A DNA stretch of 64,000 nt from Schmidtea polychroa (lineage: Eukaryota): NCBI GenBank assembly GCA_044892525.1, contig CM097885.1, positions 7,502,001 to 7,566,000 on the forward strand, in the 5' to 3' direction. A program made the translations under genes and the position numbers. Under the pieces are notes generated by a model that ran no database searches, was not told the DNA's origin, and saw nothing but the letters and a program-made list of their open reading frames with translations. Shown here in pieces: positions 1-64,000 of the stretch. How positions within the stretch are numbered: position 1 is the stretch's first letter; the number at the start of each line of letters is the position of its first letter.

Positions 1-3000
1 ATGAAGAAATTGTTGATATTGGAATCGAATCAGTAACCGAGACTGATCTTGATTCTTCGGATTATATTTTCGTTCCAAACTTCATTGTATTCTTTTCCAA
101 ATATCCCTATTTTGATCTTTTTACTGACATCCTTAGCCAATTGTTTCGTTCTATTAATAGCAAAACCACTAGAATAATCGAAGATCAACTAATGGAATAT
201 TCAGCGATCTTGTCCAAGATTCCTATAATGAAGTTCGATAACATACAATTGAATTTCAATATTGATAACTCTATATATTCAATAAAACCCATAAATTCGA
301 CCTTTGACCAGGTCATTGATTGGGATTTTACTTTACTTTTTCACTTACTTTCCATTGATGACATCATTTACATTCTATTGGCATTGTTCCAGGAACAAAA
401 GATCGCATTTCTGTCTCAGTATAATAATATTATTACTCTGGCTTGTGAGACCTTGCTAGTTTTATTTCAACCTTTTACATGGAAGCATTTCTATTTGACA
501 GTGGTTCCGTCTCATTTGTATGAGCTAGCAGATGCGATTTTTCCTTATATTATTGGACTACCTCTCGAACTGAAAAGTCAACTAATATCTTCATACGATG
601 AAATAATCGTGGTGAACTTAGATGAAGGTACAGTTTATAAACCCAAAGCCTATAAGCTGGCAAATATAAAAAGTGATTTGACCGACCAATTAAAAAAATG
701 TTTCCTTGAACGTGATTGGTTGACATTCCGGACGGATATTTCCCATATTAAAACTAACTCAATTGAAGTTTTAAAAGAAATTAATTACCGTAAAATCCAA
801 ACTTTCTCCCACAAGGTCATGCTTAACTTCATGATACTGATGGTGGATTTATTCCAGGAAATTCTCAACAACATCGTTGTGGAAAAACACAATAATATCG
901 TTAATGCCAACGCTGACAAATTTCTGAAATCAAATCAAAGTAAAAATATAGAATTTTTTAATTCAATTTATCACAGTGATAATTTCAATTGTTTTCTCGA
1001 CAGCAAACTACGTACGTCGAAACCGGATGGTTGGGTTAAAATTTGCAATCAATTGTATCCGAACTTCCTCGACGCGTATCGGACTCAGAATTTGAAGTCA
1101 GGAAAGTGGAAACGAATGAGTCTCGATAAAGAAATCAAAGAGATGTTCCAACCGACAGAGAAGGGATGTTTGATCTTTAACTTACCAACAAATAAAACTG
1201 AAAGAGTCAGCTATTTTAAAGCGGTAATTACAAGGATAAACAGTTCCAAAGTAAATGTAAGTTCCTTGAAACTCAAAGCCGAAATATATTTTCAAATGGG
1301 AGACATCCTCAAGGCCTTCGAAACGATTTATCAAGTTCTGGAAATCGACAAAACGGCTTTGGAGTACTCTAAACTAAAAAAGATTATATATGGATTAGAC
1401 AAAACGATAAAGAAGACTCTGGATAAAACTTACTTCATGACCTCTTTAAATGAAATGGTTAATTTGAATCAAAACCTCGAAGTACAACCCAAGAAGCATT
1501 CAGTTCAACAGTTTTATGCTCCAAGTACTCCAATTTCAAAGAATCAATTTTTTGAGATATGTCGCAACGCTAACATTACAGATTTCGAAAGCACATCTGA
1601 AGACCTGTTTCGAGTGTTAACAATAGAACAAAAATCGTCAATACGCCACCCAAAAAGGGTGAGTCCGGAAATATTTCAAATTTTCTACAACACTTGGGTG
1701 CAAAATTCTACAGATTTCCCTGAAGGTGAAATATATATCGATCAATTTCTAGACGAAGTTCTAATATTTCATACTCCTAATTCTATAAAGGTTGATGATT
1801 ATGGACAAGGTCGACTTCTTTTGACTCAAATGAGATTGCTGTTTATTCCTTCTGAAAAGTCATATTTTGAAATTTTAGCAAACTTTACTGAGGAAACACT
1901 TGTTAAAATGAAAATCGACCGAAGAATTAAGGGTTTTGGAAAGACCGTCGATATTTTAGAAGTAACTACCGAAACCAACTTTAAAAACTCTTCAAAGATA
2001 ACTTCGAAAAAACTTGTTCTAAGATTAGTTCAAGATATTGAAATTTGGTTTAATTTGATTTCCGAGATAGGTTATGCAAATAAAGTTTCTTATGAAGAAA
2101 AAGATAAAGTAATTCAAGACAAACTTATAGAGCAGTGTTTGATATACGAAAACCTAGAAATGTGTGCAAAGGAGACCCCATTCTTTAAAAGAAACAGGTA
2201 CAATATGACAAAGATTATGTTGGTATTTACGATGAACCATACAGAAGAAGTTAAACGTACCCAGCCGATTAACAACAACCATAGAAAATACATCATCAAC
2301 CGACTGATGCCATCTCCTAAACAAACCATCACAATCGACTGTGCCTTGGTCATACCAAAACCAATTTTGAAAAATTTTGACTTGTGGTGTGCTATGAGTG
2401 TCGACCAGACTTCTTTCCTAAAATGTTATCACATCATTAATGAAAGTATTCAAAGCTTCATTCCGAAAGAACTGAATTTACAATCGCGAATTAAGGTTAT
2501 GATGTATTTAACTGGCACCAATAAAATCATTTTTGGATTCTGTGACGGAACGATTTCTTTTTTCAATATGAATGATTTTTCCTTTGAAAATTTCAACTTT
2601 TCTTTCAATGCAGGATATCATCCTACCTGTGGCATTATACATTATGAAAGTATTCGTTCTTACGCCATTTATATGGGAATAAGCAACGGGGATTTGATAA
2701 AGTGTCATCCGAACACCAAAACGGTGAATATTAATATTATTATTATTATTATTGTTATTAATATTATTATTATTATTATAATTATTATTATTATTATTAA
2801 TATTATTATAATTATAAATATNNNNNNNNNNNNNNNNNNNNNNNNNNNNNNNNNNNNNNNNNNNNNNNNNNNNNNNNNNNNNNNNNNNNNNNNNNNNNNN
2901 NNNNNNNNNNNNNNNNNNNNNNNNNNNNNNNNNNNNNNNNNNNNNNNNNNNNNNNNNNATTGAATAAAATTATTCTATTAAAAAAATTAATTCATTTGAT

Positions 3001-6000
3001 TTATCATTTCCAAATTGAATCTGCTATAAGCTTGACATAGTTAAGATAATTAAATTTCAAATAAAGTAGATAAGAGTTAAAGAGCATGATTAATTATATC
3101 CGGATGTGTTTAATTAATTTTTGTATTTTTGGTTACATGTCACAAATCTGGATGTGTGCATGTATCAAGCACTGTTCATAATTTTTGATCTATAACATAT
3201 TCAATTTAGAAAAGGTGTACGATATAATTAGCAAATATGTCTAAAATAATATATCTATACCAGGGGTGGCAAAACTTTCAAGTCTTGCGGGCGACTTTTA
3301 ACTAAATTAAATCTGGCGGTCTACCAGAAAAACTATTTTCAATTGTTACCTGTAGTTATTCTATTTATTCTATTTAAATACAAAACGAATTAGAAAAAAA
3401 CTTATAATACTTTACTAGAACGTAAACATATCTTAATATAATATTATTTACTGCTACTACTTGCACCTGATACGTGGCACTGCATCTTATCAGCAAGTTC
3501 TTCGTATTTCGGGCAATAGGAGCTTATGGCGATCCGCAAGCATGATTCCAAATGATCATCTGTCAAACAAGATCGATGTTTTGTTTTAATGACATTCATT
3601 GAAGAAAAGGCTGATTCACAAAGATAGGTGGATCCAAAAAATGCGGACATATATCCAACTACTCTCCGCAAAATTGGATATTTTTCTTCTGAAATAAGAT
3701 TCCAAAAATTATCTTCGGTTGTAGCTCTTGATTTTAAGTAAATGTCGCTTTTCAACGCTATTATCTCATCTTCTAAGCAAGCTGAATCTGAATCCAGAAA
3801 TTCATTAATCTGAGTAGCGATCTCCTCTGTATCAAGAACATCATTAAACGGGAATGACATGAACATAGCAATATTTGCAATTTTAGATAAATCTGCGAAA
3901 CGTGTGTTAAATTCATTTAAAAGGGTAGTAATTTGATTTGTATATTTATCGTAAAGAATTCCTGGCGCATTTTTGGATTCTTCTTCCATGTTTTTAAAAT
4001 GTTTCAAATCACCCCGTTCTAGTTGACGCACAAACAAGGACAGTTTCTCTTTAAACGTCTTTACTGCCGTTATCATGTCAAGAATTGATTTGTGTCTCCC
4101 CTGAAGCTGTAAATTTAATTTATTCAGGTGCTCTGTAATGTCGCAAAGAAAAGCAAGATTTATCAGCCAACTTTTATCCTCCAGTTCGGGATATAATTCT
4201 TCTCTTCCAGTCAAAAACTGTTTTATTCCGGGCAAAAGATCTCTAAATCGTTTTAAAAATGCTGCACGGCTAAGCCATCTTACATCCGTGTGTAACAATA
4301 ATTCAGTATTTTCAATTTCACATTGTTCAAGCAAAGTTCGAAATCGACGTCGTTGTAGACTTCTTGCACGTATCGAATTTACTATTTTAAACGCAATATT
4401 CATTACATAGTTAGAGTTCAACACTTTGGAGCATAAGGTTTGCTGGTGGATAATGCAATGATACGAATGAAATCTGGGAATTTCTTCATCATTTTTGCAA
4501 AGTGTTACAAATCCGACATGTTTTCCGATCATAGACGGAGCTCCATCCGTGGTAATTGATACCAACTTGTGAATCGGGAAATGGGTGCGACTTATAAAAG
4601 ACTTGAATAAATTGTAAATATCTTGACCCCTTGTTTGTCCTTTCATTGGAAGAATAGTCAATAATTCTTCTCTGGTTGACATATCATCAAAAACCATTCG
4701 AATGAAGATGCATAGTTGCGCAGTATCAGTGAAATCTGTAGATTCATCAAATTGCAAAGAGAAAAAGCGGCATTTTCGAATATCTTGCCGCAAAATATCT
4801 TCCAAGTTTTTGCTAATGTCTATCATTCTTTGCGTGCTAGTATTGCGCGTCAATGACATATTGTTGATACAATCCATTATTTCGGATTTATTTTTAAAAT
4901 CTTTGAATAACACCTCACCAGCTTCAACAAACGCCTGTTTCCATATTTCGCCATCTCCAAAAGGTTTTTTATGTTTCATCAAAATATTAACTACCTTGAA
5001 TGATGCTAGGGTAGCTGTTTTTGATTTTGAGTTAAATTTCGTAAAAAAAGTTTGTTGTGCACCTAATTGAGACTTTAACTGCTTGACTTTGTCTTTTCGT
5101 ACCTCGGAATGTAATGGAAAGTCAATTTCATACTGTTTGTGCACTGTTCGAAAATGTCGTTCAACGTTAGCTCTTTTAGGTAGTGCTACGTTTGAATTAC
5201 AAATGAGACAAACACACTTATCTTTCATCATTATGAAAAAATATTCCTGTTCCCATTCAGTATTATAATGGTACGTTTTAGTTTTTTTGGCCGGTTGTGT
5301 CATTGGGGCTAAAACAAGAAAATAATAAAACCTAAAATAAATTAAATATGAAAATTAATGTTAAACACACTTACATACTCAAAAATTAAAAATGTTAACT
5401 TTTATAAAGAATTTTTTTTAATAAAAAAATTTTGAAATTAATATTATAAGCAGGTATTATTCAATACTGAATACTTCAAGCTTTCAAATTTTTCTAACGA
5501 AAACAATTTGATTTCAAAATTGAAATAGACAAACACATGTTTGTTGTATTTTATTTTGGTTGTTTTTTATTTTTTTATTCCTTATCGAAGATTGTAGCGT
5601 CAATGTTTTGCTTTTATTTTATGGCCTACTTGTTCAAACACATGAAATTTATTCTGATTATTAGCTAACTGTATATATTTGAATTTCAAACTAAATATTT
5701 ACTACACTCTGAGTGTTATCTGACTAATATTATGTTTCTTATTGGAATTTTTTTGTCATATGAATCGAAACTTATTTTAAATATGTTTATAAAGTTAGAA
5801 ATTCAATAAATAAAAAACTGATTTTTATATGCAATTTTCCATAGTGCTAGCGGGCTACTTTCGATAGCTACGCGGTCGACCAGTCGACCGCGGTCGACGC
5901 TTTTGCCAGCCCTGATCTATACATATACATATATACATATGCGCGTATTGCACCTGTATGATTATGCTAATTGAGATAAATAATAGGCAATGACATAATC

Positions 6001-7612
6001 TGAGAATTCAGTTATTCAACAATAATCAATAAGATGTACACGAATTCATTCATAATAACTATATGAGTTACGTAATATGCTACTAGTCACAAGAAAATCA
6101 AATATTCTGTTAAAGTTTAAATCTTTTATTAGTATTATTTTTTGAAAAATATATAAATTATTATACAGTAGTATCAGCAGTATAATTTACTGCATAATTC
6201 AGAACTTAATCAGAATATCATCAGAACACTGTATAATTCAAAGAGCGTGCGGTGTACAAAAATGTAACTTTTGGGGAAATCTTATTGCTGTTCTAGAGTA
6301 CTTACCAATAATGAAGAATACTGTATGCTTTCGAAGTCAAACAAAAAGTAAACATCTAATAAATGTGTATAACCAGCGACAAATACAGAATTTCTTTGAT
6401 GGAGGGAAAATATTAACAATCTAACAAATAATGATTAAAGAATGACAACAGGTGTCATTATTGATACAGCTCATACACAAATAATCTTTCACATAACACA
6501 ATATTATTTAATCATTCAATGTCTTATAGAACAAAACTAATGCGACGAGAGTATTTCTTAAGCATATCAAAACGATCTATCATTACATTAGTATCTCCTT
6601 GCATATCCTGCTGAATGCATAAAAATGCCGAACCTGTTAATCTCTCATCTTTCATTCGATTTTAAAGATATATTTTCAGCCAATAGAATTTGAGATTTAA
6701 TGTTCGACGTTCTATTCATTCTCTCTTCTGATATTCCATTCATTATCTAAAACCAATATAAGTGACTCTCATCGCCCATAGTAATTTAAATTTGTTTATC
6801 ACGTTTCTGCATGTGATTGTTTAAGACCTATATATAAGGGACATCGTTATTTACAAAAATAAATTTACGAAGCCGTTTAGATGTGATACATGTTCTCATC
6901 CCTGCGCCTCTATCCATTCATGTTATTGAGTTATTATTGTATTCAGCAATATATTTGAATTAATTAATAAATGTTTATAGATAGAAGAAGTCCTTAAAAT
7001 TCCTGAAAGTCAAATAATAAACTTTATTGAAATTTACGACTCTGAAACCTTTCTTATCGGCTCTTCCCATAGCGTATTTATTATTACTCTAAAAGGAGAG
7101 GTTCTCTCTGAAATTGTTTATGTAAATAATCATACAATCGCAAATCTAATAAGTGCTTTCATCTTGTTGGACGGAAATAAACGGCTAATAATTGGACTTC
7201 ACCGAATGCCCGTTTTCTTGGAGTATGATATCCGAGATAAAATGAATCCAATTTGTTTGAGGAAGAAAAATCTTTTCAACAATAAGAACTTTGACAGTTC
7301 AGAAGTTAATGGTAAAGCTAATTTTCATTGCAAACTAATGACGTTTCCATAGATCATTCGGAATCAACCTACAATTATATCGGGATATCTTCTATTGTAC
7401 AAATTCCAAGGAGCAATCAGTTCTGGTTTATTTATAAAGATGGAACTGTTGAAATAAGGAACTTTCAATCCCTTGAAAAGCTGGAAACGTTTATCTCTCA
7501 CACCGGATCCTTAATACTTTCCATGGTCTGTGAATTGCATAGCAAAAGAATTGTCCTGACTGTCGGAAGGGATGATGGGAAAATTAATTTATGGAATATT
7601 AATCCAGTTTAA
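1..7612 (+). CDS. DENND3: DENND3-like Rab GEF, left copy, 5'-truncated by the window; exons <1-2723, 6981-7311, 7353-7612
   Basis: ORF 141-2963 has a DENN core (LLALFQEQKIAF, FQPFTWKHFY, PYIIG), a PH/GRAM-like block (GQGRLLLTQMRLLFI) and WD40-like sequence. Phase-0 donor ACG|GTGAAT at 2723/2724 joins acceptor TTTATAG|ATA at 6980/6981. A 41-bp GT-AG intron at 7312-7352 contains CTAAT. The last exon ends GKINLWNINPV* (WD40). The symbol comes from recalled domain order and motifs. Confidence 0.8.
2731..2958. repeat. (ATT)n microsatellite at the start of DENND3 intron 1, followed by an assembly gap (N 2822-2958)
   Basis: Directly visible. The complete array is seen in the other arm at about 19661-19848. 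Confidence 0.95.
3261..5914 (-). mobile_element. Full-length 2654-bp hAT transposon, Buster/SPIN (GTF2IRD2-like) type
   Basis: TIRs CAGGGGTGGCAAAA (3261) and TTTTGCCAGCCCTG (ends 5914), 13/14 match. Perfect 8-bp TSD ATCTATAC (3253-3260 and 5915-5922) with the nnnTAnnn pattern typical of Buster elements. Confidence 0.95.
3444..5303 (-). CDS. Intact 619-aa hAT transposase
   Basis: ATG-to-stop ORF with N-terminal CLIC...HFRTVH zinc-finger motif, FSLQFDESTD (D1), ITTDGAPSM (D2), CIIH, DVRWLSR and STYLCESAFS (E). Confidence 0.92.
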   Translation of the reverse strand: MTQPAKKTKTYHYNTEWEQEYFFIMMKDKCVCLICNSNVALPKRANVERHFRTVHKQYEIDFPLHSEVRKDKVKQLKSQLGAQQTFFTKFNSKSKTATLASFKVVNILMKHKKPFGDGEIWKQAFVEAGEVLFKDFKNKSEIMDCINNMSLTRNTSTQRMIDISKNLEDILRQDIRKCRFFSLQFDESTDFTDTAQLCIFIRMVFDDMSTREELLTILPMKGQTRGQDIYNLFKSFISRTHFPIHKLVSITTDGAPSMIGKHVGFVTLCKNDEEIPRFHSYHCIIHQQTLCSKVLNSNYVMNIAFKIVNSIRARSLQRRRFRTLLEQCEIENTELLLHTDVRWLSRAAFLKRFRDLLPGIKQFLTGREELYPELEDKSWLINLAFLCDITEHLNKLNLQLQGRHKSILDMITAVKTFKEKLSLFVRQLERGDLKHFKNMEEESKNAPGILYDKYTNQITTLLNEFNTRFADLSKIANIAMFMSFPFNDVLDTEEIATQINEFLDSDSACLEDEIIALKSDIYLKSRATTEDNFWNLISEEKYPILRRVVGYMSAFFGSTYLCESAFSSMNVIKTKHRSCLTDDHLESCLRIAISSYCPKYEELADKMQCHVSGASSSSK

Positions 7613-8814
7613 CTTGGTAGATTCCAATATAAATAATTTTAAAGCTTTAAAAAGAATTTTTAATAAATTTCTTTAGTTTTTTATTAATTTTTATTTTCTT
7701 AGACATACTCAACACATTTCGGTTTTTGTTTAAATATGTTAATTTCATTTACTTTTTTTAACAACTAATTTATTTGATTAATTATTTGAATTATTCTAAA
7801 TCTCTTTTGAGATTTTATTACATATTTAATGTTCTTTATATTATCATTTTATTGTGGTCTGCCTCATTGGAAGTAATGAAGACAATACAATTTCTATAGT
7901 AAAATATTTACTATAAAGATAAAATATTGATGAATAAATGCAATGTCAATTGAAAAGAAATCAGTGGTGAAAATTGAAAATAAGTTCTTAGAATAAATAT
8001 AAGAAAATAAATATGAAATTTATACAGATGAAATTATTCTGAATTTTTTGATGTCGAAATAGCTTTATTTTTTGTTTTTTAAAAAATAATGGTTCATTTG
8101 AAGTTAATATTTTTTACACCCTATATGTTCTACACCGTAATGTATAATTACAGTACTTTTAGCCATAAATTAAGGTATAATATAAGACATAATTAATTTA
8201 TAAATAGAAAAGATTCACAAACCTACTTGAAATAAAGAAAAAGTTACGTGAATTTACTTTAGAAAAGCTGAAAAATGATTATGGTGAGAAAATAAAATAC
8301 TAACATACATACAATGCACACAACAACCCTATCATCAAATTAGATACTGACGGACATATAATACGTTTAGCAATCATTTATTACGAGATTTATAAAAATT
8401 CTAAAAATATGCAACTTGAATTTTCTAGCTTTATATCACACCTCTCCCTTCATCCCCCATCACCCCTCTTATGACTACAAGGTTTTGTAATAGCTTTATC
8501 AAGGCTAGAAGGTTTCCTTTATTGCTTGAGTGAGCTATATGGTTCTTTTATTGCTGCAGAGAGCTAATGTTTTTTTTCAATAGCTACATTGGGGTTAAGG
8601 AATTTTTTCCACTTCGAATTCCTTTCTAATCTTTTCAAATAAATTCTAATTTCAGATAAAATTCTTTAAATTATTACTTTTTTATTTTAATGATTTATGA
8701 AAAATATTTATTTTTATATTTTGATCTATTTTTAATTTGAATTTTCCGTTAAAAATGTTATTGAACTTTCTATAGAAATTTTCCTTTTTTTTATCAAATT
8801 TTAATTCAATTCAG

Positions 8815-9799
8815 ATGTCCATTCAATAGAATTGGATGCGAAATGAATGAAGTAGAGAAGGACGAAATTAAAGTCCATCTCAATGAGAACCATGAAGGCC
8901 ATAGCAAATTACTGATTGATCAGTTCAGTAATTTATGCAATGAAATGCAGGCAATGAGAGATGAGAATATGAAATTGCGTAACGAAATTATCAATATCAA
9001 TGTAAAATTTTATTTGTAATTAATTTTATTGATATTTATTGAAATAGAAGAATTAAATGAGGAAATAGTGGCAGTGAAGAATGAGAATCGCTCATTTAGA
9101 ATGGAGATGGAGACAAATATTGATCAATCAATCAAGTTTGATTATTGATTTGATTTGTTATTGATTTGTTATTGATGCAAAGAAGATCAGGCAACAAATT
9201 GAGGTGATTGAATCAAAATGTCCAAAGCAAATTGATGAGATGAAAGAGAAATGCGAGAAGCATCGGCAACGGAAAATGAAAATGTGATTTATTGATTTTT
9301 TGAAATGTTTAAATTTGAGATTCAGTTGCAGCTTGAAATGCCGAAATGCGCCAATGAAATTCCGTCGATTGAAACAAAATTAGAAAATGAAAAATATATA
9401 ATTTACGGATATTTTGAATGGAAAATCAATAAATTTTCACAACAAGAGAAATATAAATATTGACAGCGAGGCATTTTATTCCGAGCCGATTGGTTCCAAA
9501 ACGTGCTTCGCAGTGTTGATTGGGAGTGATTGGGTTCTGGCTGGTTTCTGTTTGATGCGTGGGGCAAATGATGAGCAATTGGATTGGCTGTTCAAACAAT
9601 CGATGTGAACGATCCAACAAATGGTAACATTTATAACAGTGAGTCAATGAAATATTCAGATTGGCCTGATCATCCCGGATGGATGAAACCGTCAAATGAC
9701 AGAAATGATCCAATTGACATGTATATTGATAACTCAATCTATAAATTAACAACCAAAAATGATAAATTGCTGTTCAGGTGCAGAATTGAAAAATTATGA
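8815..9799 (+). pseudogene. TRAF-like gene remnant (TRAF zinc-finger end, coiled coil, MATH domain), frameshifted
   Basis: An exon from 8815 reads CPFNRIGC...HLNENHEGH followed by heptad-rich sequence. MATH motifs GYFEWKINKFS, SEAFYSEP...LMRGANDEQLDWLF and DKLLFRCRIEKL* fall in three different frames. The 9002-9047 intron is phase-incompatible. No upstream exons are visible. Confidence 0.7.
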
Positions 9800-10941
9800 C
9801 AAATTTAAAAAAATTTGCAAATGTGCAGCAGATGAGGAAACAAGAACCGACGGCGTTGTGTAACAAGAAACAGTGCTAATAGGAAACCGCAGTGAGTATC
9901 AACAACTGTCTGGTTGGTTTAATGCTCCTCTATGACGTCATTATTCATTATTCATTTACTGGTGGGCCTATGAGATTTCATCAATCTTGCTTACGAGAGC
10001 AACTGAGACTAACATGGGGATAATGCTGTACTGATTGAGAGATATATGACTGAGTTCCTATCGCATCATTCGTTGCAAGCTCGCAATCCATTCCACACTG
10101 TGCTACAATGTTTTTATCAATTGCTGCAGAGGGCTACAGGGTTATTATTAAGTGCTGCATATCTGATGCTTTGTCTATGACTTTAAAAGCAATCAATCAT
10201 TTGCTTGGATATAACAAATGGTAGAATATTTTCATTTAAATGCAATTATGTAGAAAATTTGTTTAATCAATATTATCAGTAGAGGCGTTATATCAGTCTC
10301 CTTTGGAATTATTTAGATATTTCTATCATAGATTGACGATCTTTATAAACTGTAAATGAATCTATACTGAATTTTCTGAATAATTAGAGCAATCAGTCAA
10401 TCAAATTGAATATACACGTGATAAGTTTACTTATAAGTAATTTTTAAAATTAATTTATTTCAATTAATTTATTCAATTTAAATAAATTATTTACTTGATT
10501 TTATTAGAAAATTCTTTGAGGATTCATGTTTAAATTAATTAATAACTTGAATGATCAGTGTTTACGATAAATATTTACTGGATTATTAATGACTAGAATT
10601 TATAGTTTTTTTGTTATCCATTAACTAGATTTTTATGATATTTATTTAATTAAAATAGTTAAAATATTTACTTGTTATTTTTATATTAATTTCTAGTATT
10701 CTAATTCGAGAATGTATAGGTTTTACCTAATTAGGAGAAAATCCTACAAGTATTGATGCCTTGAGTTCAGTCAATCAGTTGCACATCTATTAATTTTTTA
10801 TCCATTGAGTATCAACTTCAATGAAGAAGATTTTCTTTTAAAGATCAGTCAATTTGTATTCAAAAACTTACAACATAATTCTTAACAGTAGATAAATTAC
10901 GTGTATTTAATATCAGTACCCAGATATTAGCATCAATTCAG

Positions 10942-11752
10942 CAGTGGCATAGGTAGAAATTTTCGGCCCCTATGCAATGAGTCATAGATTGCCCCCCCCT
11001 ATACTGCATACACAAGTGAAATAGGTGCGGAGCACCATAGCGCCGCAGGAAAAAAACGTTTTGGCCCCTTTTGGAAGCACAATTGAATTAGACCAGGATT
11101 TCCCAAATTTTTCCTGTGACGTGACACTTCGTTACTCTCGAAATTTTGATGGAACATCTTGTTTATTTTGTACAGTTTGAGACCAGTGGTGTAGACATAC
11201 CCAAGATTTTTTTAAGGGGAGGGAAGAATGTTAATTGAAAGAAGGGCTTATAGTTACAGAAGAGTTTTGCACTGCAGGCAAAACATTTTTTTGGGTCCTC
11301 TTTGGAAAGACGATTTAATTAAATAATTAGAGCTCAATATACAATATAACATTTTAAATCGTTATAAAATGATAATAATGTATCAGGGACAAATGTGTAT
11401 AGCCGACAAGCGAAACAATTTTTTCGACCCCTATTTGAATGTGTATTTACTTAGATAACTAAAGTTGCTTGCTTAGGCAATATATTATTAGCGAGTGAGA
11501 GGCAGAGGGGATTGCATAAATATGTAAAATGCAGGTTAATAATGTACTTAATGCAATAAGTAAACAAAACAGTGGAGCTTTATTACATAAAACCCCAAAT
11601 TGATCATTTAAAGGTCCCTGTTGACTGATGCCGACCGTGCCGTTGTTTGACATTGTTTTCTGAAGAAAATTAAGGAAACTTGGAAAAAAGGCCCCCTGTC
11701 TTGTGGCCCCCTATGCATTGCTTACTCTTGCTATATGGTAGCTACGCCACTG
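10942..11752. mobile_element. Non-autonomous hAT element (811 bp)
   Basis: Termini CAGTGGCATAGG and GCTACGCCACTG. Perfect 8-bp TSD CAATTCAG (10934-10941 and 11753-11760). Confidence 0.88.
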
Positions 11753-12120
11753 CAATTCAGTAAAGATTTTGATCATGTTAATAATCTGTATTATGACCGA
11801 CACAATTCAGCTATCTATATAATATTTTGACAGCTGTCGAGATATAAACTTTTTTGATAATCCCATCTTTCGGATTTACCATGTCCTTTCTTTTCCTTAT
11901 CTTGAAAAATTCACCGAGATGACAAGATAATTTAAATTTGGTTTTGCTTTTTGTTTTGCTACTTTTGCGCTTGTACTTGTTAATTAAACATGACCTTCTC
12001 TTATTTATTTGTCTTTTTTTATTGATTTTCTTTTGTTCCCTTCTCATTTTACAACATCTGTTTTTCACTCCAATTTCACTGAATTCCAGAATAATCCCCA
12101 TTCATTTATCATCATTTATC

Positions 12121-12210
12121 ATCAGAATATTCTCGGTCAGAATGTTCTACAGCAGAATGTTCTACATCAGAATGCTCATCCTCAAAGTGATCTTGATCAG
12201 AATGTTTTTG
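12121..12210 (+). repeat. Six-unit 15-bp minisatellite (ATCAGAATGTTCTAC-like)
   Basis: Units start at 12121, 12136, 12151, 12166, 12181 and 12196. Confidence 0.9.
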
Positions 12211-12245
12211 AACAAATCAAAACCAATTAAATTAAAAATCACGGT

Positions 12246-12347
12246 TTTATTTACACAAACTATCATTTTCTTGACTCCAAGTGTATAAGCTAATAGAACA
12301 TACTCTCGAGTTTGACCATTTTTTGAAATAACAGATTCAAATTCTCC
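12246..12347 (-). pseudogene. EEF1A: 34-codon fragment of elongation factor 1-alpha
   Basis: [34 protein letters not shown] matches the highly conserved EF1A segment [34 protein letters not shown]. Flanks are unrelated to EF1A. Confidence 0.9.
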
Positions 12348-12473
12348 AATAATCATTAAATCCTATAGTTTTCGATAAAGGGCTTTTTTTGAAACATCAT
12401 CAATGTGGTTTCTACACCCACCATCGACATACTCGGCCAAACAACTATCAGATCTTAATTTATCTAGGTGTGA

Positions 12474-12877
12474 TATCTCCCTTATTATTCTTTCATTTTT
12501 TATTAATTCAATATCACACACTTTTCCCATTTGCAGTTCATTTAATGACCAGTTTTCATTTAATTTTCTCATAAGCATTTTCCAATGCCGTTCTTTGATT
12601 GCTTCAAATTTCAATTCCACAATTGGCGCATTGACTTTCATGTACAACTTTAGAGGTATGCGAACAAGTTCAAATGATCCGTGTTGTTTGAAACTGTTCG
12701 AAAAATTCTTCCAATTTCTATGTTAAATCCAAAACTTACCTTTTGAACATTATCACGCTCTTCTTTTAGTCGAGTGAATTTCCCTTCAGCGATTTGAATA
12801 TTATTAACTGCTGTTGGTTTGTATTCCCAATTAGTCAACACTTCTGTTGTCTTCGATTCCATAATTCTATCTTCTAA
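12474..12877 (-). pseudogene. DYNC1H1: Two fragments of cytoplasmic dynein heavy chain (12740-12877 and 12474-12710)
   Basis: EDRIMESKTTEVLTNWE...EGKFTRLKEERD and YMKVNAPIVELKFEAIKERHWKMLMRKL..NW match recalled DYNC1H1 stem segments ([54 protein letters not shown]). The intervening protein sequence is missing, and GTAAGT follows the first block. Confidence 0.82.
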
Positions 12878-13049
12878 AAGGCTTATGCTCTGACCAGCCT
12901 GACAAGCCTCATCTTGCTTTTCCCATGTATTCATTTTTCGTTTGATATTTTGTGTGTTCGCAATGAAATGAATTGATTCGTTAGTTCCTCCAGAATTGAT
13001 TAATGGCTGTTCCAATTCGTTTTGAGTTCTTAGCTCTTCATTTAAGGAC

Positions 13050-13400
13050 TTATTTCTGTCGAGTTGCGTTTCCTCAATTTCTTGAAGTTCGCATAACTCG
13101 TCATTTAACTTTTCCGTTTCCGAAAAATAACTCAGATTTCTGTTAATCTTACCCAGACATGTCCATCCGAGGGGCGTCAACCTCACAACTGGTACGTACT
13201 TTTCTTCTTTTACTTCTCGAATAGATTGATGTAGATATGGGTAGTCAGCGCCAATCAATACGTCTACCTACGGTTTTTTATTCAAAATTGGGAAGCCTAT
13301 ATATCTCAAATGCTTCCAGTGATCTGTTTCAATTAATAAATCTTCTTTAGTCTCTACTATTTCAGAAAATACATTTTTAGGTGCAATTTCTTCAGGTTTA
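13050..13400 (-). mobile_element. BEL/Pao LTR retrotransposon fragment (protease C-terminal region)
   Basis: HWKHLRYIGFP...*VDVLIGADY...PVVRLTPLGWTCLG follows the BEL/Pao W.HL...LLIG.D...P.A..T.LGW..G pattern. Confidence 0.7.
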
Positions 13401-13636
13401 CTGGGCTAATTGCTGCGATTCTTCACATTTTACAATTAAATACCGTAAATAAGCTTCATATTTCATCATATAATCATTATATTTTGCAAGAAATTCCTTT
13501 ATAACTAATTCCATTAAACAATTTTAGAAGTAACTTTCAGATAAATGTCCAACGTTCCAAACATTTTATTTAAAAACAATTTGGAGAAATATCTTTATTT
13601 TTTCAAAATACGTGCGAAAAAACTGAAAAAACTCTG

Positions 13637-13726
13637 ATCAGAATGTTCTACATCAGAATGCTCTTAATCAGAATGCTCATTATCAAAATGTTCTACATCA
13701 GAATGCTCTTGATTTGAATGCTTATT
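13637..13726 (+). repeat. Second six-unit 15-bp minisatellite, same family and orientation as 12121-12210
   Basis: Units ATCAGAATGTTCTAC, ATCAGAATGCTCTTA, ATCAGAATGCTCATT, ATCAAAATGTTCTAC, ATCAGAATGCTCTTG, ATTTGAATGCTTATT. Confidence 0.9.
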
Positions 13727-15408
13727 ATTATGTTATTTATTGATACTAAATATTGTAGAGTGATGTTGGATTATAAAGTTGTGTTATGGAAATTATCGTA
13801 GAGCCCAGCCGAGTCACCTTTAAAAATACTGTCTCGGAACAGCTGGGGTGCTTGTATGTTATTAAGATATTATGGTTATTGATTATTCATTAATGAACTA
13901 TTGTGATCTCGTTATCAATTGCGATTGTAACTATTAATAATTTGTTGTGTAGGGAAAATTTGTAGAGCTCGACATCATCTCCAGTAAAAAAATGTGGCGG
14001 GACAGTCGGGATGCTTGTATGTATGTAAAAGAAGATACAAAACCACAAATAATAATTACTACAATTTTATTAACACAAAAATATAAATACTTCGTGATAC
14101 TTCAGGAGACCTTCTGTTATAGTGACTAGTTATTTCAACCTTCAAATTAAACCGGATTTGATAAAGAATTGTATTACGTGAACCACTCAAAACAAGCTTG
14201 TGGATATTAAATAGGATTTCAATATATCAATTTCCTTGGAAAATTTGGAATAAATTGAATATTTCAATGAACGTATTAGTCGTTCTTTGATTTGTAGAAT
14301 GTTAGACTACAAATGCAGTTTCTTTCTCTTTCAATAATATTTTGGATCTTCTTTCAAACTATTAACTTTCTAAATTTTTTTCTATTGATTTTTTTTATTG
14401 TTTTTTTCAATTTGTTATTTGTCATTCAATTTGTTATTTGTTATCTATATTGTTTTTAAAATTTCTTTTCCTCGGCACTACGGGAGCGATAATATTCAAT
14501 AAAAAACAAAACTTATTTGAAGTATTGTTGAAAACAAAAATAACGATAAAAATACAACAATCTACTACATATGTAATATGTAAAAATAATATAATAAACA
14601 AGCAACAATAAACATTTTACAACTTTTATTATAAAATATAAAAATAAAATTACGCACTTTGTTCTTGAATTTTATTTTGTAGAATTCTGGGATCATTTTT
14701 GGGGTTTATTATGTGTGTTAGTATTTTATTTTCTCACCATAATTATTTTTCAGCTTTTCTAAAGTAAATTCACGTAACTTTTTCTTTATTTCAAGTAGGG
14801 TTTGTGAATCTTTTCTATTTATAAATTAATTATGTCTTATATTATACCTTAATTTATGGCTAAAAGTACTGTAATTATACATTACGGTGTAGAACATATA
14901 GGGTGTAAAAAATATTAACTTCAAATGAACCATTATTTTCAAAAAACAAAAAATAAAGCTATTTCGACATCAAAAAATTCAGAATAATTTCATCTGTATA
15001 AATTTCATATTTATTTTCTTATATTTATTCTAAGAACTTATTTTCAATTTTCACCACTGATTTCTTTTCAATTGACATTGCATTTATTCATCAATATTTT
15101 ATCTTTATAGTAAATATTTTACTATAGAAATTGTATTGTCTTCATTACTTCCAATGAGGCAGACCACAATAAAATGATAATATTAAGAACATTAAATATG
15201 TAATAAAATCTCAAAAGAGATTTAGAATAATTCAAATAATTAATCAAATAAATTAGTTGTTAAAAAAAGTAAATGAAATTAACATATTTAAACAAAAACC
15301 GAAATGTGTTGAGTATGTCTAAGAAAATAAAAATTAATAAAAAACTAAAGAAATTTATTAAAAATTCTTTTTAAAGCTTTAAAATTATTTATATTGGAAT
15401 CTACCAAG

Positions 15409-18400
15409 TTAAACTGGATTAATATTCCATAAATTAATTTTCCCATCATCCCTTCCGACAGTCAGGACAATTCTTTTGCTATGCAATTCACAGACCATGG
15501 AAAGTATTAAGGATCCGGTGTGAGAGATAAACGTTTCCAGCTTTTCAAGGGATTGAAAGTTCCTTATTTCAACAGTTCCATCTTTATAAATAAACCAGAA
15601 CTGATTGCTCCTTGGAATTTGTACAATAGAAGATATCCCGATATAATTGTAGGTTGATTCCGAATGATCTATGGAAACGTCATTAGTTTGCAATGAAAAT
15701 TAGCTTTACCATTAACTTCTGAACTGTCAAAGTTCTTATTGTTGAAAAGATTTTTCTTCCTCAAACAAATTGGATTCATTTTATCTCGGATGTCATACTC
15801 CAAGAAAACGGGCATTCGGTGAAGTCCAATTATTAGCCGTTTATTTCCGTCCAACAAGATGAAAGCACTTATTAGATTTGCGATTGTATGATTATTTACA
15901 TAAACAATTTCAGAGAGAACCTCTCCTTTTAGAGTAATAATAAATACGCTATGGGAAGAGCCGATAAGAAAGGTTTCAGAGTCGTAAATTTCAATAAAGT
16001 TTATTATTTGACTTTCAGGAATTTTAAGGACTTCTTCTATCTATAAACATTTATTAATTAATTCAAATATATTGCTGAATACAATAATAACTCAATAACA
16101 TGAATGGATAGAGGCGCAGGGATGAGAACATGTATCACATCTAAACGGCTTCGTAAATTTATTTTTGTAAATAACGATGTCCCTTATATATAGGTCTTAA
16201 ACAATCACATGCAGAAACGTGATAAACAAATTTAAATTACTATGGGCGATGAGAGTCACTTATATTGGTTTTAGATTATGAATGGAATATCAGAAGAGAG
16301 AATGAATAGAACGTCGAACATTAAATCTCAAATTCTATTGGCTGAAAATATATCTTTAAAATCGAATGAAAGATGAGAGATTAACAGGTTCGGCATTTTT
16401 ATGCATTCAGCAGGATATGCAAGGAGATACTAATGTAATGATAGATCGTTTTGATATGCTTAAGAAATACTCTCGTCGCATTAGTTTTGTTCTATAAGAC
16501 ATTGAATGATTAAATAATATTGTGTTATGTGAAAGATTATTTGTGTATGAGCTGTATCAATAATGACACCTGTTGTCATTCTTTAATCATTATTTGTTAG
16601 ATTGTTAATATTTTCCCTCCATCAAAGAAATTCTGTATTTGTCGCTGGTTATACACATTTATTAGATGTTTACTTTTTGTTTGACTTCGAAAGCATACAG
16701 TATTCTTCATTATTGGTAAGTACTCTAGAACAGCAATAAGATTTCCCCAAAAGTTACATTTTTGTACACCGCACGCTCTTTGAATTATACAGTGTTCTGA
16801 TGATATTCTGATTAAGTTCTGAATTATGCAGTAAATTATACTGCTGATACTACTGTATAATAATTTATATATTTTTCAAAAAATAATACTAATAAAAGAT
16901 TTAAACTTTAACAGAATATTTGATTTTCTTGTGACTAGTAGCATATTACGTAACTCATATAGTTATTATGAATGAATTCGTGTACATCTTATTGATTATT
17001 GTTGAATAACTGAATTCTCAGATTATGTCATTGCCTATTATTTATCTCAATTAGCATAATCATACAGGTGCAATACGCGCATATGTATATATGTATATGT
17101 ATAGATCAGGGCTGGCAAAAGCGTCGACCGCGGTCGACTGGTCGACCGCGTAGCTATCGAAAGTAGCCCGCTAGCACTATGGAAAATTGCATATAAAAAT
17201 CAGTTTTTTATTTATTGAATTTCTAACTTTATAAACATATTTAAAATAAGTTTCGATTCATATGACAAAAAAATTCCAATAAGAAACATAATATTAGTCA
17301 GATAACACTCAGAGTGTAGTAAATTTTTAGTTTGAAATTCAAATATATACAGTTAGCTAATAATCAGAATAAATTTCATGTGTTTGAACAAGTAGGCCAT
17401 AAAATAAAAGCAAAACATTGACGCTACAATCTTCGATAAGGAATAAAAAAATAAAAAACAACCAAAATAAAATACAACAAACATGTGTTTACATTCCGAG
17501 GTACGAAAAGACAAAGTCAAGCAGTTAAAGTCTCAATTAGGTGCACAACAAACTTTTTTTACGAAATTTAACTCAAAATCAAAAACAGCTACCCTAGCAT
17601 CATTCAAGGTAGTTAATATTTTGATGAAACATAAAAAACCTTTTGGAGATGGCGAAATATGGAAACAGGCGTTTGTTGAAGCTGGTGAGGTGTTATTCAA
17701 AGATTTTAAAAATAAATCCGAAATAATGGATTGTATCAACAATATGTCATTGACGCGCAATACTAGCACGCAAAGAATGATAGACATTAGCAAAAACTTG
17801 GAAGATATTTTGCGGCAAGATATTCGAAAATGCCGCTTTTTCTCTTTGCAATTTGATGAATCTACAGATTTCACTGATACTGCGCAACTATGCATCTTCA
17901 TTCGAATGGTTTTTGATGATATGTCAACCAGAGAAGAATTATTGACTATTCTTCCAATGAAAGGACAAACAAGGGGTCAAGATATTTACAATTTATTCAA
18001 GTCTTTTATAAGTCGCACCCATTTCCCGATTCACAAGTTGGTATCAATTACCACGGATGGAGCTCCGTCTATGATCGGAAAACATGTCGGATTTGTAACA
18101 CTTTGCAAAAATGATGAAGAAATTCCCGTTTTCATTCGTATCATTGCATTATCCACCAGCAAACCTTATGCTCCAAAGTGTTGAACTCTAACTATGTAAT
18201 GAATATTGCGTTTAAAATAGTAAATTCGATACGTGCAAGAAGTCTACAACGACGTCGATTTCGAACTTTGCTTGAACAATGTGAAATTGAAAATACTGAA
18301 TTATTGTTACACACGGATGTAAGATGGCTTAGCCGTGCAGCATTTTTAAAACGATTTAGAGATCTTTTGCCCGGAATAAAACAGTTTTTGACTGGAAGAG

Positions 18401-19660
18401 AAGAATTATATCCCGAACTGGAGGATAAAAGTTGGCTGATAAATCTTGCTTTTCTTTGCGACATTACAGAGCACCTGAATAAATTAAATTTACAGCTTCA
18501 GGGGAGACACAAATCAATTCTTGACATGATAACGGCAGTAAAGACGTTTAAAGAGAAACTGTCCTTGTTTGTGCGTCAACTAGAACGGGGTGATTTGAAA
18601 CATTTTAAAAACATGGAAGAAGAATCCAAAAATGCGCCAGGAATTCTTTACGATAAATATACAAATCAAATTACTACCCTTTTAAATGAATTTAACACAC
18701 GTTTCGCAGATTTATCTAAAATTGCAAATATTGCTATGTTCATGTCATTCCCGTTTAATGATGTTCTTGATACAGAGGAGATCGCTACTCAGATTAATGA
18801 ATTTCTGGATTCAGATTCAGCTTGCTTAGAAGATGAGATAATAGCGTTGAAAAGCGACATTTACTTAAAATCAAGAGCTACAACCGAAGATAATTTTTGG
18901 AATCTTATTTCAGAAGAAAAATATCCAATTTTGCGGAGAGTAGTTGGATATATGTCCGCATTTTTTGGATCCACCTATCTTTGTGAATCAGCCTTTTCTT
19001 CAATGAATGTCATTAAAACAAAACATCGATCTTGTTTGACAGATGATCATTTGGAATCATGCTTGCGGATCGCCATAAGCTCCTATTGCCCGAAATACGA
19101 AGAACTTGCTGATAAGATGCAGTGCCACGTATCAGGTGCAAGTAGTAGCAGTAAATAATATTATATTAAGATATGTTTACGTTCTAGTAAAGTATTATAA
19201 GTTTTTTTCTAATTCGTTTTGTATTTAAATAGAATAAATAGAATAACTACAGGTAACAATTGAAAATAGTTTTTCTGGTAGACCGCCAGATTTAATTTAG
19301 TTAAAAGTCGCCCGCAAGACTTGAAAGTTTTGCCACCCCTGGTATAGATATATTATTTTAGACATATTTGCTAATTATATCGTACACCTTTTCTAAATTG
19401 AATATGTTATAGATCAAAAATTATGAACAGTGCTTGATACATGCACACATCCAGATTTGTGACATGTAACCAAAAATACAAAAATTAATTAAACACATCC
19501 GGATATAATTAATCATGCTCTTTAACTCTTATCTACTTTATTTGAAATTTAATTATCTTAACTATGTCAAGCTTATAGCAGATTCAATTTGGAAATGATA
19601 AATCAAATGAATTAATTTTTTTAATAGAATAATTTTATTCAATTGCTTTTAAGAATTTTG

Positions 19661-19732
<72 letters not shown>

Positions 19733-22700
19733 TGAATAATAATATTAATAATATTTATAATTATAATAATATTAATAATAATAATAATAATAATTATAAT
19801 AATAATAATAATATTAATAACAATAATAATAATAATAATATTAATATTCACCGTTTTGGTGTTCGGATGACACTTTATCAAATCCCCGTTGCTTATTCCC
19901 ATATATATGGCGTAAGAACGAATACTTTCATAATGTATAATGCCACAGGTAGGATGATATCCTGCATTGAAAGAAAAGTTGAAATTTTCAAAGGAAAAAT
20001 CATTCATATTGAAAAAAGAAATCGTTCCGTCACAGAATCCAAAAATGATTTTATTGGTGCCAGTTAAATACATCATAACCTTAATTCGCGATTGTAAATT
20101 CAGTTCTTTCGGAATGAAGCTTTGAATACTTTCATTAATGATGTGATAACATTTTAGGAAAGAAGTCTGGTCGACACTCATAGCACACCACAAGTCAAAA
20201 TTTTTCAAAATTGGTTTTGGTATGACCAAGGCACAGTCGATTGTGATGGTTTGTTTAGGAGATGGCATCAGTCGGTTGATGATGTATTTTCTATGGTTGT
20301 TGTTAATCGGCTGGGTACGTTTAACTTCTTCTGTATGGTTCATCGTAAATACCAACATAATCTTTGTCATATTGTACCTGTTTCTTTTAAAGAATGGGGT
20401 CTCCTTTGCACACATTTCTAGGTTTTCGTATATCAAACACTGCTCTATAAGTTTGTCTTGAATTACTTTATCTTTTTCTTCATAAGAAACTTTATTTGCA
20501 TAACCGATCTCGGAAATCAAATTAAACCAAATTTCAATATCTTGAACTAATCTTAGAACAAGTTTTTTCGAAGTTATCTTTGAAGAGTTTTTAAAGTTGG
20601 TTTCGGTAGTTACTTCTAAAATATCGACGGTCTTTCCAAAACCCTTAATTCTTCGGTCGATTTTCATTTTAACAAGTGTTTCCTCAGTAAAGTTTGCTAA
20701 AATTTCAAAATATGACTTTTCAGAAGGAATAAACAGCAATCTCATTTGAGTCAAAAGAAGTCGACCTTGTCCATAATCATCAACCTTTATAGAATTAGGA
20801 GTATGAAATATTAGAACTTCGTCTAGAAATTGATCGATATATATTTCACCTTCAGGGAAATCTGTAGAATTTTGCACCCAAGTGTTGTAGAAAATTTGAA
20901 ATATTTCCGGACTCACCCTTTTTGGGTGGCGTATTGACGATTTTTGTTCTATTGTTAACACTCGAAACAGGTCTTCAGATGTGCTTTCGAAATCTGTAAT
21001 GTTAGCGTTGCGACATATCTCAAAAAATTGATTCTTTGAAATTGGAGTACTTGGAGCATAAAACTGTTGAACTGAATGCTTCTTGGGTTGTACTTCGAGG
21101 TTTTGATTCAAATTAACCATTTCATTTAAAGAGGTCATGAAGTAAGTTTTATCCAGAGTCTTCTTTATCGTTTTGTCTAATCCATATATAATCTTTTTTA
21201 GTTTAGAGTACTCCAAAGCCGTTTTGTCGATTTCCAGAACTTGATAAATCGTTTCGAAGGCCTTGAGGATGTCTCCCATTTGAAAATATATTTCGGCTTT
21301 GAGTTTCAAGGAACTTACATTTACTTTGGAACTGTTTATCCTTGTAATTACCGCTTTAAAATAGCTGACTCTTTCAGTTTTATTTGTTGGTAAGTTAAAG
21401 ATCAAACATCCCTTCTCTGTCGGTTGGAACATCTCTTTGATTTCTTTATCGAGACTCATTCGTTTCCACTTTCCTGACTTCAAATTCTGAGTCCGATACG
21501 CGTCGAGGAAGTTCGGATACAATTGATTGCAAATTTTAACCCAACCATCCGGTTTCGACGTACGTAGTTTGCTGTCGAGAAAACAATTGAAATTATCACT
21601 GTGATAAATTGAATTAAAAAATTCTATATTTTTACTTTGATTTGATTTCAGAAATTTGTCAGCGTTGGCATTAACGATATTATTGTGTTTTTCCACAACG
21701 ATGTTGTTGAGAATTTCCTGGAATAAATCCACCATCAGTATCATGAAGTTAAGCATGACCTTGTGGGAGAAAGTTTGGATTTTACGGTAATTAATTTCTT
21801 TTAAAACTTCAATTGAGTTAGTTTTAATATGGGAAATATCCGTTCGGAATGTCAACCAATCACGTTCAAGGAAACATTTTTTTAATTGGTCGGTCAAATC
21901 ACTTTTTATATTTGCCAGCTTATAGGCTTTGGGTTTATAAACTGTACCTTCATCTAAGTTCACCACGATTATTTCATCGTATGAAGATATTAGTTGACTT
22001 TTCAGTTCGAGAGGTAGTCCAATAATATAAGGAAAAATCGCATCTGCTAGCTCATACAAATGAGACGGAACCACTGTCAAATAGAAATGCTTCCATGTAA
22101 AAGGTTGAAATAAAACTAGCAAGGTCTCACAAGCCAGAGTAATAATATTATTATACTGAGACAGAAATGCGATCTTTTGTTCCTGGAACAATGCCAATAG
22201 AATGTAAATGATGTCATCAATGGAAAGTAAGTGAAAAAGTAAAGTAAAATCCCAATCAATGACCTGGTCAAAGGTCGAATTTATGGGTTTTATTGAATAT
22301 ATAGAGTTATCAATATTGAAATTCAATTGTATGTTATCGAACTTCATTATAGGAATCTTGGACAAGATCGCTGAATATTCCATTAGTTGATCTTCGATTA
22401 TTCTAGTGGTTTTGCTATTAATAGAACGAAACAATTGGCTAAGGATGTCAGTAAAAAGATCAAAATAGGGATATTTGGAAAAGAATACAATGAAGTTTGG
22501 AACGAAAATATAATCCGAAGAATCAAGATCAGTCTCGGTTACTGATTCGATTCCAATATCAACAATTTCTTCATTGTCAACAGACGGGATGGTTTTCATT
22601 TGGAAGTGTCGATAGAACTCCAATCTAAAAGCATAAGACCGATTGCCCAGATTATCTGTCATTGGGAAATATTCAATTCTCGGTTCATTATAACTCTTAT

Positions 22701-23217
22701 AAACTTTTAAATTGTTGTTGAAATAAGTTCCTGGAAAGGACTTAATCGTTTCGTTGGAGATCGAACCAAACGAGCCTTTGTAGTTGTCGATTGTTATGTG
22801 TTTACAGCTCTTTCTGCGACTTTGAAGTCTTGAAGTCCGACGATTCATGCTGACAGCAAGATTTAGATCGAAATTGTTATCCCGGGTGCTTGGTTTGTTA
22901 TACTGAGCTACTAGATCACAAATAAATTCCAAATTATCTTTGTTTGTTTGTCTGGCATTGGGGGATTTTGTATCATCAGCGGGTTTAAACAGGTTTATTG
23001 GTTTAAATTCCTCTGGGGGATAATTAGGTAAATCTTTGGAGAACGGAAACACAGCCACGTTTGCGGATAATACTGCTAAAATGTTATGCTGATATGAGGC
23101 AGTGCCGGATGGATCGGTATTTACAAATGTATTCCTGGTTGGTTTGAGGCCCGTCAATTCATTTGCACCTATCATCAAGGTACATTCAATTAGCCCATCA
23201 TTGTAAGTATCATTCAT
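15409..23217 (-). CDS. DENND3: DENND3-like Rab GEF, complete right copy, about 1318 aa; exons 23217-19852, 16040-15710, 15668-15409
   Basis: ATG at 23217 (MNDTYNDGLIECTLMIGA, uDENN-like start). Exon 1 is 3366 bp (1122 codons) and exons 2+3 are 591 bp including the stop, so the frame closes correctly. Splice sites are the same as in the left copy, and the translation matches the left copy over the overlap. Confidence 0.82.
17107..19341 (+). mobile_element. Defective copy of the Buster-type hAT (2235 bp)
   Basis: Same TIRs and the same TSD (GTATAGAT on this strand). A 418-bp deletion corresponding to left-arm 5113-5530 removes the ATG and about 63 codons. A net -1 frameshift near 18128 (CCCGTTTTC versus CCCAGATTTC) splits the ORF. 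418+1 equals the 419-bp length difference. Confidence 0.93.
19661..19848. repeat. (AAT)n compound microsatellite in DENND3 intron 1
   Basis: Directly visible. Confidence 0.95.
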
Positions 23218-23570
23218 TTTTTATCAATTAAATTTGTTTAAACGTTCATAAATTTTATATGAAAAATGGCAGGTTCAATGATGGGCCAAGGTCAAATTGT
23301 ACTTGAAATGGATTACTAAGTTTCATGTTAAACTATGCAATACTTCCTATCTATTACTAAAACAACAACAATGATAATAATAATATTATTAAACAATTAA
23401 ATGATAATATAAGCATTTTACTGCTTAATATATATTCAATAAAATGAATGAATTTCTATAATTGAAAGTTTTTTCATCTTATTAAATTTGTACTTCGCAG
23501 CAAAAGACTTAAATTATCATTTAATTGTTTAACATTTAATTAATGTTAATAACAAGGAATCATCACTTTA

Positions 23571-23571
23571 T

Positions 23572-23652
<81 letters not shown>
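23571..23652. repeat. (AAT)n microsatellite upstream of DENND3
   Basis: Directly visible. Confidence 0.95.
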
Positions 23653-23682
23653 TATAAGATAAGGCCAATCAAACATTCTTTT

Positions 23683-23721
23683 CACGATATATTTCGACAG
23701 TTTTTCTGTCATCATCAGGTG
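23683..23721 (-). ncRNA. Minimal type I hammerhead ribozyme (Penelope-associated type)
   Basis: The minus strand reads CAC-CUGAUGA-U-GACAG-AAAAA-CUGUC-GAAA-UAUA-UC^GUG. It has the conserved core, a perfect 5-bp stem II, a palindromic UAUA stem-III loop, an AUC cleavage triplet and a 3-bp stem I (CAC/GUG). It lies about 175 bp downstream of a GIY-YIG ORF on the same strand. Confidence 0.8.
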
Positions 23722-23895
23722 GGATATAATAACTAATTAAATTAACGATTTTAAACAAATTTATTAATTATATATAAACAATTTTTTAATTTTATAAAAA
23801 CATTTAATTATTTTTAAAAATTTATACTTAAATTAATATATTATTTTTTTAAAATTTAGCATTCAAAATTTAATTTAATAATTTAAAAATTTTTA

Positions 23896-24459
23896 TTAAT
23901 TATTTAATTTAATACAACAATCAATACATTCATTATAAAAAAAACTTATATTAGAAAAAACATTTAAAACACAAGTATTTACTGCATTCTGCACATTAAT
24001 TGTCGGATTCAATGATTTCATCAACGCCTCACAAATCACATGTTCCAAATAATTATCGAAATTTTTTAATAAAATTTTAAAATCAGACATAACTATTTTA
24101 ATCTTACAGCCCTTATTGTGCTCACCAATTAGGGTCAAAGCCTTCAGTCTACAATGTTCTCGAGCTCGAATACAGAGATAACAGGAAATCTCTCCAATGT
24201 ATGTGGCATTACACCCATTACATGTAAACTGATAAACGAGATCGGAACACAATTCGACCTGTGTTTTTTATTTATTAATAAACATATTGCGTACTTTCCA
24301 TGAAGTTGACACTATCCTATAGTTTAAATTCCCTAACTGCTTTCTTATCTTCACTTTATAATCCTTAAAACCTTCTGAGTACGGCAATACTAACACAAAT
24401 TTAGGCTCATCATCCTTGCTCACACTATTTAATTTATTTGACTCATCAGACTCACACAC
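23896..24459 (-). mobile_element. Penelope-like element remnant, GIY-YIG endonuclease region
   Basis: LVLPYSEG...RIVSTSWKVRNMF followed by LVYQFTCNGCNATYIGE...RAREH, the PLE LPY / VY..C..C..YIG..R..EH pattern. Split over two ORFs. Confidence 0.8.
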
Positions 24460-24607
24460 CTCAACACAATCACACCCAGATTTTAATTAAATACGTTATT
24501 CGCAACAAAGTCTTAAATAATCACTTTATTTTTTTAAATAATAAATGCTGCTACGAAAAAATCATCACTTTATACTAATAATAATTGTATTTAGTAGAAT
24601 TTTTTTT

Positions 24608-24732
24608 GGATATCACTAAGTAAAGAAACCGATGTTTTTTGATATTCACGAATTTTCGGCACTCCAATTAGAATAGGCTGTTCCAAAAACTCGTGAATAT
24701 CAAGAAAACATATTTCAACTGATTCATAGTCC
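24608..24732. mobile_element. Degenerate copy of a short palindromic MITE family
   Basis: GATATTCACGAATTTTCGGC...CTCGTGAATATCAAG, shared with 25282-25340 (half copy) and 48951-49060. Confidence 0.6.
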
Positions 24733-24994
24733 AAAAAATGTTTCTAATAAATAAAATTGAAAAGAAATTAGAAGTACGGATTCTGTAAAGTTAACTTGTC
24801 CTTTTAGATGTAGATGTTGTCAAGAATATAAGAAATAAATAGTACACATTCTACTTGCCTGATTATGAAGATCTTATTAAAAGCAAATATGTGATTATGA
24901 ATAAACTTTGTATCTTTATTTTGTATTTAATTGTTATTATATTTAGTTTTATGTGTTGTTATTTGGTTGTAAGTACTTGATTTCTGGTTGTAAG

Positions 24995-25125
24995 NNNNNN
25001 NNNNNNNNNNNNNNNNNNNNNNNNNNNNNNNNNNNNNNNNNNNNNNNNNNNNNNNNNNNNNNNNNNNNNNNNNNNNNNNNNNNNNNNNNNNNNNNNNNNN
25101 NNNNNNNNNNNNNNNNNNNNNNNNN
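24995..25125. other. Assembly gap (other gaps: 2822-2958, 41167-41338, 53924-54060, 60609-60775)
   Basis: Runs of N. Confidence 1.
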
Positions 25126-28049
25126 TTTAAATTATTTAATAAAAAGAAATTTCATTTAAATTTAAAATTATTTTTGAAAATTATTATTAATTACTCTTTT
25201 AAAATTCCCAGAGGCCATTGGTTTTTCAAAATATCTCACAATAAATTTTAAATTAAATTTACTTATTTTATTTATTAAAAAGGACTATAAATCAGTAATA
25301 TATCGATATTTTTGATATTCATGAATTTTCGGCGCTGCCTTTATCAGCAATTTACTTATTTTAAATTATTACACTAATTTATTTTAATTTAAAAATTGTG
25401 CTTTACTTAATTTTAAAATTTTACACTAATTTACTTAATTTGCCCTTAATGTACTTTAATTTACTTAATTATCAAAATTTCAAGTGGTCATCGATTAATC
25501 AAAATATCTGACCATAAATTCTATGTACAAAATGTCGTGGAATCTTTAGCATTTTTAGTGACAGTCGGATTTGTATTGAAAAATATTTCTAGAACCATAA
25601 AATACCATGGCTTTTAGTGATTGTCGGATTTTGTATTGAAAATCCATGGAACCAAAGAGCCCCTCACCATAGTAAGAAAAATGTGAAATTAAAAATGACC
25701 CTTCTGGAGCAGTCACATTTCCATAACACAACAATTACTTTTCTACAAAAATAAAAAATTTCTAGGGGTGGGGATGAGTGGTACACAGGATGGTGCTTTT
25801 GCAGAGGGCTACTTATTACCTAGTTTTAAATACTGAGACATTGAGTTAATAATTAAAAATTAAATAAATTAAAGTAATAATTGTAAATTATTGTAATATT
25901 TTAAAAATAAGTAATATATTTTAAATAAGTAAAGTAATATTTTTTAAATTAACAATATAACGTCGAGTGCGACATTTTCGTAACGTTTCTTTAAAACGTA
26001 TCTATTACTGAAAATATAAAGTTTTATATGCCCGATGATTCTTCTTTGGATGAATTAGAATACATCGTAGTTAGTAATTATAATACTAGTCAAGATAAAT
26101 TAGAAATTTCAGCTATTGAAGTGGAAGAAGCTAATTCAATAGCTTCAAAAACTTTAAATTCAGGCATGATAAATTTAAAATTTATTTGAAAGTAGAAAAT
26201 ACTGAAATTTGTGATTTAGATTGGAAGGTGTATCGGGCTATAATTGCTTGAAAAATTATCATCTCTACTTATGTATTTTATTGTAAATCAAGTGAAATAT
26301 TTTGTTGATTTGTAGAAAATATTAATTTTAGTAAATTTTGATTTTTTGGAGGGCTCTTATTACACAGATTTAGCTGACTGTAGGTTAAAGAACAGTCAAA
26401 GAAAAGAATGTTTGAAAAATTTTTAGATTGCTTATGAATTTTTAAAGGATTTAATCGTTTGAATTGGTTTATTAAAAAGGGATATGACCTCAAGTGGGTT
26501 GTTGGTTACTTAGGGGTGTGTCACTTTACATTTTAAATACGTTAGGGGTAATCATAGGTATTCACTCGACTCTTTCCTAAACACCCCCATGACTATTGTA
26601 CTTTAAACCATTTGTGTACCCATGGCGACGACCATGTTGGTACTGTACACAAAGGCAAAAAAAACAATGAGCAGGTGAGCTCTATTGCTAAAACTACTCC
26701 CCATTGTATTTTCTCTTCGGGTTCTAGGCGGCCGATAGAAGGTCTTACGTCATCGATCATTTTCTATTTCTACTTTTCTATCTCATTCGGCTATGGTCCT
26801 CATTTCTAGATGTTTCCTATGGTTTCCTTTCAAAATTTTATGCAGGGATGCACCCTTATTTTTCTATTAATAAAGGTTGCTAGGTATTTTTCTTGATATT
26901 TATGAATATTTAACCTAGCTCGCAAAAAAATTTGAGCAGGGATCGGCCCTTATTTCCAAGTTAATCCACACTTGCCATAATATTTAAATTGTCCTTCAAA
27001 AAATTTGAGCAGGCTGTATTCTCAGTCTTAACCTATGTTTGACCAAAGTAATTCCAGCGACGGACCCGTGGAGAAGCCTCCACATTTCGGCCCAAAATCA
27101 GCTGCGCGATTGAAAAGCCAGCATACCCACCAGTCTGAGCATCCCGAAGGTACCCCAAACCATAATATGCTGGATCTCAATTCCACGGCACCATCATTCA
27201 CAATCAACAAATAATATAATTGAACTCAATAAAAACTATTATTTAAAACTTGAAACTAAATGAAATTAAACCATTAAAAAGGACAACAAAAGAAAATTTA
27301 ACTGAGACATTAATTGCATATAAAATTTATTAATTAAAACACTTCGTAAAAATTACAAGAACAATAACAAATAAATTACCACATCCATGTTGGCATAAAA
27401 TCGAAACTGAGAGCTTTACTGTCTGCAAATTAAGTGGCGATGTTGAAAAAAGTTTTTTAAATGAATTTGTGATCAGTATTTATACTGATTTTGAATGCGC
27501 ATTCATGCATGCGCTGTCACTCTATCCAATCAGAGTGCGAGAAATTTTGAATCAATTTTGCATACATGCATGAATGTGTGTAATTATTTATTTTAATTTT
27601 GATTTCATTAATTTAATTAATTAATAATTTAATTTTTTTATTAATTTTAATAATTTATAAATTTTATAATTTAAATAATTCGAGTTATTTTAATTTTTAT
27701 TAATTTAAACAGTCTTATTCTTTAAATTTAATAAGTTACGTAATTCTAACCATTTAATTCTATAAACTTTACAATTAACTAATTTTATTATTTTGACGAT
27801 TTAATTTTTATATCGTTTAAATAATTCTATTTTACATTTTATTATTTTCCTATCGAAAAATTTTTTAAGTATTCAATTTTTTGTTACATTTATTTATCTC
27901 TTTATTCTATTATACGGGGTTTATTGATTCTTAATGTTTATTTTATTTATTCTATATTAAACCTTGATCATAAATTTTTTCCAATTGGCGGTTTTTGTGT
28001 TAGGTATTTTCGATCGATTAAAACAAACTCTCAGTTCTCGGTTTCAGCC

Positions 28050-28300
28050 CAACAGGGTGGATGTTTTTGAAAAATTAAAGGACATAGTCGGTTGGGTAAT
28101 GATGTTTCTCTAAACCATATTACTCCAAGTGTTTTAACTGACAAGCATGCTTTCTCTATTAAATTTATCGAATTTGATCTTCTTTCCTTGAGCATAGTTT
28201 CTAAAACCCTTCCATCTATTGTAATCGATCTTCTAGTTTCCATCCCTTCATTTTGCCGAATCTCAATTACTACTAATAGAAATATCACAAAGACATGGCC
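28050..28300 (-). mobile_element. BEL/Pao pol fragment (probable)
   Basis: VLETMLKERRS...SVKTLGVIW resembles the BEL/Pao L..i...dr....KTLG..W motif after the RT domain. Confidence 0.5.
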
Positions 28301-28350
28301 ACGTGAACGCAAATCAAATGCAACATAAATGCAATATATATATATATATA

Positions 28351-28816
28351 CAGTGCTCGAAGTGGAACAAAATATGTGCCGGGATAGGCATGCTGTGGCA
28401 CCCGGGATTCCAGGCTTTTATGCAGAAATTTTCAGTTGGGTGTGTTGCAAAACTTTGGGGGGTGTGCAACAAATTTTATATATAGACACATTATATATAG
28501 AGCGGGTCGCAGTATAAATAACTCAACAAACAACTTGCTGGTTTAACTAAAATAAATAAGAGAATATACCTATCTATCCATTACTGCTGCTTGGGAAATT
28601 CTTAATTGAATAGAGATTAGAGAATAAAGAATATATATATACATACATATATGGATGTACTATGTGTGACCTTAATTGCAGTATTTGTGTGCCTATAAAA
28701 TGAAATAAGTACCGGGATAAACCTATAGATTATATGAAATGAAGTGCCGGGATGCAATTCCGCCTACATAATCAATGCCGGGATAATATCCCGGCTATCC
28801 CGCCTCACTTCGAGCA

Positions 28817-28819
<3 letters not shown>
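28351..28819. mobile_element. 469-bp MITE inserted in a (TA)n tract
   Basis: Perfect 14-bp TIR CAGTGCTCGAAGTG / CACTTCGAGCACTG. Several subterminal GCCGGGAT-like motifs. TATATATA on both sides, so TSD length is ambiguous (2 or 8 bp). Confidence 0.88.
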
Positions 28820-28859
<40 letters not shown>

Positions 28860-29247
28860 TAATTAAGTAATAGAAATTATAAAACTTATTTACCATATTT
28901 ACTCATTTTATAAAATATATTTCTACATTTCTATTTTAAATATTAAATATTAATTATTTTTCTTTAGTAATTTATATGAATTTTTAATTGAAATAGTTAT
29001 TGAAATTAGTTTACAAATGTCATAATAATAATAAAAATATTAAAATGGTAATTTTTATTTTGTTAATTTATAATATTTTGTTTAAATTTATCTAAAGCAT
29101 CAAAAAACGCCTTACTTATGAAATGTGTAATTTAATTTGAAGTTATTAATTTTTTTTTCATCGAATTAATTTTGCTAAATTTTATATTTTCAATTTAAAA
29201 AGGTTTTTATTAATAAGATTACTTTTTAACCTTCTATCTATACCAAA

Positions 29248-32200
29248 ATGAAAATCTATTGCCGATTTATTTTTGCATTTATGGGATTCCTGGGATTAAT
29301 TATAGTGTACATGTTGAGGGTTAATATTAGTGTCGCTATCGTGGCTATGGTCAATTCAACTGTTTTCAAGCCTAAAAATTTTACTTCAGAATGCCCAGTT
29401 TCTAAATTAAATAATTCTAATAAAGTAACTCTAGGATTACGTAATAATTGTCAAATTATTATTAAATTGGATAGCCAGAAACTGGGGAATTCTTGTGGGG
29501 AGAGACTGACCAGACGATGATTCTATCTTCCTTTTATTGGGGATATACTTTAGTGCAAATACCCAGTTAGTAGGGAAGGTTGATAGTTTAATGAACTCAC
29601 TGTGACTTAGGCGGAATTCTTTTGTTATTTTTCAAACCGAAATGGATCTACGGACTGTCAACGTTGACCACGTCAATTCTTACATTTTTCATCCCGTTGG
29701 CAGCTAATGGTGGAGTTTATGCAATGGTGATATTGAGATTTCTGATGGGGGTTTGTGAGGTGAGTCTCAATATCCGGTTAATAAATCATTACTAATATAA
29801 TTTTAATTTCTCATTAATATATTATTGATTATTATTATTTATAATTATTTTTATTATTATTAATGATTTTTATGATTTATATTAATTATTATTAAAATTA
29901 TTTTTTCATTATTATATTTTTTGCCTATGATTAATTTTCAATTTATTAAAAATATTTTTAAACTATAAGAAATTATGAAAAATTTAAAATATTCCCTCAA
30001 ATAGTCAGTTTGACCATTTATGGAGCTCATAATAACAAATACTTTATTTCAGTATTTAATTAATTAATTTAATTAATTTATATTTAATTTATTTTCATTA
30101 CGACTATGATCAATTTTTGAATGCTGAAAATTTTCTTTAAACAGGGAAGACAAAATTTGATTTATTGTCATAATGAAAATAAAAAAAATTGTTAAAATAT
30201 TATTGATTATTATTATTTATAATTAGTTTTATTATTATTAATGATTTTTTGATTATTAATGATTTTTATGATTTATATTAATTATTATTAAAATTAATTT
30301 TTCATTATTATATTTTTACCTATGATTTATAATTAATTTTCAATTCATTAAAATTTAAAAAGATTTTTAAACTATAAGAAATTATGAAAAATTGAAAGAA
30401 TTAAAATATTTAAAATATTCCCACAAATAGTCAGTTTTATGAAGATCATAATAACAAATACTTTATTTCAGTAAAATTCTTTATTTTTTTGTTCACCTTT
30501 GATTATTTCTATATTCTTTTAATATTTAATTTATTTTCATTACGACTATGATTAATGTTTCCCTTTATTGAATGCTGCAAATTTTCTTTAAACAGGCACG
30601 ACAAAATTTGATTTATTGTCGTAATGAAAATAAAAAAAATTGTTAAAATCTCATTTTGGATTTGCGTAATATTTTTGGTTCTGAAAAGCTCCCTAATAAC
30701 TTCATAAGATAAATAATTAGAGAGGAATAGAAAGAAAATGATAAATTAAATTTCGTATTGAAGTGAACATGACTTATTTTAGGTTGAAAATGTTTCATTT
30801 AAAAAACACTGGAAATGGCTTTTTATTGGAATATAATTTTGGTCTGCTTTGTACTATTATGAAGGGATATCATTATATGATTTCATAGTGAATAATGATA
30901 TGATAGATATTCACACCACATAAAATATTTTTCTAATTTTCAATTAGTTTACCTATTGATGAGAAGTGGAGACCTTTTCCTAATATTTAATTTTACTTTA
31001 TTTATCATTTTTTACCATATTTGGTGTTTGAATGAATCGAAATTTTCAGGGTCCGACATATCCATCTCTTTACGCTCTTTGTGGATGTTGGGTACTGGCA
31101 GCAGAAAGTTCTATTGTTGTTACCTGTATAATGACAGGTAATGTTTTCATAATGTTTTTATTTAAATGATAATTATGATTAACATTTCATTAATATACTT
31201 TGATTAACTGTTATAAAAATAAATCTTGGTAAAAAACTAAGTATTAAGTGATGATTTCTTGGTAGCAGTATTATTTAATTGTATAATTATATAGAGAGTA
31301 ATATGTATAAAAAGATAACATGACGTGAAAAAAATTTGAGAAAAGAAACTATTCGCTCTTGCACAATAATTAAATTGTGGAAATCTGTGTATTGATTTTC
31401 AGCGTTGCAATAAATAAACGCATTTAATATAGAAAACGAGAAAGAAGTAGAAAAAAGTAATTGACAAACAACTCAGAAAAAGAATGTGCGAAATTTCGAT
31501 ATGTAGAATCATTGTAATGAATAAACTCACTATAATAAATCGTTTGCAGAAATTTTTAAAAAAAATTACCAAAGAAATATTGATGAAAATTCCGAAAACT
31601 CAACTTTGAGTTGAAGAGATAATGATGACATAATTTCCTAAGATTTATCTTCAATTTTTCAATAAATTTAATAGTTTTTAAATATTTTACTATGTATTGA
31701 AAATTTTTTTTTAACTTTGCAGTCCAATGTTGATATTGGGGAAAAAACTAGAAAATCCAAAATTTTATTAACCTATATTTAAAAATTAATATGTCTCTCG
31801 AAAAAAAATTTGATTTAGTCAACGAGGCTCTGGAAAGTGAGCTGAATAAAGATTATTAGAAAAATTTAGAAAACTATTTTGAACACATTCATCGTTTTTT
31901 TCCTAAAGGTTGTAAAAATAGATTTTTTTTGATTGGATATTAATAAATTATATTTGTCAATTAATTAATTTAAAAATTATAGAACTCATGTTGTATCGGA
32001 ATAAATCCAAATTTTTATTAATTAATATCTAAAAATCCTGTAAAAATTAATTATAAATAATTTATAATAGAAAATGTTGAGAAAAGGCAATATTTAAGAA
32101 TAATGATCTCATACCTATATGGATCAAAATTTAAATTAAAAAATTATTAACCATTTCTAAAATGGCTAAAATAAATCATATACAGTTGGTAAGTTTATCA

Positions 32201-35200
32201 CAAATTATGCGTTATCTATAATTGGTTGTACACACCCACCTGTATTATACACCTAATTCCGAAATATAAAAGTTTCTATAATCTAAAAAAACCGATTAAG
32301 TTATTGTATACACCAAACACCGCTGAGATACGTTTCATATAATATAAGAAAGAAATCAATAATCTTACATTATAGAGACATACATACTTACTTTGAATTC
32401 ACGCTGATGTTCTCATTAATTGTGCAATGAGATACATTTTACACTATAGAAATCTAAAAAGTGGAAGAAAAATTAAATACTGCACACAAACACAACACAT
32501 ACTAAAACTTTCGATACATAGAAATGGGCCACTGAGATATGTTTCTATAATAACTCTATTTTAGACAATTTTTAGAAAAGATTATCGCTGAAAATGTTTT
32601 TAAATGTATTTTTAAAGAAACTATTGTCATGAAAATGACGAAATATCATCGTAAGAATTATTTTTAAGTTAAAATGAAGTTAAATATTCATTAGAATTTT
32701 CGATATTTGTTTAGAAATATTTTAGAAAAATACATTTTTGGTGATTGATTTAATTATTTAATGTTAATTAAAAATATATCTGAATTACATTATATCAAAA
32801 GAATTCCAAAATTATAATTATAAAATAAATTTCATAAAATTCCTAAAAAACCTAAAAATTAATTAAAAATAATTTATAACACAAATGTTGACTAAAAGTA
32901 ATATTTAAGAACTTGAATAATGATCTCATATTTACATGGGTCAAAATACAAGTCTTAAAATTTGCTTAAAATTAAACATCTTACATGAAAGCAATTTCAA
33001 AATTGGCAAAAATAAAATTCAAGAAATGAAATTTATTAAATTGGTGAGTCAATTTAATGATGTACACACTAACCACCACTATAGAAAATGTATCTCAGTG
33101 GCGCTTCGTGTAGTAATACATACCTGTGTGCAAAAATTTAATCTTAACTTAAAAGTTTTTATAAAAAAATTGATATTGGTAGAAAAATAATTTTATAGAC
33201 AAGCACAGCACACATAATAAACAATACATGCAAATTTTTAAAAGGCTTTTTCATTTTAAAATTTAAAAATGATTAACATATTGTTAACATATTATTATTT
33301 TCAATTTATTAAATAAAATCGCGGAGAAAATCTTTGTAGAGAAAATGGGGATAAAACTTCGTAAGATGTATAAGATTATTTAAAAATTTAATGTTTTTTT
33401 AGAATTTCAGATATTATAATCAGTATACTTATAATGAAAACAAATATCTCATTGTATGGTTTAATGAATATTTTCGTTATAATAGCTATAAGTGATAATT
33501 GGATATTCATACCAAATTTCAAATATTCAACCAGGTTCTTCTATCTCTTTATTTCGTGGGTTAAAATCGAAAATCCTAAATTTTATTAACTTAATTTAAA
33601 ATTAGATTATAACAGTCACTAAATAATATAAGTAAAAATGAAAACTTTTATATATACAATATATTTCGACATATGCACTTTCATCGTCAGGTAAAATTGA
33701 AATTCAAACTATATCAATTTAAATTGCTCTTTTAAACAAACTAATTCATTAATTTTTTAAATTATATATTGTTAAAAAATCATAAAATTCTGTTTTCTCA
33801 ATTCAAACTTTTAAAACTTTCAAAATTTACAAAAGTTGAAGTCAAACAACATTTCAATAAATTTTTTACAAAATTGTGTCTACTAATATTAATCAATTCC
33901 TTCAGTTGATATTGATCAGGAACTTGAGAACGGAGATGAAGGGCAGTCATTCCAATATATGTGGTCTTACACCCATGACATAAATATTCATAACCAAGAT
34001 CTGAACACTATCTAAGTAGGACTTGAAATCTACTAATAAACACGAAGTAAAAAATAGGAATTAAAAACCACCATACAACATTAAATACACAACTTCTTGT
34101 TCAAAATCTTTATGCAAACTGTATAACACTCCAAATACAAAAATGTATAACAAACCTAAACCAATAACCGAGTCATGTCCATCATTTCCACAGTATGAAT
34201 CTTATATACCAAGCGTTCGGTTGATGGATCTCATCATTTATGTGATTACTTTTTAAAAAAACCTTTTTGTATGTGGTACTGATTAGCTTTGTCGTTTATT
34301 ATTGCAAAATTATATTTCAGTCTCAAACTTTCTTTGAAAGTAAGAAAACAACTTTTAAAAGAAACTTAATTTCTTTGGAAACAAAATTACAAATTTTGAA
34401 TGGTTTGTGTAAAGAAGAAAAGACATATGACATTGCATAAGCTCTAAATTTAAATGAGGCAAAAAGTATCCAAAGAAATGAGAAGGAAATTAGAAGTGTC
34501 ACAAATTAGAAATATGATAGAATCTTCGATATGCGCAACATTTCCTGCTAGTTGTCTCATACCAATTATTGAGAAAATAGAAAAGGCACTCAATATTTAA
34601 ATTGGAAATTGTTGTACAAAAAGGTTTTTATTAGGTGGTAATATCAGTCGAGAAGTCTCCTAAACTTAAAAAAATCTCTTAAAAAGTGTAGAACCTCCTG
34701 TAAACCCAGAAGTAATTAGATGTTTTATTAAACGAAACACAATCGGATCTGTTCAAGTCTTTCTTATCTCATATATTACACGCCTAAATTGTACTTGATT
34801 ATCTCGACAGTCCTTAAGGTCTCATCAATCTTCATTGAAAATTATACTACTTACATATGTACAAAATTTCACTGATATGCTTCACTTAGCACGAGCAAGA
34901 ACAAGTAGAACCTTTCAATTTTATGGTTTAAAGGTTAAACAGAACAACGCGCATCGTTCATATCTGATAGATAATAAATAAATATTTATAGTAAATTAGT
35001 TTAGTTTATCGTGATTTATTATCTGATTTTCATGTGTATGTTACTTTGACCATTTGTTGTAATAAATGACTTGAACAATATGATAATTCGACTGTTACGT
35101 GGTATCTATTTATGCATGTTTACTGTTATCTGTTGAGTTGATCAATGTCTAAATATGTTATTTTTCTTTCGAAACATTGAATACATTTCCTATGATATTA

Positions 35201-35339
35201 CCCTCCTCCCCATTATTTAAGTTAAAGGTAACCAAAAACAATTTGAAAAATTATTAGTAGTTGTTTGAAATACTTCGAATCCTTCTTTGTTAAATTCGTC
35301 GAGGTCTTTGGTAACAGATTCCTTACTTTAAATTTTATA

Positions 35340-35381
<42 letters not shown>

Positions 35382-38300
35382 ATTTTTTACTAAAATTATA
35401 TTTCTCGAATGTTATAAAATTCCTAAACATAACCATTATTAAATTAATCACAGGCATAATTTCATTTATTTTCATTTAAATTTCGACTAGAGATCAATGT
35501 TTTTCTTATTTAACACACATTTTTGGAACTGCCTTTTCAACTGTTAAAAAATCGTAATTAATCATTTTTAAGCAAAGTAAAAAGAATTTTTTTAAAAATA
35601 TTTGATTTGGATGAATTTTAAATTAAAAAAAAAGAAAAAAAATGGAAAAATCAAAGAAAAAACCCATCTTGTTAAAGTTGATGTTTTCCCCTTTTATGGG
35701 AATTTATTTATAATTTTGTAAATCATGTAATTTTTGAGAGTAGTATTGCACAGTTTTTAACTTTGAAAATATATTTTATTATACGAAATTAGAGAACAGA
35801 AGGGTTTTGTTTCGGAACTAAATGAATTAACAAAATAGATGTATACGTAAATTAATTAATTTATAAATTTTAAGTTTTCATAATGAACCAAAGTTTGAAT
35901 CATTAGGATATGACGCACTAAATGCATTACCTAATCAATCGGTCGGCACTATGCAATCAACTGTTGTCATTTATGCTCGCCGGGAAGTTAGGAAACGTTG
36001 AAATAATTCGGATAAAATTTCCAATTATTACTGACATCAAAAGTATATGTACGTCACTCTTAACCCTTTCAATACTGTAGGGACATATTGTCCCAGAGAG
36101 TTTCTAATAATTACTAAAATAATTTAAATGCTCACAAATGCATTGAGATCTGGGATTTTAGTACTGTACGGTCATAGGCTCGTAAACAAGTCCAAACATG
36201 TCTGCTTTGTTGCTGTTTGCTGTCTTCTTTTTTCTTTTCTATAAAATTTTGTGCTATAAACATTACATGAATTATTAAAATAACAAAATCGTATTGAAAG
36301 GGTTAAAGGAAGGAATAATATCGGTTGTATATATAGACTTTTAGATACTTTATAATTTTCGAATATCACCCAACTTTTTCGAAATTTCTATTTATATAGA
36401 GAATTTTCATGGCATATTTGTATATTCTAGTTTTATATTTACGCAAGACAAAACAAATTATTTACAAAACTATATCACAAAATGAACATAGAATTGAATT
36501 ACACAAAAAACTTACAAAAAATGGCGAAATAAACCAACTAAATTAATTGCCTACCATGACGAATAAAAATATATTAAATTGAAAATATTAATACTTTCAT
36601 GATCACAAGACAAATATTTTTCCACGAGACAGCTTGATTGTGTACTTAAAAAATATTTACATATGACGTATTTTTGGTAATTTTATTATTTGCAAGACTA
36701 CATAAATGTCACCTGTCAAATCAAGTTTATTTTATTGTATAAAATATTATATTACGTCAAAAGTCCTTTCAATCCTGAAAGAGTTAAAATATATAATTAA
36801 TTCCTCCAGAACAAAGAAATAGTACTTAATAGTTACCCGAGACCTCATCTACCCGTTCTGGTAAAACAATAAACCGAGTAATTTTAAAAGACATTTCAAT
36901 AAATTATCATTTAATATTTAAAGTAGGGTACCATCACAAGTAACACTAACAACAGCAACAACAATTACAAATATTTTTAACATGTAAATAAGAAAAAGTA
37001 AATGAACTAAACATTTATAATAATTACATTAAAATCCTAAAGAAATCCGAGCATTATCGACTATCCAAATTGGTGGCAATACATTTTTATTATCCATTTT
37101 ATATCCCTATATTGAAATTTTGACAAATAAACTTTCATTTTCTTTATGTTCAATTTCTTCAAAGGCATCATGAGAACGGGAATTTCGATTGTTGATGAGT
37201 ATATTTTCATTGCTAATTAAAATCTATTTACTGCAAAATCTTATTATTTATACAACCAGTGAAGCTTGAATATTGCGATTTGATCAATTTGACTGCATTG
37301 AGAATTGATATGGAATTTCATCTACCAAGAAATCTAGTTATTATACCGAAGAACCAGCTGGATATCAATATCTTTCTTGATTTGAACCGATTTCGTTTTC
37401 TATGGTTCTTCAATTAATTTCTTAATTGGACTTGTTTCTTTCAATACGTTACTAAACGATTTCTAACCAAAAACATTCTTAATATTATTAATTTTTTGTT
37501 TTTATATCATTTCACAACTCTTATAGTTTGAGAATCATGTATGTAACCAATCAAATGCATGTAAGTGTATTACATATTATATGTATATGTGTGTGACATT
37601 TATATACGAATCATTCATGTATTGTAAATATAATGCATGTGTGTAACCTTTTTTCGTAAAATTTGTGTGTTCTTAAAAGTTGTTGAACTATCCCTTATTT
37701 ATTACACATACATGCACCTAGCTAGTTTTTCTAGCCTTGATATATATTTTTCTTATTTGACCTACTTTGAGTTAGAATTTTGAAACTATATAGTATGTGC
37801 GTATATAACCTACTTAATTATTTAATCTGTATGACCTATATGGGGTAACACAAGTTTTTATGAGGACGTGTGTCTGTGTGACCTACATAATCTTTGAGTT
37901 GACCTACATGAAAACTCTTAAAAATGTCGTTGTAAAAGTGTTAAGCAAAATTTTTTAGCTTATTATTAGCTTATATACCATTTACCTGTTTAGTTAATTA
38001 ATGCTGTTACCAAAAATCATAATTTTATAATGTAAATTTTAATATTAAAATTATTTTTATTGTTGTATTTTCAAATATTTTTTTATTTTGAAAATTCTAA
38101 CATTTTCAAATTCATTTTCAAAATTAATAAAATATTTAAAGAAATTAATTTAATAATTAATTGTTTTATTTTTTAAACTGAATCTATTTGGTTAAATTAA
38201 AAATTGTTTATTTATCTAATCTCAAAATAAATCTTGGATAACAAGAATTAAAAATTTTGTCCGGATAATCAAATTAATTACCGTATTACTTCGAATATAA

Positions 38301-38468
38301 GCCGTACTTTTTACTTACATTTTTAATGTGCAAAATTAGGATGCGGCTTATATTCGAAGTAATAAGCAATTTATAAAAAGTCGAATTTGAGAGATAAAAG
38401 CAGTATTATATCTGTTTCCTCTTTTTCTTAGGAGGGTTAAAGCTTTTGTAGCGGAAATAAAAAAACAC

Positions 38469-38530
<62 letters not shown>

Positions 38531-41500
38531 GCTCTTATGTGAAGGAATTACGAAGTAAAGTTTACCAGTGACGAAGGACTCAATTAAAGCTAGAGAGCGC
38601 ATTACCGTAATGTTGTCTATAGCCGCTGATGGAAATAAGTTGCCACCTTTCATTTTTTTAAGCAGAAAAACCATACCCCAGGCGAATTTTCCTTAAGGTG
38701 TTGTAATTCGAGCACAAAAGAATGCCTGGAAGACGTCAGAATTGACGAAACATTGTGTAGAAACTGTCTGGGAGAAGAGGCCTGGTGTTCTTTTAAAGAG
38801 ACGATGCATGCTAGTAATGGATGCGTTCTGGAAACATTTGACTGATGACGTTAAACTAAAATTAAATAGAAAAAAATATGATGTCGTAATAATCCTAGGA
38901 GGAATGACGAGTCAACTACAACCTCTCGATGTATCTTCAAATAAACCATTCAAAGACAGAATGAGAACCTTTTACGAAGCCTGGTTAATTCGAGAAGACC
39001 ATCCTTTGCACCAACTGGAAAAATAAAACGATAATCGCTCAGTGGGTTTTGCAGTCGTGGACAAATGCCCCTGAAGAAGTATGTTGCAACTAATGATTTA
39101 AACGGTACTGAAGATGATGTGCTTTGGTGCAACAGTAAAGATGAGGATTCTAGCTCAGAAAGTAAAGGTGTCGAAAGTGATGATGAAGATTAAATAAGGT
39201 TAAATAAGAAGATTATGTAAATATTATTACAAAATAAAATTTGTTTTTTTAACTTTTTATTAAAGCATTTTTATTTTTATTTTATCCTATTTAAAATACC
39301 TATAATAAAACCTCCTGTGGCTTATATTCGAAGTAATACGGTATGTAACAAATTGTTTGTAAGTAGTCGAAATTTTCAATTTTTCTATAATTTCATTTAT
39401 GGCTTGAATAAATTGGTATTCAACTTTATCACTTGAAATAATTTTCATTTATACTAAATAATAATAACAATTTTAATTATTGCGCAATTACCTAAATTTT
39501 AAATATTGCGTAATTTCGAAATATTTTAAACAAATAAAACCGCTTTCAGATTTTAACATTAAAAACATTGCAAAAAAAGTCTTTATTGCAAATTAAATAA
39601 TTCATTTAATTTATTTCATTAAAAAAGATCGGTCATAATTCGAATGCGGATGTCACCAAATATCTAGTCAATCGCTCCCACCATTATTTTTCAAAGGTCT
39701 TACTCATTTTTATAATAATTATAATGACGGTTCCTTGGTTGACAGAATACGTTTCAGGTGGAACGATAGGCACAATTTTGGGTCAAAGTTTATCAGGACT
39801 CATCATTGAGTATTTAGGGTGGAAATGGATGTTTTACACAATGGCCATGTTTGGGTGTGTTTGGTTCGTTGGGTATAGTTTTTTGGTGTTCAGCCGTCCG
39901 TCCGAACATCCCTTCATTAGTGAGCATGAAAAAATGATGTTAATAAATTCGCTACCGCACAATCAAATAAATTACAAGGTAATATTATTTTATTATTATA
40001 ATTTCGTGAAATCCATTTGAACTTTGTCTTAACAAAATGTTCACTTTGTATAAAATTTAACAAAAATAGAATTTTATGAAATAAGTTGTTTGTAATAATT
40101 AAATTTATATCGTTAAAATTTATTAATAAGTCGTAAAATTATTTTGTGTCTCACATACGAGAGTCGGATAAATACGCAAGCAGAATTTTACTACTTGCTA
40201 CGGGAACCAAGCGAATCCGACGTATTCTAATTATGATACAGACTAATAAAATTGCTATAAGCATGTCAAATATTGATTTACGAGTAGTCATTATTTTTGT
40301 CTCAGACTACGGGAAATGTACCGATCCATTGGCATGTTTCATCTTGTTCGTCAAAGTTTACGGCCGTTTGCATGCCATAATGAAATACAAATTATGCAAA
40401 AGCGCCCCATAGCGAAAGAGTTAATAGCAACATTAAGGTTTAACAGGTTTTAAAATAATTGATAATTTTAGTTAGCTTTTTTACATTAAATTCAAACAGA
40501 TAAATTTTTAACAAGTTTTTATTTTTAATTTATGACTCTCGTTATCAACATCTTGTCACTAGAATCTAGTGTGCAAATCGTCAATGCCAGATCGTTACTA
40601 ATCTAATTTTATATATGTTGAGGTAATGGTCAAAAACACAAAATAAAACGGAAATGGAATTAAAATCAATAAAAACACCGAAATAACAAATGTGCAAAAA
40701 ATTAGTTAAAAATTTATAAAATGTAAAAGTTAATATCAATCGGGGGAGAGTGGGTATGGTTGAACGCGAAATCCTGAGACAAATCTAGAAACAATAATAA
40801 AAATTTAGGTAGGAGTCCCTAGAAAAAGTTATAATAAAATAACAAAGTAATTAAAAATTAATTAATCGCTAATAGGAAGCCTGAGACAACGGGAAACCCG
40901 GAGCGCTCTGAGGCCCAACTAATTAGAAATTAAAACGAATTTGACCGAGCGCCTGTTTAGGAATGAAATTGGTAAGATAATAAATAATCCCATCCAGAAG
41001 ATTAAAATAACGGGTAACCAATGCGTTAGATGAATATCAGTAATCTCCACAAGGATTAAAATAACGGTTAGATAAATTCCGATAATTATTGGGGAAATGT
41101 TAGTAATCCCCGGAGAAATTAATGTATAAAAGTATAAAAGGAAAAGCTGAAAAGAGATGAGCTCCCNNNNNNNNNNNNNNNNNNNNNNNNNNNNNNNNNN
41201 NNNNNNNNNNNNNNNNNNNNNNNNNNNNNNNNNNNNNNNNNNNNNNNNNNNNNNNNNNNNNNNNNNNNNNNNNNNNNNNNNNNNNNNNNNNNNNNNNNNN
41301 NNNNNNNNNNNNNNNNNNNNNNNNNNNNNNNNNNNNNNGGGGTTTGATCTGTTGGCTTTCATTTCTCTATTTATTATAGTTATTATTTAACTAGTAATGG
41401 AATTTAATGTTTCTAGCCTAAAAGAGTCCCAATTCCTTGGAAACATGTTTTCAAATCCGGACCGTTTTTTGGATTTCTCACACTTTGTGCAACATATAAC

Positions 41501-44500
41501 TTCACATGGTATACGCTCATAAATTGTCTTCCATTGTACATAGGAACAGTTCTTGGATTCAATATATCAGAGGTAATTAATATAGTTTCAATTATGATTG
41601 TAAAAATAATAAATCATTTTCACGAAAAATTATCCACCAATTACTTTATTTTCCGGTCTGTTTCCAAATCTTTATTCTGTCATATTTTGTACTTGAGCCG
41701 TTATAGATGAGTCCACTTATTAAACAACTTATTAAAATAAAATGTCTAATACACTATAATATAAACTGAAATTCACATTTTTATTATACACAAAATACAA
41801 AAAAATAAAATTTAATAAATTCAATCATTTCTGTGATCTAAAATAATGTTTTAAGAACAGATATTAATAACAGATACTAAAGTATAATCCCTCCTTGTAG
41901 ACATTTCCTCCATAACTACATTGAGGAGGTCTCGAATTAAATTAGTGTTTAATTTTTCCAAAGTTGTAAATAAAAACCTGAGAGCTCCTTCAGCAGTTAA
42001 CAATGTAGCATCTTCTCGGCTAAGATTTTCAATTGGAATCCGGAGTGGTTTTAATGTTGCTCATATCATTTTAGCAACCTCAACATAATCGTCATTCCAC
42101 AAACTAACTAAATTTAATTCAATCAATAATGCTTTTTTGATTGGGCCACTAATTCGTTCAAACCTTTCTACCATAGCTTCCATTGTATTCCATTGTATAG
42201 AACAGTCTAAAATTACCATCAGCTCTTTTTCCCCCTTCCATAACATATATTTGTAATATAGCATTTTTAACGGGGGAGTTTTTAAACATTTTTGATATTT
42301 TTCTAATGGGTTTACTTGCTTTTTTGGTTTGGGGTTCCAAATAAACATCAACGTCTTCCACAACTTCTATATCGGAGTCGTCAGCGTTATTATTTTCATT
42401 TTCTTAATATTCTATTTTAGATGCATTATCAGATTCAAGTTCCTCGATACAAGCAAATTTATCAGGATGACCCTTATTGATATAAAAAACTTTGAGAACA
42501 GCCAAATAGTACCCATGATTGTAGCAAAGTTGGTGAGATTGAGTAGATAATCCTCCAAATTACTGCATCACAGCAGCACCATCACTCATAGCTACTATAT
42601 CGTCATATATATTGTACTTGTTAATTAAGAATTACCCTGTCGTATTTAAATGTTTAATTTTTACTGATCCTGTTATTTGTCACTCATTTCCAATTTCTTT
42701 TTCTCACTTTTTGATTCTCAGAATTCTAGAACAACCTATCCTCCATTTCATTCATATTCCTCCTGATAATTTTTATTCATTTAATTATTATTCGATTATT
42801 TCATTATTTCGGTATTCTCAACACTAAGGTTGTCAAGTCAAACCGGGACGTCCGGTAACCCTAGTAACTATATAAAAAATTAAAATAATAAACCAAGTAT
42901 AAATATAAAAATCAATAAACTCACATATTTTTAAATAATTTAATAGCTTTAAATATTGTAAATAAAAAAGTAACTTTCCCACGACGGCCACAGATTAAAT
43001 TAAACAAAAACAAAACTTAACCATCTGTCATTCATAACAAAAACAAACTACCCAACAAGAAAAGTTTCATATTAAAACCCATCGAACAAGAAAGCTAATT
43101 CGAAAAATAGAAAAAGTGTGATAAATAAACGAAACTTTGGAAGCAGTTGTCTTCCAAAATTTTTAATTTTGTTTGCAATATTGCAATGCAAAAAAACCGA
43201 AACAATTGAGCATCCCGAAGACCTCTTTCGGGACACCAGGACAATGATCTCAAAACCGGGACGTCTGGCAACCCTACTCAACACAGTTAAATGAAATTAT
43301 TATTTATTTGTTTATTTCGCCAATGATTAATGTTTCAAATGTTTTGATAGTTAAGTAAATCACATTTTGTTGTTTAGTTTGTCCCATTCAAACAAACAAC
43401 TTATTATTTTAAATAAAAAGTTTAAAAGGGGTATCAAGGTCCATTAATCATAAATAAGTTCTTTTTTATAATTCTGTAATAAGTAAATTTCAATTGAACT
43501 GTAAATCATTTGTTTTAGAATGGTGGAATCTCTTCCCTTCCATACTTCGCCCTATTTATATTCAGTTTAATAAGTGGGGGTTTTCAAGATTTTATCAAAT
43601 CAAAAAAGATTATATCAAATACGAAACTCAGGAAAATATTTGCAAGTTTCGGTATTTTTCACATCATTTAATTATTTATTTGATTGTACTTTTATTTGCA
43701 GGAATGTTTTCAGCCTCTATTATAATGTTTTGCATCATTCTCGCGGGGTGCAACATTCCCTTGACTATAACGTTGGTATGTTTAAGTGTGGCAATGATGG
43801 GGTTCACAGTCTCGGTGACTGGGGTCAATTTGATTGATATTGCACCAGCATATGCTGGACCATTGCTAGCCATATGCAATTTTTTCAATTCCCTTTGTGG
43901 GATAATTGCACCTTATGTCAAAGGTTATTATACTCACGATGGGGTAAGATTTATAATTGTAATCTAAATCAATTCATTTTCATTTCAGAAAGTATTTATT
44001 AGTAAATTTTGGGTTTGATTAAACAAAATTTTTAGATTAAAATTCTGTGTAGAAAAAATCGCGTAAAATTAAAACAAAATTTAACAATAAAATCTTTTTC
44101 ACTATTGGTTTAATTTCATATTTCAATTTTCGTTATCTTCATTTCTTTTGAAACTATAGATCGGGAATGGCCAAACTTCATGTCCGTAAGATCCTCATGG
44201 GTAAAAGTTACATTTATTCAAGAGCGGCAATTAAATATTTGAAGTATTCAACAATACCAAATATTTAAATTAAGATTGTTATTAACACAATTACCGACCG
44301 AACGGATTGCGCCAGAATATGAGCTGGCCACCACGCATGCTTTATTACAAGAAACAACTAGTGACATTCTCAAATGTTTATCGGGGTTCTATTTTACTCT
44401 TTCTATTATATAAAAAAAATGTTGTGATAACTTCTTGTGATCGAACTAATAATGAGCGAGCAAAAGCCATCAAAATATAGTAGAAATATCCTGGAAATCT

Positions 44501-45292
44501 TGTATACATTACTGTGGTGCGTTACATTTCCAAACGGGGAATACTCCCGGTGGCGTGCATTGATATTTTATGTTGGGTTATTATTTTTTTTTTTTATTAT
44601 TATTTTTTTTTATTTATTATTTCTGATTCCTCATGTCCTTTTCCAATCAAATAACTAAAATCCAACACAGAACAACTTTATTCAAACTTTATCACAATTA
44701 CAAGTAGTCATTGATCAGGCGTGCACTGATATTTTATAAAACGGGGAAATCTCCCCGAATGGTGGACAGTGAGTTAAAATGATTTTATTATTTGTTCAAA
44801 TTTGATACTTTGATATCATTGAGTATAGGGTAAATATTGAAAAGTCAAATTTATTTCAATTGTATAAAGCAAAAAATGTACATCACCATATGATATATGC
44901 AATTATCCTCTTTCTTGATAAAATCTATTCATAATTGAGGTTGCCCAAAAACCAATTTGGTATGACCATTTACTAATTTCATTTCGTGCATTATATGGGT
45001 GAGTGAATATTATTTCCCAAATATTGTGGGGTGAAATTTCACGGTTGAATGATTATCTATTTGTTGAATTTAGGAAACAAGGAAAAATTGGGCTAATGTA
45101 TTCATCACGAATTCTTCTATTATGTTCTTTGGTGCCGTCGTTTTCTTATTATTCGGATCTTCGACCCTGCAACCTTGGGCAGTCCTTAATTGCGATGTAG
45201 AACAACTAGTCATTTTCACTGATTCTGATTCTCTATCCAGCTTCAACGAATATGAAGAAACCTACAGTCAAAATCAAAAAACTATTCAATGA
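29248..45292 (+). CDS. SLC17 (sialin/VGLUT-family) MFS anion transporter, copy A, 491 aa, 9 exons: 29248-29424, 29475-29565, 29611-29759, 31050-31137, 39758-39978, 41417-41572, 43519-43651, 43702-43943, 45074-45292
   Basis: Motifs YMLRVNISVAIVAMVN, GEFLW...ILSSFYWGY, RFLMGVCE|GPTYP, GW...FY, SRPSEHPFIS..E, NLIDIAPAYAG and FGSSTLQPWA. All introns are GT-AG with compatible phases. Exons sum to 1476 nt = 492 codons. Confidence 0.88.
29817..30649 (+). repeat. Imperfect tandem duplication of an AT-rich unit of about 380-450 bp in SLC17-A intron 3
   Basis: Both units start ATTATTGATTATTATTATTTATAATT and end TAATGAAAATAAAAAAAATTGTTAAAAT (30198 and 30649). Confidence 0.8.
31860..33400 (+). repeat. 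Decayed head-to-tail copies of the element seen intact at 51997-52907
   Basis: Shared blocks such as AGTAATATTTAAGAACTTGAATAATGATCTCATA (about 32897, about 52693, variant at about 32088) and TACCTGTGTG.AAAAATTTAAT (33121, 52050). A degenerate TIR TACACCTAATTCCGAAATATA is at about 32248. Boundaries are approximate. Confidence 0.55.
33655..33693 (-). ncRNA. Second minimal hammerhead ribozyme, stem II partly degenerate
   Basis: The minus strand reads UAC-CUGACGA-U-GAAA GUGCAUA UGUC-GAAA-UAUA-UU^GUA. The core is intact, the UAUA loop is the same, stem I is UAC/GUA, and stem II has one A.G mismatch. Confidence 0.65.
33905..34010 (-). mobile_element. Second Penelope-like GIY-YIG remnant
   Basis: CSDLGYEYLCHGCKTTYIGMTALHLRSQ, homologous to CSDLVYQFTCNGCNATYIGE at about 24250. 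It lies upstream of the second hammerhead on the same strand. Confidence 0.7.
34350..34660 (+). mobile_element. Tigger/pogo transposase N-terminal (CENP-B-like HTH) remnant
   Basis: KRNLISLETKLQILNGL..EEK..DIA*ALNL and IIEKIEKALNI*I match the Tigger KRK.ISLE.KL.I...E / E.ME..L..W pattern, with stops. Confidence 0.6.
36064..36783. mobile_element. piggyBac-like non-autonomous element (tentative)
   Basis: TTAA|CCCTTTCAATACTG ... CAATCCTGAAAGAG|TTAA: TTAA flanks and a 10/14 TIR match. Confidence 0.45.
38281..39341 (+). mobile_element. Internally deleted pogo-family transposon (1061 bp)
   Basis: Perfect 23-bp TIR CCGTATTACTTCGAATATAAGCC with TA TSD, and an inner inverted TIR copy at 38345-38364. 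DDE_1 motifs RITVMLSIAADGNKLPP, MLVMDAF and GGMTSQLQPLDV..NKPFK in broken frames. (TA)n at about 38471-38529. Confidence 0.9.
41880..42620 (-). mobile_element. Decayed Ac/hobo-type hAT transposase fragment
   Basis: DIVAMSDGAAVM...HQLCYNHG..LAV (D2 + CxxH), IRKISKMFKNSPVKN.IL and ELMVILDCSIQWNTM..MVERF in shifted frames. Confidence 0.7.
42825..43276. mobile_element. hAT MITE (452 bp)
   Basis: Termini TAAGGTTGTCA and TGGCAACCCTA (TAGGGTTGCCA type). Perfect 8-bp TSD CTCAACAC (42817-42824 and 43277-43284). An extra right-end copy lies at 42841-42863. Confidence 0.8.
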
Positions 45293-45800
45293 ATTTTTAT
45301 TTAATTCTTTTTACTTTATAAAAATATTATTTTTTTTATTTTTTTAATTGATTTTAAAATTGATTGTTTTAATTAATTATTTTATTTAAATACGTTTTCA
45401 TAGAATGGTAAAATATTTGCTAATGTTTGGGTTCAAACAAACAAAAATATCTCTAAAATATTAAACATGCAATCTAAAATATATTTTTTGAAAGGTGACT
45501 GGGATAATGTTTCTCTTGTTAAGAATTTTATTGCCGCGGTTCTCAACATTTTTTGTTTTACCACCAAGTAAACAATTTAACTATTGGTGTACCCCAAACT
45601 GATAATCAGTGGTCGTCAACCATATAGATTATTTCCTTTTTCTCTGCAAATATCTTTTCTTGCATACCTCTAAGGCTTCACGTTCCACTAGTTGAGAAAA
45701 TCTGTTCTGTGGGAATGATTAATGTTACACAAAGTCGGACCCCGATTAGATAGATTAACAATATAATATAATAAAAACAAATATGGCCATGTTTCTAACT

Positions 45801-46185
45801 CAGTGGTTCTCAACCCGTGATACGCGGAACATCAGTGTTCCATGATTACGCTTCCAGTGTTCCACGAAAAAAATGGTATTTTACCTTTAAATTTGCATTT
45901 AAGATACAAATCATCAAAAACCTCAATTTATTTTTTATAAGATGATTCAATAAGAAAGCCGTTACACAGATATATAAACATACAAATATAAGTGTTTTTA
46001 TTGCTTGTTATTGTTGCGCGTGGTATTTTCTTTGCTTATAAGAAGGCATTGTTTACGTTTACGACAGATTTATAGTAATTTGTGATTGGTCATTCATTGC
46101 GGGCAAGTATTTTTTTGTCAGTGTTCCGCGTAAAAAAAATCATGTGAATGGTGTTCCGCGCTTTTATATTAATTGTGAATCACTG
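45801..46185. mobile_element. Buster/Charlie-type hAT MITE (385 bp)
   Basis: Termini CAGTGGTTCTCAAC and ATTGTGAATCACTG. Perfect TSD TTCTAACT (nnnTAnnn). Confidence 0.85.
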
Positions 46186-48950
46186 TTCTAACTAAATAAA
46201 TCTAAACAAAAATTTTATTTAAAAATAATTTACTACAAATGCATTTTGGCTGTCATGGTGCAATTTGAGATTGATTATTAAAGACCCGGATCTGGTGATC
46301 AGTTCATGCAAAATGCTTTGCAAGATCCTTGAGACTCACCAGTACTCCGTGAATAAACTTTACAAGAGAGGCGAGAAAGCTGTAATTGGGAGCTACAAAC
46401 GTACGAACAGATTGTCAATATATCGGAAGTACGAAATATTAGTTAATTGGAATGACTTTTAATTTATTTCACTGTCTAGTCCTGAAACAAACACCAGAGA
46501 TTTTAATTAATTAAAATTCTGTCGAACTAGTCGCTGGGTTCTTCCTGGCAGTTTTGGCGAATATAAATTAATTTACAGTAATAAATTATTTAGAACTAAT
46601 TTGACGCAGTTGAGATGGGGAATCATCCCGTTTCGGTGTAAAATAGCTAAAATCTTTCGATGTTATTGTAGAGACATATTTATGTGTTCCCGGGTCATCA
46701 TAACTCGATCCTATAGAGATTGCGCAGAAGTCCTTTATATTTGTGAAGGGTTTGACTGAGGTGAAAGAACTAATTATTATTTGATACAGTATGGTCAAGG
46801 TACGCTTACTTGCGGTAGTCAGTTGAAAATAAGTCGTACGAAGAATAATTTTTCTAACTGTTTTGACTTAAATAAGGTCAGTGGTTTTCTACTCTAAGCA
46901 TTCATGTCTGGAAGAAGAATCTCAATGGATAGAATTATTATAGATTTCTCGGGCGTCTTAGCTATTACACGGAAATTTTGATGCCGCTAATCTCTTATTG
47001 TCGTGTTTAGAAGTGGTCCATTTAGAGAATTCAACTCTATCAATTATTCGTGTGGTGTTTCAGGCCTTGTTGTCGGTTGATTTGTGACTGCGTTGGGTCA
47101 TCAATCCACGTTTATGGCTAATTGCCGTTTATTAGGTAATGTGAATATATTGGTGTAAGTTCGTCCCGACTCTGTTATTCGATAATTATACGCTGAGAGC
47201 GTCGTTGTGGTTTACTACGCATCAAGTATTCCATTCTATGATTATGATAATACCTTGACGTGTCCTCGAAGACATCCTCGATTTCAAAGCTGCTGGTGAT
47301 TGTGCAATATTGGACTTTTGATTTCTAGATGAAACATTGACGGTAGCTTATAGAGTCCAATCCATTTTAAAAAATGATTCCTTATTATGACTATCATTGA
47401 ATTTTTACCCTTTTTATTAACTATATTCCTCGCTTTTACTAGTATACTAAACATCTAAATTTTATTTTAAATGTATATTTTGCCTGCGAAATAAAAAGGT
47501 TGCATGACTCAATGTTACGTACGTGGAAAAGTAACACTATGGTACACCAGAGGAGAGCCTATTCAGGGGTTTTTGCCATCCACTTGAAAATGTTTATAGG
47601 TTTATAGACAGTTTAACTGCCACGACATCCCGATGGCCGAATACGAAGAAATTTACTTCCTTGCGTGTTTTTGCAGTGGGCCAGACAATTTATTGTTTAC
47701 TATATGATAATTTATTTTATATTTATTCAGGCCTATTCTATAATATTTATACCTTTTCCCGTGATCTAACAATAATGATAAATGATAAAAAGGAAGTAAT
47801 AAATATTTTTATCATTCATTAAAATCATTTTTCTTCTTAAATTTTGATTCGTTATCTAAAATTTTGTTTATCTTCATTCCTTCTGACCATAAATCAATAT
47901 ATGAAATAATAAACAAAATATCGATTTATATTAAAAGAATGAAAATAAACAAATGTTTTTGTTGTCTCAAATAAGAATTATAAAAAACACGCGAGTTTTT
48001 GTATTAACTTCTTTAATCATTTATTGTTCCTAATGATTCGGCTTTTTTACAACTGACTAATTGCTCCGATTCGGGATCCAAATTCGCCCAAGGTTGCAAT
48101 TTCCCCTATCCAAACAACGCAAACACAACAGCTCCAAAGAACAAAACAGATGAATTTGTAATAAATACATTCTTCCAATTTTTTCTGGTTTCCTGAAAAA
48201 TTAATAATAAACTTATTCATAAGGAGTCTTACCCCTGTCTGAGTATAATAACTTTTGACATAAGGTGCAATTATCCCGCAAATAGAATTGAACAAGTTAC
48301 ATACTCCAATTAACTGTCCAGCATATGCAGGAGCCATATCTATTACATTTACACTATTACATTAGTCACTGGGCCGGCAAACCCAATTGCTGCGACACTG
48401 AGACAAACTAAGGAAATTGCCAGGGGGATGTTACATTCCGTAAATATCATACAAAACATTATTATAGATGATAAAATCAGCCCTATAATAAAATACTTGA
48501 ACAAATTATTAAAAATCAAAATGTTATACCAGAGCATGCAAATGTTTTTCTGAGATTTGTATTAGATAATATTTTTTTTGATTTTATAAAATCTTGCAAG
48601 ACCCCACCACTAAGATTACAAATGAATAAAGCAACGTAAGGGAGAGAAGAGATCCCACCATTCTAAATATTGAAAACAATTTAACTAATTTTATAAACGT
48701 AATGTCTCTATAAGAAAAACCTATAGTTAATTATTAGTTTAATAGTTATAAACTGCACAATTCAGGAAATGGGTTAGGGTGTTAGATGAAGAGATTATTC
48801 ATTGGTAAAATAAAAGTATACTTAGGAAGTAAGATAATCAAAAACCTGGATATAACTCAAGAAAAGTCAACATATATATTATAAGAACCTTTTTTCCAAT
48901 TTCTCCACTGATTATTTTTTCCAATGAATTTATTAAGGAGACCTTGAAGA

Positions 48951-49060
48951 CTATTTATCAGTAATATATCGATGTTTGTTGATACTCATGAATTTTCGGC
49001 ACTGCCTTTTTCAAGTGAATTCGTGAGTATCAAAGACATCGATATATTACTGATTTATAG
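48951..49060. mobile_element. 110-bp palindromic MITE, best-preserved copy
   Basis: Arms of about 45 bp: CTAT..ATCAGTAATATATCGATGT..TTGATACTCA.GAATT versus its reverse complement ending ...CGATATATTACTGATTTATAG. Confidence 0.75.
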
Positions 49061-50496
49061 TTTTCACTTTATTATATATATTTTAAGTGCGGCAAAATTA
49101 TGAAAAATTTAAATTTAAAAATATTTTTATGTTATGAAAATTATTTGTTCTTATTCGTGTTACTAATATCGCTTTTTATATAGCACATAAAAAATATATA
49201 GCACTTTTTATGTAGCACCAAATTGTCTAAGGCCGGCATTGCGATCATCCCCGTGACAACAGATTACCCAAGCTGATAACACCTGTGTATATTACATAAT
49301 CCTCGGGCAACTAATGGTGATTTAATTATACACAACGTGTTTTACATAGCACACTTAATTATATAACCTTGACATAATTATGTGGTTTTACATATCATGT
49401 ATTATTAGGTAATTATATATGTAAATATGCAACATTAATATTTTGTTTTAATGAAGTAATCTTGGGCATTTCTAATCGCCATCTTGAATTTTTGTTTTAA
49501 TGAACGATTATGTCATATATTTTTAATAAGAACTCCTGATGTATAAATACTTTAAATCAATTAATAGAGCAGTCTTTTAAATATCGCATCAACAGGGGAG
49601 GGGTAGGCACAGGTCTAAAACTATCCTTCTCTATCATTTGTAAAAGCATTTGTCGCTCAATTAGAGGGGTTTTCTATCGTTCTAAATATTATTATATATA
49701 GACAGAATTTAATTCTTTATATTATGGCCTAATGCGAAATTTAAAATTGTGTGTTATGTGTGTGTATGTGTGTGTTACACAGATCCTGTCTTATATATAT
49801 TTCAATTTTCAACTAGTTGAAACAAATTTATTAAATTTTCACTGGAACAATGTATAGATGAAATTTAGTTTTATATATAAATTTAAAATTATGTGTTATA
49901 TGTGTTCTACATGCATGTTTTCTTTTAAAGTTTGCATTTTGTATTTTATTCATCTCGCATTTACTTTGTTTCAATTTGGTGAAAAATGCATAAGTTTGTT
50001 GAAATTCACTGCATTATTTTATAACTTTGATGCAATTTTGTGAAATCATTTCTTATTTTGATATAATTTGAATAAATATTTTATTGCTTTGTTACAATTT
50101 TTTAAAGAAAATTTTCTGTATAATTTGATTCAAAATCAGAAGGCTTTAGAAGGGAAAATGTCTATATTTGAAATTTTAAAAATATATACATATTACCTGT
50201 GAGATATTGAATCCAAGAACTGTCCCGATATACATTGGAAGACAATTTATCAAAGTATACCACATAAAATTATATGCTGAAACCATAATTATGAATCCAA
50301 GAAAAGGTGACGATGTTAAAACTCTTTTCCAAGGAACTGAAACATTTTTATACTAAAAAAAATAAATCATTATATTTCACAAATATAAATTATATTTGGT
50401 CAGGCTCGTAAAAACGTAAAAATGAAATTGATTAATTAATTAATAATTAAATAAATAAATGCAATTTGAATTAGTGTTGGAAGTGTCTGGATATAG

Positions 50497-51149
50497 CAGG
50501 AGTGGCGAACCTTTTTGAGATTGCGTGCCAATATTTTAAAAAAGAAAAATAAAAATATGCTGGCGTGCCAAGTACATTTTTAGCATTTTAATTGATTCCG
50601 TTACATACCATGTGTTCACATTAAGTGTTTCAAGACTAGTTTAGTCAAAAGAATAGTTATCGTTCTCCATATCGTTCACTCCACCAATCTTGGAATTCCC
50701 TGCCACTCCTTCTGAAAGTTTTATTTTTTTTGCTTTGAACACGACATTTTATTTAGCAAAATTTCTATTATTAAACTATTAAATATTTACAAAAAAAATT
50801 AAATCTTTCACCAATAATAGTGTCAACAAGATGTCTGCGTCATCAAGTTCATGCGCATCTTAACTTGTTTATTTTTACTTGTTGAAACAAATGCGAAATA
50901 TACAAAAAATGATAGAAAATAATTTATAGATTTGATCATAAGAAATATATATTCTGTCATCTGAAAATGACCTATTGTTCGATTCTTAGTTAACGGTTTC
51001 TAAAATATTTGCACAATAAAATCATGCTGAAGTGTTAAATTGCGATTTCAATGAATTTATACTACTAAAATTTACACAAATTTGTTTTATCTCAAAGGAT
51101 TGGCGTGCCACGCGAAATCTTCTCGCGTGCAATAGGTTCGCCAGCGCTG
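50497..51149. mobile_element. Buster-type hAT non-autonomous element (653 bp)
   Basis: TIRs CAGGAGTGGCGAACCT and AGGTTCGCCAGCGCTG (13/16). Perfect TSD GGATATAG (nnnTAnnn). Confidence 0.88.
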
Positions 51150-51996
51150 GGATATAGCATGAACCATAGAAACACCATCTCATAATCAAGACTATCAAAA
51201 ACCATAAATCGCACTAATTGCCTCTTTCTCATAATTATTTTTTATGAAAAACGTCAGTTACTGCCAAGATATATATCTATTAAGACATTGGCCATTTTAA
51301 TGACAAAATCCAAAATAAAATTTGTTTCAAAAATACGTAATAATGTCAGCTTCAAGCATTAATGTACAAATGTAATTATGGGATTCTGGCGTGTGAAATA
51401 ATTTATGGTTTGCAATTGACCATAAATATGTTCCATAAGTTTATTGAAATTTTTCAATGTTATCTAAAACTGCAAATTATTTTAAAAATTTAACATTTTG
51501 AATTCTCCTCAAAAACGAATTTACAAAATTTTATGTAAAATTAATTTAAAAAATTTTTGTATTTAAAATAGAGTTGTTTTAATGTTTCAATTACTGTTTG
51601 TAAAATGTCTTATATTTTGAAATTAATAAAAAAAATTTATTAAGTTGTTTTTAATTTTAAATTTAAGATTAAAACATGACAATTATTTTCTGTCTAAATT
51701 AGTTTGTATAGAAAAAAAACCGTTGGATATTTTCAAGATAATCTTTAAAAAATGTGTCACTCAAACATATGTTTTCTTGTTATTATCAGGTATTATATAA
51801 AAACTAGATATTATATATTTAATAAACAAATTGCGCAATATATACTAAATTTAAAAGGATATTTTACTTTTATTTCCCCCTTGAACTACTTGTCGTCTTT
51901 TTTCGATTTTTGGTAAAAATTTGACAAAAGATTGTCGTTAAATGTTATGATATAATTTTATTAATAAATATTGTTAAATAATTTCAAAGCCATGTA

Positions 51997-52907
51997 CACC
52001 CGTTTGCGAAATATACCATAGCCTATTATATTATAGGAACACACAAACTTACCTGTGTGTAAAAATTTAATGCTGCAAAAGTTAACATTTATTATAGGAA
52101 TCTAAAACGCGAGAGAAAATAATTAAGCATACAAACACAGCACAAATAATGAAAAATGCATACAAAATTAATAAAGTGTTTTTTTTGCGAAATTAACATT
52201 GACTAACAAATAATTAACATATTAATATTTTCAAATTATTTAAAAGTTATGCACAAAAAATTTTTTGAATCAGATTCCGACTGCTCTACATTGAGCTTTA
52301 GAGAAAAAGAAGAAAATACATCGTAAGAATTAAAATAATTTAGAATATAAGATTTACAGATATTGAAGAATGTCCTTCGACATCTTTGAATTTGCAGGAA
52401 AAAAATCGCAAATCGTAAATTTTAATAAATTATTTTAACAAATTAATATTTTCATAGAATTACAGAAAATGACAAAATTCGAAAGAAGATTTCAAAAACT
52501 TAAAAAACTATTTTATCCATTCTTTCCTAAATGTCTTAAAAAATAAATGTTTGGTGATTACTTTATTTATTTATAATTATAAAAATATCTAATTTACATT
52601 TTTACGAAATAAATCCAAATAAAATATCATAAAATTCCTAAAACACCTGAAATTTAATTATCAATATGTTATATTATAAATGCTGACTAACAGTAATATT
52701 TAAGAACTTGAATAATGATCTCATAATTATATAAAATCAAAATTCAAATCCTAAAAATTACTTTAATTCAAAAACTTACCTTAAAACGATTTTTGAAAAA
52801 TTGAATAAATGAGATTAAGTTAACATTGTCATATAAATGGTGACTCACCTCAACTGGTGTGCATACCAACGTATATTATAGACAATGTTAACTTTCGCAA
52901 ACGGGTG
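51997..52907. mobile_element. 911-bp non-autonomous DNA element with TA TSD (Tc1/mariner-like by TSD only)
   Basis: Perfect 15-bp TIR CACCCGTTTGCGAAA / TTTCGCAAACGGGTG flanked by TA on both sides. Confidence 0.82.
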
Positions 52908-55900
52908 TATTATAAAATGTATTTTATGATATCATAATTCATATTTATCTCTTTATGATTGAAGACTATTATGTAATAATGAACATGAAATAAGAGATGT
53001 TTCAGACATAAAATAACATGCACGCGCATCAAACCATTCAGGATAATTATTAGATTACTTATAAATATATTTTTATATTATATTTAATTTTTGTTTTATT
53101 TGATTTTCATTATAAATTTGTGAAATAGTTATTTTCTATTTCATAATTATATTTATTATGTTTTCATTGATTCCAATCGTATTGAAAATTTTGCTTAAAT
53201 TTTATAAATTATCTTTAGTAATTACAAATTTCAAAGAAACTTCTCCATTCTTTTTATACATTTCGATCTCTCAACATTATAACTTGCTTATTTTTCTTAT
53301 TTTGTTTGTATTTTTGACTTAATAATTTTGTTTCTTCTTTCATGAATATGGATTTCACTAAATTTATCTTTATACATACCTTTTTTATTTTCTTAAACAA
53401 ATATTTCTATTTTATATATTTGCTAATTTAAATGCTTAAAATTTTTACCTTGTAATTCGGCTGATTGTGAGGTAGGGTACTGATTAATAATTTTTTTTCC
53501 TTGTCACTGATGAACGGATGATCAGATGGTCGGCTATGGACAACAAAACTATATATAACAAACCAAACACATCCAAATGTGGCCTGAATATAAAAGCTCC
53601 ATTTCCAGCCCATATTTTCAGTTATAACTCCAGTTAAACTTTGCCCGGTGATTGTTCCGATTAAACCACCTAGGAAAAAATCCATAAATAAGTATTAAAT
53701 AATATATCATTAAAATTATTTTTTTAATATTAATTTCATATTATGAGTCACTGTTCTGTCTTTTATTTAATATATTCAATCGGAAAGATTAGAATATCCA
53801 TATAGACTTCGTATTAGATTGAAAATGATTATTTCATAATCGAAAAATTATTATTTAATAAAATTTAGAGCAAAAGCTTATAAATCTTACTCATTTACTA
53901 TATATCATTTACTAGTTGATGCTNNNNNNNNNNNNNNNNNNNNNNNNNNNNNNNNNNNNNNNNNNNNNNNNNNNNNNNNNNNNNNNNNNNNNNNNNNNNN
54001 NNNNNNNNNNNNNNNNNNNNNNNNNNNNNNNNNNNNNNNNNNNNNNNNNNNNNNNNNNNNAAATTCCAAATAATAAAAGATTCCAGCAATGGCCTACTGT
54101 ATTATTTATATCGTTTTATTAATTTGCATTAATAATAAAAAATAAAATGTAAAAAAGTATTCAAAATGAGGTTATTACCTATACAAACGAATGATACGAT
54201 TATAGAACTCTCCGCCTCCAGGACCCAATATCCACAAAGGGCAATTAGTGCGGCGTAAGTTGGACCCTTAGTAGAAACAAATTAAATAAATATCAGAAAA
54301 TATGTATAATAATTAAGTTTTTTTTATATATAGAATTTTCGGTATCCTTAACAATTGTCATTTAAAAAGTGATTAAATACTGATAATGTTGATGTTCTAA
54401 TGACAAATAATGTTTATTTCAGTTTTAAGAGATTATACGTAATAACTAAATTAGAATTTGCAATAATCGTGCATACTTCGAAATCCTTCCCATAAAATCC
54501 CTGAAAATAATTGCCAGCTTAATTACTCTCATTTTTCACTAGAAATTGTTAAAGTACAATAGGAATTGTCTGGAATTGTCTGGATACTTATCGGACGCAT
54601 CACATATGCTTCATATACTGTGTTTTAGCAATAAGGAAATAAGATTATATCATGTTGGGTTATTGAGATAAGGATATTGTTGTTTTCCTTTTCCACTGAT
54701 TTCGAAATTCCTTTTCCTTTTTGTACTAATTAATTAGTACTGACCTTGGTTTTCCTTTTCCTGTTTGATTCCTTTTATTTCCTTTATCTTTCTCATTTTG
54801 AATTTCTTTTCACTTCCGTTTTCTTTTCTGAGTCTCTATAGATCGTCCCGTTTGTCATGGCGATCTTCCCCCAGGTAATTTTATTTATTTCTTTATGAAT
54901 TATTATTTAGGTATCCTCAACAATCATGAGAGAAAACATGAAAACAAGATGTTTATCATACATAGTGGAACTGATATATTACCAAAACGATATTTCAATA
55001 AAGTTGTGTAATATCTCAAAGTTTGAACAGACAAATTCTGGATTAACAATCAACATAATGATATAAACTGAGAATTATATATCGGAAAGATGTAAAATAG
55101 TAATGAAACATCCCAATCTAGATATTGGTTAATTTTGACTACTCGCGTCTGTGTTTAAATATTAAATTTTAAATATTAAATTAGTAAATTGGTTTGATAA
55201 ATTATTTTGAAAGTATTTAATTCAAGGCTGAAAAAGTTTGATTAAAAATTTGATTAAATTTTCCAGGTGTTCTGTTATTTTTATTATTTAGAAACAATTA
55301 TTAAAACATTTGTTTTAATATTCAGTATTAGTGATATTACGTTTTAAATATATCTTATTGTAAATTTTTGATATTAAGATTATTAAGATTGTTTAATTAA
55401 TTGTCTTCTTATTCTGAATGGACAATTTAATACATATACATTGAAGATGTAGTTGCATATTTTGATTGTTACGAGGCGCTTTATCTACTTCTATCAGGAA
55501 TTGTAGGTCTTTGCAATTGGGCGCTGATGAAACATTTACAAATAAGCAACGATAATATAATTCATTTAATTATCGGTCTAAGCTTAAAGACATTTGTTAT
55601 TATCATATTATAGGTCTCATTGTGTGTCTGCTACATTATTAAAGACATTATCCAGACAAAAAAACTTGCGATGAAAATAAAGCAATAAACGAAAACGTTA
55701 AATTATTAGAATATATCCATAAAGTTCAATCGAACTGGCTGATGATAATAATACTTCAATATTCATTCAGTCAGATTGAATTAATAATTATCAAAATAAT
55801 GAAAATGCCACTATCTCAAACCAATTCACACGAACATTTAATGTTGTTAGCTGCAACTGCAGTTATATCTAGTCCTTCCGATGATGATAATTTCTAGTCA

Positions 55901-58900
55901 AGAAAGTGGGAACAAACTACAACACACTGGTTACCATTAACAATAAATAAAAGATAAATCAATATCTCAAAACTAACTTCACACAGTCCCATAAAAAACC
56001 GCAGAGCAACCATTGAGTACACTCCTAATTGAGCTACAGTGGGAATAATCAGTGTAAAAATTGCAGTTGCAACCGTTGAAAGCCCATAAATCCATTTAGG
56101 TTTAAAGTAGGCCAACAAAATCACACCTAAAACACATTTAATCACTTAACAATCGATATTTAGTGCTAACTGGGAATCTGTATTATTGCATATCCCCAAT
56201 AGAATGATGACAATATAATAGTTTGGTAATTTACGTCCCACTTAAACTCCCCATTCGTTTGCTAGTTCAGTAAATGAACTCAAAAATTCACAATAACACT
56301 ATTACTTTGTCGGTATTGTTTTGTATATGAATTGGACACTCGCTAGTGTAGTTTTTAGGTTTTAAATAAGTTAAATTAACCATTGCAACAATTCCAATAC
56401 TGAGATTGGCTCTCAGCATATAAACTATAAACAATCCAAAAAATCCCATCCAAGCAAAAACATATCTCCAATAACACAACATATTTTTAAAACAGAAATT
56501 TCTAATAAAATACAAATTCTTAAAAATGGAATTTGGAATTTAGATGTTTTCCAATTATTTGACAAAAAATTAATTGATTTAAACATTGAAGGTCAAATTA
56601 ACTAATTGAAATTTTTAAAAAATAAACAAACTTTTACCGGAATATTTTAATATGTTAAAGTGAATGAAAAATATAAAAAGTATTTAAGTTGATAAATTTG
56701 GAGGAATTTATTTGATATTTTGTTTTCTAAATTGAAATTTTGGTAAACTATTTAAATTTGTTAGGAAAAACCTAATTCTGATGGTATTTTATTCATCTCG
56801 CATGATAACACAATTGTGCGGAAAATTAAAATTTCATTTTGTAAGGTTTAATATAAAAAGGTAAAGACGTAATAACACAAAAAATACAATAATAAAAAAA
56901 TTTAAGAACATAAAATATCAAAGAATTATAAATCCAATCGAAAATGTCAAAAACTTAAGAAAAAATATTTAAATTAAAAATTAAAATAAATGTATATTGG
57001 GATTTTTAATGATTTTGTTGATAGGAATTTGCTCGTGATCTGACTCCTCATGATCAATAATAAAGCAAATTTAATTCGAATCTCAACAAAATAACTTTAT
57101 TTCAAACAAAATTAGATAAACTTGATTCCACACTAGAATTTTCTCAGGTTAGAAACCCAGATGAACTGAAATTCAAAATATAATCTCCTATAATTTTTTT
57201 AACTTCGCTTCATAGAGTCTACTTTTAATGTGCTATTAATTTACCTATTTACTTCAATTGTTCAGATAGAATTTAAGTTTTATTCGACTGTCTAGATACA
57301 TAAAAGTTGAATAACTAACCAAAAAATCGAATAAAACGGAAATTCCGGAATGATAGATATGTTGAGGTTGGTGTTAAGTTTTCGTCATGCTTTCAATATA
57401 ATTTTTTATGAACAATGGTTACTTTTTTCATTATTATATATTTAGGAAGATGAAAATTCGAAAAGGATTATATTTTGAGAAGATGAGAAAATCAAAAATG
57501 ATTTCGTATCATTTGATTATTATAGATCTAGGAATGATCATTGCTGCTATTTGATCGTTATGAGTTTAAAAGAAAATCGAATGCTATGGAAATGGTTGAA
57601 TTTATTTGATATTAAAAGGTTTAGATGCGAAAGTCAGGACAAGATGAATTTAGTATGATATATAGCATAATAGTCATGGAAGATTGAAAACAGGAACTGA
57701 ATATCGAGGATGTAGTCAAATAGCCGAGGATTCATAGGATGATGGCAAAAGAATTCAAGAAAATTGAGTCTCGATAACTTACGAAGGGATGAATTGGATT
57801 AACTATAGTCTCGTGATGGAGGCGGGAAAATGTAAGGGTTATTTGATCGAATAGACGGACATTTAGAGAGGAATCGGTTGAAGTTCGAAGGAGCAAACCT
57901 TATGGTAATTTCCGGAGTCACCACTCAATTTCGATGAGTAAAATTTTCTTTTTATTCGTTTTGATTTATGTTTTTTAAACTTAGTGATCTGAATATTTTT
58001 ATGGCAATTGAATCTATGTTATACATCATTTTATGCAAATTTACAAGGCAATTAAATTTGAACGAAACCAGTGCTCAATGATCGGAGACAACAACTTGAG
58101 TAGGATGCAACACAAGTAAAGAAATAGACAGGTTAACACATTATGACTTTGACAGCTGGGAAGCGGCTGATTTGATCAATGAAGAGATAAGCAAAAATTC
58201 AAAGAAAACTGAAGAAGAAAGATTAAATCAAGATCAAAGATTTCAACTGGAGCAGACGGACAAGGAAAGCAGCGGAAGGGGAACCTTAGGATGTTATAAT
58301 TTGAGTAAAAATGCTATGAATTTAATTATTGTCGATTTTTAATTTATTTCACAGCTTCATGCTTATTATCGAAATTAAAATATTTTGTACTACCCTATTT
58401 TTTAATAGGAAAATTAGGTAACAATGGAAATAAACCAGATCATGACCGAATGATTACCTCAGGACTGAGAACGAGAACAATCATCTTCCTTCATCTTCAA
58501 TCATATTTAATTAATCATCTTCATATGCAGCTTCCGGAGCTGTAGAAGAATGGAGTCGGTCTGGTTCAGGCCAGACCATGTTAAGAAAATACGCCAGGAA
58601 ATAGGATTCGTAAAAGATTTTGGACCGAAATTCAGAATATCATTAGTAACCTAAAAATTACAATACTACAATAAGCTCAGATGATCATTGAACTCCGAGC
58701 CGAACTGCACACAAATGCAGGAGTCAGTAGCATGGTAGTGTGTCTACTTATTCTAAGCATGAACTTTCCCCAGCTCTATTACGAGATTACGAGATGGTCA
58801 AGGGTTCATACACTAACCATTAAGCCATCCAAGCCGCATCTAGGTCAATGTGAGCGAAAACGAAATCGGATGCTGAAAATACTCGAAAGGATACTTTCCT

Positions 58901-59679
58901 ATTATTTTCTGTTGCTTGTGGAGATGTGTAAATTTTAATCTTAATTTAAATTTAAATTTTAAGTTTTGTCCAGTATTTAAAATAGAAATAATTATTTTAT
59001 TAAGCACTAGTTTAGTTAAAGAAAATAGGCGAACAATAGAAAGCATTGAGATGATATGAAATTTAGAAAAACCATTGTTTGAAATAAAAGAGAAGTTTAA
59101 ATGTTTTCAAAAATAATTAAATCATAGTTATAAATTATCATAAAATAAATCAATGAAAAAGTTCATTAAAACAAAATATTATTTCAAAAATAAATAAAAA
59201 ATTATATATTTCGGTTACATGATCGTAACATTTTCTAAATTAAATCACCGTTCAAATAACCTCGTAATTTTCCTAGCTACAAAGCTTACTTCGTTAGGTA
59301 AAATTCATGAAATAAAATCTGAAACGGAAATTGAGGGTAAAGAGTTAGGCCAAATAAACATGGAAACGAGGAACAGGAGAAATTAGGACCCTACACCTTC
59401 AAGGTAAGGCAGTGAACCCAGAGGTGCGTCAATGTATCAGCAGTCTTGATGTTGGGGCTCTCCTTTTGCTGACGACCACCCATTAGAAAGACCACTAACG
59501 ACACTTGCAGCGAGCATGTAGCGATAAAATAATTAATTGTACGCAATTATGAATGGGTAAAACTAAAGTTGAAAGTATCGACAGGCTAGAAAAAACGTAA
59601 AGATAAAGTGTTGCTCCACTCGTAAATCACGTATAAATATTATTATAAGAACTTCTTTTATTTGGCATTGTATTTATTA

Positions 59680-60230
59680 AACAAAGGAAATTCACTCAGA
59701 TTGTGTAAAAGTATTTGAATCTATGACGATGAAAGATTTTACAAAATCAATGGGAATTACACTATGCTTTTCAAGTCCATACCATCATAATACAAATTGT
59801 GTGATAGAACGTCAATTCAGGACAATAAGAGACTATATAAATGCATCATTAAAAGAAAAAAGTAGAACAGATTGGGCAAAGATCATACCAGAGATTTAAT
59901 TTACCTTGAATACAAAATTTCAGAAATCAATTGGGCGAAGTCACGCAGAAGTAATATTTTGAAGAAAAATAGCTCGAGAACAATCTCATTGTAAAGCGCC
60001 GATTTCATAAAAAGAAGACACACGAGAAACAACGCAAACAAAAAGATCATTCAATATTAGAGATGAGGTTCTGGTAAAAGTCGAATCAAGAACGAAAGAC
60101 AAAGAAAGATACGAAGGGCCATACAGAATAATGCAGAAGATCCATAATCTCCGATATCTGCTACAAGACAAAAGTGCTTCAAGGAAATGTTGAAAAGATA
60201 AAGAAATTTCTTAAAGAAAGGGAATGTGAG
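59680..60230 (+). mobile_element. Gypsy-type LTR retrotransposon integrase 3' remnant with polypurine tract
   Basis: KEIHSD...FES...SPYHHNTN..IERQFRTI...W..IIP.I*FTLN and EVLVK...YEGPYRI (GPY/F motif), with stops. PPT AAAGAAAGGGAA at 60213-60224 is followed by TGT. Sequence from about 57.5 to 58.3 kb may be gag remnants but could not be confirmed. Confidence 0.78.
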
Positions 60231-62133
60231 GTGTTTTCAGCTGAGAATTAAATATTTCAATGATTTATTAAAATAATTTTTAAATGATAAATAATTGACT
60301 ATTTAAAATAACTTTTAAAAACATTTTTAAATTCAATTATTTAAATTGAAATTTTTAAATTTTTAAATTAAAAAATTAAACAAGCTTTTATTACTAAATC
60401 ATTTTTAAATAAAAATTTTTTAAATATCGAAATTTTAATAAATGGTTTTGAAAATATTTATTCAACGCTGAAAATTTGTTTGGAAATTATACAATATTTC
60501 ATTAAAAAAATACTTGGAATTACGTTATTAACTTTTGAACCGGATTTAAAAAATAATTTAGAAGATGTTTTAGCAGCTTCTAATAAGATGTATTATTGTT
60601 GTTAAAATNNNNNNNNNNNNNNNNNNNNNNNNNNNNNNNNNNNNNNNNNNNNNNNNNNNNNNNNNNNNNNNNNNNNNNNNNNNNNNNNNNNNNNNNNNNN
60701 NNNNNNNNNNNNNNNNNNNNNNNNNNNNNNNNNNNNNNNNNNNNNNNNNNNNNNNNNNNNNNNNNNNNNNNNNNNATTATTGTTATTATCATAATTTTTG
60801 CTAGGTCATTTATAATTAGTGTTGTTGTGATTTATTATAAAAGTTAGTTATATTGATAATGGTTTGTATTTAGTTAATGTTATTAAGGAGTCATAACAGG
60901 AAATTGTTGAGCTCAGTCGAGTCACCAGTAAAATTTGTATTAATTTAGCTGTGATTATTGTATGTACGTATATGAAATGTAGGTATGCGTATGCTTACTA
61001 ATACAAATAAAAAATATTAATAATAACTTTTAACAATATAACTTCATTCAACTGAGTCTAAAAATAAATGACAAATTGATTTATTCAATAAATAGAGTAT
61101 ATATTAAAATAAATTCATATGAAAATATATATTAAATGATATATTAAAATAAAAAGTATATTAAAAATGATTAAAAATATTTAATGAATTATATACTTGA
61201 AATATGTATTTACCTCCTTTTTATAATATTCATCAGAATACATTGATGAGAGTAGATTTAAAGGTTTTTTTACTTGTCAAAAAATGATGCGTTTTTTGTC
61301 TGGCAGTTCTTGAAATGTATTGCCTTTGTGCATACTTCTGCAAGGTGAAGGTAACAAATCGTAAACTTCCACAAATTATGAGTGATTTCGGCTGCAAATA
61401 TCATTAATAACACTAAAAATAAAACTTCAACTTAATGCAGCTATTAATTTATAATAATTCATAAAATTATTCTCAAACAATCTCTAATCATTCTGTTACT
61501 GCTGCTGCGTTTAATCTTCAATGGGCTCTTGTACCAGTGTTACACTTGTACCACGGGATTTTTAAGTCTAAAGCACGCGGTAACTTGCTTTTCTGATATC
61601 TGTCAAACAGGCAGTGCTACCGTTTCAGTACAATTGAACTGAATCCAGTACATTTTTATGAGATTCAGTACGTGAGTACAACATTTTGAAATATGTGCGT
61701 TTTTCAGTACATTTTTGTGCTTCTGAAATTTTTATAAATAAAATTTAAAAACTTTTTTAGTAATCTTAAAACTTGTTAATAAATTTTTGAATTTTATACA
61801 ACGAAGTTGTTTTTATTTGATTTATACACGTATTGATAATACACTGTCAGCTACGAAATAAACCGTTAAATTTAACCATCATTATTATTTAACAATTTAT
61901 TTAGTGCTTTTAACCACTCAAGGAATGGATTAATTTTGAATTTTAGATCCAGTAATAAAAAGTAAAAAAAATGCGGTTAGGCTAGAAAAAAACAGCATAC
62001 AAAATGCTTTCAAATTTAATGTTTATTGGCATTACAAACTTAAACAACAAATTTAGGAGGCGAATTTAAAATAATATCACGATGGGTATTTATTTGCATT
62101 TTTAAAATATTTATCAATCTTTTTAATTTCAGC

Positions 62134-63958
62134 ATGGCTTCCACAACGCCACAAAAGAAACCGAACTAAAAAGAAAGAGAAAAATTATTAAAGAAAGAAG
62201 ATTGTTCAACGAAAACTGGACAGATGACTACTTTTTTGTTGAGGCAAATACTAAGGCAATGTGATTAATCTTTCGGGAATTTGTACCTGTTTTCAAAGTC
62301 TACAATTGAAGAGGCATTTTACGCTAAAACATGCTAGAAAATTTAATTCATATCAAGGAATGTGTCGTAAAGACAAAATAGCAGAATTGAAAAAAAAGTC
62401 TATCATCTCAACAAAGTATTTTAAAAGAAACTACAACTCAAAGGAATTCTACTGTAAAAGCTAGTTATGTGGTTTCAAATTTGATAGCACAATACTCCAA
62501 ACCATTTGCTGAAGGTAAGTTTATTAAGTTATGCATTGAAAGCGTTGCAGATATAATTTGCCCTGATAAAAATGAAGAATTTTCTAAAATCAGTTTGTCT
62601 CACCAGACAATAGCCAGGCGAATTGAAGAAATCGGAAAATCTGTCGAAGCAGGTTTGGAAAGTAGAGCAGCTAATTTTAAATTTTATGCTTTGAGGATAG
62701 ACAAAAGTACTGATGCTACTGACACAGCTCAATTGGCAATTTTTATTAAAGGTATTGATGAAGAATATAACGTCACTGAAGAAATGACTTTTTAGTGCCA
62801 TTAAAAGGCACGACTAAATAAAGATATTTGTATGAAGCGATGAAAACTACACTAAAACGATTTTCTTTGTCCGTTGCGAATATGTCTGGAATAGTAACTT
62901 ATGGTGCTCCAGAAATGGTTGGTAAACGAGAAGGACTTATAAAATTAATAGAAGACGATGCATTTGCCGCCCAAAATTTACGTTTTATGAAATATTACTG
63001 CATAAGACATCAGCAAAGTTTATGTGCAAAATGTTTAAAGATGAATAACGTGATGCCGATTGTCATCGACACTGTAAAATTTATTTGAGCCAAGGGATTG
63101 AATCATCGTCAATTCCAGGAATTTCTTAAAATTATAGATGCGGAATATGGGGGTAACATTCACTTTTCGGAAGTTAGATGGTTAAGCCGGGGAAACATGT
63201 TGAAAAGATTTTATGATTTGCGAAATGAAATCAAGTCATTTATGGAATCGAAAACGAAATTTGTGCCCGAACTTGACAATGAACACTAGCTCACCGATTT
63301 GGCATTTTTAGAAGACTTGACCACTCATTTAAATGAGTTAAATTCGCGTCTTCAAGGTAATGACCAACTTATAAATACAATGTTTCAAACCATATCAGCA
63401 TTTGAAATGAAATTGAAATTATGGCAATCACAAATCAAGGCAAACAATTTTATGCATTTCAACACGTTGGCGAAATACGGTCGTCTGAACAATGTAAAAT
63501 ATGTAACTTTGCTTTCCGATTTGATACAGGAGTTTGAGAGTAGGTTGCAAGATTTGCGGGAAAATGATCTACTTTTGGGTATATTTGCGACTCCTTTTTC
63601 AGTCGAAATTAACTTATTACTACCCAATTTTTAAATAGAATGCATAGAGTAACAATCTGACATTCAACTTAAATAAAAATTTCATCAAGTCTCTTTACTC
63701 GACTTTATAACAGATATCTTTCCAAAGAAAAATATCTCTCGCTTCACAACCATGCCCTATTTAATAAATAGTATTTATGTCATCGCTATTTGGAAGCACC
63801 TACATTTGTGAGCAGTTATTTTCAGAGATGAAGCACACAAAGAATAATAATAGAACGAAACTATCTGATGAGCACCTTGAGCAATCACTAAGAATCGCAA
63901 CTACTTCGCAACTATTGACGCATTAGTATGTCAGAAACAAAGTCAAGTGTCTCACTAA
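62134..63958 (+). mobile_element. Decayed Buster/GTF2IRD2-like hAT transposase, a different family from 3261-5914
   Basis: Fragments RLFNENWTDDYFFVE, KPFAEGKFIK, ALRIDKSTDATDTAQLAIFI, GAPEMVG, YCIRHQQ, EVRWLSRG and STYICEQLFS, ending QVSH*. Many stops and frameshifts. Termini not established. Confidence 0.85.
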
Positions 63959-64000
63959 TTTCTGAATTTGGTTTTGTCTTTTACTTCTGGAATAAGAAAT

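Follow-up and report, generated by a model that had tools for sequence, protein, structure and literature searches.

An inverted duplication with a single-copy spacer is an already known kind of structure, and several groups of published cases can be compared with the locus described here. Large palindromes of the mammalian X and Y chromosomes, for which the working definition is inverted arms of >8 kb with >99% identity, have arms of 8–140 kb and spacers ranging from 77 bp to 358 kb (PMC8327919). Sequenced fold-back inverted duplications from human germline rearrangements consist of a segment, a single-copy spacer of a few kb (766–70,466 bp, median 3,428 bp) and an inverted copy of the segment; these cases are megabase-scale, lie beside terminal deletions or translocations, and have junctions marked by either paired repeats or inverted microhomology of 2–8 bp (PMC3907307). 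Similar arrangements can also be produced during assembly. Many genes in older vertebrate assemblies were hit by false duplications, which are reported to have an assembly gap between the copies in most cases and are diagnosed from read depth, about half the normal value on each copy, and from k-mer multiplicity, with heterozygous k-mers (PMC9516828), and palindromes in a rotifer draft assembly, all of which were gone in the chromosome-level assembly, were blamed on erroneous scaffolding of phased haplotypes (PMC8494291).

Here we analyze a 64,000-nt stretch of Schmidtea polychroa DNA (hereafter the window), the left part of which consists of two inverted arms, referred to as arm A and arm B, and a spacer between them (Table 1). 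BLASTN self-comparison and global alignment both bear out the claim of the preliminary description that the arms are reverse complements of each other with scattered differences. The match comprises three aligned blocks of 99.68–99.91% identity each (1–2821/19751–22574, 2959–5114/17489–19643 and 5531–8311/14710–17490), and an 8-kb match at such identity cannot have arisen by chance. The inverted duplication is thus confirmed as a feature of the assembled sequence. The preliminary description had put the arms at 8 kb or more, which is borne out: 8311 nt of arm A and 7865 nt of arm B are visible, and both arms are clipped by the window edge. The apparent end of arm B merely mirrors window position 1, and because arm A reaches that position, the arms have a length of 8.3 kb or more, with outer ends beyond what the window shows. 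Both inner arm ends adjoin unrelated unique DNA, and arm B is followed by 41 kb of unremarkable unique sequence containing transporter exons and transposon remnants. Each arm contains one DENND3-like gene, and gene coordinates and strands agree with the earlier statement that the two genes point tail-to-tail toward the spacer.

Table 1. Coordinates of the inverted duplication and associated features in the window.
Feature	Position	Strand	Remarks
Arm A	1–8311		8311 nt including 137 N; extends past left window edge
Arm B	14710–22574		7865 nt; reverse complement of arm A
Spacer	8312–14709		6398 nt; no N
Inner edge of arm A	8081–8311		Partner 14710–14941
Arm-A-only segment	5113–5530		418 bp; arm B junction 17490/17491, 2-nt microhomology
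Small indel	2780		3 bp, microsatellite unit
Small indels	4475, 8081, 8221		1 bp each
Assembly gap	2822–2958		137 N; intron 1 of gene copy A, inside (TAT)n microsatellite
(TAT)n microsatellite	2729–2815		Immediately 3' of exon 1 donor; arm B counterpart 19661–19846
DENND3-like copy A, exon 1	1–2723	+	Partial; first 643 coding bases left of window; GT donor 2724
DENND3-like copy A, 3' coding part	6981–7609	+	Exon 2 begins at 6981; weak WD40-like matches at C-terminus
DENND3-like copy B, exon 1	19849–23217	-	ATG 23217, outside mirrored part; DENN domain residues 239–423
DENND3-like copy B, 3' coding part	15412–16040	-	Frame change as in copy A
hAT transposase ORF, arm A	3444–5303	-	Intact, 619 aa, GTF2IRD2/FAM200-like; antisense in intron 1 of copy A
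hAT gene, arm B	17483–19158	+	Broken; 1-bp frameshift at about 18128
TRAF-like coiled-coil and MATH-domain remnant	8843–9799	+	In spacer; MATH part in three overlapping ORFs, two frames
Short gene fragments	12162–13258	-	In spacer; dynein heavy-chain piece (DHC_N2), elongation-factor GTPase piece

The two arms differ by 11 substitutions, 4 small indels, one 418-bp indel and an N run in arm A, and the 11 substitutions over ~7.75 kb amount to a divergence of 0.14%. Apart from the 418-bp deletion, which was absent from the preliminary description, the indels sit in microsatellite and homopolymer runs. Differences are enriched at the inner edge of the arms, where 4 of the 14 difference events fall within the last 231 bp (permutation P = 0.005). 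A dispersed repeat at this edge was considered and rejected, since the segment has no further copy within the 64-kb window. All four coding differences between the gene copies are synonymous (P = 0.002 without selection), for which reason we reject sequencing noise as their source and regard the arm differences as real variants.

By these measures the structure resembles the mammalian X and Y palindromes, i.e., it has a unique spacer, a protein-coding gene in each arm, arm identity above 99%, arm divergence below the same 0.2%, and arms longer than 8 kb, although the visible 8.3 kb place it at the bottom of their size range (PMC8327919). It differs from them in that the mammalian palindromes are old, conserved between species and kept alike by gene conversion, and were obtained from clone-based finished sequence, whereas the present structure is known from one gapped draft assembly of an invertebrate. 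The layout of the locus is also that of the fold-back inverted duplications, and its unique spacer lies within their range of ~0.7–70 kb of single-copy DNA (PMC3907307). No adjacent terminal deletion, telomere healing or translocation was found in the window, where arm B continues into the 41 kb of ordinary sequence mentioned above. With false heterotype duplications and haplotype palindromes the locus shares near-identical genes, a gapped draft and heterozygous-looking differences; however, the described cases mostly have a gap between the copies or arose from scaffolding, while the copies in the window are joined by 6.4 kb of unique sequence that contains no N.

DENND3 is a DENN-domain exchange factor for the small GTPase Rab12. 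The protein encoded in the arms has a Pfam DENN domain (E = 2.6e-27), and just one database protein, the unnamed P0001, is closely related to it (82% identity); residues 715–928 of P0001 weakly match the DENND3 middle domain (PDB 6b3y, E = 0.0012). The C-terminal WD40-type matches are weak, all of them under their curated cut-offs. Of the eleven top hits following P0001, ten were checked: seven of these clusters bear the name DENND3 or DENND3-like, one is called Rab guanyl-nucleotide exchange factor, one is a hypothetical protein and one is nameless. DENND3 or DENND3-like proteins from the cnidarians Nematostella and Acropora, from four molluscs, from Lingula and from lampreys are among the nine closest named relatives that were checked, and named relatives are 23–27% identical over up to ~950 residues. 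With DENND3 as the nearest named relative, and with a DENN domain and a similar length (about 1330 aa), the gene in each arm is predicted to be DENND3-like, whereas the low identity of 23–27% and a frame change set it apart. Relative to P0001, this frame change is located at about 7322–7337 in copy A; it is common to both copies and precedes the last ~90 codons in each. Copy A is incomplete within the window, a fact that the earlier account did not mention.

The first intron of the gene houses a hAT transposase gene, which fills much of the arm and was likewise missing from that account. Its zinc finger scores over the cut-off (33.4 vs 27.3 bits) and its C-terminal dimerisation region just under it (20.9 vs 21.4 bits); relatives at 45–68% identity have both regions, and the best ones, just 65–68% identical, come from scattered animals. 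The 418-bp deletion in arm B removes the start and the zinc finger of the hAT gene. Typical hAT transposons are bounded by terminal inverted repeats next to an 8-bp target duplication; no convincing terminal repeats were found around 2959–6990, and the element may be old, domesticated, or delimited by very short ends.

The window belongs to a gapped draft assembly, with five N runs per 64 kb (2822–2958, 24995–25125, 41167–41338, 53924–54060 and 60609–60775), i.e., one every 6–22 kb. The N-free stretch 2959–24994 spans the spacer together with the whole of arm B and 5.3 kb of arm A, which leaves both inner junctions and the entire spacer without N, as had been claimed for the junctions. The earlier view of the spacer as unique is likewise supported, its only match to the rest of the window being one of 57 bp. 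The flanks of the gap in arm A (2821 and 2959) align to arm B at 19751 and 19643 with order and orientation kept, and the matching points in arm B are 107 nt apart, versus 137 N in arm A. Since this gap is in intron 1 and its flanks are collinear with arm B, no reading frame is broken by it. A long ORF running into the N run was rejected as coding sequence, because exon 1 stops at its GT donor and the remainder is intronic microsatellite; the ORF is a poly-Ile artefact of the (TAT)n array.

Self-search of the spacer down to word size 9 found no inverted similarity inside it, and a hidden symmetry consisting of two allelic halves was therefore rejected. The TRAF-like/MATH remnant in the spacer is probably a pseudogene, judging from the splitting of its MATH part over overlapping ORFs in different reading frames. 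The run of short gene fragments also appears to include a retrotransposon-protease-like piece, recognized by eye only. An Rfam search and a tRNA scan gave no matches.

The preliminary description proposed that the locus is either a real amplicon or two mis-joined haplotypes. The anatomy on which that alternative was built is right and a simple haplotype mis-join fits the structure poorly, given the absence of a gap between the arms, the asymmetric spacer and the arm ends in unrelated DNA, but alleles would show the same differences. Our leading interpretation, to which we assign about an even chance, is that the locus is a real and recent inverted segmental duplication forming a small palindrome. 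This reading is supported by 1) the lack of N between the arms and the position of the inversion inside one N-free stretch, 2) the asymmetric, unique spacer and the continuation of the arm ends into unrelated sequence, 3) the clustering of differences at the inner edge, 4) a spacer length within the fold-back range (PMC3907307), and 5) the synonymous nature of the coding changes, which marks the arm differences as real variants. Several observations weigh against it: the divergence of 0.14% with solely synonymous coding changes is what one expects for alleles of a single constrained gene. Young redundant copies are usually under relaxed constraint. In addition, the assembly is a gapped draft, a gap lies inside arm A, and arm A runs past the window edge; junction microhomology is not demonstrable without the ancestral sequence; and haplotype-derived palindromes have a precedent in a draft assembly (PMC8494291).

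If the duplication is real, a segment of >8 kb carrying the DENND3-like gene, with the hAT transposon in its first intron, would have been copied in reverse beside itself, so that 6.4 kb of single-copy DNA now separates the two copies. The assembled structure, its gene content and the pattern of differences are observed directly; its presence in the organism is inferred, and its most likely origin, likewise inferred, would be replicative fold-back or a template switch, where a 3' end that had broken or stalled on one flank of the spacer annealed to the other strand at the arm's inner end and served to copy the arm backwards. The innermost 231 bp, being more divergent, could represent a short inverted repeat that already existed and seeded the switch or, alternatively, the zone least reached by later gene conversion. 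Subsequently the arms would have diverged by ~0.14%, with decay of the hAT gene in one arm only. Because the coding changes are only synonymous, both DENND3-like copies would have been kept by selection or held alike by arm-to-arm conversion. The rise in differences at the inner edge is compatible with gene conversion, of which it is the sole hint, and with other explanations as well; inversion of the spacer by recombination, raised in the preliminary description, would be a further possible consequence of such a layout. We consider it unlikely that the locus is a true gene-bearing palindrome that selection maintains in an invertebrate, i.e., an analogue of the mammalian sex-chromosome palindromes outside vertebrates. 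Searches for other copies of the locus, namely an exact look-up of P0001, exact look-ups of two long ORFs of the window and a cluster look-up, returned no match, and a metagenome scan by alignment of the window protein and P0001 produced 361 pattern hits, 0 of which were confirmed.

A serious competitor, which we hold to be possible at somewhat less than even chance, is an assembly artefact: the organism would have a single DENND3-like locus, whose two haplotypes make up the arms, both having been retained by the assembler and joined head to head through the spacer. The 0.14% divergence, the microsatellite and homopolymer indels and the 418-bp deletion would all be ordinary allelic variation, and four synonymous changes out of four fit the alleles that a constrained gene would have. 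Also in favor are the draft state of the assembly, which is interrupted by N runs every 6–22 kb, and the microsatellite that is a gap in arm A but was assembled through in arm B, and both the vanished rotifer palindromes (PMC8494291) and the false duplications of vertebrate genes (PMC9516828) lend it precedent. Against this, the copies are not separated by a gap as most false duplications are (PMC9516828), and the inversion lies within one N-free stretch rather than at a scaffold join. The lack of inverted similarity within the spacer means that its halves do not represent two alleles of one sequence, and the spacer offers no repeat able to mediate a head-to-head overlap. The asymmetric unique spacer and the unrelated continuations at the arm ends mean that a haplotype origin would require a structural difference between the alleles that falls precisely where the arm ends, immediately downstream of the gene, together with a homology-free chimeric join within 8312–14709. 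Nor is there an obvious allelic explanation for why differences are overrepresented at the inner edge.

Runs of transposon-like gene fragments are typical sites of assembler mis-joins, and it is conceivable, though quite improbable, that the genome does contain two real paralogues, but in some other arrangement, and that the palindromic layout stems from a mis-join in the spacer, e.g., in the gene fragments at ~12.2–13.3 kb: the two arm ends continue into different unique sequences and the right half of the spacer holds those short pieces, partly transposon-like by eye, but the spacer halves have no inverted-orientation repeat in common, the spacer is without N, and the window gives no sign of a second locus.

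The sequence alone cannot decide between a real duplication and an assembly error, and the two carry different implications. If the structure is an artefact, its value would be limited to that of a warning: the count of DENND3-like genes would be inflated, and haplotype-derived palindromes would be possible within gap-free stretches and not only at scaffold joins. If it is real, it would represent a very young inverted gene duplication that is fully sequenced with both junctions visible, and hence a clean small case for how such duplications form. It would also provide a case for asking whether arm-to-arm conversion operates outside sex chromosomes and outside vertebrates, and how a nested transposon comes to decay in one copy only.

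Comparison of the window with itself reveals that positions 1–8311 (arm A) are the reverse complement of positions 14710–22574 (arm B) in three blocks of 99.68–99.91% identity, and global alignment of the two arms gives a divergence of 0.14%. Both comparisons confirm the near-perfect inverted arms reported in the preliminary description, and its other structural claims also hold: the inner junctions are gap-free, both lying in read sequence with no N in the 6398-nt spacer (8312–14709), and the DENND3-like genes are arranged tail-to-tail, copy A in arm A reading rightwards and copy B in arm B leftwards, converging on the spacer. The window is 28.8% G+C and has five N runs in its 64,000 bases. 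Arm A begins at position 1, so the arms are at least 8.3 kb long with outer ends beyond view; arm B appears to end at 22574 simply because that position mirrors the window edge. At word size 9 the spacer shows no inverted similarity to itself, and it has a single match, of 57 bp, to the rest of the window.

Features of the arms, the spacer and the remaining window (arm differences are listed from the global alignment of arm A with arm B)
Feature	Position	Strand	Remarks
3-bp indel	2780		inside microsatellite
1-bp indels (n = 3)	4475, 8081, 8221		
418-bp segment, arm A only	5113–5530		
N run, arm A	2822–2958		
hAT-type transposase ORF, 619 aa, intact	3444–5303	-	antisense in intron 1 of copy A
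Second hAT-type transposase remnant, degenerate	62469–63634	+	32–33% identical to the arm hAT
TRAF-like coiled-coil and MATH remnant	8843–9799	+	in spacer, just 3' of copy A
Short fragments of unrelated genes, adjacent, one strand	12162–13258	-	in spacer

The gene in each arm encodes a DENN domain (Pfam DENN, E = 2.6e-27); residues 715–928 weakly match 6b3y, the solved middle domain of DENND3 (E = 0.0012), and the C-terminus gives weak WD40-type matches. Its nearest database relative, P0001 (1332 aa, 82% identical), can be aligned to each arm in three pieces. The relatives ranking after P0001 in an exhaustive search are 23–27% identical over up to ~950 residues. Names were checked for ten of these, seven of which are DENND3 or DENND3-like (Nematostella, Acropora, Lingula, Dreissena, Patella, Crassostrea, lampreys), the others being a Rab guanyl-nucleotide exchange factor of Mactra, a hypothetical protein of Solemya and one protein without a name. 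The label DENND3-like is therefore fair. Copy B starts at an ATG at 23217, copy A outside the window edge. Relative to P0001, both copies shift reading frame (7322–7337 and 15684–15699) within a stretch too tight for an intron; the protein as written meets a stop near 7350 and loses its last ~90 residues, and the 94 codons past the change are still open and 79% identical to P0001. This common frame change reflects a very recent frameshift that the copies share or else a consensus error present in both.

The N run of arm A is placed in intron 1 because the alignment to P0001, having covered residues up to 1122, stops at 2723, where the DNA reads a GT donor, and resumes at 6981, preceded by AG. 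The run lies ~100 nt beyond the donor within a (TAT)n array, and an open reading frame apparently entering it as coding was rejected as poly-isoleucine translated from that array. The bases flanking the run, 2821 and 2959, have their counterparts at 19751 and 19643 of arm B, order and orientation kept, with 107 nt there versus 137 N in arm A; judged from this alignment, the gap conceals no rearrangement and disrupts no frame. The same ATA/TAT trinucleotide repeat forms three arrays: 2729–2815 and 19661–19846, each starting six bases beyond the exon 1 donor and the former stopping at the N run, and 23570–23657, upstream of copy B.

The hAT protein in intron 1 has many relatives (45–68% identity) named GTF2IRD2-like or FAM200-like. 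The top ones are only 65–68% identical, the best named being from a beetle and the other from an unnamed contig of a public sequencing run. No convincing terminal repeats of this intron 1 element were found around 2959–6990. In arm B, 12 kb from the intact copy, the ORF is broken by the 418-bp deletion, which takes the start and zinc finger, and then by a 1-bp frameshift.

Apart from indels, the arms differ by 11 substitutions. Those in DENND3-like exons (731, 2069, 2669, 7229) are all synonymous (4/4), while only 20% of possible single-base changes there would be, giving P ~0.002 without selection. Sequencing noise is thereby ruled out as their source: the arm differences are real variants that selection has filtered. 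Difference events are unevenly spread, 4 of 14 falling in the last 231 bp beside the spacer (permutation P = 0.005); the window contains no second copy of this innermost segment.

The MATH part of the spacer remnant is broken up among three ORFs, which overlap and lie in two reading frames, and the remnant is therefore probably a pseudogene. At 12162–13258, a piece of dynein heavy chain (DHC_N2, E = 4.8e-6) has a GTPase piece of an elongation factor (E = 0.007) directly after it, and the run resembles a patchwork of gene pieces acquired by capture or template switching; ahead of it is a stretch judged, by eye only, to be retrotransposon-protease-like. Farther along, a fragment of a DDE_1 (pogo-type) transposase (E = 2.2e-8) adjoins an MFS_1 transporter exon (E = 7.8e-10) at 38742–40020 (+), and ORFs resembling this exon by eye occur at 29248–29520, 43494–43967 and 48047–48337 (-), a pattern suggestive of adjacent transporter genes whose introns are filled with transposons. 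A local tandem duplication (29813–30649, ~400 bp, 78.5% identity) is separate from the palindrome.

The interpretation in the preliminary description, either a real amplicon or mis-joined haplotypes, is partly supported. We give a real inverted duplication an even chance: one N-free stretch, 2959–24994, extends from arm A (5.3 kb of it) across the spacer and the whole of arm B, and the arm ends run on into unrelated unique DNA, their continuations joined without a shared repeat. That the arms are haplotypes of one locus, mis-joined, has an appreciable but lesser probability. Divergence of 0.14% with exclusively synonymous coding changes is exactly the look of alleles of one constrained gene, whereas replacements should accumulate in a copy that is new and redundant; moreover, this is a draft assembly with gaps, one of them inside arm A, which also extends off the window, and a rotifer draft sets the precedent that whole classes of such palindromes can disappear after reassembly (PMC8494291). 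However, published false duplications mostly have an assembly gap between the copies (PMC9516828), which is absent here, and the artefactual palindromes of the rotifer draft were produced by scaffolding of phased haplotypes (PMC8494291). Because the arm ends meet unrelated unique DNA, two haplotypes would have to differ structurally precisely where the arm ends and also to have been mis-joined head-to-head in the absence of homology. That real paralogues were wrongly arranged in the assembly is improbable.

A real inverted duplication might have arisen by fold-back or template switching, as would fit the layout of a segment, a few-kb single-copy spacer and the inverted segment. Sequenced fold-back duplications share this layout, with spacers of 766–70,466 bp (median 3,428 bp) and junctions marked by short inverted homologies (PMC3907307). 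The innermost 231 bp, which are more divergent, could then derive from an older inverted repeat at which the template switch was seeded or, alternatively, be the zone least reached by conversion. Equally, error-prone synthesis close to the breakpoint could have left this trace. With arms longer than 8 kb and more than 99% identical, the structure falls within the formal definition of large palindromes (PMC8327919), and either way the feature belongs to a known kind: inverted segmental duplication in the one case, a recognised type of assembly error in the other.
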